DNA from: Okamejei kenojei | Lineage: Eukaryota | Direction: 5' to 3' | Assembly: GCA_035221665.1 (NCBI GenBank) | Contig: CM069162.1 | Span: 23,560,001 to 23,624,000 of the forward strand | Length of the DNA stretch: 64,000 bases | Shown: positions 1 through 64,000 of the stretch, piece after piece | How positions within the stretch are numbered: position 1 is the stretch's first letter | Layout: every line of letters begins with the position of its first letter | Notes under the pieces: model-generated | Seen by the model: only the letters and a program-made list of their open reading frames with translations | The model's database searches: none | Told to the model about the DNA's origin: nothing | Position numbers and translations under genes: made by a program

Positions 1-1479
1 GTTAGTTCAAGAATAACGCGGCTACGATCCCAGGAAAAATCCCATTCAGACTGCACTGGGATTGTTCAGGGAATTAGTTTAGTGCCTCAGCTGCAATAAA
101 TGCTGCATTGAGTATATTCAGTTTAACAGTAGATTTCTCAGTGTGCAACGATAATAGAAATCAGTGGGAAACAGAGGCATCCTAACCTTAAATGGTCCTT
201 ACGTAATGGCCACAGTCTGATTTTATGCATGTGTGATTTGTGGCAATGATACTGGTTTGCCATACTCCAAACATCTTGAACATCTTGCATTGGGTCACTC
301 AAAATGCATTTTTTTTTAAAAGTAGAGCAATAAACACATAGCAAAATAAACATGCAACTTCATTGAAAAATAATGGCTAATATTTAGTTGGTCTACCTTC
401 ATATCGTTACAGCCATGAAGGCTGAAAATGTTTTAAAGTAAAGAGTTGCAGAGCCAGCTATTGAACACCAAGGGTCCCCAGACAGTTGACAGCAACAGAT
501 GGTCGAAAGGGAAGTGCTTGGCACAGATCACTACGCACGAGGAAGTCTGTGGTAATCATTTGCGCTTTGCTGTTAACCACAAACTCTGGGCCACAACTGT
601 TTGTTTTGTGCTCATCTCTCTGTAGGTCTTGAGCACACATAACCAGACAATTAGAAGAGTCACAGGTGGAACTTATTTCAGTAGTTTAATTAGCTATTTC
701 TGATAGGGATTTAGTGCCAAGTAATATCAGCTAGTTGAAGAGATCGCTGGCAAACAGACTGAATGCACTTGAGTGGATAGATTGAAGATTGAATGCTAGA
801 AGAAAAAGGCAAGTTCAACCTAGCCCCAACCAATGAAGTTCCATTATTAAACCAAGATGGGACTGAATGAATTTTAACACCAACTTCTCCTACTCAATGT
901 ATAGTGATAGAGACTTCACCCATAGCATATTGCTAAGTTAATGTTGAACTAACTTAAAATGTATTGAAGCTTTGCCTGCAACTTACAGCAAACAGCGCAT
1001 TTAACCTAACAAGTCTGAGGTGGTATACACAGTAAACTTAACTCCACTACATCCACCTCTTCCCATTTCCAGACATACAGCTTTGATCCAATCATGCATT
1101 CCATTAACACTTAGCTCAAAACAAATGTAGTCATATAGCTACAATTCCTAGTACTTAACCATTCAACTGAACAAATGTTGCCTCATAATTATCTATTGGT
1201 GAATCACGGACAAATGTACACAGAATCCTACCTTTATCAAGCATCGTCTCAAGCGCAGACTGAAAAAAAATGCCAACATGTCAACCTATGTATTACCTGG
1301 TACCCACAGGATTTAAATGCGGTGAACACACCCACAAAAGGCTTATGACATTTTGAATTTTTAAAAACATATCCTCACCCACAGGGGGAAGAGCTGAGCA
1401 GAATCATTTCTTAAGCTACCAGCCTGTGAGTAAAAACCAAGACAAAAGTGGTCACGTTGATGGGAGGCACTAATGAAAA

Positions 1480-1870
1480 ATGCACAATGAGCGTTTGATG
1501 GTACTGGTGTTTAGAAGGATGAGGGGATCCTCACTGAAACTGAACGGATGGTGAAAGGCCTGGATAGAGTGGATGTTTCCACTAGTGGAAGAGTCATGGA
1601 CCAGAAGTCATTGCCTCAGAATTTAAGGAAGTTCTTTTAGGAAGGAGAGGAGGAATTTATTTAGTCAGAGTGGTAAATCTGTGGAATTCATTGCCACAGA
1701 AGGCTATGGAGGACGTCAATAGATATTTTTACTGCAGAGATGGATTCTTAATTAGTACGCGGGAAGAAGGTAGGAGAATGAGGTCAGGAAGGACAGATAG
1801 ATCAGCAATGATTGAATGGAATTGATGGGCCAAATGGCCCAATTCTACTTTAGCACTTACGAACTTATGA
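1480..1870 (+). mobile_element. CR1-type LINE 3' end
   Basis: gtggaattcattgccacagaaggct...agatcagcaatgattgaatgg. Related pieces lie at about 29200-29405 (-), 43940-44190 (-), 50750-50965 (+) and 52870-53005 (+). Confidence 0.72.
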
Positions 1871-2608
1871 AAGTGTTTCCCAAAGAATGCATCTATATAC
1901 ACATGCAATTAACACTATTACGTCAGTGGATAAGTTCATCTTGTCCTCAGATTAATGAAGAGCATACATGAAAGATTGGAGGAGAGAGATGGAAAGTTGC
2001 AATTGCTGCTTTTCAGTGCACGCAAATTTAGGCGCATCACATTTGATAAAAAGCTCAGTATTGAACTAACCGGTTAAAACCTTTAATCAATTTTTATGCA
2101 ACAACTGTGAGGTCATTAGAAAAAAAGTTATGAAGGGGCTTACTGATGTACACAGTGAAGGAATTGACATTTGTCGAGTTGGAATACAGAAACAATGATG
2201 CTCCTCATCCGTTTGCAATACTGCTTTTGGAGTCAGTCTCCAACATCTCCTGCTCTCACATCTGCATGGACAACAGACCAAGTGAAAGATGTCAAATTCT
2301 TTACATTTGTTTAAAATCCAAGGAAGATGCTTAAGTGAAAGACAAATTCAATTTATATGGAGAAAAGGCATGCAGAATCAAACTACACTCACAAGTGAAT
2401 ACCCAGAGGCAACAATTCCCATCACTATCCTGCAGCAAAAGACCAGCCAATGTTTACCCAAAGCTCACTGGCCTCTTCAGAGAAATTCCATCTCAAAGCA
2501 ATGTGTAATTGTTGCTGTCTGTAAACAAGCCTTGTCATTGGGGGACTCATAACTAAAAACAAAGACCAACAGACCAGGAGCTTCTAATTTAAATCATTCA
2601 GTGAACTG

Positions 2609-2735
2609 TGTAGGAAGGAACTGCAGGCGCTGGTTTACACCAAAGATCGAGACAAGATGCTGGAGTAACTTAGAGCGACAGATAGCATCTCTGGAGAGAA
2701 GGTATGGGTGATGTTTCAGGTCAAGACCGTTCTTT
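2609..2735 (-). mobile_element. Diverged PLE-end short element
   Basis: aggaaggaactgcag...ctggagtaac...gtttcaggtcaagacc; flanking direct repeat agtgaactg (2600-2608 and 2736-2744). Confidence 0.75.
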
Positions 2736-4283
2736 AGTGAACTGAGCAGCAATCTTCCTCCATATGACAGCCAAGATTAGAAGAACGGAGAAAAGTGACA
2801 CAAACTACCATAACACCTATGAATGAATAATTCAAACTGGTTTTGTGTCTTTTTCCAACTTTGATGTTTCTGAGTGCAACTACTGGTGGGTACACATTTC
2901 ACTACACCAATCGGCGAATGTGACTAATAAAGAACCTTTGATACCTAATAAATTATGAGTGCACTTCAAATGAAATTAAATGCAGAAGATTTACAGGGTA
3001 TGCTACGATGTGAAAGGCAAGCAGAATAAAATCTCACCCAATGCCTGAATAGTGTTGCTCTAATGTCTCCGTGTAAAAAGGAACACACAGCTTTAAAAAT
3101 AAAACCCCCAATGAGTTCAACGTGAGCAAGAGGTATTTTCGTCTGCGTGGGAAAGATTTTCCCAGGCAAGTGAATGCTTCCGACTCAGCACTTCCTCAGT
3201 GAAAGATATAAATCAATCAATTTCTTGCATTTCACTCCCCACCATTGTTCATTTTTCACTCCCCACCACAAGCAGTTAATAGAAATTGTAGCACAAAGCC
3301 CAGGTCTATCTGAAACTTATTCTACAACTACCCAAGTGTATGCAAAAAATTCACTTTCAGTGACCATGGCTAACGACTCCATGTGAAAACTAGAAGTCAT
3401 AGATAAAACTGTCCTCAAGATCAGATGGGAAGATCCATATTGTGGTTCCAGCAGGGTGGGGATTGTGGAGGTGGAGGCAGAAGTAGCAAGATTTTCTTTC
3501 AGTCAGACCACCATCATCAGCTTGATTAGACCCCCATAATACATTCCAAAAGTCAAGAAAACTCTTCCAGTGCTCCAAGATCTATTTATCCACAATTACC
3601 GGAAAAAGATTTACGTTCATATCACATTACTGCAGTTTTTTGGCGGGAGAGTTTCCACATAAATTTGCTTCATGTTACTAAGTACCTGATGTGTGACTAT
3701 CATTGTGAAAGTAATAGGCGTTCTGAAATCCTGGAGTTGTAAAAGGGCATGAAATTAGAACATTTCAATTAACAACTTTTGTCACAACCAACAGAAAATT
3801 GTTACAATGCTTACAGTGGTTGAGAGGGTGGGGTGCTTAAATTCTCAAATTAAACTATTACAGAGCTTTGGAATCTTCCATATTTACATGCTGGAACCCA
3901 ACGTACAAGCAGCTATGCTGTAACATGATAGCATCAGTCTCAAGAAAGCAAAATTATAAAAATTCCAGTCCAGACAATGATAATTGGATAAGACGATAAG
4001 GATTCTGGCAGAAATATACACCAAATAGTCGAGTTGCATCTCAAAATGAGAACTACTAATGGGTCAAAAGACAACTAGCCTCTCTCTCCCTCTCATACTC
4101 ACTTTATGCCACCACAGGCAACCCAAGTATTTGGGAATTCTCAGCCAATAATTCATCAATTTGTAAATTAGGTCAAGTCTGTACTCACTGCAGCACTTTG
4201 CAATATCTTTATAACTGGGGAAGTACAGAGTAGGAAGAAAACCTCAGACAAGCTAGAAACAATTAAAGCTACTGACATACTAA

Positions 4284-4950
4284 AGGCCCTGTCCCACTTA
4301 CGTGTCCTAGGTATGCAAATTACGCAACCTCGTCACGGCATCGCGTGGCCGCGCGTGGCCGGTCGCACTGAGAAGCGCGGAGGGGTATGGAGTTGTGCGC
4401 TGTATCGCGCGGCACTCCGAAATTTTGTAGCGAACGAAATCTACGAGCGCCACCGGCCTGTCGCGTAACTGACGAACAAAGTGGGACAGGCCCAAGACCC
4501 TGGCGCGACGCAACGTCTCACCTCCAACAGCAGCAGAAGCATGCAAACGATCGTCGAGCATGATGTCGCTCACGGCCGTTGCGGTCCGGATCCGCCCCCA
4601 CTTCTACTCCCAGAGCGGGGCCAAGAAAATTGAAGATAGACACAAAATGCTGGAGTAACTCAGCGGGAACGGCAGCAAATCTGGAGAGAAGGAATGGATG
4701 ACGTTTCTGGTCAAGACCTTTCTTTCAGACTGAAGAAGGGTCTCGACCCTGAAACATCACCCATTGCTTCTCTCCAGAGATGCTGCCGGTCCCACTGAGT
4801 TACTCCAGCATCTTGTGTCCATCTTCAAATTACGTCACACACTCCAGACGGCTGTGCAGATGCATGATGTCGCGCGCGACCGTCGCGCCTCAAAGCAACC
4901 ACGAGATCGCGTAATTAGCGTGCCAAGGACACGCAAGTGGGACAGGGGCT
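4284..4950. mobile_element. PIF/Harbinger-type MITE
   Basis: TIRs aggccctgtcccacttacgtgtcc / ggacacgcaagtgggacaggggct; flanks taa/tta; CpG-rich and non-coding; additional internal TIR-like sequence at about 4479-4493. Confidence 0.78.
4630..4828. mobile_element. Palindromic PLE-end element nested in a Harbinger MITE
   Basis: Two ~99-bp inverted arms centred on ttcag-a-ctgaa (centre 4729), each carrying a degenerate hammerhead-like core. Confidence 0.8.
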
Positions 4951-7409
4951 TTACAATCAGCCCAAGAGCAAGCCCCCAGTACACAGACTGATGTTGAGAT
5001 CTAGGGGGCTTCAAATCCATTTCTGATAACACATATGCTCTCTCCACAGGAAAAAAAACATTTTCCTCAAACTCAGAAGGACCACAATAATAATCTGAAA
5101 CAAGCAGTTAGATCATGCAAGTCAGCTGCTCAAGAGACAACAAAGACAACTTTATATAAAACATTCAACGTAAAGTGCTCAGTGTCAAAACAGCGGCAAG
5201 TTCTCGGGACTGGTGACTAATAGCTTGTTCAGGCTCAGTTTTAAAGTTTAGAGCCTTGACAGCACAAAACTAGCTATACCCTCTTTTTCGTCCATTTTAT
5301 TCCACTCACTGGCAGCTCTGCTTTCATGTTATAACGTTCTCATCTCTAAAACTCACCATTCGTCTCATCCCATAACATCTTAGCAAATATAATTAACTAT
5401 CCCATCTCCCCTCTTCGGTGTCAGGCCTTGCACTGCTTGATGATGCTCTTGTGAAGCACTTAACATTGCTATTTGAGAAAAAAAAGATTCAAATACTGGG
5501 ACCAATGAATCAACTAACCACACCCCAATCAACATTGCATGTGCTGACGTCAATTCTACACTATTTTACAATCACTCCCCTAGTCCCAGAGGGTGGATGG
5601 CATGCAACCCCAGATATTTATTTGATTTAAAAACTAGGTACCACAGTTTCAATGTACGTTTGAAAGAGATAAGTTAACAGAGCCTTCTTTTATTGGCACT
5701 CCAAGATGTTTTTTGCAAGACCTTCAAAAGCCCCGATGTAATTTTTTTTTTGATTTGAATAATTTGATTCAACAAATTCAAATAGAGATGAATAACTATC
5801 GGAGAGAGAAAAAAAAAAAAAGGTAAATGACTACGTTTCTATTTCACCAAAATGGGAGAAGGCACAGAGGAATTGAGAGGTGGGAACAGAAAATGATTAT
5901 GAACAGCATACATACCGCCATATTTGTTTAATGCAATCTTAACATTGGAGCAAATTCTGGGAAATCCCATGATGATCATTGTAGGTATCAATTGGCACTA
6001 TCCTTACTTTGCTTCCCAACCACACTATTTAAGAGGATGCAAGAGACTGTAGACGCTGGAATCACAAGCAAAAAAACTACCAGAGAAACTCCGCATCTGT
6101 GGAGGGAAATGGGCAGACTGCACTTAGGGCGAGGACTCTTCAAGACTGTCAATTTAATTTATGCCCTATAGTCACTTTACTGAATTATGCTGCCAGATGG
6201 CTCAGTTAATAGATGCAAATCACCAACGAGTTGCACATCAAAATTGACATTAAATATTCCATTAGAAAGAACAATCCAAATCTAAGGAATGCCAATGCCA
6301 ATCTGGAAATAGTCAAGCCCAGCTGGGAATGTCTAACAAGTCAACTCCTCAGAGCTACATGTAATCTAATTTTGATCAACTTTTGACACATGCCACAGTT
6401 TCACTGGCAAGACCTACAGTCACTGTCCAAGCCCAAATTGCCTTTTTGGGCCACTTTTGGAGACCTATTAATCAACTGCCATGCCCCTAATTTCAATACA
6501 AGCCAAAGTAGGCAATTTTCCTAACTGTTCAGCAACAAGGCATATTCACTTATGACAATGACAATTAATCTATTGACTTTTTGACAACGTTTTTACACTA
6601 ATTGAATTTAAAATTCTCATTTAATCTGCTGCGATTTGAACTCAACCAAATTTAGTACAAAGTTTTGGAAGTAGTGACAACAAACAATATGAAGTATTAG
6701 CTTTAAGAATTGGGAAGTACACCTTGACATATCCAACCACACATTAATAAAACCATTCTTTCAAACGTGGTCAGGAGTCATCACAAAATATAGGAATAGA
6801 AAAATGCCCCGAGAGTTTTAATCAGATTAATCTGAACACTTCCCTCCTATATAACATTATTCTCCGACATTTTGCCAACACGGCATTCATTATAGTTTAA
6901 ATGGGTTTTGCATCAGAGCATTCCCCAATTTGTAAAGCCCGTCTTGAGTAGGTCAGGTGATTCACTAAATTTCCGAGGAACTTTGCGCTTGGACCAAACC
7001 CAAAACAATAAAGAAGAAACGCGACAATTTTCCATTAAATTAGAAAAAAAAAGCACGATCATATAGCTACTAATCCTTCAGTCTTCAGAATGGGTTAACA
7101 CTACTTGTTGCATTTTCATTATCGATGATTGAAAGCAGCAGCCAAGAAATCTTCTGGGGAAAAGCAAGCTTGACATTTTCCAAAATAGTCAGCAACTTAT
7201 ATAAGTTACGAAAAGTACAATAATGTATATCTCCCTTCAAAACCAGGCCTCAAGGAAAGCAACTTATCGAACTTCAGAGACACTGACAGCAAAGACTGCA
7301 ACTAATTTCCGACAAACTTTGGAACAATTCCTCATAATACTTTGCTACCAACTGAAGGTGGGGAGTTTTTTTAAAAAATGAACCTTCACTGAGAGAGAGG
7401 GAGAGAGGC

Positions 7410-7850
7410 CCGGTTTTAACCCGCCCGCCCGCGGCCTTGCCTCAGCTCAAGCCTGGGATTGAGCGGGAGAAAGGGAGAGATAAAATGTCCGGTACTGGAA
7501 GTGGAAGGGAGCGAGAGGCACGGGGGGGGGGGAGAACTTACATGTCTTCTCACAATGAGCCGTCGACGCAGCGGCCGGGAGTCGGGTGTTGTCCTCAGCG
7601 GCTCGGAGACGTGACGGCACCAGCGCGGCCTCCACCAAATATACTGGAGCTTTATCCTCCCTCCACTGCCAGCGGCCTGTTGTCCCCGCCCTCGGCCTCC
7701 GCCTCCGCCTCTCCCCGTCCCCGCCCCCCGCCCTAGGCCCCGTCCCCGCTCCCGCCCTCGGCCTCTGCCCACCTCGGGCCTACCCTGTCCCGTCCCGCCC
7801 TCTCCCCGCTCCTCCCTCTCCCCCAGCAACACTCGGATGCTCCTGACCAA
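7410..7850. promoter_or_regulatory. CpG island / GC-box promoter
   Basis: Abrupt GC- and CpG-rich block in an AT-rich background, with several CCCGCC/CCCCGCCC Sp1-like boxes at about 7680-7810, upstream of a minus-strand donor site. Confidence 0.8.
7542..7543 (-). CDS. VAMP3: Probable VAMP3-like exon 1 coding part (split start codon AT|G)
   Basis: Minus strand gagaagacAT|GTAAGT is a consensus donor (7541-7536) inside the CpG island. VAMP1/2/3 exon 1 ends in AT, and VAMP3 lies directly downstream of CAMTA1 on the same strand in mammals. Exon 2 was not found in the window, so the identity rests on synteny. Confidence 0.55.
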
Positions 7851-7968
7851 AGATTATAGAGGAGCTCTTGCTCCTGACCAAAGATTATGCTCCTGGCAAC
7901 ATCCAGCGAGGCAGGGAGGAATGTTGTCAGAGTTGGAAGGGGAAAGATAAAACATCCGTAGAAATGAG

Positions 7969-8090
7969 GTAATCATAATAATAATAATAATAATAACTTT
8001 ATTACGGACTCAAGGTCCAGATAAGGGGCAACGTTACATTAAAAATGCATTGCATATCAAATATCACAAATATATATATATATATATATA
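7969..8090. repeat. (AAT)n and (TA)n microsatellites, probably a minus-strand retroposon tail
   Basis: About 7-8 AAT units followed by ctttatt; (TA)n at about 8070-8092. Confidence 0.7.
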
Positions 8091-9721
8091 TAAAATCATG
8101 GTAAATCACATTAAAAAACATCATCATTTATATATTTTAAAAACCCACAATACTTCAGCTAAAAATCCAGAGTAAAAGATGATCAATGTCGTACAACGAG
8201 ACAACGACACCATTGGAATTGGGATGTAAGACATTGGGATTGTATCGTACCTGTGTTTGTGAACAGTGTTTGTGCTGAGGGGAAAGAGAGAGGGATTTGG
8301 GAATTGCTCTTACTGTCACAAATACAATCTATGAGCACTACAAACATTCAACAGGTGAGGCAGCATCTGTAACAAAAATGTTTAAGAATTAACGTTACAC
8401 GTCAAAGAACCTTCACCAGAACGTGCTGCTTTATTTCAGATCAACACGGCCTGTAGATTTATGATTTTTTTATTCTTTGACAGTCCACATGACTGAGGTG
8501 CGCCGCCTGTCGTGATAGACACTGCCATGATTCTATTCAGTTAACTGGTCAACCCTCTCCTCCCCAATAGGAACAAAACATCTCTACAGGTTTAATCAAC
8601 AGGAAGTTACCACCTAAAATTCAAAAATTTTGATTCCTTCTCATAAAGTGAAAATATCGAAAAAGTTGCTGTGCAGTTGAAAAGAGGCTTAACCCAGACT
8701 GGAATAGTATTGTCCCGTTCCTTGGCACCAGGCAGGAAATTCAACCCCTGACTGGTATACAATTCCTTCACATGATGTCAACAGAAGTGCAACGCTCAGT
8801 ATTTGCCTCAAGCAGGATTTTTAACTTCACTTATCTGAAAAAGGCCTGTCGTTGTTTGCTAACCCTGTTTACACTGAAATAATATATTAAAAGGGCCAAT
8901 ACACAAATGGCTTTCTCTGCCAGGGAAGTACTTTGCAGCCTTACTGCTTACTCTGCAAGCTGCTCTCACTTAAATCAAGGCTTCCCTTCTCCGCACCCTT
9001 TGAGACTTACCTGAACTCACAACTTACTTCCAAAGAGGATCTGTTTACAGGTAACATTTCTTTTGTTGGATAGGATGGAAATTAACTATAAGCATTCAAG
9101 GCATCTCGGGTAGCCACAGGGACCTTGCTGGAGGCGGCATAAAAGGGCTCATCTCCTGAGGTTTTACCAGCCAGAAATTTATAGAGATCAAGGCTTGCAG
9201 CAAAACTTCTGTAATGAGCAGGTAGGTGCTCAGAAATGACAGTCCTAAGTGACATGTTACCTCCTACAAAGCCAAGCAAATACCCACATACATGCCTGGA
9301 ATACTCTGCCACGAAGGGTTCAGGTCATAGTCACTTCCAGCTCCCTTGCGTAAAGATCATTCTGAACTGCTGCTGTTGATGTTAACTCCGTTGCAGAGTT
9401 TGCGGCGCCCAGCTCCACTATGGAAGACAACAAGGTCCATGTAATAGGGAGAATATCACCTAGTGGATGCAAGGATCCGCAGATGCTGGTTTACACACAA
9501 GGACACCTTTGATTAGCCTTGAACAAAAAAAGGTACTGGGGTAACTCAGCAGGTCAGGCAACATTCTTGAAGAACAAGGGTAGGGGATGTTTCAGGTCGG
9601 GATCCCCTTCAGGCAGGACGTTACCTTACCTTTAACTCACTGGAACAGCCAGGCAAGGGATTAGCTGCTAATACAGGATTCCCTGGAGTGGAGGCACTCA
9701 TATAGTATGTCATTAAGGAGA

Positions 9722-10020
9722 CTTTAGTCTTTAGAGATATAGTGTGGAAACAGGCCATTCGGCCCACCGAGTCCATGCTGACCAGTGACCACCCCGTACA
9801 CTAACACACGTACACTAGGGACAATTTTGACAACTTACTGAAGCCAATTAACCTCCAAACTTGTACTCTTTGGAGTGTGGGAGGAAACCGGAGCACCCAG
9901 TGAAAACCCACGTGATCACAGGGAGAATATACAAACTCGGCACAGACAGCACCCGTAGTCAGGATCAAACCTGGGTCTCTGGCACTGAAAGGCAGCAACT
10001 CTACTGTTGCACAACTGTGC
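9722..10020 (-). mobile_element. tRNA-derived SINE (elasmobranch HE1-like)
   Basis: tRNA-like head with box A/B at the right end, conserved core (ctttggagtgtgggaggaaaccggagcacc) and ggaaacaggcc tail. Confidence 0.82.
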
Positions 10021-11377
10021 ATCCCCCCCCCCCTCCCCTTTGAGGGATACAGCATGGAAACAGCCATTCGGCCCGAAGCATCACTAGCAAGTTCCTAATA
10101 GTTTCCCCATGGCTGCCTTGCACAAAGAACATGATTCCTCTGAGTACTGTTCTCCGCCCCACTCTCCAACATCATATCATTTGCAGCACCACTCTCCGTG
10201 GCTGGAATAATGTTGTTTGTAGGGTATATCCACCCCATTACAGAAACATACAATGTCTACGGCAAAGGAAGTTGTCATTTGGTCCATCGTTCGTTCTGCC
10301 TTTGTGTAAGCAATTTAACTAGCCCAACTCCCTAACCACATAGGTACTGTAAATTATTTCCCTTCAGATGTTACATAACCGCCTCTGAATCTCTTTCCCC
10401 TTAGTTAAATCTATATTGTTTTGTTTTATCTGTCGCTGATATGGGGAAAGGTTTCCTGCAGTCTACAATATCTATACCCCTCACGATTTTTATATAGCTC
10501 AGTTCTTAGCCTACTTCTTAGCCTAGAACAGACCCTGCCTCTCAAACACTCCATCACGGGTGAATCTCCGCTGCACCCAATGGTGTATAAAGTTGAGCAT
10601 AACCTCCCTGGTTTTCTATTCATCTCCCTGACTAATAATGGCCATTATCCTGAGTGGTGAAGTTTTACATTCCTGCCCCTCCAGGACTGCCCTGGAAACT
10701 CCAGGAATTAATCTCCAAACACATTGTGGCAAACTGGTGTTGGTATTATAAGATGCAAGTGACTTTCTTTAATGAGTTACAAAAGTATTAGAGACAGATT
10801 AAAAAGCGTAACATCATCCAAACAGGTAATTATGAGTCTGTTTGGTTTCCAATTGGTTAAGGGAAGATGGGCAATATGCGAGATGTGTAATGATGGGTCC
10901 GTGGCTAGGTCATATTCATCGAGTGATACAGTGTGGAAACAGGCCCTTCGGCGCAACTCGCCTACACCGGCCAACAATGTCCCAGCTACCTTAGTCCCAC
11001 TTGCCTGCGCTTGGTCCATAACCCTCCAAACCTGTGCTATCCTTGGGTACACAAAAAGCTGGAGAAACTCAGCGGGTGCAGCAGCATCTAAGGAGCGAAG
11101 GAGATAGGCGACGTTTCGGGTCGAGACCCTTCTTCAGACTGGTCAGGGATCAGGGAAACGAGAGATATAGACGGTGATGTGGAGAGATAAGGAACAATGA
11201 GTGAAAGATATGCAAAAAAGTATCGGTGATAAAGGGAACAAGCCATTGTAAGCTGTTTGTGGTGTGAAAATGAGAAGCTGGTGTGACTGGGGTGGGGGAG
11301 GGAGATAGAGATAGAGGGAATGCCAGGGCCCGAGGGCTGAGGGAGAGGTGGGAAGGGGAGGAGACAGCAAGGGTTAA

Positions 11378-12595
11378 CAGAATTGAGAAAATTCAATATT
11401 CAAGCCCAAAGGATGCAGACTCCCCAAGCGAATATGAGGTGCTGTTCCTCCAGCTTGCGGTGTTGCTCACTCTGGCCGTGGAGGAGGCCCAGGACCGAGA
11501 GGTCGGATGTGGAATGGGAGGGGGAGTTGAAGTGCTGAGCCACCGGGAGGTCGGGTTGGTTATTGCGGACCGAGCGGAGGTGTTCGGCGAAACGATCGCC
11601 AAGCCTCCGCTTGGTCTCACCGATATAGATCATCTGGCATCTGGAGCAGCGGATGCAGTAGATGAGGTTGGAGGAGGTGCAGGTGAACCTCTGTCGGACC
11701 TGGAAGGACTGCTTGGGTCCCTGAAAGGAGTGGAGGGGGGAGGTGAAGGGACAAGTGTTGCATTTCTTGCGGTTGCAAGGGAAAGTGCCCGGGAAGGGGT
11801 AGAGTGGGAGGGGAGGGAAGAATTGACAAGGGAGTTGCGGAGGGAGCGGTCTTTGCGGAAGGCAGACAGGGGGGGAGATGGGAAGATGTGGCGGGTGGAG
11901 GGGTCACGTTGGAGGTGGCGAAACTGGCGGAGGACTATATGTTGTATTTGCCGGCTGGTGGGGTGAAAGGTGAGGACCAGGGGGACTCTGCCCTGTTTGC
12001 GAGGGGGGGAATGGGGAGCGAGGGCAGTGTTGCGGGGTATGGAGGAGACCCTGGTGCGAGCCTCATCAATAGTGGGGAGGGGAATCCCCGTTCTCTGAAG
12101 AATGAGGCCATTTGTGATGACCTGGTGTGGAACACCTCATCCTGGGAGCAGATGCGGCGTAGACGGAGGAATTGGGAATAGGGGATGGAGTCCTTACAGG
12201 AAGCAGGGTGGGAGGAAGAGTAGTCCAGGTAGCTGTGGGAGTCAGTAGGTTTGTAGTGGATGTCGGTCAGGAGTGTATCACCTGCAATAGAGATGGTGAG
12301 GTCAAGGAATGGTAGGGAAGTGTCGGAAATGGTCCAAGTGTATTTGAGTGCCGGATGGAAGTTGGTGGTGAAATGAATGAAGTCAGTCAGTTGTGTGTGG
12401 GTGCAGGAGGTGACACCAAGCAGTCGTCGATGTAACGGAGGTAGAGGTTCGGGGATGGGGCCCTGGTATGCCGAGAACAAGGATTGTTCGACGTACCCAA
12501 CAAAGAGGCAAGCGTAGCTGGGGCCCATGCGTGTGCCCATAGCTACGCCTTGTGTTTGGAGGAAATGGGAGGAATCAAAAGAGAAGTTATTGAAG
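11378..12595 (-). pseudogene. Second (inverted) copy of PLE RT plus GIY-YIG
   Basis: ORFs 11935..12540 and 11400..11633 mirror the plus-strand copy. This arm extends about 50 nt further 5' (LNNFSFDSSHFLQTQGVAMG). Confidence 0.9.
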
Positions 12596-12606
12596 ATTTA
12601 TTTCCT

Positions 12607-13779
12607 TAGCTATGGGCACACGCATGGGCCCCAGCTACGCTTGCCTCTTTGTTGGGTACGTCGAACAATCCTTGTTCTCGGCATACCAGGGCCCCATCCC
12701 CGACCTCTACCTCCGTTACATCGACGACTGCTTTGGTGTCACCTCCTGCACCCACACACAACTGACTGACTTCATTCATTTCACCACCAACTTCCATCCG
12801 GCACTCAAATACACTTGGACCATTTCCGACACTTCCCTACCATTCCTTGACCTCACCATCTCTATTGCAGGTGATACACTCCTGACCGACATCCACTACA
12901 AACCTACTGACTCCCACAGCTACCTGGACTACTCTTCCTCCCACCCTGCTTCCTGTAAGGACTCCATCCCCTATTCCCAATTCCTCCGTCTACGCCGCAT
13001 CTGCTCCCAGGATGAGGTGTTCCACACCAGGTCATCACAAATGGCCTCATTCTTCAGAGAACGGGGATTCCCCTCCCCCACTATTGATGAGGCTCGCACC
13101 AGGTCTCCTCCATACCCCGCAACACTGCCCTCGCTCCCCATTCCCCCCCTCGCAAACAGGGCAGAGTCCCCCTGGTCCTCACCTTTCACCCCACCAGCCG
13201 GCAAATACAACATATAGTCCTCCGCCAGTTTCGCCACCTCCAACGTGACCCCTCCACCCGCCACATCTTCCCATCTCCCCCCCTGTCTGCCTTCCGCAAA
13301 GACCGCTCCCTCCACAACTCCCTTGTCAATTCTTCCCTCCCTCCCACTCTACCCCTTCCCCGGGCACTTTCCCTTGCAACCGCAAGAAATGCAACACTTG
13401 TCCCTTCACCTCCCCCCTCCACTCCTTTCAGGGACCCAAGCAGTCCTTCCAGGTCCGACAGAGGTTCACCTGCACCTCCTCCAACCTCATCTACTGCATC
13501 CGCTGCTCCAGATGCCAGATGATCTATATCGGTGAGACCAAGCGGAGGCTTGGCGATCGTTTCGCCGAACACCTCCGCTCGGTCCGCAATAACCAACCCG
13601 ACCTCCCGGTGGCTCAGCACTTCAACTCCCCCTCCCATTCCACATCCGACCTCTCGGTCCTGGGCCTCCTCCACGGCCAGAGTGAGCAACACCGCAAGCT
13701 GGAGGAACAGCACCTCATATTCCGCTTGGGGAGTCTGCATCCTTTGGGCTTGAATATTGAATTTTCTCAATTCTGTTAA
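12607..13779 (+). pseudogene. PLE reverse transcriptase C-terminal half plus GIY-YIG endonuclease (frameshifted)
   Basis: AMGTRMGPSYA, YLRYIDD, LPFLD, YKPTD and YSQFLRLRRICS RT/thumb motifs; Cys linker CNRKKCNTC; NLIYCIRCSRC-MIYIGETKRRLGDRFAEH...HF...GLN GIY-YIG domain; split across frames. Confidence 0.9.
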
Positions 13780-14013
13780 CCCTTGCTGTCTCCTCCCCTT
13801 CCCACCTCTCCCTCAGCCCTCGGGCCCTGGCATTCCCTCTATCTCTATCTCCCTCCCCCACCCCAGTCACACCAGCTTCTCATTTTCACACCACAAACAG
13901 CTTACAATGGCTTGTTCCCTTTATCACCGATACTTTTTTGCATATCTTTCACTCATTGTTCCTTATCTCTCCACATCACCGTCTATATCTCTCGTTTCCC
14001 TGATCCCTGACCA

Positions 14014-14045
14014 GTCTGAAGAAGGGTCTCGACCCGAAACGTCGC
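14014..14045 (+). ncRNA. Minimal type I hammerhead-ribozyme-like motif in the PLE 3' end
   Basis: CTGAAGA (14016-22), A, GGGT-CTCG-ACCC hairpin, GAAA, CGTC. This gives the core boxes CUGANGA and GAAA, a palindromic ACGT in place of stem III, and a GUC cleavage triplet. Stem I is only about 2 bp. The mirror copy is at 11108-11139 (minus). Confidence 0.65.
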
Positions 14046-16313
14046 CTATCTCCTTCGCTCCTTAGATGCTGCTGCACCCGCTGAGTTTCTCCAGCTTTTT
14101 GTGTACCCTCGATTCTCCAGCATCTGCAGTTCCTTCTTTAAAACTGTGCTATCCTTGTACCTGTTTCTTAAACTATGGGACAGTCCCAGCCTCAACTACC
14201 TCCTCTGGCAGCTTGTTCCATACACCCACCACCCTCTGGGTGAAAAAGTTACCCCTCGGATTGTTATTAAATCTTTTCCCCTTCACCTTGAACCTATGTC
14301 CTCGATTGCCCTACTCTGAATTTGAATGTTGTATTGAAACATCCACCAATATGGCCAGGTAGGTTTGGGAACTCGGTAAGGATCTGCAATATGGAGGGGG
14401 TTCACCTATACCACCGTGTTCAACCTCAGGAAGATTTGGAGAATCATGTCCCCCCATGTCTGAAATGGCCTGACCCACTGGAGGTTAGGCTGCTTTGAGC
14501 CCCCAACCCAGGGAAGATTAACAGACATTCCAGGCTTGCTGTCCCCGATCCAGGGATTTCTGCTGGTAAGTGGATTCATCTGGTTGTCTTGTGACTCAGC
14601 TATGAAGTCTTGCCCTGTGATTAACCTCTTGTCACTCTCTGAGTGCAGAAACTAACAATAGGCTGGTAATGTGCCAGAGAAACACCACACAATATGATTG
14701 AGTTCGAGTGAAAAAGGACCAAAGTGTATTTGGAAAAGGAATTCCAACAATGTAGAGGCGAAACATTGTGAAAGCTGGAATTCTGAAATTAAATTAGAAA
14801 GGGTTTAAAAGTTTCCAATATTTTCTCTCATTTTTCTAAAAATATGTATAATTAAAATGGTAATAGTTGCACGAAGGAGCTCTGACAAGGTCAGAGTTAG
14901 GACATCATGAACCACCATCTCAACTAAATAGCAAAATGAATGTAAAACCCTATTGCAGGAATTCAAAACACGCTGGTTGTGAATGTTGGCTGAAGTGCAA
15001 TGATAAAGAATTGTTCTCTGCAGAGTAAAGCTAAGTACGTTAGAATTACATAGCACCACAGAATGAAACAACACGGGAGGGTGAACCGGCTTAATGCCCC
15101 CATCGCCTTCAAGGTCGGCTGCAGGAAACGCCCACGGGACACAAAGATGGCCGGACGAGGAGAGGGATGCCGGTTTGCGGTAACTACACCTGCGGACCGT
15201 GCAGTGGGCTGACTGGACTTTGAATAACGGCGTCAAAAATGGCGACGTCTGCATGTGTAATATATGCAAAAAGGAATTTCACTCTGCAGTTGCATGTGTG
15301 ACAAATAAAGCACCTTTGAAGCATGTCCGTGTCAGACTTACGTGGTGTTATTTTGTGATCTCCAGGTAACTATTGAATCACTTTTCCCAGTTACTGTTGT
15401 AATGTAGGATCAGGACATGGGATCTATACACAGCAACTGCCCACAGGCAGCATTGTGATGAAACAACAAAGACTAATCATATTGGTTGAACGATAAGCAT
15501 TGGCCTTTTACACTACTAAGGAGTGACATGGGATCAATTACATCCACCAGGTAGGTAGATAGGTAGGGGGTGTTAGATTCCCCGACTGAAAGAACACACC
15601 TCTGATGTGGGCCAAACATAGGCAGCAAAGCCCCACTTCAGTACAACATTGATGCCACGCAGCTGAGAAGTTTCTAAAAGGGTGCACATGAAGATATCAC
15701 AAGAAGATGTTGCCCCCTCTGGTGTGAGGATCCAGCCGCCATTCTCAACCAGGACTCACTGGTGTCTGTGAAAGTCACCGAAGAATGGGTTCTACCCACC
15801 AGTGCAATCGTGCAGAATGAGTGAAACGATTCTGCAGACTGTTGCACCTCATTCACACAGACCGATACAGAAAACAAGTGATATCAGACAAGGACAGTAG
15901 TCAGGTTTCTAATTTACTTTCACCTGTCACACAAATTCAAAATCAAAGTCGATGGTTTTTGAGCTGTGGCAGGCAATTTCAACAAACATTAGTGAGGAAG
16001 TAATGTGTAAAACTGTGTAAAATAGTTAATTGTTAATAATGCTGCAGTGCATCAGTTCAAGAGAGCCATTGAAATAAGGACGAGTGTTATTGTACCTGGG
16101 TCTCTGGAGAATCCGCTCTTCCTGTGTTTACGGCAGCTTTTGTTTCCAAAGTGCTTTTCATTATGTTTCCCTGACAGTAACATCTGTATCCAGGGAGGCA
16201 AACACTAACCAGAGCTCAGAGGTATCCAGGCTGGTTCACCCCGTGTCGTGCTGTTGGAGTGCCATTGTGAAATGCTGCATCGTGGCCCCATCTACAGATG
16301 TTAAAAATACAGC

Positions 16314-16610
16314 AAGTCAAGTCAAGTCACTTTTATTTCTATAGCATATTTAAAAAACAACTCTCGTTGACCAAAGTGCTTTACATTGGTGGAGGTACTA
16401 ACGTTATACAACATTGGTTCATAGATTAAGTACATACGTATAGCCCTCCCTCAGAGGACGTCAAGAAAGGCTTGAGAGTAAAGATGAGTTTAACTCTTTT
16501 TGAGTCGATGGAGGGGGCAGTTCTGATGGGAAGAGGGATGCTGTTCCACAGTCTAGGAGCTGCAACCGCAAAGGCGCGGTCGCCCCTGAGCTTATGCCTA
16601 GACTTAGGAA
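16314..16610 (-). mobile_element. L2-like LINE 3' fragment
   Basis: (caagt)3 tail followed by tttatt; the minus strand encodes a GDRAFAVAAPRLWNSIP-type C-terminal motif. Confidence 0.7.
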
Positions 16611-16809
16611 GCCAATCATTGTGCTAAACATGACAAATAAATACACTGCTTTTCTGCAATCAGTAAATGTATTATTTGATCGTAGGTGCCACAACTGATG
16701 ATTTTGACAATGAGCTACATCATTTTAAGCCCTATGGCTAAATTAAAATCTCCATCCTCTTTGATTTCCATTGGTCACCAGTTCCTGTTACTGACATGCT
16801 GAGCGGGTT

Positions 16810-17079
16810 GGCATGGTGACACAGCGGTAGAGTTGTAGAGCGCTAGAGACCCGGGTTTGATCCTGACCACGGGTACTGTCGGTACGGAGTCTCTATGTTC
16901 TCCCTGTGACCGCATGGATTTACCCCGGTGCTCCGGTTTCCTCCCACCCTCCAAAGACGTACAGGTTTGTAGGTCAATTGGCTTTGGTAAAGATTGTAAA
17001 TTGCCCCTAGTGTGTAGGATAGTGCTCGTGTACAGGGATGGCTGGTTGGCCCGGACTCAATAGGCTGAAGGCCCTGTTT
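16810..17079 (+). mobile_element. tRNA-derived SINE
   Basis: ggcatggtgacacagcggtagag...ccgggtttgatcc head and the same core as the other copies. Confidence 0.82.
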
Positions 17080-17402
17080 AACAAATAACTATTTGCCAGA
17101 TTTGTAATTAGTTCCTCCCAGTGTCAGCTGTGTTTTTGCATTCCAAAACTCTGCAACACTTGGAGATATTTTGGCCTTCAGGATAGACATCGTAATTTGT
17201 ATGTGATTTGGCTTCAACTTGTAAACTATCACGCACTGCTGAGATTTTAAACATCTCTCAGTGGGAGATGTCAGGATGGGGGGGGGGGGGGGGGGGGGTG
17301 ATGTGTGTGTGCGCGGGAGGTGTTTGTGGGCTTAGGAGTGTGTGCGTTTGGGTGAGGTGCTTGTGGGGGGCAGCCAGCAAGAGTGTTGATTATCGTCCAT
17401 GG

Positions 17403-18438
17403 TTTAGTTTTTTAGTTTAGTGATGCAGCACCGGAACAGGCCCTTCGGCCCACCGAGTCCGCACTGACCAGCGATCCCCGCACACTAACGCTATCCTACG
17501 CACACTAGGTACAACTTACACTTAGGGGAGCTCCCCCTCCCATCACCCCACTCACCATCAGTCACATCTGTGGAGTCTTTTAAGTTCCTGGGAACCATCA
17601 TCTCCAAGGACCTTAAGTGGGGGGCTACCATCGACTCCACAGTCAAAAAGGCACAACAGAGGATGTACTTCCTACGGCAGCTGAGGAAGCACAATCTGCC
17701 ACAGGCAATGATGGTCCAATTCTACACGGCCATCGTAGTCTGTTCTCACCTTCTCCATCATGGTCTGGTTTGGCTCAGCCCCAGCACGACACTGGAGGCT
17801 GCAGCGAATCGTCGATCAGCAGAGAAGGTTATTGCTGCAACCTTCCCTCATTGATGAACTGTACACTGCAAAGGCCAGGAAGCGAGCAGCAAGATCATCT
17901 CTGACCCTCTCACCTGGCCACAAACTCTTGAATCACTTCCCTCTGGAAGGCGACTCCGGATTGTCAAAGCTGCCACAGCCAGACATAAAAACAGTTTTTA
18001 TCCACGAGTAGTTGCTCTACTCAACAGCCAAAAATCTGTAGCCTCCCTTTGATCTGGTATTTTGTTGGTTTGCATGCTTGATCAATGGTGTTTTATCATT
18101 AATGTTTTATTATTATTAATGTTTAGTGTTTTCTGAATCATTCGCAACTGTCACTGTATGTCCTGTTGTTACTTGTGGGCAGAGCACCAAGGCAAATTCC
18201 TTGTATGTGAATACTTGGCCAGTAAACTTACTTACTTACTTACTTACTTGTACCAAGCCAATTATTCTACAAACCTGTACATCTTTGGAGTGTGGGAGGA
18301 AACCGAAGATCTTGGAGAAAACCCACGTGGTTGCAGGGAGAACGTACAAACTCCGTACAGGCAGCACCGTAGTCAGGATTGAACCAGGATCTCGGACGCT
18401 GTAAGGCAACAACGGTACAGCTGCGCCACTGTGCTGCC
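17403..18438 (-). mobile_element. tRNA-derived SINE split by a LINE insertion
   Basis: Tail at 17403-17522 and head/core at 18251-18438 are contiguous in the family consensus seen in the other copies. Confidence 0.78.
17523..18250 (+). mobile_element. Rex1/Babar-type LINE 3' fragment inserted in a SINE
   Basis: FKFLGTIISKDLKW...KKAQQRMYFLRQLRK RT C-terminal motif, frameshifts and a 3' (ACTT)n tail. The SINE halves lie at about 17403-17522 and 18251-18438. Confidence 0.8.
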
Positions 18439-19797
18439 CATGTTGCATATTTCTGTTTTCACAACTGACATAGGAGGAGGCCGTAGAGCCTATCGAGCCC
18501 TTCCCAGCTTGCTCTAAGTTTCCTATTATCTATTCCCCCTACATTTCCAACACTTACCCACACTCTGAAGGCAATTTAAAACGGCCAATTGACCCCCAAA
18601 GCACACACATCTTTGGGATGTGAGAGGAAATTGATGAAGTCACATGAGAACATGCAAACTCCACACAGGCAACAGTGGAAGTCAGGATTGCACAAGATTG
18701 GTGACGCAGTGAAGCAGCATCTCTGCTCGCTGCTAATACAAGTGTCCATCTGGGCCACTTTAGTTGGACCAACCATGGTGACATGAAGAAGTGTTTTGAC
18801 CAAAACATCACCCATTCCTTCTCTCCCGAGATGCTTCCTGTCCCACTAGTTACTCCAGCAATTTATGTCTGTCATGGTGACATGAATCTGGAGTTAGGCA
18901 GAGACCCTAACAAGACGTTTGTCCAAAGGTCACTCCGGCAACCAGCTGGGTTCGCAACTGGTTACTTCTACTGATGACTTTTATTTCCAAATTTATCTTC
19001 AACCAAATTTAGTTCCCAAACTGGATTTTAGCTAAGGTTTTTTATCCAGGAATTAACCCACAAATACTGAGCTATTTTTTAATAATCTGAATCTCACCTC
19101 AAGAATTCAAAGTCAGTAAATTTTAATAAATACCTGTTTGGGAATTTTTTGTACTGACTGCCTAGCCTCTTTATTTTCCATTCTCTCATGCACCAAAGTA
19201 GATTATCTGTTTCTCAATGCAGTGAACATATTGCTCATAACAATTCCAAAGAGCAAAAATTCTGTAAACACTGTCATGATTTAAAATGCAATTGAACACC
19301 TCAAATGTCTTTGCAAATGGAAATCTATTGATTTCCAACTCACCTCCAGGTTTGTCTTTCACTCGCGTTTTGACATGCAGAGCTCAAGTCTTCATGTTTC
19401 TTCACCTTTTCATCTCGTCCCACGGCATCCGAAACTTGCTTTTGAAGGTATTTGTTAGCATTGAGCATAACTAAACCACCTCACGCGTCCGAAACCGAGA
19501 TTTCCCCTCATTCCGACAGAGTGAATAACCAGAAACAGTTTCAAGTGAGAGGACAATCATGCATCATGATTAATTTTACAATAGATTTAAGATAAAGAGC
19601 AAAAGAAGCAGTGTGTCATGCAATCATTGTTTAACAGAGTAAACTGATCTGGACTGTGCTGCCAGAAAAGTGGAAGGATTTAATAGTAACTTACTTGAAT
19701 AGTTAAATACTTGAATGGAAAGTGAAAACCACTATTATCGAGCAAGAGCTAGAGATTTTAGGTTAGATAATACATAAACAATGGGCCAAAAGATAGT

Positions 19798-19925
19798 TTT
19801 AAAGAAGGAACTGCAGATGCTGGAGAATCGAGGGTACACAAAAAGCTGGAGAAACTCAGCGGGTGCAGCAGCATCTAAGGAGCGAAGGAGATAGGCGACG
19901 TTTCGGGTCGAGACCCTTCTTCAGA
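19798..19925 (-). mobile_element. 128-bp PLE 3'-end insertion with hammerhead-like motif
   Basis: Essentially identical to 14015-14142; flanked by 12-bp TSD ccaaaagatagt (19786-19797 and 19926-19937). Confidence 0.88.
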
Positions 19926-21221
19926 CCAAAAGATAGTCTTTGATTCTAGCGGGGTGATTTTAAATTAGTTCTCAAGGCATGACACTTTACCAGTGGGAAG
20001 TGAACACAGCGCCAATTTTACAGCTGATCTAGACATGCTAATCTATGGAGCAAATCCATCACTGCACCCAGTGTCACCAGCCTCCTGATGGGCAGATTAG
20101 GCCCCGACTTCTCACTGTGTCACTTGACGGGTATGCAATTTGTGCTGATATGGTATATCACAATGCTATGCAATTTAATTATACCGCTCGCAACTTTGAT
20201 GTTCATATGTTTCAGATGTTATCAGATGTGTAACCTAATCGTGGCGCCAATTAATTGGAGGGAGGAGGGCTTTCTGGGCCAGTGCTAACGACATGTTTTC
20301 TGACAATCATGCCAACTGAAGTCCAGACATGGCCACTCCCAACTAGTGGAACAGGCATCAGCTTCTACCAATGCCACACTACCAGCAGGCTATGTGTATC
20401 GTGGTTTGAAGTCCAAAAGCAAATGAACAACCTCAAACGTCTTTGCAACTGGAATGATATCCAACTCACCTTCAAAGGTGTCTTTCTCTCTTGTTTTGAT
20501 AGGTTGAACTCATGGCACTCTCGTTACATTACCTGCACACAGCATCATTGTAAAGGGGATGATAAAGGGATTTGTGAGTACGTATCGCAGAATATTATAG
20601 ATTGCTTCCTGATGTTACTCGCGAATGATTAAAAAACTTGATCTAGATTCCCCCACACGAGGAAATGATATTGCTTGTCATGCGAGTAAATAAATTATTC
20701 AACAGGTAGGACACACTTGCCATCTCCCTCCTTCTCCCGAGGCACTTAATCAGAAACTTCTTCTGACTGCTTTGGATGATTGAAATCCAGTCCAGGCGAA
20801 TAACTGGTATCATGAGAAACATTCTTTGTCATGCCTTATCTTCTGGAGCAGGCCTGGCTTGAAGGCCAGTCAGTGCTCACCATATCAGCTGGCAACACAT
20901 CTCACAGACACAGTACTCTCTCACAAAACAGATTCTCAACGCAAGCTGACATTTTATACATATCATGTGTTATAGTGGCTGTTGGATTAGTAAAATGTTA
21001 ACAAAGGAATCCCAATGACACTACTGGTTCCTGTATAAAACTAACCGCCATGTAGCTCAAGAACTAGATTAGAAGCGACAACATTAGAAATAACACAACA
21101 GAGCTGTGGATAAACTTTTATCTGTCACACGGTTCAAAATTACATTTCCATTTAACATTTGGGCTGCACTCATTTTGTCTTCCTTCAGCCAGCTTCAGTC
21201 GTACCAATGAATGCTTTTGGA

Positions 21222-21510
21222 GCAGGAGTGGCACAGAGGTAGACTTACTGCCTTACAGCGCCATGGACCCAGGTTCAATTCTGACCACCGGCGCTGTCTG
21301 TATGGAGTTTGCACGTTCTCTTTGTGACCGCGTGGGTTTTCTCCAGGTGCTTCTGGTTTCCTTCCACACTCCAAAGATGTACAGATTTGTAGGTTAATTG
21401 GCTTCTGTAAATTGTCCATAGTGTGTAGGATAGTGCTAGTATACAGGGCGATTGCTGGTCAGCGCAGACTCGGTGGGCCGAACGGCCTGTTTCTGCACTC
21501 TATCTCTAGA
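21222..21510 (+). mobile_element. tRNA-derived SINE
   Basis: gtggcacagaggtagac...ggttcaattctgacc head, core, and tail ending tatctcta. Confidence 0.82.
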
Positions 21511-23444
21511 GTCAGTCAGTCTGCAAGCCCCTGATGAAGTAGCCAAGGTTGAGTTGGCTGCGTCGGACTCTCTTCGAAGTTTACTCACTCTGTGAATGCC
21601 CCTTATTGGTGAGATTATTGTAGCGCCATGCCAAGCCAAATGTTCAGCGCCTCCGTTGTTCCTTGTGTTAGTTAGCAGTTTCGAATGGTCTGTTTTATAG
21701 ATGAGGCAAGGTGAGTTTGTGGTTCCGACTGTCATTTCTGCCGGTGAACTGAATATCCAGCGGCTGGTGGACAACATGCTGAGTTAGCCTCCAATATTTC
21801 ACTGTACATTTTCGCAGCTCTGATACGTCGTCCTGTCCGGGCTTGCTGCAGCCAAAATGGCGGGAAGATGACCAACGTGGCCTGAACCCTGTAGCCTTGA
21901 AATAAGACAATACAATTAAGAAGGAGGAGAATCAAAAAGTGAAATGTCTGATTTAATTACGGCTCCTTTCGACAGCAATGCTGTTCAGTCCGAGTGACCA
22001 AAAAAGTCCAGCACTGTACCTCCACCAATCAGTACCACCTTTTGATTCACTGCTTTATTCAGGTAAAGGTTATAGTAATCCTTCTATTGCTGGGCAGATT
22101 CCAGTGCCCACATTTGTCTTCAATGTTCCAGGTTTTGTCCTTTGCAAAGGTGTAAGAACCAGGTCTGCCATTTTATTTACAGTTGAAGTGAGTGCTTTCC
22201 ACCTTATTTTGGTGGAAAGTTATTTTGTCCATCTTTCATTGCTCCTAGCCACGTTTCTAGGAGTTAGCCTGTTCTGTAGGAGGCCAAGCTAACGATTCAA
22301 CCTCCAAGAACAACAATGTGCTTGAACTACCTTGAGGAGGGAAGCAAACACTTGGGGTGACATCTCGTCTGTAGTTAACTCTTCCAGAGTAAATAATGCC
22401 AGTGGAAGATGAGGCAGTCCCACAGAGGTGGGAGGACCTGGCTGGAAAAGGACATACACTAGTCCTGTGATACTGAATTGCCTACATTGTAGGTAGAGGG
22501 AGGCACAAACGGAAATTAGACAATTACCCATTGAGACAATGACAGAGAGAGACAATAACAAAGTCAGACATTTAACCATATACCTGTGCAGGATCAACTG
22601 TGTGCAGCCAAACGAGTATTTATTTCATTGGCCACAGAAAAGCACGGGACCATGGCTGAGCAGAAACTGAGAGACACTACTGAGGACTAACTACAGCCAT
22701 AAAACTAAATCTGATGGTCAGTCTGTGCTGTGCGGGAAAAAGGTCAACCTGATCATGATCCACAGCCTCTTATGGTAAAAGGGACACATGGTGGTGAGAG
22801 CAGGAGTCGCTTAACAGCCTGCTGACCTTCTTCATCATGGCCCTCTGAAGAAGGCAGAGTTATTAACCTTCCAGGATTGTGCACGTGCCCCCATAAATCA
22901 CCCACCAATTGATGGTACACCGTGATTAACTAGGGAGGTAATAAATAAAATGGATACCTTTCATTTTCCTTGATATCAATTTTCCTCATTAGCTAAAGAT
23001 ATATTGGATCTGGGATACAAAGATATTTGATTGTAGCAACGATGGAGAACAGAACAAACCTCCAGGCACCATCAACTAGAGGTGGAACTCTGGAGCCAGG
23101 TGAGGGGTGAGAGGAGACTGAAGTTACACGCAACTGGGAAAGAGTAATGGGGAAGTTGAGCGCCAGTAAGGAGACATTTCAGGGATGGGGAAGAGCAAAC
23201 AGTAAGATCGGGTGAGGGAAGGGAAAGTCTAGAGAAGGAAAAGGAAGACCAATGACAGGAAAGTGATATCCAGGGAAGAGCAATAATAAAACGAAACAGG
23301 AAAGAAACCAGAATGAAATGGTTTGATAACCAATCCATTGGAGGGCACCTTGGTGCCAAGAGTCAAAAGGTTGTCCAGAGAACGAGAAAGTTAGCAAGTA
23401 TCAAACGATATATATATTCAGAAATAAATTTAACAAACTAACAT

Positions 23445-26400
23445 GAAGAGATTTTTCTTTGTTTTTTTAATTTACAGCAGAAAGGATTATAAAGCATTCA
23501 AAAACATCTTACATAATTTTGACGGGGAATTTAAAATGTTTGCATGACTCTGGCAGCTGGGCTATCCCTTGTAAAGATTCTAAACAACCCAGTGACGCTC
23601 TCACATGCAGACATACAAAAATAGGAACAATTGAAACAAAAGGTTGAAATCAAAAAAGGTTAAAAACAAGAGAGTGTAGAGGAAGAAAGAGAGGGGGAAA
23701 AAAAGGAAGGGGCAAGAAAAGAGAGACAAAAAAAAAAGAAGAAAGGAGAATCTACACTAGTATCACCATGCAATTGTGAGCAACCCCAGGAGTCTCTGTC
23801 GTAGCATATGTCTCTGGGCTGTTGCAGTGTGCAACAAAGCTTTGCATTTTCTAGAATTTTATTTTTTTAATTTTTTTTGTGCAATGTTGTGACCTGTTTG
23901 TCTAATCTCAGATGAACAGATGAAGTGGACATTCCTTCCATTACTGTCAAGTTTGATTGATGTAATATATTTTTTTCAAAATCTATTGTGTTCTGTATGT
24001 GTGCGTGTATTTGTATGCGTATGTATGTGTGTTTATGTGTGTAACATTTTCCACTGTATCACACAGTATTTAACATAAAAATGCCTGTTAATCTTTCTTT
24101 TCAAAGAGTGATTTATGGTATAATGCTATATATATATATATTATATCCTTACAGTAACCTGCTCAGCAAAGATTATAACTTAATGTTGTGTCTTTTCTTT
24201 TAGCAATACAGCATTCACATTACTTGGCACCCATTGGCAAAGGAGATAAGTCTTGGTAGCCAAACAGAAAAGAAATATGTAAACATAAACTTTTCAGTTA
24301 TATCATTTTGCTGTCTGTTTTCTAATTCTAAGTACAGTAGTTTTTTTGCAAGTAATCATGCTTTAGCAAAAATGTCCTTCTAAAGAACATTTAAAATAAG
24401 GAATTCTTACAGTGATTTTTTTTCATTTTACAGGTCATTTGCTTCTAATACTTCCTTTTGTTTTTTTTTTTCATTACAGTCATGCACATATCTCTGGTGT
24501 TTTTTTCCATCATTTTAAGTATATATACATTATTTACAAACAGTATATCCACATTGCTAGCTCATTCAGATAAAACTATACAAATTCCCATTCTGCCATT
24601 ACCAATCTCATAACCACTCACAGTAAAATAATTCATTGTTGGCATCCCACGTTTTTTCATTGTTTTCATTCATCTCCCTATCATGTTCTTCAATATATAC
24701 AGAGTCCACCCAGGTTACTGACAGTAGCCAAGAATATGGACATTACTGGCCAGCAGAATACATCATACAAGACCTTACTGTCTTGTACGATGTCAAGGCA
24801 ATGAATGTGACCCCACAAAAAAATCGTCCTATTTTTGAAAGGCTAAAAAAGCTTAAATGCTTTTTGAAAGAAAGAAAGAACAAAAGAAAATAAATTAAAT
24901 AATCAAAGCTTTAAATAAACTATTTATATATTATATATATATTAAAAAAAAGTTCAGACTAAAAAAAAGTTATAAAGTAAGGCAAAATAAAGTGCAGGAT
25001 GTGACAGGACACGAGCAAGGTGACAGTGACTGTTGAGGAAGAAAGGTTTTGGGAGTTTTTGGATAAGGTTAATACCCAGCTTATGTGGAACCTCCTGCCC
25101 CCATTGTCAGCGAACCCAACCCCCTCCATTCCCTTTGTCTTTGTAGTGTGGCCAGTGAGAGAATATTGCAATCGCAAACAAATGTGGTGAGGTCCTCTCA
25201 GCTCAACACACCTGGGCTGCACCTGGGCACCTCCTCAGCTTGCAATTATGACAGACAGAACGGGATCATTACCCTGCCATGGTCTGAAGTGCAGCAGATA
25301 CTCGTACATTGTGAACTCAATGGTGAGAAGCAGAGTAGGACTTTTTATTAACGTTACAATGTTTTTTAATGATATGCTGCCAGTGAAGCAACATAATAAA
25401 GACCGCAGGGGCTTTTTAATGGTGCCTCACAAGGTATAGTGGTGGATGGAGGAAGTCAGTTTGTTCAATTTTATTTGTTCATTAGTTTGAAATGTTATGT
25501 GGGGAAGGGTCTTGCATTACAACTTGATGCACTGAGCTGTCAGTAATAATGTTTGCCAACGAGGTATTAACAGACAGCACGATTGCGTATTGGCAACACA
25601 TTTACCCCTCTACTAGAAATACTGATGTGGTTTACCCCCCCTCCCCCAGAAGCATTTTGTTTTAGATGGCTCAGGTTGGTCAAGAAGCATTCCGTTATGC
25701 CAGTTCACAGTAATTTAAAACTAAGCTATGAAGAATAAAACTAGCATGATTTTCTCAAATCAGCTCATGGTAATAGAGTGGGCAGCAATCTGTTTTACTT
25801 TGACCACAGCAAAGGGTTCAATAATGTATCAATAATGAGTTTATGGAGGGTTGGTTGGGTTTCTGTCTGTATCTCAGTACAAACCTAATCCAAACTTCCT
25901 GCCCCTTTGCAACAGCAAACTAGATGGTCCAATAAAAGACATTGCTTTCCTTCAACTTCCCCAACTGGCAGGCAATCTGGAAAATAAGGCTGTGCCACCT
26001 TCAACACTGTTGGCCTTGGGAGGCCTTTTCTGTTTATAGAAAAGTAGGGCCAGCTTCAATCTCATACTACTAGCCTTTAACACTCGGGGAAATTGAAATC
26101 CTCTCTCCTCTCACTGGCCTTTGGCCTTAGGAAGACCAGGCTCATTGTTGACTGTTGATGAAAGGATATGTCCCTCATGGTTCATTTCAAATCCGCGTAA
26201 CACTGATAATTGGCCAGCATGGAGACAGGAACGGAAGTAATCGGTCAGTTTGCACTGTTTGCTTCTAGCCAAAGGTCTCGGCTCCACATGTCAACAGCAT
26301 CCAGACGCTGGCTTGGACAGACAATTCCAAGCCTCTTCTCCAAACAATGAGTGCTTAGATAAAGCAAACTCAGGATGTCCCAAGATACTTCACAGCCAAT

Positions 26401-28678
26401 TAACTACCTTACATCACTGTCATAATTAAAGAAACACAGCAGCCAATTTAAGATAGACTGGTTACAGAGATGTTAGCTGAGAATTACATGTTGCCTGGAA
26501 CATGGACAGCACCTGGGGCTTGACCTGTAGCAGTAACGCCCTTCAAGGGACAAGGAGAGGGGAAGAGAGGGATAAAGGGCAAAACAGGGAAAACTGGAAG
26601 GGTAAGTTTGTATTCATGCCAGGGCCTCCTGTGTTAGCTTTGGGTGTATCTCACGAGGTGACCCAACCACCATCTTAAAATCTCAGTTCCAGCAACTCTC
26701 TTAAGATCTGGTAAGACATTAAAAAAAAACTCAACAATAAGTTTATACACACACACAGTCACTCCATCATTTCATTATTTTTAAACTTATTTAAATGACC
26801 CACACATATCAATGTAGCACCTGAGGGGGTAATGAATACTTGGCTGGCTCTATACACTGCATGCTGTTTGTGTAGTGTAGGTCACCCCACCAAAGTCCAT
26901 CAATGCAGAATACACTGATTGAGATGAAGATGTGATAAATCCACTTACTGTACATTGCACATAATTACTTAAATTGGGAGTGACCTATCTCCGTGGAGTC
27001 TGGAGGCATGGAGATGACATGCTCTCTGACGGTGTAACTCGGTGTCTCTCTGAGGCATTCAATCCTGGTGCTGCTCAGCATTCAGATTTCAGCGGGCTTC
27101 AGATTTCCAAACAAAACCACTTTTAAGTCTACACAGACTTATGGTATGCGATGGTCCTTTCTGGTTAGCATGGGATCAAAGGAAAACCACTAGGCTTTGC
27201 TGCTCTCAATCATGATCCAGTCAACCCAGCTGGAAAAGTGTGCATATATGTTTCCATCGGGTCTGCTCTTAGCTGTGATGTCCCCAGCAGGCAACCAGCC
27301 CACCAACTCCCACTCTCTGGACAACACACGAATAACGGATTTGACGCTAGAGATTGCACAAGGTATTCTGCAAGGAAATCTTTTGATTAGTGACTATTAT
27401 TCCAAGAGCAGAGACTTGTCAGGTTCACGTTTGCCCCTCCAGATCAGTGAGGACAATACCTATATTTGAGAACGGGGCCTTTTGCAAGTAATTGTTCACC
27501 TTTCTTTGCAGTGCATACCCTACCTAGTAGGCTGAATCTGGTGTAAAGTAAACAGCAGGTTTGCCAGGTGACTTCCAGCTGACTGGGAGATTCAGCCCAG
27601 CTTGCTACCTGATCTAACAGTGATGAGTATCTCCAAAACAGTAAGGCTCCGGGACTTCAGAAACTGTTAAACTTCTGATTTCCTTCACAGTTTACAACCA
27701 AAAGTGGGCTGAAAGATACGCAAACATTGGTTGGTTTGAAACACACATGCACTCACACACACACACCAAATATCCACAAGGTTTGACCAATATACGGAAA
27801 ATAAAATTATATAGCTTCAAGCTGTTCTCTTTGTTTGGCCCCAAGAAGTTACCAATGGTCCTTAAGAGAGTTTTTAAGACCGTAGTACTTCTGGTATGGA
27901 GGGTTCTAGTCAGAAAAGGAGAGAGCAGGCAAGGAAAATATATCAGATTGCAGGCACCTTGACCCAGTTAACTGAATGAGCAGATTATATGTAGCCACAA
28001 GCCACTTCCATTTGGCAAATTGCACATTGCTTGCATCAAACATCTGGAGACAGGGCTCATCTCCAACTCTTCTTCCTCCTCCTTCCTACCCTTGCAGTAT
28101 GTTCTATCCTAGCACGGATCAACAGCAGGATTTAATGAAAGCAAGGAAGAAGTTCGAAGAGAGGAAGTCCCAGGCCTAGTATTGGACCACTCCCTATCGC
28201 TGCAGGCGGCCGTGATCACACCCACCAGAATGTGCAAAACCCGTGACCCCCTGGCTCAGGGTCCACATAAGCTGTGCATCACCTTTCCTTTCAGACTAAC
28301 ACTCCCCTCAATGCACTGACCTGCTTTTTTTTCTTCACTCTTTGATATCTCTACATACATTTGCTTAATCCCGACAAAAAAAGCCCCTTTTTTGTGTTGC
28401 AAACCGTGACACGTTTACAGTACTACGCACCAGGCTGGTAAAGAGGTTATTTCATTCTACAAGTTAGTTTTCAAGTTCTTAAAACAATAAATTGCAAGTT
28501 CTATGGCGCCTTGTTTCGTTTTCTTTAAAAAAAGTTCCATAAAAGTGCCGATGTGGTCGAGAGAAAAAAAGTTTCTAGAGCCTTGTTGCGATGAGAGTGT
28601 TGCTAATCTTCCCAAATCTCTAGTGATCTTTGTAAATGTCTCTGATATAAACATAAAGAAAACAGTCAGGAAGCAATG
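23445..28678 (-). other. CAMTA1: Probable long CAMTA1 3'UTR
   Basis: Follows the stop codons, has no recognisable SINE/LINE, and has AT-rich blocks. On the minus strand, ATTAAA at 23471-23466 is followed by a GU/U-rich tract (tgttagtttgtt). Other AATAAA hexamers lie at 25475, 25349, 23863 and 22624, so the 3' end is uncertain. Confidence 0.55.
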
Positions 28679-28742
28679 TTACATTGCTATGGGGTGCTTC
28701 TGTGAATCTTCAGGTTCCTTGGCCTTTCTCAATTCTTTCACT
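28679..28742 (-). CDS. CAMTA1: CAMTA1 terminal coding exon, two alternative reading frames
   Basis: ctcttccttcag|AGTGAAAGAATTGAG... With the 31-nt exon it reads SERIEKGQGT* (TGA 28712-28710). Without it, it reads (R)VKELRKAKEPEDSQKHPIAM* (TAA 28681-28679). Confidence 0.92.
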
Positions 28743-29746
28743 CTGAAGGAAGAGAGGGGAACAAAAAGAATAAAATTATGTCACCGATATTGGAGCCAAT
28801 TTACAAACCAAGGACACGTCAAAAAAAGGAATAACCAGTAACATTGTTGGTTAATAGGTAACAATAGTCGGGAAAGGCTTCAATCATGGAATGATGTCGC
28901 ACAGAAAGAGGCTACTCAAGTCTTTATATTTACAAGACAACAACTCTGTTTGAAAAATTTGTGCAAATTACATGGTTATCATTATCATGGCATGGAGTGA
29001 TGCGATCAGTTACACTTTAACCTATGTGACCCTGGTCTCAAATCCCAAGACTGGTACAATTAGATCTGCAATCGTACAGGCAGCAGGATAATATCCCAAG
29101 ATTACTAATCCGTCAAGGATACGATCAAATTGATGATCATCACCATGAATTTGACTTCACTTAAAAAAAACTGGAAGTAGACGTAATTATGAAAGCTTGT
29201 AAATTCATAAGTTCTAGGAGCAGGATAAGGCCATTCGGCTCATCGTGTCTACTCTACCGTTCAATCATGGCTGATCTATCTTTTCCTCTCAATCCCATTC
29301 TCCTGCCATCGCCTCATAACCCCTGACACCTGTACTAATCAAGAATCTGTCAATCTCCGCCTTAAAAATATACGTTGACTTGGCCTCCACAGTCGCGTGT
29401 GGCAATTGTTGTAAAAGTAAATCTTCTGGGGATCGTTAGGGAAGTAAAGTTGGCCCACATGTGACCAATCCCAGCTCAACACAGGTGATGCTTGCTGGCC
29501 TTCTGAAGTCAGGAGTGCTGTCAGAACGTTACTGCAATACTACACCACAGCATCTCAATGATCCAGGCATGGGGAGATGAGAAATAGATGCTGGACATCG
29601 GGTTGACCAGGCACTGAGCTCAGATCTAGCCCACAATGGGGGAATGAACCCTGGTACCTGCAGGAAATAGAAACAAACTTCCAAGATGCCATTGCAGGTA
29701 AAACTCGGGGGGGGGGGGGCAAAGTCATACTGGTATAAATAAGATA

Positions 29747-31357
29747 CAGTGGCTTGCAAAAGTTTTCATACCCCTTGAACTTTTCCACATTTTGTCACGT
29801 TACAACCACAAACGTAAATGTATTTTATTGGGATTTTATGTGATAGACCGACACAAAGTGGCGCATAATTGTGAAGTGGAAGGAAAATGATACATGGTTT
29901 TCAAATTTTTTTACAAATAAAAACTGAAAAGTGTGGAGTGCAAAAGTATTCAGCCCCCTTTACTCTGATACCCCTAAATATAATCCAGTGCAACCAATTG
30001 CCTTCAGAAGTCACCTGATTAGTAAATAGAGTCCACTCGTGTGTAATCTAATCTCGGTATAAATACAGCTGTTCTGTGAAGGCCTCAGAGGTTTGTTAGA
30101 GAACATTAGTGAACAAACAGCATCATGAAGCCCAAGGAACACACCAGACAGGTCTGGGATAAAGTTGTGGAGAAGTTTAAAGCAAGGTTAGGTTATAAAA
30201 AAATATCCCAAGCTTTGAACATCTCACGGAGCACTGTTCAATCCATCATCCGAAAATGGAAAGAGTATGGCACAACTGCAAACCTACCAAGACATGGCCG
30301 TCCACCTAAACTGACAGGCCGGGCAAGGAGAGCATTGATCAGAGAAGCAGCCAAGAGGCCCATGGTAACTCTGGAGGAGCTGCAGAGATCCACAGCTCAG
30401 GTGGGAGAATCTGTCCACAGGACAACTATTAGTCGTGCACTCCACAAATCGGGCCTTTATGGAAGAGTGGCAAGAAGAAAGCCATTGTTGAAACATGAGA
30501 AGTCCCGTTTGCAGTTTGCCACAAGCCATGTGGGGGACACAGCAAACATGTGGAGGAAGGTGCTCTGGTCTGATGAGACCAAAATCAAAGTTTTTGGCCT
30601 AAATGCAAAACGCTATGTGTGGCGGAAAACTAACGCTGCACATCACCCTGAACACACCATCCCCACTGTGAAACATGGTGGTGGCAGCATCATGCTGTGG
30701 GGATGCTTTTCTTCAGCAGGGACAGGGAAGCTGGTCAGAGTTGATGGGAAGATGGATGGAGTCAAATACAGGGCAATCTTGGAAGAAAACCTGTTAGAGT
30801 CTGCAAAAGACTTGAGACTGGGGCGGAGGTTCACCTTCCAGCAGGACAACGACCCTAAACATACAGCCAGAGCTACAATGGAATTGTTTAGATCAAAGCA
30901 TATTCATGTGTTAGAATGGCCCAGTCAAAGTCCAGACCTAAATCCAATTGAGAATCTCTGGCAAGACTTGGAAAATTGCAGTTCACAGACCCTCTCCATC
31001 CAATCTGACTGAGCTTGAGCTATTTTGCAAAGAAGAATGGGCACAAATTTCAGTCTCTAGATCTGCAAAGCTGGTAGAGACATATCCCAAAAGACTTGCA
31101 GCAGTAATTGCAGTGAAAGGTGGTTCTACAAAGTATTGACTCAGGGGGGCAGAATACTTTTGCACGCCACACTTTTCAGTTTTTTATTTGTAATAAAATT
31201 TGGAAACCACGTATAATTTTCCTTCTACTTCACAATTATGCGCCACTTTGTGTTGGTCTATCACATAAAATCCCAATAAAATACATTTACGTTTGTGGTT
31301 GTAACGTGACAAAATGTGGAAAAGTTCAAGGGGTATGAAAACTTTTGCAAGCCGCTG
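29747..31357 (+). mobile_element. Tc1/mariner DNA transposon, Passport-like, full length (1611 bp)
   Basis: TA TSD (29745-46 and 31358-59); ~210-bp IR/DR-type TIRs beginning cagtggcttgcaaaag, with an inner repeat gtgcaaaagtattc; internal transposase gene. Confidence 0.96.
30125..31139 (+). pseudogene. DD34E Tc1 transposase with one late frameshift
   Basis: Paired-like HTH, GRPPK, WSDETK, FQQDNDPKH and SPDLNPIE (34 residues between the second D and E). An extra G near 30970 shifts the C-terminus (KIAVHR...KGGSTKY*) into another frame. Confidence 0.93.
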
Positions 31358-34324
31358 TAATTGTATGTTTTTTATAGCATACTGGAGGCAAAACAAACAG
31401 AGCTGCTTGAAGACTCTGTACCATCCAATCCTGTAATTTGAAAGCTGTTTGCCACTAAGCAGCTGTGGGAAGGCGGACACCACGACAATTTATAGGCCTG
31501 ACGAGCGACGGCTGGAATGGGGTGGAATTTATTTTTCTGCACTGAAACCTTCAAGAATATTTCCATCAGGCCTGGCAACCCTCATTCTTAATGAACTTAG
31601 ACCTATGGCAAAAAAAAAAATCCTGCTCATAAATTGGCAATGTCACGGGCATTGGATCGTGGGTAGTTAGCACTGAATATAATGACTTACTCATGTAGAA
31701 ATATGAATTCTTCTGAAAAACAGAGGGGGCTAAATTGGATGGTCCTCAAAAAACCTGCATGGTGATCTTTTGTAGTCTGCTATTTGTGTTGTCTGATAAT
31801 TATAACAAATTCAGTCTGCAGCCCAGATGGGAGTTATCCTTTCCATTAGCAGGGATCCAATTTTGTGAGTGGCTAGCACCAATTAAGACAAGGCTATGCT
31901 ATTTTAAGTCAACTTGTGCCTGTTGAAGGGGAGGCATTCTGAGGCAGGAGCTGATGTGTATTCTGCATCAGACCTGGGAAACATTTAAGAGTGGCATGGC
32001 AATGAAGGGAGCATACTCTGGGGCTCTCCTGTGTTATAATGAAGGCCCGGGTCCAGGTAATGGAGGGGAGGGAGGTCCTGTTTCTGAAGGGGCTTGCAAT
32101 AAAGGGTGGGTTGAGGGGGTGGGTGCTCCCCTAGCCTCATACAGAAGGCAACAAGTACACATTGCGGTGGGAGTCAACGCCAAGATTCAAGCATTGAGTA
32201 CTTGAATCCTGTCGTAAGAACGTTGATGCTGCTTCACGTCAACAATCAAAGTCTGAATGCATCTTAAAATGCCATCAAAAGCACCAGCAGCAGCACACAG
32301 TTCTCAGTGCACCATATCCGTATCACTCACTCATCAGCAACTTTGCACGATCAAACCTGGAGCCTATTATTCATAATCTGTACCACATTCCCCAACACTT
32401 GGCGCAACTCATCTCATAGCTTGCACACACAGCAGGTTTTTTATTTGTAGCTAGACTATCCAAATAGATCACATTGTGCTGAGGCACATTCCTCTCTATC
32501 ACAGGACAAGGAAGAGTGCACAGTCAGGGCAACAGCTAACCAGCAGGGGTAAAGTGCCATTCCATCATCGTGTTGCCTCACAGAAGCCTGCAGAACATCA
32601 CCAGTGTGAGAGTTACTGAGTCTGGGGGACGATGGGGGATATGGAGAGGGAAGACCGTGGAGGAAGATAGTGACCTCATTCTCAATCTTCCAATTCATAG
32701 CATCCCACAATCAAACATAGTCTTTCTCTCCCTGTCCTTCCCACCCTCTTTCATTTGTAAAGTTGTCCATTCTGACAGCCAAAAGGTGCATGGAGAGTAA
32801 GAATCGAGTGTTGGTCAAGGCACATTTGTGGATAGTTTGGCATTCACAACCAATAGCTCAGTGCGCAGCAATGCAGGGAACTTGGGGATGAATGTGGAAG
32901 CAGAGGGTATGTACGCTGGACACTGGACTTGCAGCAAAGGCCAAGCAGAGGAGAATGAGGTTCTGAAAGAGCTGAGTTGCACATGCCATAGATGAGCATT
33001 TGGATGGGGCTTGTACAGCTGCTGTGGTCAGATGATATGGACAATGAATGCAATGACAGGTTTGTGAGAAACCCATGCGGAATCAGCAATGCGGCAGCAA
33101 CTGGCAGCACCTCAAAGGAACTCTAGCGCAGGCAAATACGAGCGGAGCAACTGAACAAAGGCAATACAGCCAAGTCGTGAGTTAACGTTTGTCAGCAATT
33201 TGTCAGATTTTGATTTCTAAGTTTGGAATTTTTATTTTATAATTACCTTTGTTTAAGAAATGTCGCAAGCAGAGGCTATGAGGGAAGGTATGACATGGGT
33301 TGTTGGTGAATGGAAAATGTAGTTGGCATTTATTGGTGAAGTGGGCCGGTGGCACGTAGGCCAGGCAGAAGTGGGCTTGTGTTCTCGTGTGGACCCATCT
33401 GCTGCCCAATGTACAGCTTCACCACTATTCTGTCAAGGCTCTGGAGCATGCAGGAAATTATCACGAATCTCGAGTCAACAGGGTGCCTTACCACGTCTCT
33501 TGTGACATGGCGTTCATTCAATGTGCATTGCCCTACCTTTGAATGGATTGTGCATTGATATTCCTTGTCATAAAGTAGTTACCCTCTGGTTTGCTATGGA
33601 GACTCCGAAACATGTTATTTCTGGACAGCATCGGAATGAATACCTTTTGACTGGTGCCAGGAGATCAGGCATCAACCTGCATAATGTGCCGTGCTTAGTC
33701 GCAAACTAGCTGCAAACGAGGGACTGGAATCCCTTTGGATTTGTGCCGTTGGCACCTTCAAGTCAACGTGCCCATTGTCAGTGGCACTCTGTGTCATGGG
33801 GAAGCTGCAAATCTCCCAAAGCTGTTAGTTTGCTCTTACTGTTGGCGTCTGCCCAGAGGGAATGAAATGCACTCAACCTTTCTGGATTAGAGTGTATCAG
33901 TGACCTACCTCTCCCTTGTGCAGCAATGGTCAGCAGGCTGAGAGGTGTTGCAAATATTTCTTGCCTTAGCCTTAAAGGAATCGCGCCCCTAAAATGTCAT
34001 AGCCACAATGACTTAGACAGCAACTGGCAATGTGATCCTCAGCATACTTTGCTAGTGGGGTGGTGATATTTATTAGTGAGCTGATCCTTAATGAAGCACC
34101 AGTTTCCTCACACACACTGGCCATCCATGAGATTGAGCAAGCAGAACTGTACTCAGGGTTAATCTTTGCACAAGAGCTCTTATCCCTTCCTTCTCCCCCT
34201 TCTTCTGACAGCTCTTCCACCCCCCTCTTCTGAACCCACTGCCTGTTCTCTGAGTCACGCTGCATTCCAAAATATGTACCAAAACCCTGTTGATTTGCTA
34301 ACAGTCAAGATACAGTTTTTCAGC

Positions 34325-34501
34325 AAAGATGGACACAAAGCGCTGGGGTAACTCAGCGGCTCAGGCAGCATCTCTGAAGAAAAAGGATGGGTGATGTTTC
34401 GGGTCAGGACTTCTGATCCCGACCCGAAACGCCACCCATCCTTTTTCTCCAGCGATGCTGCCTGACTCGCTGAGTTACTCCAGCACTCTGTGTCTATCTT
34501 T
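34325..34501. mobile_element. Palindromic PLE-end element
   Basis: aaagatggacaca...ctgggg taactcagcg / cgctgagttactccagc...tgtgtctatcttt inverted arms; centre partly deleted. Confidence 0.78.
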
Positions 34502-37387
34502 GTTATAAACAAGCTGTTATTTTTACTGTTCTTTGTTTCTGCAGTTTATCACTGTCTGGCAGAAAACCCTTTGTGGACTTCAAGAATTTTAAAGCACCGT
34601 GGAGACCACTAATGCTTGGTGGAACTGTACAAGCCAACAAACAGCATCAGTAACTGATCTCCAACTAGTTGATAACCTCTTTTGGTTGTATGTTCTGCCG
34701 TGCGAGTTAGAATATAGGGTGGCAGGTTGAACACCAAAGTCATCTTGCAGCAATGGTGGCAATTCACGCACTGCATGCTGCACTGATACTTCCAATGGGC
34801 TTTAGCTTCACAGGCAGTAACATCTTTCACAGCATGACACCTAATTTGACCTGCATGACAAATGTGTACCTCCATTATGGAAGCAATTTAACAATCTTGG
34901 GATTCAAGTACCATATAATGCGGTCACAATGCTAGCTCAGAGTAGAGACACCTTTAATCTACAATCAACTGTGCAATAGACAAGTTTTGAATGCGAGACG
35001 TCTAAAGAATCTCAGTCACAACACTGTGGTGAGCGGAAATGCTGTTAAATAGGCATTGCAACAGGTGGCCTAGGGTAGGTCTTGGTTTTAGCATTGGGCT
35101 CTGGAGAGTAACAGATCACTCCATCAACTCGAACAAAACATTTCCCAGAAAAACTCTGAAATAATTAATTTGGCTTGGATTTCTCTGGCAAGTTTCACCA
35201 AACTAATCAACAAACAATTCACAGCAAACATTCCTGATTAGCTTTGCAGCCTAAACATCTGTGATTAATTCAGATCCCAAACCCAGACAAATTTAATGAT
35301 TTTCAAATTAGTTTAGATTAAAATTAAATCAATGTTGCACGTTGGGCTGAGATGTGTACTTCTTGTTAAAGGTTCGGCGACTGGAATAGATGTGTATTTA
35401 TTTATGGATTGGGACCACAGACCCACAAGCCCAGCTACTTCTCACTGGCTTTCCAAATTTCCATTCGTCATGAAAAAGGCATGAGCACGAAGGTTATTCC
35501 ACTGCAGATGGCATCCAAGTCCAGGTTGATCCAACAGTCCAGCATCCATGCACGAGTAATGAGTTGATGGAATGGCTTTTGTTGTCAGAGATCGAATTGT
35601 TGATGGATTTCCCCCAATCCCATCAGCCTTCTAACCCACTGAGAACACTTCAGGGTGACACATTGGGCCTTAGCTTTCCCTGGTGAAAGAGTGGGCGAGC
35701 TGTTTTTTACTCCATTCAATGGGATCAACGATGACCTGCACCTTACTCCAATCACATGGGCTGACTTTTTATTACCTAAAGAACAGAGTCATATATTCCT
35801 TAACATCATCCTTACAAAACTGTCAGTCACAGTTCAATCTCTCCTCTAAGACACATCATCCAATGCATCACCTACAGCATTATATTGGAATGACAATCCT
35901 GATTAGGGTATACAATAGGAGGATCCGAATCACAACCTTACGATACAGATGTCAGATTGCTTTCAGTATCATCTCTACAGGTTAAACAAGATCCAAGGGC
36001 AGGTGGTCAAATACTTCAAACAGTTCAACATGTTTCCAAACACTCTGTGAACAAACTATCTTCTAATTGGAGTGATATAAAATTATTTTATTTGTCAATT
36101 GTGAGATAAATCCTCTGAATTATCTCCTTCACTGCCACAATTATACAGAAGCTCCGCGATTGTCAACAGGGTTTCTACAGGTAGTTTGATTTCCTTATCT
36201 GTTATTTTCGACTGAGAGAGGATTGTTGGGGATTCCCTGTGCCAGATGTCAATAGAAATCCTGGAAAAAGGCACAAGTGCCGATGCCTTGGTGCCATTAC
36301 TCACGGCATTGTGCCGGACCTTCTGAACAAGAGACCGATAATCCCACAGCAAATTTAACGCATATCCTTTTTTAAATTAGCTTTAAATCAAATCCATTGC
36401 AAATTACAGCTTGATTTGTGTCTCATCATCCCTTAAATTCAAATCAACACTCATCAAACCATCTCCAACATTCAGTGCTACTAATCTTAATCTTTCCTCA
36501 GTCTTCCCTCTGCTCTCTCAATCAAAAGGCTTTTATGCCCCTGGACAATCCTTAAATGCTGATTCATCTACTCTTATCTATTCCTGCAAAGTGTGACAGT
36601 GCCCATGGTTTGTTAGCATTGGCTCTTCAGCTCCAGAACTGGTCAGGCAAACATTGGGAAAGGGATATGACTGCTAATTGCAGATAACAATCCAATCTAA
36701 TTTTAGTTGTGCTGATGAAAGGGCGAAAGATGATGCAGACACCACAAGAAGGCTGCGATTTTCCTTTTTGGTTGCTTTTGTACGAATCGGTACGGTGAGG
36801 GATGAGCACTGGCAATTAGGACAAATATGACATTTTTAAACATTCAATGGAGTGAAGAGTATCATTGTGAATCAAGTCAGGCACACAAAAGCATCTGTGT
36901 TGCTGGTGATTTGTTCCATTAACAGCTCTCGCTGCTCTCACTGCAGAACTTACTGTTACTCACTGTCTGCTTAAACGCACAAGGTCTAAAAATAGACAAT
37001 ATTTCATTCAGAAAGATATTAGACAACATTCACATAATACAACTCCCAGCCTCCCCCTCCGACACGCACACCAGATAAAATAAAAATGAATAAGCTTGAT
37101 CATTCGAGTCTTCTTATCATTGTTCCTTCCTGGTTGGATGCTCCCTGTCCTACGTGGCTATTCCTAATACAGGACAATTAAAAGATTCTTCAATAGCAGG
37201 GACGTTGGAGTGGATCCTAATCCTGTCTTTGCCCAATGTTTGTCCATGGCCAGTCTTCATTAATTGCCGGTGGGTGCTCCTCCAGAGGTTATGGCAGTAA
37301 GGCATTGGAAGGGGTCAGTTAAATCAAAGAAAGGATCAATGCTGGACTTGTTGGCAGCAACACAAGGGGCAAATATGTGTTTACTGG

Positions 37388-37692
37388 GACCACACGGTGG
37401 CGCAGTGGTAGAGTTGCTGTCTTACAGCGCCAGAGAACATGGTTCAATCCTGACTGCAGGTGCTGTCTATACGGAGTTTGTACGTTTTCCCCATGACCTG
37501 CGTGGGTTTACTCCAGGTGCTTTGGATTCCACCACACACTCCAAAGACGTACAGGATTGTAGGCTAATTGGGTTGGTAAAATTGTAAATTGTCCCCAGTG
37601 TGTGTAGGATAGTTAGCGTGCTGAAATCGCAAGGTCGACGCAGACTCAGCTGCCTGCAGAGCTTGTTTTCGCGCTGTATCTCTAAACTAAAC
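37388..37692 (+). mobile_element. tRNA-derived SINE
   Basis: cacggtggcgcagtggtagagttgctg...ggttcaatcc head; tail ctctaaactaaact. Confidence 0.85.
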
Positions 37693-40600
37693 TACTCACT
37701 CAGCCTGAAGGCAATGTGGCTAAATGTTTGCAATTGAATTGCTTTTAAATAACCAACAAATTAAGCTGCTTGTTAAATACAGCTCCGCTAGATTGTGAGA
37801 ATGTTGATGTTTAAGCTGGGAATGGTAGGACATGCCAGTACGACATAAGTTGGTTGCTTGGGTAAGTACAATATGGTGCAGGTCACTGAGGAACCGTGTC
37901 CTATCCTGCTCAACACTTCCAGCAATGGAGGGAATTGTAACGTATGGCGACTAGTTATTGTGCACACATTGCATTAGTTAGGACAACCAAGGATTCAGGA
38001 AAAATAGATGGGAAGAATGCAGTTGGACCAGGGCGTTGACGAAGCTGAACAACTCCTGAGCTGAATTGCCCTTTCTCACTGCCAGGTGACTAGAATTTTT
38101 TTAATGAAATTAGGCTGCACTGTGCAGGCGTGAGATAAATATATGATTGTTTTGCTCATTATTTCAATAATGACATAAAAGGATGCACATCTTTATAAGC
38201 AGAGTAGTATTGAGTGTAAATAGCATGCAGCTGCTCTGTAACACATACCTTTGCCAGACTTATGTCACATGTAATCAGGCTCTATTTCTCTATATCTCAC
38301 AGCAATTCCACAGGCCTAAATATGAAACATTATCTTAACAAGCGCATGACTTAGATAGCATTTCTGCTCTGTAGACCGTAGGTTTTCAAACTGGAGCGCT
38401 CCCACATGAAGAGATGGACAAAGTGACAATGTTGTGTCTCTACTGTCTCTAGGATCTCTCTCAGTTTCTGTATTTATTAATTTAATTAATCACAATTACA
38501 AAAATAATCTTTTTGGAACAAATAAAAATTGTTCAGTTGGATGTGGGTCAATGCTTTAGAAAGAATCCTGCATAGCTACGTATTAGTGCAGGGGTCTGGG
38601 AGTGTGGAAATAGTTCTTCCCCAGTTGCTTCTCTTAGTAAATAGTTGCTTCCCAGGGAGGCAGCCAGTTTTTTTGGTGTCAGTATTTAAGAAATGCTTCA
38701 GTCTTTACAGAGGATCCTTCAGTTTGTCAATAATACAGGGGCGCCTGAAGGACACATCATTACTGTGATGCGGATCTCCGAGACGGCGACTAACCCTGGG
38801 AATGAAACCGTGAGGAACTCCAGAGTAACGTTTGAAAACCGCTGGTCAGCACACACGAGGCTCACTCTTGGACTGACTCCGTCCACAACATACATATTAC
38901 AGAAACAATGATTTCTTAGAATAATACAACCGGAAATGTATCGGTTTGCAGCATCAACCAAATAAGTACAAGCAGAGTGACAGAATGACAGTACAGTTTT
39001 GAGATGGAAAGTTATAATAGATTATTACCTCCCTCCGCGTATGTAAGGGTTCAGCTCTAAGACTCCAGCAAATGTGGTTTTCTTTTCTCCCAGTGCGCTG
39101 TGGATAGCCATAGTAAAGTGTTTTAGAGGAACCGGTTGTTTTGGTTTGATTGTTTTTTTTTGTGTCCGATGTCATATTGGGTATTGATAAAGGATAATTT
39201 GCCTTTCTACTTTCTTCCTGAAATGCTGAATTACTTGCATTTACTCATGCTTAGTCTCACATTAGGCTGAGACTGGACACAAAGAATTGACACTCGGATG
39301 GCCTTAGTTCCTCATGAGTCAGAACTGGAAACTGAGCTGACCGGGATCAATGATGCAAGGATCACCTTTGGTTGATGTGAACAATCTACAGTGCTTCACA
39401 GCTCTGAATCCGTGTGGGATCTATATTTTCCCAACTCATTCTGGGATTGAAAGCCCCTCGTTATATCTATAATTGCTGAAATTGAGCCAATAATAATGTG
39501 CTTGGATGAATCTCTTTGCCTCCTGTCTCAGCAAAGGCACAAACGCATTGGATTAGTACCTTAATTAAAATAGTGGCAGGGATATTTCTGAAGAGTTTGT
39601 TACTTTGGTGTAGTACCTCATTAGTCACAATTACCGAGACACTGTGAAACTCATTTTTGTATTCAGATCAGTGCAAGAATCAACAAAAGTACCAACATCA
39701 CATTAGGCTAACAACATTTATATATGTGTTTTTTGTCCATTTAAATAGAGATTAATTCCGAAATTTGAAAATGTCTGCATTATTTTCATTTGTGTCATAA
39801 CATCTAAGGAAAGAATAGGACTTTCAGCTCACCAATCTGGAAAAATAAAACCCAGGATCCACACAGTCCTTTGAAATAATTGTTTGCTTAAACACCATCC
39901 AGAACATTGGCTGTTCTGAGATTCAAAGGTTTGTTTTCCTGACTCTTGAATTTTTTTTAAAGGAATTTTTCTTTGGATTTCCACGTGGGTGACGCTTGTG
40001 AATACACAAGTCAGAACGCAGCAAAGGAGTGGACAGGCCTACTGAAGCTGAATGCAATGTTAATAGTTCATGGTCAGCTAACCTAAGCACCGATAGCCCA
40101 CCAGTCACAGAAATCCCTTTCAAATTATCTGTCCTGGTGAATCCACCAATACAAACCAATTCAACTAAAGCATAGATAGGATATTGTTGTTTTACATTTC
40201 TGTGTCAAGACTCCTCTCTCATTTAACGTAGGAATCAGTGTGTTTACATAACACGGGTTTAACACCCACATTTTATTTGCAGTGTAAGAAATTTGATTTG
40301 AATGCATCAATCACAGCAATTTCCAGGCTACAGGCAAATAAAGCACATTTAACGGGATACGGCTCATTAATGGTAAATTCCATCCTAAGATTCAGTTTAC
40401 ATTTGGAGACTGAGTCCAAGGTACTACATTTGAAACTTAATTTTCCAACATTGTAGCCCAGTTTCGACCCAACCTTTCAATGAGGGGCACCCAAAACAGT
40501 TGCTCCACAAACAGAGTTTTTATAACCCCAGATGTGAATGGTAATCTGGCGATCTCTGCAATATCCAACAGTAACTCACAAGTGAAGATTTTCACCTTCC

Positions 40601-42126
40601 TCTCTGGGTTCATTTTCATCCACTACCACTTTAAAGAAGCTGGCAGCTGGCCCTGTCTATCTACACTCTTGCAGGTTCCAATCGGGGCGCTATCAGTGTT
40701 AAGAGAAACGGCATCAGCAGATGTCAGCTGCAGCTTTAACTTGGCTGCGCGGTTCAGATTTCCATCTTAACCCAGCAGAATCTCAGCCTTGTTTGTGCGC
40801 TCTCGTCCCACATGGGACTCTATTGAAAGCTCAGGGTCCACTAAGTCTGACGTGCAAAGTATCTGTTATCCCTCATGTAAACCCACAATGAATATGCTCC
40901 CAGATTAAATAATCTCTTCCATGAATAGTCAAAACATAATCTATGAGCTTTAGATTGGCACATGGATATGCAGGGAATGGAGGTACATGGATCATGTGCA
41001 GACAGAGGGGATTACTATATCTTGGCATTATGTTTGGCATAGACATTGTGGCCTGTTCCCGTGCTGTGCTTTTCTATGTTCCATGTTTGACTGGGGGACT
41101 AGTTGGCGATCTACCGGCAGTTTTATGCCTCCATCTCCAGTAACTAGATTTCACTGCCATCACTCTACCACCGGCTTCTTCCTCCTTTACTCTCATTCCA
41201 AATTGTATTCTGTCGGCACAAGTGTTGATTTATGGCAGAAGTACTACTCCGCGTTTGCTGATAAGTAACAGTTAAACACTGAAGAGAAGTGGGCTATTCA
41301 GCTATGGAAGCCAGCGCAGCTGAATCCAATTCTATCCTCATCCTCGTACAGTTAGTTAATTTTGCTCACCATTACAAGAGGATGCAACACTGCATGAAGC
41401 ATTGCTATCGCATATTGTAATTGTGCAGGAATTTGGAGGTAATGCGGGGGAGGAAGATTAAAAGTGACTGAACAAAGGCAACAAGTAAATGGGGAATAAA
41501 AGGATCTCAAGAGGTATTGAGCATATATTTAGTATTGACGACAAAAGGATCATTTTTGTCGTTTTACTTTGTAGTAAGATGTTAAAATCTGGGTGGTGTT
41601 TCATAACGATAAGAAAAACCTCACATTTTATCCCCTAAAAACTTCCCGATGTTCATCGTGGGTGAGGTGGAGAACTTTGGGAGAAGGTGGATGGGTGGAT
41701 TGCAGTGGATGCAAGTAATAGAAGCAACTGAAAAAAAAAGTGATGCAAGATGTAAGCAAAGCTGAGAATAAGGAGGTTATTATTAAGGAGGTTTTCTGGT
41801 GAGGAGAAATGAAATGAGCTCTTCCTCCATTAAACAACCTTAGGCGATAAAACATACCTCGCTTTTTGGGAAAACCTGGTTCTTTCTTGCCAAGAAAGAA
41901 TCAATTCAGAATGTCAACACATTGTTTTCCAGTTATAACTGAACAGTGTGTTCTTCTCCTTTGCCGAACCGTTCCTTCGGGAATCAAGATGTGATATTGG
42001 CCACACAAAGCACAGCTGAGCTGGAGGATCACAAATTATGCAGAAGCATATTGCAAATTTATGTTCTGGAGGTAAATGGTTCAACTTGGAGAGTTGCATT
42101 CTAGTTGGAAGATAGTAGAAATGTTA

Positions 42127-42313
42127 CGAGTAAGAAGGAACTGCAGATGCTGGTTTACACTGAAGATAGACACAAAAAGCTGGAGTAACTCAGCGGGACA
42201 GGCAGCATCTCTGTCGAGAAGGAATGGGTGATGTCTCGACACGTCACTTATTCCTTATCTCCAGAGATGCTGCCCGTCTTGCTGAGTTACTCCAGTTTTT
42301 TGTGTCTATCTAC
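42127..42313. mobile_element. Asymmetric palindromic PLE-end element with TSD
   Basis: The left arm includes the aagaaggaactgcagatgctgg tail and the right arm lacks it. TSD tagaaatgtta lies at 42116-42126 and 42314-42324. Confidence 0.82.
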
Positions 42314-42329
42314 TAGAAATGTTATGCTG

Positions 42330-43110
42330 TGGGAAGCAAAAGAAGAAATTGCCTGGTTGAGATATATGAACATCATTGGACTTGTGTGAGGTACGGGAAC
42401 ACTGGAGGGTGGCTAATGTTGTGCCTCTATTTAAGAAAGGCTGCAAGGAAAAGCCTGGGAACCATAGACTGGTGAGCTTAACATCTGTGGTAGGCAAATT
42501 ACCAGAGCGGATTCAGAGGGACAAGATGTATATGATTTGGATAGACAGGGGCTAATTGGGCATAGTCAGCATAGATTTGTATGTGGGAGATTGTGTCTTG
42601 AGAATCTGATTGAGTTTTTTGAAAAAGTCACAAAACAGGTTGATGAGGGCAAAGCCTTAGACGCTCTCTATATGGACTTCAGCAAGGCATTTGATTAGGT
42701 TCCGCATGGGAGGCTGCTCTGGAACGTTAGACTGCATGGGACCAGGGAGAGCTAGCAGACTGGATAGAGAATTGGCTTCAAGGAAGGAAGCAGACGATGA
42801 TGGTGGAAGGTTGTTTTTTGGACTGGAGACCGGTGACTAGTGGTGTGCCTCAATCAGAGCTGGCCTCACTGGTGTTTGTGGTTTACATCAATGATTTGGA
42901 TGAGAATGTACAAGGCATGATTAGTAAGTTTGCAGATGACACTAAAGTTGGTGGTATTGTAGAGGATTATCAAAAATTACAACAAGATCTTGAGAAAGGT
43001 TTAAAGGGTTATGGGACAAGCACTGACAGGTAGTCTAGTGTAGATGGGGTACCTTGGTCGGCATGGGCAAGTTGGGCAGAAGGGCCTGTTTCCATTCCGT
43101 ATGACTCTAT
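42330..43110 (+). mobile_element. CR1-type LINE RT fragment (degraded)
   Basis: WRPVTSGVPQ...YINDLD...SKFADDTK motifs; upstream DFSKAFD-like and PLFKKG..PGN.R remnants. Confidence 0.85.
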
Positions 43111-45207
43111 GTTCCCTAGATTAGAGAGTTCTGCCCCAAATTATGTCCTGGCCAAATGTTGAAATATAGTTTTCACCTGGCAATCACAGAGCAAGTATTT
43201 ATTGCTGAGGTCTACCTCACTGTGAGTCATTTTGTTGGATAATAGATCATCAGCCGGCCATCAAGAGCTACATCAAAGACTTGATAAATGTGCAGATGGA
43301 ACTAAGTGGTCATCTCCACTGTTCTGTCCAGCCGACAGATTTAATCATCAGATGCAATGGAAGAATTCCAAGGATTAAGGAAGGATCCCTGAGGAATAAT
43401 GCCTCTGGATAAATCATTTTCTGATCCTAACTGAGTTTAAGCTCAGCAGTCTTTTCAATGCAGAATTTTCACTGAATCCCCACTTGGTTATGTGAAAGTA
43501 ATGACTGCTGTCAGATTGAAAGCTGCAGAACATCAGGTAACATTGTAATTCCCTCTCAACCCAAGTTCTTCTCATGAACCATCTACTTCTTAAATGTGTT
43601 ATGTATTGAATCTCTTCGGGGAGGAGATTGGTTAGTATAATCGATTCCAAAGGGTACACAGCAATTAATTTTGTTCCAATTATTTTACCCTTTCCCATAT
43701 CCCTTTAATTTTTTAACCCTTTCCAGTATTTGAATAGTTCTGATTTGACCAACCATCTCAAAGCAAAGATTCACAGATTCACCGTTGGCACTTAACCCAT
43801 TAAATGAGCTGTCCATGGGACCTGACATACCTTGAACTGGTTTCTGGGACTGAGGTTGTGGTAGCACCAGGGCATTGACTGCTCAACCTGATGGACAACC
43901 CTCTACCAGGTTGGCCATCCTTATTGGCTCAATTGGTTCATGTGATAGGAGCAGAATGAGGCCATTCGGCCCATCAAGCCATCCAATTATGGCTGATACA
44001 TCTTTCCTCCTCAACCCCATTCTCCTGCCTTCTCCCCATAACCCCTGACACCCGTATTAATCAAGAGTCTATCAATCTCTGCCTTAAAAACATCCATTGA
44101 CGTGGCCTCCACAGCCTTCTGTGGCAATTAATTCCATAGATTCACCACCTTCTGTCTTAAAGAAATTCCTCATCTCCTTCCTAAAGATTGTTCATTGTAC
44201 AGGAGGCAGAGTGTTAATTGAGGTGGGGCCACAGCGTGGTCACCCCCAGTAATCTGCTGACTTTTCTCCAGTCCTTTTCTCTGAATTTGTCGGGCATGGT
44301 ATCTGCTTTTGGCTAAGAAGTAAATAACAAGAATCGGAAGTGGTTCACAGCGGTTAGTTGAAACTGGGGTCACCAGTACTTGGAAGAGTGGGCTCTGGAT
44401 GTTCAATGATAACTATTGATGCTTTCCTAGTGCGAGAGTAGCAGATTATTATGAAGTTCACAAATTCACATTCTATGTCATAGCATTCTTCCTGGCTTCC
44501 CATGGTACAAACATGGTGGTCTGTAGCCAAAGTTTAAATGTTTTCACGCAACTATTATTGAAATCTGTGGTTCATCAAGAAGGATTTGACTAGTGCTGAA
44601 AATTAAGGTTTGCGAGACTGAACTTAAGAGCTTTTTTTATGTCTGGTAAGAGAATCAGGGATACACAGAAAAGGAGGGTTATGGAATGGACAAGGCATGC
44701 TGCAACAGAGTGGTGGAACAGGCTCGAGGGAGGAATGACTTCCTCTTGTTCCCAGATCAGTGAGGGAAGCTTATCTTCAGCAAGCTGGTGTCTTCCTCTC
44801 CCACTGCTGGGTCTTCTGGGTTGAGGGGTGATTAAGTTTTCTTCAAAGCTTGCAGTTTCAAAATTCACTTGATGCACTAACAGCCAAGTCTTCTGAGTAG
44901 GCCAGGAATCTGTGTTTAAAGCTAAAATATCCTGAAGCTGTTTTTAATACGGTCCTCAATGACTGATTTAGAAAAGAAAGCTCCCTTTTTGATCTTACAT
45001 TGCGTGACGTGAACACATAAGACACAGTCCTTGTGGGGGGAGGGCGAGAAGGAAGGAGAGCTTAAGGTGGCCTTTAATACAAGGAAACATTGCCCTTTAA
45101 GAGCAACATATCTTTCGCTGTTCTGCAGCTACAAGTTATAACTTAGTCGTGTCAGGCAGGAAACCATTAAGCAAGGAATGATGGAGACGAAGGAATTGAA
45201 AAAGGAT

Positions 45208-45397
45208 CTTGAAATGTCACCTAACCCGAAATGTCACCTATTCCTTTTCTACAGAGATGGTCTGAAGAAGGGTCTCGACCCGAAACGTCACCTCTTTCCT
45301 TTGCTCCATAGATGCTGCCTCACCCGCTGAGTTTCTCCAGCATTTTTGTCTACCTTTGGTGTCTGACCTGCTGAGTTACTCCAGCTTTTTGTGTCTA
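45208..45397 (+). mobile_element. Two nested PLE-end elements
   Basis: A copy starting gtctgaagaagggtctcgacccgaaacgtc (about 45260-45356) interrupts an older same-orientation copy. Confidence 0.7.
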
Positions 45398-45999
45398 AGC
45401 AAGGAATTACCCTCGACATACAACGAGAGTTTGTAATTAGTGAAGAATAATTGGTCTATTGCGATAAAGTATAATGTGCAAAGTTGCTGATTAAAACTGA
45501 AGGGATGAAATTGATTTTTGACAAGAGCACAAACATGAGTCAGCAAAGAACAATGAAGCAAAACCTTTTCTTAAATCACTATCATCCACTTGTTTCATCC
45601 ACATGATATCATGAGCCAGATGAAATTTATAAAGTCATACTGGGGACGGCAGACAGGATTAATCTGGTTGAATTTAAGTGACTAAAAAGACAGCTGCTTC
45701 ATCCAACACTGGCCTCGAGCAACTGATGAAGTTAGTTTGTTGCAAATTAAATCAGCTGGCTAGACAATAATAATATTTTTGAGCGGTGGAGTCTTTAAGG
45801 CTTGAAATCACTCCTTGGGATATTAGCTTATGCAACACATTTGAACTGAATGTATTTGCCCGTTAGTTTATCACAGCTATTTAATCAAAGTTAATTGTTG
45901 TGATGAAACAGTGCATCGAGTCCATCGGCTTTTTACGAGCTCATTGGTGGAATTAAACTTTTCTTATTGCCCACTCCCTTACTAAAGCCCTGAGTCTTA

Positions 46000-46347
46000 A
46001 GGGCCTGTCCCACTGTACGAGGTAAATCAATTCTCCCAAATTTTCCCAATTCGAACTCGGAGAATGTCCGTAGCGGGTCCGTAGGAGTTTGTGGATGTCT
46101 CGTAGCGGCTCGTACGAGTAACAGTAGGTACTCGGGAAATCCGGTAAACTCGTGACGTTTTTTCAACACTGTGAAAAATGTCCAAGAGTAAAGAAAATAT
46201 TCGTGATGGAAAAAAAAGGTTACTTTTGACTCGTACGAGCCGCTACGAGCCATCCACGAACTCCTACGCTATGGACATTCTCCGAGTTCGAATCAGGGAA
46301 AAACTCAGGAGAACTCTTGAATTACCTCGTACAGTGGGACAGGCCCT
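46000..46347. mobile_element. PIF/Harbinger-type MITE
   Basis: Perfect TIR agggcctgtcccactgtacgaggtaa / ttacctcgtacagtgggacaggccct; TTA TSD (45997-99 and 46348-50); long internal inverted arms. Confidence 0.88.
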
Positions 46348-49300
46348 TTACCTTGCAACAAGTTGTGGCCAATTTTCCCTTCCAAAATGCACCATCAAAT
46401 TCAAAGGGTTAAATAGAGACCTTATTTTGAGACTCTACTCAACTCCTCAGGAGCCTGGAAATTCCTCTAAGATTGTAACATTGCATCGACCATCAATTCA
46501 TTCGGAAAAAAAAATGTTTGCCACTTAACAACTGAGTTGACCCATTTAAAGCAAACTGTTAAAGTGGTAAAGGGAACAAAGTAATTACCCATTCATTGCC
46601 TGGTAGAAACAATAGATTTTATTGACGCTCAGCTGATTGATTCCAGTCATTGCATATGTGTTGGCAATTAATAATAGTGTCCTGTTGTCAGGGTTTTAGT
46701 GTACTAACTGGTCAGAATAGAATTTACCTTCCAAGTTTGAGAATCATTTATTTTGAAAATGCAAGAAAAACGGGCAAAAATGGCAAGTTGTAGCAAGAAG
46801 GTACGAGGCAGACTCTACGGGATTTTACTGCTGCTCGACAGCATAAGGCAGGTGGCAAACGTTTACCTTCCACGTGTGGTTTGCATATTCAGACAATAAT
46901 CTAAGTTAGGATTCAGTCTTTCCAATGTATCGCTGCATGTTGCGGGATTGAAAACAGGCATGGGGCTCATGTATCGGTGGTCAGACCCAAGCATCTGCAC
47001 GCAAATTCCCAGCAGACGTTTCTGACTCACCAAAGATCCATGTATTGGTGCAAATTATCCCTTTCATGTTTAAATTTAGAGCAGTGCATAACAATTTCTC
47101 TTCACTGACGGTGACAGTCACAACTCATCATGTTAAAATATTCTCCCTGAGTGTGATGGTACGCAGTTCTCCACTGTTGTGCTGGCATTTTTGTTCCAAA
47201 TCAACTTAAACCCCTTCTATTTCCACACTCCACATTGGTATGCGTCATGAGCTGTGGCAAGTTCCCTTTGCTAGTTCCCACTGAACAGAATTATGAGACC
47301 CAGTAAACCCTGGTGATGTTGATACTGCCTGTGCTAAACATGTATGAGGGTATTAGCTTTCTGTCATTCTTGCCTCCAAATATTTGGTTCGTTTGAGTTA
47401 AGTGGTTCTACAAAAGTGAATGCTGCTTGGCTGCTAACACTCCAGTACATAATTGGCACTGGCAATCAAAGACAGATTTCTCCACAAATGATGAGTCTGG
47501 CTCGGAGCACAACTTGTTGATTAGTTTCAAATTCATAAGCCCCAGGCTCGATATCTCAGCATGTTCAGGCTCAGATGCCATTGAGTTCAGAAGGGTTGAA
47601 GTATTCAGTGTGTTCAAATGGCACCGTGTGTTCAGAGAATAACTTATGCCACACACTGGACACAGCCAACTCCTCCCCAATATGACCCAGGATTTCACAG
47701 CAACTACTCTCCCCCACCCCAACGTGCATTCAATATACATCATAGCTGCAGGCACTTAAAAATATCAGTGACAGTGTCGAGATGCAACAAGACCAAAAAT
47801 CCAGAACACCAGTCCAGCTCATACATAACATAACACAATCATATATTTCTGGAGATCACACTCTATTGATAGTAAATCAATAGAAATAGTGTTGGCCCAT
47901 TAATATTTCTCAGCAGTATCATTTAGTCACAACTTATGTGACCCAAATTAGACTATGAACTACTTTGATATTGTGTTCTTAGAGCAATCTTTCAATCACT
48001 TGTTTAAAGCTGCAATCTATTATAGAAAAGAAATGGTGCATGTAGAAATCTACCAATAAACGTATTCAAGAGGCAGTTTTTAAGGGTATAGTGTTAATGC
48101 CCTTGCAGCATATGAGCAGAGTTAATGAACTAGGAGGGAAGCTCAATTAGCTGTTCTGACATGATATTTCTCACAGGTAGTGGGGACCTGGAATGTGGAT
48201 TGCTATTGTTGTGCCAAGTTTATTGCTCGTGGCCTTGTGATGAACAGACCTAAATGGACACTTTGTGAATTCAAGGCAATAGCTCCTCCTGCTTTGTAGA
48301 GGATATGGGTGGGGGGTGGGGTCAAACTATGGGTTCCAAGTCTGTAGGTTATAGGAGCATGGAGACATTGAGGGAGTTTAGGGAAGATGGAGTGAGAGAT
48401 GGGGGTGACAAATCTGAGGAACGGCAATATTAATTTAATTCTTGTTTGCAGGAGACCAGCAAACAACATAGCCCCCATCCCACTGGATTTAGCTGAAGTC
48501 ATCTGGTTGATTTTAACCAAATGAGTTAGAAGGTGCAAAGGGGTTTTATAGAGGACATGGGAGTTTCAAAAAAAAAAAGGACTAAGGGGAATATTTAGAG
48601 AACAAATAATCATGGCAGTATTAACACAGGAGAGAATGGGAGTAAGTAAACGTCATCTGGAGACGGCTACTGCATCAAAGAACATTTAATGTGGTCATGA
48701 TGCGTCATATTCATGCTGGTACAGAAGGACAAAGTACTAGTACTGACTGGTTAATACGCAACAAAAAAGCTTTTTCACTGTACCTCAGTACACGCGACAA
48801 TAAACTAAACTAATGGAAGAGAATGAATGACATTTTCTAAATATGTCATTGGGTGAGGTGGACAAGAGGGGTGCTCTTCAGTTGTATTTACAAGATGTGG
48901 AGCAGAGTGAACATACAAATCGCCAGTAGTACTGTGCACAGTTGCAAAGATGGAGAAAACTTAAATCTGCCTCACTGTTAGAGACCAGTGCTCAACTGCT
49001 TTATCTGGTTAAGTGATTCTAAATGATTATAGGAGCGAACAATTATTGCTGAGGGAGTTAACAGTAAGTTGGCAACTCTTTGGAAAAATATTGGATCATT
49101 GTGGTGTATTGGTGAGTGGTGTCCAATTTTGCCTGAATATTCTCCTATGTCTTGGGCCATCTTGCTACATTGAGGGTGCTGCTGTAGAAATGAATGGTAT
49201 TGTCGTGCTATGAAATCATGAATCCTTCCAATATGGTGAACAGAGACTCTGTGCAATACTGTACCAGAGCATTTCTCTCCGTGGGAGAGTGAAGGGGTTA

Positions 49301-49879
49301 TTCTGGACACTTTGTAGAATGGTCAACGACCCTGCTTGGAGGATCCAGCACGAAACTAATGTAAATCAACGTGGGGCCAGTCACTGTAGTTGCTCTTGAA
49401 GTACTGTGAGGTGCGCAATTAGCAAACCAAACTCAAAAATAAGCTACGTCGAGGGGTGGGTTGAAACAAACCTGTGATTCTGTTGAAAGTGATAAGACAG
49501 AAACATTCCTTTTTTTTTTAGCAAATTGCCAAGGTAAAAACCAATACTTTTCTAATATATAATGCAGCTTTAAAAACTACCAACAATTCTGATTTTAGCC
49601 TGTAACATCAGCCATTTGCATGCATGCAGTCATTCCATACTTGGTAACTCATGGGTCTGCTAAGGCAGGAAACCTCACAGTGGCTGTGGCCCTTTGTGGG
49701 CTGGCTCATGGGAGATAATACCAAGGTCTCAGGGAGGTTCAGTAAAAGCAAGCCTTCCTAATATGAACAGTACCGCTGGTGCTAACTCATTAGCTCCAAA
49801 GCTCAGGCTCCTAACATCAATAATGGGGAACATAGTACAGACCATCACAATGGAAGACGTAACTAGACGTTGCAAATAT

Positions 49880-51410
49880 TAATGGGATTTGGCAAAGCCA
49901 ACATGGATTTCTGAAAGGGTAATTGTCTTTGACAAATCTAGTGTTGTTTTTTTTTGAGGATGTAACTGGTGGAATTAATAAGGGAAAACCAGTAGACGTG
50001 GCGTATTTGGATTTTCAGAAACCCTTTGAAAAGCCACACCTGAAAGGATAATGTGGAACATTAAAGCAAGTTTTGGTAGCAATGTATTGCCACAAATTGA
50101 AAATTGAGTAACAGGCAGGAAAGAGGAAGATGGAGAGAGGTGTTAGGTGGTGTGACAATGACTAGTTGGTGAAGAACTCAATGGGAGCAGTTTGGGGATT
50201 GAGCTATCTTAGTAAAGTATGTTATAGTTTGACTGTGGATGATCAGCCAAGATCACAATGCATGGCAGTGCCAAGTGGCCTTCTCCTGCACATATTGTCT
50301 ATTGTCTCCTTATGATATAGGAGGCCCACGCCAGATCTCAGAGCAATCCCATCAGTTCACCTCCCCCAATTATTCGCCAGTGGAATTCTCTCTCATTTAT
50401 CCATTGGCTCTCTCCAATTCTCCTACTACTTATCTATCACTGAGGGTGACTTACAATGGCCAATTAAACTACAATTATATATGTTTGAGATATGGGAGGA
50501 AATCAGAGCAACCAGGGGCTCTCTGGCAGAGCATAGAAGCTCCACACCGACAGCATCCAAAGTCGCGCTGGAACCTGGATCACTAGAGCAGTGAGGAGTG
50601 GTGCCACTGTGTCACCTGTAACCCATATCAGTGACTTGGGTGAGGGAATCAAATGTAATATTTCAAAGTATGCTGAATGGCACTACACTAAGTAAAAATA
50701 TGAATTGTAAGGCGGTTACAACAAGGCCTTAAGGTGACTTAGATTGAGCAAATTCATGGAGTTCATTGTCACAGAAGGCTTTGGAGGCCAATTCAATGGA
50801 TATTTTTAAGGCAGAGAGAGATAGATTTTGGATTATGACGGGTGTCAGGGGTCATGGGGAGAAGGCAGGATAATGGGGTTAAGAGGGAAAGATAGATCAG
50901 CCATGATTGAATGGCGGAACAGACTTGATGGGTTGAATGGCCTAATTCTGCTCCTATCACTTATGAAGTACAAAGTATATACTTACCAAAAAGAGTGTCA
51001 TTGGAAAAAATAGTATCTGTCTGGTTCCTGGAATGGCAAGAGTGCCGAATAGGGTGAGATTAGGATTTATATTTATTATGCTTAGAATGAAATGGGATCT
51101 AATTGAAACATACAAAATTCTGAAAGGGCTGGACAGACTGGATGTGGTTTCTAGAAGGGGTCAGAGTCTCAGAGGAGATTTGAGACTGAGATAGGGAGAC
51201 ATGTCTCATAGAGTACGGTGAGCCTGCGGAATTCTCTACTGCAGACAGTTGCAGAGGTCAAGTTATTGAATATTTTTAAGAAGGAGAGAGTTAATGATGT
51301 CAAGATGTACAGGGAGAGTGTGGGAATGTGGTACTGAGTGATAACTGTATTGAACAGTTGAGTAGTCTCAAAGGGCTAAATGTCTTCTTCTGTTCACACT
51401 TTCTGCATTC
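49880..51410 (+). mobile_element. Cluster of degraded CR1 LINE pieces with an old SINE
   Basis: caacatggattt...gtatttggattttcagaa (QHGF / YLDFQK remnants) followed by CR1 3'-end sequence. Confidence 0.6.
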
Positions 51411-53409
51411 TATGTGGCGTAGGCACTATTTCCTGCATCGTTTTGGGAATAATGTGTTATTCCTGCCTCATTTACAAGGAGCACTGGATGTCTGATGCTG
51501 ATTCTGGTGCCAGGTCTTCCATCACCTGTAACCACTAACATTCAATGAAAATTAAATCATGAAACTCTGGGAACCCCACTAGATGCCCGGCAGGTGGTTC
51601 TGAATTTAGAAATTGTTCGCAACTGGTCAGATTTTTTTATTATTACCAGAAAAGCAGATGTGACTTGTTTATTTATAAGTGGACTTCAGCGCAGTCAAGG
51701 ATTTCAGTGGATTGTGACAATAAAGGACGAAAAGGCTGCTTCCTTTAGAATGAATTGCTGCCAGACAATAGTAAAAAAACAAATCTGAATTCCACTTGAG
51801 AAAGATGTATCTACCTGTACAATGTTGCCTCTTCCACCAGCTAAACGCAGGCAAGGAGATCCAAAAGCAAAGTGACACACATGGTCAATGGGGAGGGAGA
51901 GGCTCTTGGGACAGGGGCATCCAGACTTTAGTCTGAGAATGAGGAAAATGTCCCAGTCGTCAATGCATAAGTGGAAACTGGCAAGAGAGGGGCAGAAGTG
52001 TTGGTTGGGGTTGGAGTCATTGGTCAGCATCCTGTTGCTGCAACCCTGAAATCAAACCAGTGTGCAAATGGAGTCGAGGTTCCTCTGTCGGCTCTGATAA
52101 GTTACTACTCTGCTCTGGCCTTTCTTGCTCTATTTCCTAATGGAAAGAGCCCGACTATAACATTATCATTCCCATCCTGCAGCTACATGCTGGCAGTCAG
52201 TGCGGGAAATGGTAGAATCACACTGCTATAGGAAGGACAAAACCCCAGTACTGGCGGAGAGATAGTCCACGTTATTTATCCGAACTGTGAATTTTTGGTG
52301 CTGGTTCAGGAGCACAAATCCTATAGAGAGTTTGTTTACAAAAGCTGGCTTTATTGGTTTGTCCTTATAACATATTACTAAGAAGGAATAAGGTGTGTTT
52401 TCTGAGGCTGCGAGAGAATGGTGTGTTGAATGGTGTGAAATAAAAGGCAGGTCAGGTGATCCTGTCCACTGTTTACTTCATGCAGTTGATAGCAGACACT
52501 GTCCACTTGCATATTTTCTGGAAGAAACTGGTTAAAATATGGCTGTGTCAGAATGACACCAGGTCCTACAACAAACAGTGTGTTGTGACTTAACTTTGCC
52601 TTCCACAGCCTGCATGAGAACAGGATAAAGAGGTGGGGAGGGTTGGAATGGTATTGTGAACTGAGATGTACTGAAGGTCACCGACTTAATTTGGTCATCA
52701 GATGGTTTAAGGCCACATTCCAATGTGGCCAGTGGAACATCTGGTGCCCAGCAGGTCACGTGGGTCTCCGCCAATATCCAGTCTGCTTCAATAATCCTTC
52801 ATAACAATGCACGAGGGTCAGAGTCACCACCATCAGAGCCAGGAGGAACACACCTGGAGGTATTCTTCATTAGCACGGGTGTCGGGCGTTATGGGGAGGA
52901 GGCAGGAGAATGGGGTTAGGAGGGAGTTATAGATCAGCCATGATTGAATGTCGGAGTAGACTAGATGGGCTGAATGGCCTAATTCTGCTCCTATCGCATT
53001 ATGAACACTTCCATTCTATGATTGTAATTCGGCTGGTTTTGCTTTACTTTTCCTTTCCTTAGATCCTCGGTGTCAATTCCCATGAGCCAACTGAGTTCCG
53101 ACTTATACATTTTTATCGGATAATTCCTGGATGCGCTTCGAACCATCCAGCATTCCACAATTCATCGCAAGTGTCATTCTGGTTCATGCATTACAAAATA
53201 ACTGCTGAAATCATTTACCATATATATAACTATATATATGTCGATAAAATAAAAATTGTATCTTTAAGAAGCAGATTTGTTAGTATCGTGTTGGGTGTTA
53301 GTTTATTTGTAGGCGACAAACGGGAGAATTGGCAGGTTAGGCTGCAGCCCCATGCAAGCAGGCACCAAGCAGAATAGAGAGAAGCTGGCCAGCAGAAGGC
53401 TACACTCAC

Positions 53410-53440
53410 CCTTTTGTACAGTCTACGGTCCACCAGGGGG
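53410..53440 (-). CDS. CAMTA1: CAMTA1 31-nt cassette exon (S-PLVDRRLYKR)
   Basis: gccctaag|CCCCCTGGTGGACCGTAGACTGTACAAAAGG|gtgagt. Matches the recalled human SPLVDHRLYKR; its length is not a multiple of 3. Confidence 0.9.
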
Positions 53441-53555
53441 CTTAGGGCAGCAAAACAATACCAAACAGCTATTAGCAAACCAAATGTACCATCAATTATC
53501 AGACCGAAGGCAGGTTTCAACACTTCAGATTTTGATGCAAGGTGATGCCACCGCT

Positions 53556-53586
<31 letters not shown>

Positions 53587-54724
53587 CCCCCCCTCCCTCC
53601 TTCATTGAGATTCATCTTCACTGAGCGGGAACATTTGTGAGCTGGGAAATAAGGACTCTTCTCCAAAGCCATCAGCACCAATGTCGTCCTGTTCTTGGCC
53701 GAAGGCATATATCAACAATGACTTCCCTACTTCCCCTCCAAGGACGGTGTGATGATGGTTTTCACACGCACTGGTCAGTCGGTTAGTGAACATGCTCAGA
53801 CAGACTGGGCCGAGACAGCAGGCAAACTGTCATCAGGGTTGTTAAAGGCCAACCTGACCAACAGGCAAACACAATTGCCATTGACTTATTCATTTGTTCA
53901 TGGGATGTCAATGTTGCCAGCAATGCTTGCATGTATCGACTATCCCTAATTGCCCCTGAACTAGGGAGGCAATTGAGAGTCAACCACTTTAGTGGCTCTA
54001 GAGTCATGTATAGATGAAGGTGGCAGTTTTCCCTTCCTGAAGAACGTTGGCAGACCAGGTGAGATTTTATGCCTATCGAGTGGTTAACAATAGTATATCA
54101 TCGTTACCATTACTATAACTAGTTTATTTAATTACTTGAATTTACATTCATCAGTTGCCACAAACTCCTGCCTCTAGATCAACTCTGCCTGCTGGTACAA
54201 TAACAATCGCATGGTTCTAAACCAGCAATGGCAGCTCAAATGATATACATGTTTCTGTTTGAACTCAAAGAGCAAAAGGTCTGTCCTCTTTGTTGCCAAC
54301 CTTGACTTAAACATAGAAGAAATGAGGCAACTAATCAGATCCAAAAATTGTCCAAACACTCTCAGACCTTCTAATGTTGAAGGCCGCACAGTGTCTGATA
54401 GGGACAAGACTGAATGGCAAACTAACTGACCCACAACATGCAAGCGCAGTGTTGTTACTTGGTTAAGAAGCACGTTAACAGGAATAAAATGAAGAAGTGC
54501 ATGTAATATTCAAGAATTAACTATAAAAATCAAGATGTTTCTTTAACATATAAATGATGGGTAAAGATAAACAAAGAATGCAGTACTAGAATAGTTATAA
54601 TTATCAACTCATCCTTCCTAAGTATCACTAGCCATCATGCCAACCTCGCCTGGTATACATTGTCTGACTATAGGTATCAACTAACTCTGGCTCTGAGGAC
54701 CATCTGAGGAATGATAGACTATGT

Positions 54725-55080
54725 CAGGGGTGGGGAACCTTTTCATGGTGGGTTGCCGCAGTAAGTTAGCTGTTATCTTAGAAGGCCGCAGCCAAGAAAC
54801 TTCAATTAGATATACTTCAAAATGTACATTATTTTGTTAAAATAGCCCTCACGACTTACTAATGTTTTAATTGTGACCGTCAGTCGGGGAGGATAATTTT
54901 GTTGGATCTTCTTTTACTCTTTGGTATTTTAAATATACGTTCATTTTAAGATTAAAATTAAAATAATAAAAGATGAACAAAAACATATTAATAATAATAA
55001 AATGATTTGTTCTACAAAATTTGGATTCATTCAAAAGGCCGCACTTAATGGCCTCGAAGGCTGCAGGTTCCCCACCCCTG
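54725..55080. mobile_element. hAT (Charlie-like) non-autonomous element
   Basis: 16-bp TIR caggggtggggaacct / aggttccccacccctg; 8-bp flanks gactatgt and gaccaagt (6/8 match). Confidence 0.8.
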
Positions 55081-56254
55081 GACCAAGTGGTCTCCTTCAA
55101 AGCTATCATTCTAGTGGTCTCATGGAGGTCACCAGCTCAGATTTACCGTTCTCAGCTCGTTGCAATGACAAGCATCCTGCAGGCTGGGACTTACGGATGC
55201 AGATATGGATGAGAATATGTCTGTGTCACACTCTGCTCTGGATTTCTGGTTTATGTCACTAGTTCTTGTTTGGATTAAGGCTTTCACATCATCTATCATC
55301 ACAGTGAAACTTTGGAAAGAAGGACCAAGCTTTGAAAGTTTCTGTTTTTTTGTTATTTCTTAAAGGAAAGGAAAGCTATTCTACCTGATCTGTCTATGGA
55401 TCACACCAGACAGTCAAAAGAATATTGCCAAAGACTAATTTCTACAATGTTGATAATCCAGCTAATATTACACAATAGTTATTCCAGTCTCAACTTTTTT
55501 TCTTCTACAATGTATATAACGAGGCTCTTTGGCCAATGTACACATGCTGGATTTTGTCCCACAATGACTCTCCCTACCCAGTGCCCTGTACATGTTTTAC
55601 TTAAATTCCTTTTGGAAAATAACTATTGAATCTCCTGCCAATGTCATTCCAGACTGAATTCTAAATCAAACAACCTTTGAATAAATAAATCCTCATTTCT
55701 TTCTTCCTTTTGCCATTGTTCATTAATCAGTTTTGATCACAATTCCTTCTTGCAATTCTGTGTCTCTTTGCTTCCATTGTCTTTGCCCTGTAACACTTTC
55801 ATTCCCTTCTCTCTTATATCACACTTGTTTTAAACAAATGCTTCGTACAAGGCGGAAATTAATGAGACACTCCAAAGGCGATGGGAACAAAAGCAACAAG
55901 ATATAACTGCTTTGATCGAGTATATTTCCCACAGATTTATTTACTCAGCTTCAGCCTTTCAGCAAAGGCAATAACAGGCCAAAGATGAGGAAAACTCACA
56001 ACTTGGGCCCACCCAATTGGGAAAAAAGTGACTAGACTGTCTTAGTTAACCCTCCCCCACTCTTATCCGGGTGTCTCCAGGAACTGAAGATTAATCCCTA
56101 GGAGATTGCTGGAAGCAAATATAGGAAGAGCGTCACAACACATTGTTGGTTTTAACACTTTCTTTGAAGAGCTTAGTTCATTATAAAAATAGAAGAGAGA
56201 GGGAGAAAGGGATAGTTGACAACACCTACTGAGTTGAGATTGTAAAGAATCAAT

Positions 56255-56345
56255 GATAGACACAAAATTCTGCGGTAACTCAGCAGGACAGGCAGCCTCT
56301 CTGGAGAGGAGGAATGGGTGACGTTTCGAGTCGAGACCCTTCCGC
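56255..56345 (-). mobile_element. PLE-end short element
   Basis: gatagacacaaaa...taactcagcaggacaggcagc...gacgtttcgagtcgagacccttc. Further diverged copies lie at about 6036-6148, 9467-9612, 18800-18870 and 63900-64000. Confidence 0.75.
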
Positions 56346-56720
56346 CTACACTGCAAAGAAGCAATGCTGTTTGCCTAACACGGGTGCGCCATGAGCATCG
56401 GTGACTACAGGGAGGGGCAGTGGGACGCTGTGGGACGGTATGGATGGGCACTGATTCATAGGGGCAGTGGAATGAGGGTGCACCACGTGTACAGGCAACA
56501 TGAGTGATCAGTGGGGTGGCAGTGGGTGCGAGCTAGATCACGAGGATGGGCACATTGTTATTAACCGGGGGCAATGAAAGACAGCTGCACCAGGAGCGTA
56601 GGCACTAGATGAGCAACAGAGGGTGGAGGCAGGATACGGCTGTACAAACAGGACAGGCAACGTGTGATCGTTTGGAAACTGGGGCAGGTTGTGAAGCTAC
56701 ATTTTCAAATACGTGCAACC

Positions 56721-56911
56721 AGGGGTGTCCCACTTGGGCGTCATTTGCGCATAATTTACGCGACATAATTTAAGCGTCACGATTACGCACGCATGGTGTG
56801 TGGTGGCGTAGGCAGTGACGCGCGCGCGCGCGCCTCAGGATTTTAGAATGTACAAAATCTTCGCGCGCCATCTGCGTGACACGCAAATGACCCCCGAGTG
56901 GGACAGGCCCT
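56721..56911. mobile_element. PIF/Harbinger-type MITE (short)
   Basis: aggggtgtcccacttgggcgtcatttgcg / cgcaaatgacccccgagtgggacaggccct; contains a (CG)n run at about 56819-56834. Confidence 0.75.
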
Positions 56912-57527
56912 TACGCCAGGAGAAAGAGAAAAAGTAGATATGACACTGACGAGATGTGAAAAGCAAAATGTATTACAGTTTGAAAATACTCAAGCCAAAT
57001 CCAACCCTCATATTTATAATTGTGTTTCTTTGCAAGGTCATAGATATAGCTCTGGTGAGGTCGGCAAGAGGGAGGGTTTAATATATTTGCTCGAAGGAAC
57101 AGTTCTAATTCCGGAGTCCATGGAGCAGTAGTTACAATTATTAGTGAAAAGGATTGTTGTAAAAAGTGTGCAGGCAACACACAAATTAATATCACAATCA
57201 AATGATTGAGTTCACCACTAACAATACTCGTTGAAAACTAATATCCACAGAGAGGAATTGTCTCTGACGTTGAAATATACTGTTTATTTATTTGAATTGG
57301 ACAGGACAAAGCTGTGATGTGTCAAAGGTTTATTAGCTCCCTACGATCTGTGTAGTTTTTATGACTTTCAAAATGGCTACATTCGTGCAATCACATTTGA
57401 AAAATGGAGTGCTGTTGATGTTTCCCGGCCACACAACTGCCTCAGTGTTACACAGACCCTGCCTGAAATATGTCAAGATTTGTCAACTGCGTGTGACCCC
57501 TCCCTCTATTAGCTCATAGCCAAACAA

Positions 57528-57777
57528 GACTACGGGTGCTGTCTATAGGGAGTTTGGAAGTTCTCCCCATTACCGCGTGGGTTTTCACCAAGATCTTCGG
57601 TTTCGTCCCACACTCCAAAGACGTACAGGCTTGCAGGTTAATTGGCTAGCTAAAAATTTAAATTGTCCCTAATATGTGTAGGATAGTGTTAAGTGTGCGG
57701 GGATCGCTGGTCGGTGCTGACTTGGTGGGCCGAAGGGCCTGTTTCCCCTCTAAATCTCTAAACTAAATTAAACTAAA
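57528..57777 (+). mobile_element. 5'-truncated tRNA-derived SINE
   Basis: Core and (ctaaa)n tail of the same family. Another tail fragment lies at about 62495-62582 (minus). Confidence 0.78.
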
Positions 57778-58249
57778 AAGAAGGGTTTCGATGAATACCC
57801 AGCGCACATAATTCAGCTCAGGAGGCTCTGTTCTGGAAACTTTGTGTATGAGTTGGTTCCATTACAAAGACCAATGTACACCAGTGTATGTTTGTAGCCC
57901 GAGCTGTCCTGGTTGGTGAGGACATTGGTACCAAGGATGCTAACACTGAGGTAACTAATTGATGTAACTACCAAGGTCTGCAGATCATATAAATCAGCTA
58001 CTTTGCTGATTAGATATTAAAGCTGAGCTGTGACAATAAATGAACCTTTGACTTTTCCAGCTAATGTCCACTCCGAACCTTGTAAACTGAACATGTGCTC
58101 AATGGCAGGAAGGGCAACCCCACTGGAGTTACTGAGTGCACTGACAAGCACCACATTCCTACAAGGGTTTGATGGATTACCAGATCTTCAAAGCTGCTGA
58201 CTTCTATAAGGGAATGCAACTAGTTTCAGTCACAATTCCAAACATAGGA

Positions 58250-58578
58250 TAGAGCCATAGAGTGATACAGCATGGAAACAGGCCCTTCAGCCCAACTTGC
58301 CAACACCAGCCAACTTGTCCCAGCTACACTAGTCCCATCTGCCCGCATTTGGTCCATATCCCTCCAAACCGGCCCTATCCATGTACCTGTCTAACTGTTT
58401 CTTGAACATTGGGATAGACCCAGCCTCAACTACCTCCTCTGGCAGCTCGTTCTGTACACCCACCACTCGATGTGTAAAAAAGATACCCCTCAAATTCCTA
58501 TTCAATCTTTTCCCCTTTACCATAAACCTATGTCTTCTGGTCCTCAATTCACCTACTCTGGGCAAAAGACTGTGCATC
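58250..58578 (-). mobile_element. CR1-type LINE 3' end
   Basis: ORF remnant LRTRRHRF...FFTHRVVGV.NELPEEVVEAGS..FKKQLDRYM. The same family is the PLE target at about 10920-11045 plus 14144-14320. Confidence 0.82.
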
Positions 58579-59848
58579 TATTCCTCTCTATAGGAAGGTT
58601 GAGGACCACTTCACCCATGGCTGTTCAACGTCTCGTTGACCATGAGTTTGTATGGGTCAAGTTTGTTCCAGGATGGAGCTGGAAATATTGACCTTGCACA
58701 AGGGAGATCCTTGAGCACACACTATTCCAAAGAGCCGAGCCTGTTTCCAACAAACAATAAGCCTTGCTGTTCAGCACTGGTACGACCATTGGCAGGTGTT
58801 GTGAGGAACACTGCTGTTCAAGACCATTCCTGCCTCACTGACTTCTCATTTGCCAAGTTACCACTCACTTTTCGGCAGCAACGTTCACAGCCTCTAGGTT
58901 TCCCAAACTGCTTTCCAGTCATTGAAGTGCATTCAGTGTTGTGATGTAGGATAAACAGAAGCCTATTTTTGTACAGCAACTTTGCAATGGGGTGAGTTAT
59001 CGCACACAGCAGTGGGAAGGACTCCACTGAGCTTCTTTACATAGAATTGTGAAATCCTTTAACTCCAGCCAAAAGAACAGGTTGGAAGAACTCTAACCTC
59101 AAACAGACGTGATCACTGACAGGTTAAAGGCAACAGTTCGCCATCATGAAGTTGAAGATCTTTGAGGTGCTTAGTGTGATGGTTAATTAATGGACGGGTA
59201 TGAGGACTTTGTTTAAATCAATTGAAATTTGGACAGGATAATTTGAAAGGTATATCTGGTCTGGAAGATCCTGCTTGTACAAACTACTCTCTGAACAATT
59301 CACATGACAATGCGGACTAAATATTGTTGGGCTTGCTGCCTGAGGAAGGCATCACACTCTGACCTGATACTGTCCCCATCCAACCAGCCAAACATGCACA
59401 CTTTCCTACTGTGACTGTACACGGGAGCAGCAACATTGACGGACTTCTGTTCCACAGTTCAAGTCCACAGAGCCTGCTACAGGGCAGCAATCACCACGCA
59501 AATCGGCTAACTTAGCACAGCGTGGGAACCTAGAACCTAACAGCTTGGTCGTTTTATGAACTCAGTTTGAGAAAGGGACTGTAATCTTCCCATTGAGAAT
59601 ACTAGGTGAGCTGTGTAAATATATTCCGCAGGATATAATGGGAGATATTTCTGAATTATCCTAACAATGTGGTCGTCTTCAGAAAGTTTCATTCCTTTTC
59701 CTTTAATAATCTCTGATATCAATGGATTGATCAAATTCTACTTGTATTATTCTGGGAAGAAATAAAAGGCAGAACGCAGTGTAAATTAAAGTGAAAACAA
59801 AACGTTTTGGATGGGCGGTCAGATTGTGAATGACAGTTGACATCTCAC

Positions 59849-59923
59849 CTGTGACGACAACGGCGCAGAAATCTCATAATTTTCCGTGCAGCTTGATCCT
59901 GTTTCTTGGTCAACAGACTGCTC
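59849..59923 (-). CDS. CAMTA1: CAMTA1 75-nt exon (SSLLTKKQDQAARKIMRFLRRCRH)
   Basis: Polypyrimidine tract then gtttcag|GAGCAGTCTG...CGTCACAG|gtgaga. Phase 2/2 fits the preceding exon. Not in the ORF track; read directly from sequence. Confidence 0.95.
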
Positions 59924-60805
59924 CTGAAACAAGAGCAAGGAAGAAAAAAAAATAAGAGCTAGAGTTATCCTCAGAGTGAAAGGCCAGCGCCATCTGTAAG
60001 GTCATTGATTTAAAACTATTTACGTTAGAAAACTTGCCACTTTCCCTGCTGACTGGTAAAGCATAAGGTTCGGCCAATGGTGCACCATCCCATTGAGTCA
60101 AATGTTGTGGCTTCATTGACCTAAGCACTGGATTCACTCATAATGCAACCATGAAATTTGATCAAAGATCAAAGCTTCATCCTTGACTAAGAAACACTTG
60201 GCACACAAATCCATGCAAATGCAGGGAAGAACGTTGGGTTCATTAAAAAAACTATGGGGTTCAACTTGTAAATATACGGGAAGAGTTCACATGTTGATTG
60301 CTATTAGCTTCATCCGTTGATTGCAAATATGTCGATCATCCATTGGTGAGGCACACTCACTGATTCAAACATGGTATTCAACTATTGAGGTAGATGTGGA
60401 TTGCACCAACTGATACACAGTGGATTCATTCATTGACCGGTGACCATACAGTTCATCCCTTTGCTACCAAAACAGATGGTTCACCCACTGATAGAAAAAT
60501 GGGGATCAACCACTGATGCACCTATCAACTCCCAATTATGAGGCTCACCATCCTCTCTCCGTGTGACTATTATTCCCACCTCCATAAGTTCTTATCTTAT
60601 GTAGACTCTTCTTATGAGGCACCTTATCAAATGTCTTTGCAAATCCAAATATACCTCATCCTTTGATCCCCAACATCTGACCTGCCGGTTGCATTCTTAA
60701 AAACTCCGCAAGATTGTCACTTGATGTTCTTTTCATAAATCTATGTTGATTCCACCTAATCATAGGGCCCAAGAGAAGAGTTCTGCGCATGAGCAAGGGC
60801 CCTAC

Positions 60806-60999
60806 CTGATTTTTTGGTGGACCATGGCAGCTGTCCTTCGCTTCTGCCTCATTTTTCCGCACTCCTTGTAGCTACGGTAATACTGCTGGATCAGGACAGC
60901 TGCCCGCCGACTCTGCTGGAACTTCTTCTGCTCGTAATAGCTGCGGAACTTGCTCTGGATCAGGATGGCGGCCAGCGTCATCTTTTTGTAAAGTGCATA
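60806..60999 (-). CDS. CAMTA1: CAMTA1 exon with IQ calmodulin-binding motifs
   Basis: cccctcag|TATGCACTTTAC...ATCAG|gtagg, 194 nt. Encodes YALYKKMTLAAILIQSKFRSYYEQKKFQQSRRAAVLIQQYYRSYKECGKMRQKRRTAAMVHQKIR with two IQxxxR motifs, matching the CAMTA1 C-terminus. Confidence 0.95.
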
Positions 61000-62714
61000 C
61001 TGAGGGGACACAAAGGGCAATATCCTTGTCAGAAGCAAGATCAAAATGGTTGCATCCTGGAAAGAAGGGGTGGTTGGTGACGGGAGGATCCCCAGTTAAA
61101 ATGGCACATTCTCAACGGAATACAACCTCAACACTTCTAGATCTTCATCTCAAGTAACTAGCCTGCAAAAATGTCTTGCTAAGTTAAGAATTTAGTAATA
61201 ACCGAAGAGCATAACTAATAGGAGCAGTAGTGGGCCATGCAATCCTCCAGTTAACTGTTATTCAGTCGCAACTTCACATTTCTATCCAGTCCCCAAACGC
61301 CTGGAATCTCTTGGATCAAAAGGAAATTGAAAGAGAGAAAATCAAAAACTAGAACGCTCAATATAAGCAGAATCACTCTCGAAACCGGCACTTATTGACA
61401 ATTACCCTTTAAATACTCATGTATTGCTTATCTGTACAGAAAAAGTCCAATGTTTAGTTTAGTTTAGTTTACTGTCACGAGTACTGAGGTACAGTGGTAA
61501 GCTCTTTTTATTGTGTGCTATCCAGCCAGAGGAAAGACTGTACATGATTACAATCAAACTGTCCACATTGTGTCGATATCGGATAATGGAAATAATGTTT
61601 AGTGCAAGATAAAGTCCAGTAAAGTCTGATTAAAGATAGTCCGAGGGTCTCCAATAAAGTAAATGGTAGTTCAGGACCGCTCTCTAGTTGGGGATAGAGT
61701 GGGATACATATCTGCCTTGTTTCACATTCTCAAAGTAACAAGTGAGCAATTACATGGACAAATGCCTGATTAAAGTGCAGCTAATGTTAGGATTGACAAC
61801 CCTGGATGGACTGTTGCTAAAGGTGTATATATATATTCAACCTCCCTGCCAGGTCAAATATGTCTTTGTATCACCAATATTTTTGTAACATAAAATAAAA
61901 GCATTCAAAAAATTTAATAAAACCACATATCTTTTAATGCTTTCTCATTATTTTTTTTGTTCCTAGTTTTGCTTGACCCAGAGATAACCGTTTAAATTCT
62001 AGGGATTCCAGGTTAGTACTGGAGTAGTGGTGAAGGAGCATGGTGCAAGGCTCACCATGCCACCTGGTGGCAGTGGACGGGCGAGGTTGTGCCAGAATTC
62101 TCACATCATAAAAGAGACAAATTTAAATAGCAACATCCCAACACGACGAAAAGCAAGTGTGCCTCCCGCCACTCAGTCGTCCAGTTCACACATTGTACTT
62201 CAGAAAATTTGTCAAACTCTTGCATTTGGCAGTAAGGCAAGTTTTCAGAAATAAAATGAGAAATTATTTTTGACAAGTAACTTGGCATTGTGTTCCTTTA
62301 AGGGCAGGTGAAGGAAATTTTTAATTTTGATTAAGTGTAAATGAAGAGATTTTCACAGGCATGAAACAAAAAGGGAAATGCTGGAAGAGCTAGTCCAGCA
62401 GTCAATCAACTTTTGTGGAAAAATACACCAGTTAACTGAGATCTTCCTGCATTTCTGGCTTTGTTTCAGATTTCAGTATCTGTGGTTTTATTTTTAGTTT
62501 AGTTTAGAGATATGGCGCGGAACCATATTCCGTGCCGTCCAGCGATCCCCGCACATTAACACTATACTTACACACAATAGGACTCAAAATATAAATGAAA
62601 AAATGGACATACGCTTGTACCAGAATACTATATAGTTGGTGGTCAACTAGTGGCCATATATCACAGTAGTGCAAAATGTACAACATTGAAATTCCATTTG
62701 TTAACTCAAATTAC

Positions 62715-62735
62715 CTTCAAGGCTATCCATGTAAG
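62715..62735 (-). CDS. CAMTA1: CAMTA1 21-nt microexon (LTWIALK) in the IQ region
   Basis: Minus strand reads ctttgcaag|CTTACATGGATAGCCTTGAAG|gtaatt, phase 0/0. It translates to LTWIALK, the optional peptide I recall preceding YALYKKM in vertebrate CAMTA1/2. Confidence 0.9.
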
Positions 62736-64000
62736 CTTGCAAAGTGAATATAATAGACATTAGTACCGGAGAAAAGAAAGCCTCTGCTTCACAGTGCAGA
62801 ACCTGCCCAGTCAGCACTGGGACACAACAATGACTTATACTCTAACAGTGCCTTTAACATTGAGGAACGTCACCAAATACATGGATGGGCAAGAGGATTT
62901 CAATGGGAATAGGGGAGGAAGCAGCAGTCAGCTGCGGAGGACAACCTTTACCCAGAAAAATGGTAGATGTTGAGTCCTATGGGGGAAGGAAACCTGCTGT
63001 CCATAGCAGGTTAGCTCTATCTGTGATTCCACAACCAAAGGAAATTGGTTGAATTTCTGAGATGGTCTCATAAGTCACTCAGTTCAAGTGGAAATCAGAA
63101 ATAGCTACAACAAAAATACCCCATGAATGATGTTAGAGGACAGGAAGGCATTGGACAAAGACCGCAGGTTGCGTTTGGGAGCTCCTGGTCTGTGTGGGCA
63201 TGGATTTAAACATTTGGCTGATGCTTGAAACACACATTTGTTTGGCAATACTCTTGAGCCCCTATCGGTTCACTCCTGGTTTTCCATTATTTAGGAGAAG
63301 TGCGGTCGAGAACTGACTAATCCAATATGATTCTCTACACCATACTTCTATTTCCAAGGACTGCATTTACCATTGGCACCATCTGGATCTGGCTTTTGGG
63401 CAGATTGGACATTTACACCTGGGGCCATAATGTAGGGAGGTCCCTGGATTAACAGAAGTTTGCTCGGAGATAGTCTCAGGACTGGTGGACAATGCCATGT
63501 GTGCTTAACATAGTGAGAATGCAGACAGAAATGCGATTGTACAATAGTGTATGGAGATGGTGAAATATGAACTCAAGTAATCTGAAATAAAACGTGTGAG
63601 ATCAGTAAATTTGTCACAGAATAGTTTGGAGATCAAGGATACGGACTACACAGCCGTGCGATTGACGGGGCTTTGCATAAGATATTGACAAACGGCAGCA
63701 GGAGATGAGAGATATTAAGAGCTAATCCATCTTAATTCCCACAGGCTGTTCCTCCTGTCGTTCTCTTGCCATCTGCTTGGCTAATTTGTGAAGCTACTGG
63801 AAGAGGGCCAAGCTCAGTGCTCTTTTTCAGTCATTATTTCTGTGTGTGCTTTCTGCTCATGGTGGCATTTGTGAATGGAATACTTCCATCACCAATCCCG
63901 CACAAAATGCCGGAGTGACTCAGCAGGACAGGCAGCATCTCTGGTGAGGAGGAATGGGTGACGTTTTGTGTCTTCAGTCTGAGGAACGTGACCCATTCCT

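Follow-up and report, generated by a model that had tools for sequence, protein, structure and literature searches.

The minimal hammerhead motif in the pseudo-LTR (pLTR) of a Penelope-like element (PLE) from Okamejei kenojei is probably left uncut in most of the linear RNA that it heads, and the long copies of this element probably come from a second, continuous template. This reading was drawn from a stretch of 64,000 nucleotides (GCA_035221665.1, contig CM069162.1, positions 23,560,001 to 23,624,000; "the window" below) and from related copies elsewhere in the 2.76-Gb genome. This very large young family stores its template ends in DNA, both as the ends of copies and as copies made twice from one molecule, and in the copy-end record the dominant template crosses the cut site intact. 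The role of PLE hammerheads and the rebuilding of pseudo-LTR tandems have been described as open questions (PMC8557442, PMC2377424); circle, read-through and strand-transfer models become testable here on one defined 130-nt region.

The PLE insertion and its genomic setting

The hammerhead at 14016-14043 terminates the right arm of a head-to-head inverted, 5'-truncated PLE insertion (Table 1). The traits of EN+ PLEs are all present, namely an RT followed by a GIY-YIG domain, a pLTR, a tail, an inverted/tandem structure and a target duplication, with the Pfam GIY-YIG match (E 3.7e-4, 21.2 bits) lying just under the cut-off of 22.6. The C-x4-C-x2-C linker, in the frame 13249-13779, fits the CX2-5CxxC definition; such a linker between RT and EN is a trait of the Neptune clade, shared with Nematis (PMC8557442), and points to membership of the window's PLE in that clade.

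Table 1. Features of the PLE insertion and its hammerhead module (positions within the window)
Feature	Position	Strand	Remarks
Left 14-bp target-site duplication	11032..11045	+	Same 14-mer in the window only at 11032 and 14144
Left arm, inverted copy without tail	11046..12597	-	Inverted repeats 99-100% alike; mirror hammerhead 11110-11137
Right arm, 5'-truncated PLE	12607..14143	+	RT end, C-x4-C-x2-C linker, GIY-YIG endonuclease, 3' UTR, pLTR with tail; frames broken by indels
Cluster of copy 5' ends	14009..14018	+	Anchored copies and junction copies
Stem I, 5' strand	14014..14015	+	Pairs with 14044-14045: G14014-C14045, U14015.G14044 (2 bp)
Hammerhead core C3-U4-G5-A6-N7-G8-A9, CTGAAGA	14016..14022	+	Sequence
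Extra A between positions 9 and 10.1	14023	+	Sequence
Stem-loop II, GGGT/CTCG/ACCC	14024..14035	+	Sequence; 4 bp, G10.1-C11.1 closing pair
GAAA box 14036-39, CG 14040-41, TC 14042-43	14036..14043	+	Sequence
Palindromic A15.1-C-G-U16.1, then C17	within 14036..14043	+	Predicted intermolecular helix III
Predicted cut	between 14043 and 14044	+	Inferred from hammerhead numbering
Long hairpin	14063..14126	+	Predicted fold; outer stem 14063-71/14118-26
Two fixed copy 3' ends	14105-14110 and 14141-14143	+	PLE tail of roughly 35 nt between
Right 14-bp target-site duplication	14144..14157	+	
Solo 130-bp insertion identical to 14014-14143	19797..19926	-	12-nt target duplication, one-base overlap at each end

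The span singled out by the initial annotation, 14014-14143, is exactly that of the solo insertion at 19797-19926. Fifteen pLTR-derived pieces were found within the window with nhmmer, and exact-pattern matching in the genome gave 25,144 copies of the 38-mer 14016-53, 59,546 of 14065-95, 1,485 of an RT stretch and 160 of the tail-ORF junction. The head-to-tail tandem array of hammerhead units that characterizes retrozymes is absent from the window, where the copies are solo or inverted; tandems were seen in a few loci only. The module, 3' of the ORF in the window, is found 5' of the ORF start elsewhere (for example in L133 and L135), and since it precedes the ORF in these ORF-start loci it is a true pLTR. 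The main ORF has its ATG at the equivalent of 14178, past the tail, and a short upstream ORF begins at ATG 14066.

Anatomy of the hammerhead motif

By its anatomy the motif at 14016-14043 is a minimal type I hammerhead of a PLE pLTR. It has CUGANGA and GAAA boxes, an NUH triplet, the type I order without helix III, a single nucleotide that separates position 9 from 10.1, a G10.1-C11.1 pair and a palindromic 15.2-16.2; the last three are the consistent features of the minimal hammerheads described by Cervera and de la Pena (PMC4209133), which resemble ours in the type I order, the missing helix III and the many solo and opposite-strand copies as well. The motif itself is therefore of an already known PLE type and is ordinary within the family. 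Stem II has 4 bp here and 7-8 in Schistosoma, and stem I has 2 bp as does helix I of the D. virilis PLE hammerhead, compared with 4-5 in Schistosoma (PMC4209133). All of the sequence elements of the initial annotation were found in place when the letters were rechecked, and its reading of the motif as a PLE pseudo-LTR hammerhead of the minimal type I kind is borne out by the motif features and the pLTR setting; the palindromic ACGU is present, and the predicted cut after the GUC ending at 14043 agrees with hammerhead numbering. The extra A, which had been called non-canonical, is in fact listed as a conserved feature of these minimal ribozymes (PMC4209133).

A degenerate 28-nt motif matched four times within the window and not at all in 100 shuffles. 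With a structure-aware regular expression there were 134 matches in 672 kb (the window plus loci L001-L160, which were partly selected for carrying the hammerhead motif), against 0, 0, 1, 0 and 0 in the shuffles. An Rfam scan of the motif gave no hammerhead match up to E=10.

Ends of the copies

The ends of copies were mapped with 14065-95, 3' of the cut site, as anchor; the loci lie in the initial 4.1 Mb of contig C1, and 88-90 of the 100 matches listed there had enough flank. Among the matches listed, 52 of 90 copies have their 3' end at 14105-10 and 27 at 14141-45. The 5' ends of the 88 anchored copies are concentrated at 14009-18 (46 copies, with 35 labelled as this subfamily; four of the 46 belong to another subfamily with a different UTR and hence are not truncated), and the others lie beyond 13830 (20), at 13830-14008 (1), at 14020-34 (15), at 14044-45 (2) and at 14047-60 (4). 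Genome-wide, the next 18 bases upstream (13998-14015) are retained in only 11,609 of the 25,144 exact copies; this upstream loss is not explained by error, since in the first 30 loci all 13 copies that continue upstream do so with at least 20 bases exact. A base other than C precedes A14013 in 3,580 copies, or about 4,800 after correction, as against an estimated 370 or so that start at the cut site, 14044.

No pile-up of copy ends was found at the predicted cut site 14044, where about 1% or less of the copies start. A filter that retains about 32% left 1,056 copies with the end of their match within 14040-51. By eye, 14044 received 11 of the ends among 100 matches listed, 14047 received 33 (14 from a tandem-repeat derivative) and 14043 none, and by script 3 of 30 ends were at 14044; the edge of 14044 over 14043 among the matches listed is small, and cleavage could make one. 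Tandem arrays with a 57-nt unit, made of pLTR sequence 3' of the cut site, are present in several loci (C1:123838951-123839156; C2:93578884-93579032), and L024 has similar 54-nt arrays of an older type.

In contigs from three other studies, which are only guessed to be RNA, loose ends at the equivalents of 14012-14 top the 'before' rows listed in three runs, the 14012 ends being partly those of other subfamilies. A splice acceptor at 14012-14 was considered and rejected, as the ends spread over 10 nt and the upstream matches that short copies share are inverted arms of the element and not a common exon. In L133 the main ATG is directly preceded by a donor-like sequence (equivalent of 14173-14183), and a pyrimidine tract resembling an acceptor ends at 14014; spliced copies were not encountered. 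A contig joint that 'goes back 194' was also rejected as a sign of a circle, because its intervening letters are unknown and another subfamily diverges at place 1355.

A likely transcription start at the edge of the ribozyme

The cluster at 14009-14018 is likely to be an RNA 5' end, that is, a transcription start. The sequence CCAGTCT in this cluster fits the initiator consensus. Polymerase II typically starts at a purine that follows a pyrimidine, and the commonest starts among 83 junction copies (14013 in 10, 14014 in 10 and 14018 in 16) are all purines, two of them after a pyrimidine. The evidence from an extra G, a sign of a cap, is mixed: it is locally in excess (32 of 59, p 8e-4; control 7 of 27), but among 100 genome-wide matches listed and scored by eye at 14013 there were 36 G, 42 A and 22 T, with no excess of G (p 0.32) and 78 purines (p 0.009). 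PLE promoters are located in the pLTR (PMC2377424). In D. virilis the start is followed by 46 nt and a 75-nt intron before helix I (PMC4209133, PMC2377424), so a start at the ribozyme is not the general layout. A start at 14009-18 would explain the 2-bp stem I, since such a transcript would have almost nothing upstream of the core.

Copies made in two passes

We collected 71 copies that hold the tail-ORF junction, from 70 of 100 places listed. Twenty-one of these continue 450 nt into the ORF and the others stop at 14194-14596. Eighteen of the ORF-continuing copies (among which L234 and L235 are one tandem) reach the motif, and 16 of them run through it while two stop at 14018, compared with 46% run-through among all copies (p 2e-4). 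When 46 of the non-full junction copies were mapped, 41 proved to be joined directly to a second piece of the element, which starts at 14005-26 in 19 cases, in the 3' UTR in 16 and later in six. In the direction of synthesis, the RT would have begun at the tail and reached an end, in many cases extended the copy by some untemplated bases, and then switched back to the ORF start for a second round of copying.

Both passes can be followed in 19 copies, of which three were left out (two junctions with identical flanks). In all 16 remaining pairs the two passes end in the same class (11 in the cluster, 5 upstream, none mixed; p 2e-4), and in eight their ends lie no more than 1 nt apart (permutation mean 2.6, p 4e-4). 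Of the 11 cluster pairs by themselves, seven show this agreement to 1 nt (p 0.025) and four end at an identical position, the latter not being significant (p 0.07). In the five upstream pairs both passes end in the 3' UTR, and in two of the five they do so within 5 nt of each other. Because both passes stop in the same class, the stop is a property of the template molecule, which points to physical RNA ends. The ORF start is included in the template of the two-pass copies, and this template is uninterrupted at 14043/44. The ORF-continuing copies mostly run through the cluster, which argues for a second, continuous template; this could be a ribozyme-made circle, a tandem read-through or the result of seamless strand transfer, which DNA cannot separate. 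Triple head-to-tail units of about 220-280 nt, which begin at the ribozyme 5' edge and extend into the ORF start, occur in L264 and L282, and retrozyme-like tandems may arise in this way.

Inverted copies

Scored by eye, 20 of 21 short inverted insertions have the tail on one arm only, with varied junctions, and the inverted element of the window is built likewise. An assembly fold-back was rejected as the origin of the latter in view of its 14-bp target duplication and one-armed tail. Inverted PLE structures of this kind have been described (PMC3846280, PMC8557442). By analogy with the Anolis protein in vitro, inverted copies may arise by priming on both target strands at two start sites. Older head-to-head pLTR pairs are present in the window at 4625-4820, 34331-34493 and 42132-42306, the first of which resembles a palindromic copy that has spread as a passenger inside another repeat. 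This is an unnamed repeat family of hundreds of copies (L194, L199, L202, L208, L211-L215 and L220, around 1500) that has captured a palindromic pLTR pair with a broken stem II and common downstream flanks.

Predicted RNA folding

The initial annotation had proposed a simple terminal hairpin, 14064-71 with 14118-25; its arms do pair in the predicted fold, where they close a longer hairpin, 14063-14126. Pair probabilities in the latter are 0.93-0.98 with or without RNA continuing into the ORF, and the fold z is -2.4 for 14044-14143 and -1.8 for 14056-14143. By analogy with Anolis (PMC11167929) this hairpin is likely to be part of the RT start signal. For the ribozyme the predictions are less favourable. 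Two 39-mers give a double hammerhead of -6.7 kcal/mol against -19.7 kcal/mol for the best cofold, stem II has a pairing probability of at most 0.01 in longer RNAs, and in the 130-nt RNA the core (14017-14025) pairs with the tail end (14132-14140) with p 0.98-0.99, a pairing that is weaker once the ORF start is included. The naked RNA is thus predicted to misfold, and the dimer hammerhead to be energetically unfavourable; neither these energies nor the copy ends lend support to the dimer cleavage envisaged in the initial annotation.

Conservation among copies

We grouped 302 copies by their sequence 3' of the cut site (316 were found and 14 left out because of gaps or duplication). The core CUGAAGA is unchanged in the majority rows of all five groups of at least nine copies; these share the core and stem II, except for CpG-decay positions in the nine-member group, and differ at loop II, at position 1.1 and at many spacer positions. 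Among 150 older copies the majority frequency is 0.93 in the core, 0.85 in the spacer 14046-63 and 0.84 in stem II, this last value being lowered by CpG decay and by the passenger family. Over the 302 copies the last pair of stem II is U-A in 241 and U.G in 33, G14024-C14035 is kept in 244 and the CG palindrome in 221, and in stem I U15-G44 is found in 134, U-A in 95 and G14-C45 in 234. A second young type has U.G in place of U-A in stem II and U in place of C17. The changes between subfamilies (loop II, U-A to U.G, C17 to U and A/G at 1.1) all fit the hammerhead fold.

Preferential conservation of the core and compensatory change in stem II were the two sequence signs to which the initial annotation had looked; the first is seen, the core of the older copies being conserved above its flanks, and the second was not found at the subfamily level, where the one change in stem II is one-sided (U-A to U.G). 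Two genome searches for stem II double changes gave 791 and 520 matches (controls 15 and 1) in which pairs and mismatches are mixed. The mix fits neutral decay, in which two transitions keep a pair, and was not taken as covariation. The commonest recurrent variant, with an A.A mismatch in stem II, was rejected as a sign of ribozyme selection; it is one old palindromic passenger in another repeat, with common flanks.

Mechanism and alternatives

The following order of events would account for these copies. Within a tandem element, the upstream pLTR would initiate transcription at about 14009-14018, and the RT, judging from the fixed 3' ends and from the Anolis work in vitro, would start at 14105-10 or 14141-43. 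The copy would cross the predicted cut site and stop at 14009-18, as the DNA copies do, and so give insertions of 95-130 bp. The RT may then jump back into the ORF start and copy again, as the junctions suggest, or two copies primed in opposite senses may become fused head to head within a single target duplication, the arrangement seen in the window. Long copies would come from a second template that is continuous across 14013, and the ribozyme would cut rarely, likely only with the help of protein. In the Anolis PLE, RNA that has not been cut serves as the principal substrate, the ribozyme cleaves only in the presence of protein, the cut site is free of RNA-seq ends, and the hammerhead homologue is dispensable for insertion in vitro (PMC11167929).

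A possible, if doubtful, alternative is that the ribozyme is active in vivo: both pLTR copies would be cut and the unit ligated to a circle from which the RT makes long copies and partial tandems, the short copies being made from RNA not yet cut. This extends the explanation given above and does not exclude it. Such a model has been proposed (PMC4209133), it would account for the run-through of the ORF-continuing copies and for the fixity of the core and stem II across subfamilies, and a ligated circle would leave no scar at 14044; however, misfolding is predicted for the naked RNA, stem I is no longer than 2 bp, tandem loci are present, identical products would be expected of read-through or seamless strand transfer, and the two-pass copies that end twice in the 3' UTR fit a linear RNA better. 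We advance only tentatively the idea of two templates, a capped linear RNA beginning at the hammerhead, which would be copied from the tail close by up to its 5' end into a 'strong-stop' product inserted tens of thousands of times, and a ribozyme-cut and re-ligated circle that gives long copies and promoter-regenerating partial tandems. If true, it would provide a scar-free job for the PLE hammerhead and an explanation of pLTR regeneration. It is unlikely that the motif has lost catalysis and is kept as a promoter or a protein-binding signal in DNA or RNA, even though it overlaps the inferred start (transcripts beginning at 14018 would omit C3-U4), lacks compensatory change between subfamilies and has well-conserved neighbours in other parts of the pLTR; the subfamily changes remain compatible with the fold, and for the Anolis homologue both cleavage in the presence of protein and C3/G8 rescue have been reported (PMC11167929).

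Two other explanations fit worse than an uncut linear RNA accompanied by a continuous template. It is improbable that the pile-up of ends reflects an RT stall at stem I, driven by sequence or protein, and not an RNA end; the stops do lie directly at the ribozyme 5' edge, where protein binding is plausible, but a stall would act independently in each pass, whereas every pair of passes agrees in class and nearly all ORF-continuing copies pass the site. We regard as very improbable a separate SINE-like family derived from a few short master copies. There are tens of thousands of near-identical 95-130-bp copies, and one old palindromic copy did spread as a passenger, but the 5' ends and inverted junctions vary between copies, and pieces that end in the cluster are joined to ORF-start sequence that the short copies lack.

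Relationship to other elements

The PLE of Anolis called PAc, a Poseidon element (Frangieh et al. 2024, PMC11167929), is like ours in its pLTR hammerhead, its two RT start sites bounding the tail, its hairpin at the start and, probably, its use of uncut RNA as substrate; it differs from ours, in which the main ORF lies past the tail (equivalent of 14178), a short ORF begins at 14066 and the linker is of the Neptune type. The accessible portion of that paper reports neither a pile-up of 5' ends nor double passes. A search of the literature, with most subscription papers and Repbase beyond reach, turned up no account of double passes, nor of copy ends that pile up where the ribozyme has its 5' edge. 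Penelope of Drosophila virilis (Schostak et al. 2008, PMC2377424) and the rotifer Penelopes (PMC3846280) share with our element the pLTR promoter, partial tandems, target duplications and inverted head-to-head pLTRs with the tail on one end, but here no intron was seen and the ribozyme abuts the inferred start. Non-LTR retrozymes (PMC7229834; bioRxiv 10.64898/2026.07.22.740005) are similarly short, non-coding, pLTR-derived copies with a type I hammerhead, and a few 220-nt tandems are found here too (L264); the copies described here are mostly solo or inverted rather than in tandem arrays, and their ribozyme is minimal rather than canonical.

Several other sequences were noted. At L141, just upstream of 1400, a 5'-truncated PLE ORF start is fused directly to telomeric hexamer repeats. 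In the window a frame at 30113-31012, presumably a Tc1/mariner-type transposase, lies between 179-bp inverted repeats (29745-29923 and 31181-31359) that are 96% alike, and 17489-17854 is what we take to be a fragment of a LINE-type RT/3' region frame. The stretch 7356-7853 is G+C-rich and of low complexity, with open frames on both strands, and is possibly the 5' end of a host gene.

Follow-up and report, generated by a model that had tools for sequence, protein, structure and literature searches.

Penelope-like elements (PLEs) of the EN+ Neptune type encode a reverse transcriptase (RT) and, at the C-terminus, a GIY-YIG endonuclease (EN) separated by a Cys-rich linker, the latter a named feature of EN+ PLEs (PMC8557442), and their pLTRs contain a minimal hammerhead (PMC8557442, PMC4209133). 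Copies of these elements are described as having a tail of 30-40 bp at one end, inverted and partial-tandem structures, and hammerheads that are mostly single dispersed motifs, and the cited parts of these sources describe 5' truncation with no fixed point (PMC8557442, PMC4209133). The mode of PLE copying, the origin of the partial tandems and the role of the hammerhead have been presented as open questions (PMC2377424, PMC8557442). Circles made by the ribozyme were proposed earlier for PLEs (PMC4209133), and transcription of Penelope starts inside the pLTR (PMC2377424). In another clade, represented by Poseidon_Ac of the green anole, reverse transcription in vitro was initiated internally at two sites bounding the tail, the substrate was uncleaved RNA, and no RNA ends were located at the ribozyme cut (PMC11167929). 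The starts mapped in the cited parts of that work are those of RT rather than RNA 5' ends, and run-off stubs or template jumps are unreported there. Two further systems are relevant. Animal non-LTR retrozymes are short, non-coding and pLTR-derived with a type I hammerhead motif, occur in tandem, and are processed by the ribozyme into linear and circular RNAs (PMC7229834; bioRxiv 10.64898/2026.07.22.740005). The non-LTR elements R2, L1 and SVA start at the RNA 3' end; the cap is reverse transcribed as a G at full-length L1 and SVA insertions and R2 jumps end to end, RT finishing the 5' end and continuing on another 3' end (PMC2912911; PMC11371274).

Here we describe a 128-bp insertion in a 64,000-nt stretch of Okamejei kenojei DNA (the window) and the genome-wide family of short copies, or stubs, to which it belongs. 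The element shares with the Neptune PLEs the RT with C-terminal GIY-YIG and Cys linker and the hammerhead pLTR; it differs in that more than half of the sampled copies start within 15 nt, with an extra G and joints to A-tailed 3' ends. Two 3' ends bounding the tail, approximately 90-130 nt downstream of the hammerhead, and the lack of ends at the cut are shared with Poseidon_Ac, in which the ORF starts in the hammerhead rather than at approximately +163 as found here. Unlike retrozymes, the stubs are dispersed and flanked by TSDs, their starts precede the cut by 25-35 nt, and the multimers have variable joints not made at the ribozyme. In contrast to R2, L1 and SVA, the most frequent insertion here would be a short run-off product of internal initiation. 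Truncated solo pLTR copies that bear a hammerhead are already known, and the stub is a known kind of debris. A literature search of mostly open-access papers revealed no report of PLEs whose 5' boundary is fixed at the hammerhead core, of a cap-derived G, or of cap-to-A-tail jumps in PLEs. The object is of an ordinary kind, and the proposed mechanism behind it is informative and apparently undescribed.

Results

The 128-bp insertion and its parent element

Element positions are numbered from the C of CTGAAGA (window 14016) as position 0, with the predicted ribozyme cut between +27 and +28. The insert at 19798-19925 on the reverse strand is the exact reverse complement of 14015-14142, letter for letter, and 132 of 132 positions were aligned by blast when the microhomology was included. 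An earlier note on this DNA had described a near-exact copy with a perfect 12-bp TSD, a 5' end 1-2 nt before CTGAAGA and recent activity. The TSD was confirmed, the identity is in fact exact, the first base of the insert precedes CTGAAGA by 1 nt (by 2 nt when the G in common with the TSD is included), and the view of recent activity held. The predicted GUC cut thus lies 28-29 nt downstream of the start. The coordinates of the features are listed in Table 1.

Judged from sequence, the insert comprises the pLTR and tail from the end of a Neptune-type PLE, and the element is an EN+ PLE that is tentatively assigned to Neptune rather than Nematis by linker and vertebrate host. RVT_1 and GIY-YIG were detected in that order on locus L151 and the window; L151 holds a full-length partial tandem whose tail continues into the unique 5' region. 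RVT_1 was found with E=2.6e-6 (L151) and GIY-YIG (PF01541) with E=2e-3 (L151) and E=4e-4 (window copy, under the curated cut-off), the scores of both domains being just short of the Pfam cut-offs and obtained on frameshifted pieces. The C-x4-C-x2-C linker is present between RT and EN in the window ORF. Partial-tandem and inverted structures, the hammerhead pLTR and a tail of 30-40 bp at one end were all found (L151; 13 of 13 inverted pairs single-tailed). The main ORF begins at approximately +163. An upstream open frame that runs from the pLTR (+52, window 14068 onward) in the 5' copies overlaps the start of the main ORF in another frame.

The features of minimal type I PLE hammerheads (CUGAnGA, an unpaired base before helix II, a G-C closing pair, GAAA, a palindromic helix III and NUH) can all be read at 14016-14043 in this predicted motif. 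Helix I is of 2 bp in both subfamilies of the element, short of the 4-5 bp expected for the type; a 2-bp helix I has been described for Drosophila Penelope (PMC4209133). An Rfam scan of window positions 10900-20100 returned no hammerhead family at E<=10.

Table 1. Positions in the window of the insertion, the neighbouring PLE and related copies.
Feature	Position	Strand	Evidence
128-bp solo pLTR+tail insertion of Penelope-like element (-1..+126)	19798..19925	-	identical to reverse complement of 14015-14142
TSD copy 1, 12 bp	19786..19797	.	perfect match to copy 2
TSD copy 2, 12 bp	19926..19937	.	edge G possibly common to element position -2
Minimal hammerhead motif: CUGAAGA, unpaired A, 4-bp helix II, GAAA, palindromic ACGU, predicted cut after GUC; helix I 2 bp	19897..19924	-	read from sequence against cited parts of PMC4209133
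Tail of ~34 nt between 3' ends +92 and +126, two putative internal RT start sites	19798..19831	-	bimodal 3' ends, 64 vs 36 (n=100); analogy with PMC11167929 (cited parts)
Inverted PLE insertion consisting of a head-to-head pair of 5'-truncated arms	11046..14143	.	14-bp TSD at 11032-11045 / 14144-14157
Left arm, tailless, ends ~+92	11046..12594	-	11045-11139 matches 19832-19926
Right arm, ends +127: RT C-terminus, C-x4-C-x2-C linker, frameshifted GIY-YIG endonuclease, 3' UTR, pLTR, tail	12595..14143	+	ORFs; PF01541 E=4e-4
Start hot spot -7..+7; putative transcription starts 14018 (+2, major) and 14013 (-3)	14009..14023	+	start counts; pyrimidine-purine steps only at -7, -3, +2
Older head-to-head pair of short copies joined at hammerhead core	4633..4825	.	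sequence comparison
Tailless 95-bp copy, 90% alike, starts at -2, inside older copy	45260..45354	+	sequence comparison
Old tailed short copy, 71% alike, starts near core	2614..2737	-	sequence comparison

Distribution of copy ends in the genome

The 28-mer 3' of the ribozyme had 47,187 exact matches in the 2.76 Gb searched, while the reversed control had none. Starts were surveyed in 100 position-sampled copies, all within the first 5 Mb of one contig (C1). Fifty-five of these start at -7..+7; the raw count was 56, and one hit was dropped as a long sister-subfamily copy whose 3' UTR differs upstream of -4. The next 15 nt upstream contain a single start, and the hot spot is used at about 190-fold the upstream per-base rate. 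The other copies were truncated between -8 and -1408 (27), passed the end of the reference (4) or started beyond +7 (13, of which 12 are inverted arms). No start was found at the ribozyme cut (+28) in the 100 copies, with one inverted arm at +29. A second sample of 55 distinct copies, for which sequence 3' of the tail was the sole basis of selection (5'-region copies), comprised 13 with starts at -7..+7, 13 that start further downstream and 29 that start upstream, and again none at the cut (+27..29). The 5' boundary that the earlier note had taken as non-random is thus a genome-wide pattern, with clustered rather than uniform breakpoints, and its argument that self-cleavage fails to explain the boundary agrees with the absence of starts at +28 in both samples. 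The copies that it listed at about 2735, 4729, 6148, 9612 and 45260 do begin near the core and belong to older related subfamilies (~70-90% alike), those at 6148 and 9612 having decayed so that their starts are approximate.

The 3' ends of the 100 copies are bimodal, 64 near +92 and 36 near +126. The 55 hot-start copies consist of 33 solo copies (10 tailed, 23 tailless), 20 inverted arms and 2 tandem copies. A TSD of at least 9 bp (9-25 bp) flanks 16 of the 33 solo copies, compared with 1 of 1056 mismatched flank pairs. Rough scaling gives ~5,000 solo 128-bp and ~11,000 solo 95-bp copies genome-wide. Tailed and tailless copies have a common range of starts, and the starts of the solo stubs are spread over ~12 nt rather than forming two peaks. 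Every abutting head-to-head pair (13 of 13) is composed of one tailed (+126) and one tailless (+92) arm. On contigs of related organisms, loose ends were found at the same three boundaries.

Several additional features were observed among the copies. Eight of the 55 5'-region copies (L155, L169, L173, L177, L181, L183, L157, L314) begin at -151..-189 in a C-rich stretch, which may reflect another boundary, stalling or a start site further upstream. Two inverted stub junctions recur with identical flanks, one at ~17 of 90 loci (L204, L205, L207, L213, L214, L224-L226, L240, L247, L252-L256, L273) and the other at ~6 of 90 (L187, L192, L195, L237, L246, L258), and are therefore carried inside other amplified repeats. 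The sister subfamily (L123, L124, L127, L129, L131, L138, L151) has a different and shorter 3' UTR (-191 to -5) with the same ORF and pLTR. Splicing was considered as the cause of apparent jumps to -4 in long copies and was rejected, these copies being the sister subfamily with the other 3' UTR.

Joints, A-rich linkers and the extra G

When copies of the second sample were followed to their ends, 11 joints were identified in 52 copies. At a joint the element breaks off and is followed by a short A-rich linker and a restart at the hot spot, ending at +92 or +126, and in several cases a TSD encloses the whole. Seven of the 11 break off at +570-580, a position that was not selected for, and the others at +283, +296, +627 and +2526. 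A search with one joint as query, which had no G and a -1 start, raised the set to 33 non-redundant joints with element ends mostly at +570-590 and A-rich linkers of 0-34 nt. A G immediately precedes the restart in 24 of the 33 joints and is lacking in 9; all 17 restarts at +2 carry the extra G where the element has T. Since no two loci have both end and linker in common, each joint arose separately. The successive joints of three multimers differ in 3' end and linker (575/579, 580/578 and 590/580), which points to jumps between molecules and not to one ligated circle. The joints listed from contigs of related organisms included none of the GT..AG type.

The extra G was also found where starts are joined to genomic DNA, before 11 of 17 starts at +2 (p=0.006) and before 34 of 71 non-duplicate starts at -3 (p=0.002; 92 reduced to 71 by removal of 21 duplicates). 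In the unselected sample the excess of G relative to long truncations, 20/46 vs 5/19, was not significant (p=0.27). A raw-row count of the bases before -3 (38 G, 42 A, 20 T) was set aside as misleading because two amplified composite repeats inflate A. Pyrimidine-purine steps occur in -9..+8 only at -7, -3 and +2. Pol II favours pyrimidine-purine steps. None of 13 polyadenylation hexamers is present at +500..600, the region of the end near +575 (+570-590).

The hot-start copies of the second sample were also considered as full-length elements. This was rejected after 11 of the 13 were followed to the end, 9 being permuted units with a joint and 2 having internal deletions but reaching the 3' pLTR. 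At L325-L352 (e.g. L319 1211-1879 as oriented, L335, L340, L341), a ~575-nt segment of the element forms permuted units of ~680 bp and multimers, connected by A-rich linkers with the extra G, which implies that a discrete short transcript exists that is A-tailed and lacks a polyadenylation hexamer. At L153 (2595-3695 and 6773-7776, reverse strand), an element that by eye looks DIRS-like, with RT, RNase H-like and recombinase-like frames, is split by the PLE.

Discussion

Proposed copying mechanism

The reading that we favour, with a probability of about 0.72, is that the boundary represents the capped 5' end of the element RNA, and that RT would start internally, run off the cap and then either integrate or jump to an A-tailed 3' end. 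We infer that the hot spot is a Pol II transcription start and the extra G the copied cap; by analogy, initiation would be internal as shown in vitro for the anole PLE, a precedent from the Poseidon clade (PMC11167929). Transcription would start in the pLTR (+2 or -3), which places the RNA end at or within the hammerhead core; the protein would nick the target and begin reverse transcription inside the RNA at +92 or +126. From the 5' pLTR, the RT would reach the cap after 95-130 nt. Joining of the cDNA to target DNA with a TSD would then yield a 95- or 128-bp solo stub, and priming of both strands an inverted pair with one arm from each start site. Alternatively, the RT would jump from the cap onto a second element RNA at its A-tailed 3' end, in most cases that of a transcript terminating at +570-590, to generate the permuted ~680-bp units and the multimers. 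Longer copies would need a read-through RNA with the 3' UTR ahead of the pLTR, and since 29 of the 55 5'-region copies reach further upstream than the proposed start, read-through RNAs would also have to be used. A head-to-tail array of full units with a period of 4072 bp (L324, G000:C24 23309500-23319499) is a candidate source of such RNA.

The boundary is likely the capped start of the element RNA, at or inside the ribozyme, and the stubs are therefore likely by-products of copying rather than a separate ribozyme element. Their sequence stops at the initiation site, and they probably give rise to no further copies. The data point to a putative discrete small RNA of ~575 nt and not of 128 nt. 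Since an RNA that begins at +2 would lack the first two bases of the core, its 5' hammerhead would be inactive, and only a downstream copy in read-through RNA could cleave. A more specific scheme has about even odds: a transcription start inside the hammerhead core would disable the 5' ribozyme, a capped and A-tailed RNA of ~575 nt would be made, a 'strong-stop'-like cDNA would be the commonest insertion, and cap-to-tail jumps would build the permuted and multimeric copies. A homologous strong-stop transfer that retains the cap G was considered and is unsupported; among the first 100 of 137 matches, the T at +1 was replaced by G in 12, by A in 40 and by C in 48, so that G was not in excess.

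Other origins of the boundary and of the stubs

A caveat for the assignment of the hot spot as a transcription start is that the CAG at -4..-2, following a pyrimidine tract, resembles a splice acceptor. The best-surviving alternative, which we regard as unlikely, is that the boundary is a 5' end made by processing or an RT roadblock on a longer RNA, caused by a splice-acceptor complex sitting on CAG|T, by the footprint of a protein or by cleavage where a core-tail hairpin has its base. The CAG and its pyrimidine tract are kept in both subfamilies despite their different UTRs, the intron of Drosophila Penelope ends at helix I (PMC4209133), and the position -151..-189 at which eight 5'-region copies begin could be an upstream start. 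A predicted fold pairs +1..+10 with the tail, but its stability is not significant (z=-1.61, with 15 of 200 shuffles equally stable). A roadblock does not predict the G that replaces T before all 17 restarts at +2, and a plain strong RT stop, as offered in the earlier note, is disfavoured by the end-to-end joining of the boundary to A-tailed 3' ends with the extra G, as is expected of a physical RNA 5' end. Moreover, the stubs have no common exon sequence upstream, tailed and tailless copies have the same start range, and the stopping rate at the site is not constant between the two samples (55/87 vs 13/42, p=0.0007).

It is distinctly improbable that the stubs are a self-propagating non-autonomous family, SINE-like, with an internal promoter and mobilised in trans. 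Their very high copy number and the putative start within the stub would suit such a family, as would the internal promoter elements of Penelope (PMC2377424), and its 3' flanks would be hidden by internal RT initiation. However, no stub-specific lineage was detected: the 3'-side haplotypes of the stubs match those of the long and 5'-region copies (chi-square p=0.61; 55 stubs vs 56 long copies over ~56 nt, a comparison of low power), and only one haplotype, seen twice, is confined to stubs. The 5' ends are varied and the 3' ends are two, and the stubs stop at the initiation site, beyond which RNA was needed by the anole protein (PMC11167929).

That the stub is a retrozyme monomer, a ribozyme-cut and circularised RNA of ~130 nt copied by the PLE protein and akin to the self-standing 128-nt retrozyme-like unit proposed in the earlier note, is hardly credible and largely refuted: the stub does carry a minimal hammerhead motif, and the retrozymes of animals are pLTR-derived, with monomers among them (bioRxiv 10.64898/2026.07.22.740005), but unit ends are not set by cleavage (0/100 and 0/55 starts at +28), helix I does not exceed 2 bp, tandem repeats with a hammerhead each are limited to 2 of 55 hot-start copies, stubs have two lengths and haplotypes in common with long copies, and the joints of multimers differ from each other and sit at +570-590/+2, away from the cut. 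Six short pieces (L206, L222, L257, L260, L266, L072) extend from the start to ~+21..+35 directly before a second start, one of them fitting +27; they could be paused short RNAs or 5' products of the ribozyme.

Implications

With transcription from a capped start and internal RT initiation as the preferred reading, the stubs are likely to reveal how jumping genes of this class, which are poorly understood, are copied. The family has very young copies by the tens of thousands, in which each copying step is recorded in the junctions, and these give exact, testable coordinates for the RNA start (+2, -3), the RT starts (+92, +126) and the 3' end of the short transcript (+570-590). The results argue against ribozyme cutting and circles as makers of these copies. 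If the start within the hammerhead core and the cap-to-tail jumps are true, the junctions would constitute an in vivo fossil record of PLE tandem formation with neither ribozyme cleavage nor circular RNA. Many of the dispersed 'minimal hammerheads' or 'retrozyme monomers' of vertebrate genomes may likewise be run-off by-products and not elements of their own.

Other repeats in the window

The inverted PLE sits inside a dispersed repeat (10917-11045 and 14158-14303) that matches 58256-58537. SINE-like repeat families are present elsewhere in the window at 9723-10004, 16812-17079, 21228-21511, 37393-37694 and 57528-57770, and at 1636-1863, 29204-29407, 43937-44185 and 50756-50967. Two 215-bp inverted repeats (29745-29958 and 31145-31359), 95% alike and bounding ~1.6 kb, possibly belong to a DNA transposon.

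Follow-up and report, generated by a model that had tools for sequence, protein, structure and literature searches.

A short palindromic insertion in Okamejei kenojei, probably retrotransposed as two head-to-head ends of a Penelope-like element

In the window (the whole 64,000-nucleotide stretch that was analysed, positions 23,560,001 to 23,624,000 of contig CM069162.1 in the Okamejei kenojei assembly GCA_035221665.1), we identified a 187-bp hairpin, hereafter the mini-element, that very probably goes back to a single, old retrotransposition of a Neptune-type Penelope-like element (PLE), which left two head-to-head hammerhead-bearing ends. On the evidence of its sequence, the mini-element is a head-to-head pair of the hammerhead-bearing ends (pLTRs) of such an element, and it is not a DNA-transposon MITE. 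The insertion at this locus is old and decayed, has no coding capacity and shows no sign of function. The asymmetry of ~35 nt between the two arms is the published PLE 'tail' and is not new.

Results

Structure of the insertion

The first-pass annotation of this DNA had reported an 11-bp target site duplication (TSD) around two inverted PLE-end arms, and both observations are borne out. The direct repeat of 42116-42126 and 42314-42324 is an exact 11-mer, which is expected by chance with a probability of ~1.6 × 10−4 (17 × 17 end pairings), and none of the 500 random controls contained an exact repeat of 9 bp or more (the longest was 8 bp, in 4 of 500). A tolerance of 2 mismatches lengthens this repeat to 16 bp (42113-28 and 42311-26), so that the TSD may be 11-16 bp long, with boundaries accurate to ±2-3 nt and an asymmetry of 35 ± 3 nt. 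Between the duplications (42127-42313), positions 42164-42237 pair with 42238-42311, with 63 of 74 positions identical, no gaps and no spacer, and the predicted RNA fold of the mini-element has z = −16.7, with 0 of 200 shuffled sequences folding equally well. With 111 nt, the long arm exceeds the short one (74-76 nt) by ~35, and 37 nt at the left end have no pairing partner. The features of the mini-element and of its relatives in the window are collected in Table 1.

Table 1. Positions of the mini-element and related insertions in the window
Positions	Strand	Feature	TSD or remark
42116..42126	.	Left TSD of mini-element	11 bp exact, up to 16 bp with 2 mismatches
42127..42163	-	PLE 'tail', ~35-37 nt, long arm only	matches tails at 2610, 14108-14143 and 19797-19832
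42164..42237	-	Long-arm core, pLTR end	5' end = GAAAC box of hammerhead motif
42238..42313	+	Inverted second pLTR stub (short arm), tail-less short-site end	final 2 nt unassigned
42314..42324	.	Right TSD of mini-element	exact copy of left
11046..14143	.	Young 3.1-kb inverted dimer, PLE of Neptune type by its linker	14 bp exact, 11032-45 / 14144-57
4631..4827	.	Palindrome (4627), short/short, centre at CTGA box	terminal 5-bp repeat not above chance
34308..34545	.	Old palindrome (34300), centre in hammerhead stem II	TSD not found
63901..64000	.	Palindrome truncated by window end; CTGA-box centre, short-type left arm	
2610..2737	-	Solo pLTR stub with tail	9 bp exact
9471..9612	-	Old solo pLTR stub, tail plus ~20-nt insertion	TSD not found
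18784..18873	+	Solo pLTR stub without tail	14 bp exact
19797..19926	-	Young tailed solo pLTR stub, identical to end of 3.1-kb element	12 bp exact
45198..45400	+	Partial tandem of pLTR stubs (45200-45397), short-site end	8 bp exact (4/500 controls reach 8)
56255..56343	-	Solo pLTR stub without tail (56251)	15 bp, 2 mismatches (control maximum 12)

Both arms of the mini-element align, at ~77% identity, to the last ~105 nt (14035-14138) of the 3.1-kb inverted dimer, which contains, in this order, a 5'-truncated reverse transcriptase (RT), a CX4CxxC linker, a GIY-YIG domain, a hammerhead motif (~14016-14043) and a tail that ends at 14143. The RT fragment carries a YIDD motif; it had no relevant Pfam match and no match in a PDB sequence search, and its only look-alikes were Atlas entries (scores of 0.96-0.97), with RVT_1 in 17% of the members of one set. 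The GIY-YIG match (E = 2.5 × 10−4) lies just under the Pfam curated cut-off, and the C-x4-C-xx-C linker sits in the ORF 13249-13779. A CX2-5CxxC linker ahead of GIY-YIG marks the Neptune/Nematis group (PMC8557442), and by the sequence of this linker the 3.1-kb parent element is probably of Neptune type. Its two arms differ in 8 of 1,505 columns, 7 of which are single-base indels, and its junction (12546-12606) comprises 61 unpaired nt, ~10 nt of them possibly non-templated filler; a self-complementary hexamer marks the start of the right arm. The short arm of the mini-element had been said to stop at nearly the same place as that of the 3.1-kb element, and this is correct: the offset is ~35 nt in the former and 35-36 nt in the latter (short arm ending at 11045/6, long arm at 14143), in the same register, with the short arm of the mini-element running 3-5 nt past the motif quoted at the time. 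Identity over the shared core is 76-78%, which places the two elements in separate subfamilies, that of the mini-element being the older; no coding copy of this older subfamily was found within the window, and the family link runs via the sister subfamily.

The hammerhead core boxes of the parent, which we called by eye and with the description in PMC4209133, lie at ~14016-14043, upstream of the segment shared with the mini-element. The GAAAC box has its first base at the centre of the mini-element, which leaves half a hammerhead core on each arm, and since only the 3' core box is left per arm and both copies of it are mutated, the mini-element cannot be a ribozyme. There were no Rfam matches in the window, and neither one arm alone nor the monomeric hammerhead gave a significant fold (z from 0.48 to −1.33).

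Two further features of these ends were observed. An 8-bp stem joins the pLTR core (position 28-29) to the tail (83-86), spanning 42127-42237 (minus strand) in the mini-element and 14036-14143 (plus strand) in the parent; it is unchanged in both subfamilies (exact in 3 of the 4 tailed arms checked), and its loop contains the short end; the corresponding fold z-scores were not significant. A pyrimidine-rich run followed by a branch-point-like word and an AG lies in the parent just upstream of the first hammerhead box (13990-14016); it resembles a 3' splice site, and the young solo copy 19797-19926 begins at this point. In Drosophila virilis, the PLE intron has been noted to terminate at the 5' boundary of helix I (PMC4209133).

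Related insertions in the window

The window set comprised 10 complete insertions and 1 cut by the window end, with 16 arms. Of the complete insertions, 6 have exact TSDs (8, 9, 11, 12, 14 and 14 bp), every one with a different sequence, and in 7 of the 10 the TSD is at or above the control maximum (the seventh being 15 bp with 2 mismatches); the other 3 of the 10 have no TSD above chance. The first-pass annotation had set variable TSDs of about 9-14 bp, as left by retrotransposition, against the fixed TSDs of DNA transposons, and the exact lengths of 8-14 bp in these 6 insertions agree with the former.

Arm ends (n = 16) fall at register 67-77 in 8 arms and at register 99-111 in 6, with 2 intermediate. 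Under a uniform null, the probability that 8 of the 10 non-long ends lie inside any 11-nt window is ~0.001, a value that depends on a chosen range of 40-98 and on positions entered by hand, and that treats the non-independent arms of one insertion as separate. Registers of family-A arms were read in their own register and one arm of palindrome 34300 (34300R) by eye, whereas the end of insertion 18784 was fixed from its TSD, the local alignment having run into the flank. In palindrome 34300, one arm reaches partway into the tail and the tail of the other is interrupted. The 4 complete palindromes comprise 2 of long/short type (the mini-element and the 3.1-kb element), 1 of short/short type (4627) and 1 ambiguous case (34300). 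A tabulation of arm end-points had been proposed in the first-pass annotation, and within the window its outcome is mixed: the two clusters are there, with 14 of 16 arms of short or long type, but the long/short pairing is clean in only 2 of the 4 palindromes. The accompanying claim, that a second arm is primed about 35 nt inside the RNA 3' end, likewise holds in part. The offset is reproducible, but the short end also closes three TSD-flanked insertions that are not palindromes (18784, 45200-45397 and 56251), which indicates an alternative start rather than a property of the second arm. Measuring this start from the RNA 3' end does not fit the in vitro results for the single PLE so tested, Poseidon from Anolis carolinensis (PAc), in which two internal RT starts bracket the tail (PMC11167929).

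The small palindromes (n = 4) have 3 distinct centres, none of which lies outside the ~28-nt hammerhead core, and by alignment 5 of 5 single-arm copies start no more than ~6 nt from the CTGAAGA box. Arm-versus-arm identity was tried as a discriminator between independent origins and a clade and gave no separation: the left and right arms of the mini-element are 85% identical, and its left arm is 88% identical to the right arm of 4627. An arm is thus not clearly nearer to its partner in the palindrome than to copies elsewhere, which makes arm phylogeny uninformative at such an age.

Related contigs from four species

Contigs of 4 runs, from 4 species, were placed on 42061-42390 at 80% likeness, which yielded ~200,000-220,000 contigs per run, a count that misses some events and is not a copy number. 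On the outer side, the best-supported loose ends were at 42130/42134 and at 42162/42163 in all 4 runs. The 42162/3 peak is partly confounded by a difference between the mini-element and its family at 42158-62 and by the tail-like appearance of the final ~9 letters in the loose consensus (with an agreement of only 0.34-0.38). Towards the centre, contigs depart behind 42231 (699-905 per run), most of them running on into the parent hammerhead, and a second exit at 42213 coincides with another divergence point of the mini-element. Summed depth at 42236 was 0.03-0.05% of that at 42193 in all 4 runs, in part an effect of the divergence of this particular copy. The centre of the mini-element was bridged by 5 of the 32 pieces listed, from 3 of the 4 runs and 1 of them gap-free, in contigs that break inside repeats, which affects such bridging; this centre or a nearby one thus recurs at other loci, and the copies that share it may form a small clade or mark a hot spot for junctions.

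A piece from run X9 spans 42286-42390 with 4 differences, and a contig from run X19 apparently extends from the left flank to ~42149; these pieces, which fall below the 31-letter bridging rule, suggest that the insertion is common to other species. No empty-site joint was present among the best 15 of 559 joints. The 12 opposite-strand joints listed connect the long end (42130-35) with 42162-79, tail to tail and at least 32 apart, and may reflect clustered insertions or a filter in the joint listing. Motif scans of metagenome, viral and genome contig collections gave no match.

Genomic surroundings

The scan for host genes covered 78 of the 94 ORFs of at least 85 aa outside the 3.1-kb element. 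Two IQ-motif exons lie on the minus strand (60805-60990 and ~59850-59930; Pfam IQ, E = 3.8 × 10−6), which we take to be CAMTA1-like; their match to the Atlas CAMTA1a cluster scored only 0.81. The mini-element lies ~17.5 kb downstream of these exons. A decayed, internally deleted LINE fragment with an RT FADD motif (42325-43111), presumably CR1-like, starts right at the right TSD of the mini-element. An ORF at 17489-17851 matches Pfam ALKBH8_N (E = 8.8 × 10−15), a domain that we assume to come from the C-terminus of ORF2 of L2-type LINEs, and is probably a LINE fragment. A SINE-like family of ~300 bp is represented at 16810-17081, 21228-21518, 37397-37694, 57528-57770, 9867-10025 and 18248-18439, and the 3' ends of SINE-like copies (families D5, D6, D8, D14, D16, D17 and D19) match the ends of LINEs in the window. 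A Tc1/Sleeping Beauty-like DNA transposon occupies 29746-31358; it is flanked by TA, its terminal inverted repeats are long (96%), and its transposase frame comprises 299 aa.

Discussion

The variable TSDs of 8-15 bp and the PLE-derived ends support the first-pass proposal that MITE-like palindromes of this kind arise by retrotransposition. In the sequence of events that we propose, a GIY-YIG endonuclease, an enzyme attributed here from the family, would make nicks staggered by ~8-15 bp that give rise to the observed TSD, and the RT would then start at either of two sites ~35 nt apart, producing either tailed long ends or short ends. The bimodal ends are observed in the window, and a start at two sites has been seen in vitro for the anole Poseidon only (PMC11167929), so that its extension to the present family is by analogy. 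The copy would run for 75-130 nt and halt in the hammerhead region, where the clustering is observed, perhaps at the 5' end of the transcript or at a structure-induced stop. Finally, each nicked strand would prime its own cDNA, and the two cDNAs would meet in head-to-head orientation, joined at a short self-complementary word, in which case each palindrome would mostly be made anew at insertion. Whether this last step is preferred over a fold-back of a single strand is, in our judgement, close to an even call. The clean long/short pairing in just 2 of the 4 complete palindromes, and a short/short palindrome (4627) without a significant TSD, count against the scheme as a whole, as do the 3 insertions of 10 that lack a credible TSD and the recurrence of this or a nearby centre at other loci.

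The fold-back (snap-back) alternative holds that a cDNA or antisense RNA folds at a short palindrome and primes a mirror copy of itself, and that the endonuclease resolves the resulting hairpin ~35 nt inside, so that only one arm keeps the tail; the order of events in the first-pass annotation comes close to this. Both of its components have been published, in that Arkhipova 2013 read junction palindromes as self-priming in the Discussion (PMC3846280) and Craig 2021 ascribed the tail to EN-mediated resolution (PMC8557442). The zero-spacer self-complementary centres of the mini-element and of 4627 speak for it, as does the clean long/short pairing of two palindromes. It is at odds with the TSD-flanked solo copies that stop at the short site and with the short/short palindrome; the 3.1-kb junction, with its unpaired stretch and possible filler, does not look like a clean fold-back; and in vitro both strands were extended and both starts used (PMC11167929). 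We consider this course of events less likely than not, but a serious alternative for the last step.

It is improbable that the mini-element is the remnant of a long dimer like the 3.1-kb element that lost its centre to a later deletion caused by instability of the hairpin or cruciform. The two elements share their outer ends and type of TSD, and long near-perfect palindromes are generally known to be unstable, but all 5 of the 5 solo copies start in the same hammerhead region, one of them young and identical to the 3.1-kb end, which implies that the short length was already there at insertion. Less probable still is a palindrome that propagates itself, as a transposase-moved MITE or as a non-autonomous element copied whole by PLE protein, for which the hairpin form, the similar centre in the 5 bridging pieces and the symmetric ends of 4627 could be cited, but to which are opposed the lack of inverted repeats at the true ends (37 nt being unpaired on the left), TSDs that vary in length and sequence unlike those of the TA-flanked Tc1-like transposon, centres that vary among the window copies, and the very low depth at 42236, itself partly a divergence effect.

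Joined PLE ends, as we propose them here, resemble several known systems. EN+ PLE insertions have head-to-head inverted pLTRs with a 30-40-bp tail at one end, TSDs of ~8-10 bp, a palindromic inverted junction and partial tandems (PMC3846280, PMC8557442); the published tail is optional, and one report gives an inverted pLTR with a 31-bp tail and a 9-10-bp TSD (PMC3846280). The present insertions show a tail of 35 ± 3 nt, a head-to-head inverted 5'-truncated copy and a variable TSD of ~8-15 bp. Unlike those insertions, the mini-element consists of two pLTR stubs alone, with neither an ORF nor captured sequence, and its family is extremely abundant (~200,000 contigs per run, which is not a copy number). 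In PAc (Frangieh et al. 2024, PMC11167929), the tail lies between two RT start sites and the hammerhead upstream of them; both strands are cut and extended in vitro, and the template is uncleaved RNA, just as the arms of the mini-element keep the GAAAC-GTC box. The clades differ, the linker here being Neptune-type, and the biochemistry is that of PAc, whereas the mini-element is known from sequence; the main text on PAc does not treat head-to-head junctions, and it describes the later insertion steps of PLEs as unvalidated.

Like the minimal type I hammerheads described for metazoan PLEs (Cervera and de la Pena 2014, PMC4209133), the parent pLTR has the CTGAAGA / stem II / GAAAC core and a palindromic stem III position, whereas the arms of the mini-element retain only the mutated 3' core box. 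Non-LTR retrozymes (bioRxiv 10.64898/2026.07.22.740005) are also short non-autonomous sequences derived from PLE termini, but they form head-to-tail tandem arrays with intact hammerheads, in contrast to the single head-to-head dimer with TSD found here; both 'palindrom' and 'tail' are absent from the available text of that preprint. With class II MITEs, the mini-element has in common a length of ~200 bp, the lack of coding capacity, a long inverted repeat and direct-repeat flanks; it differs from them in its retroelement-end sequence, in true termini that are not inverted repeats, and in a long, variable TSD (8, 9, 11, 12, 14, 14 and ~15 bp across related insertions, where MITEs have a fixed, superfamily-typical length), a contrast that is also evident from the TA flanks and terminal repeats of the Tc1-like transposon in the same window. 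In the largely open-access papers searched, we found neither pLTR-only palindromes in cartilaginous fish nor twin priming by PLEs.

The earlier suggestion that such elements could be misfiled as DNA transposons is a sound one, as their MITE-like look invites it: repeat libraries could class these hairpins as MITEs, and it is the TSDs and ends that mark them as PLE products. What remains of value is a data set on how PLEs build head-to-head inverted copies. With many short solo and palindromic stubs available, counting long/long, long/short and short/short pairs together with their centres separates twin priming from snap-back. We tentatively suggest that the usual PLE product in this lineage may be a stub of fixed size, from the hammerhead to one of two starts, rather than a random truncation, and that the mini-elements might arise by twin priming, with a dimeric RT-endonuclease, both nicks and two RNAs (possibly a hammerhead dimer), the cDNAs being joined at self-complementary ribozyme words. 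If this is true, these insertions would constitute a high-copy class of retrotransposition-made MITE mimics and a natural read-out of second-strand synthesis in PLEs.
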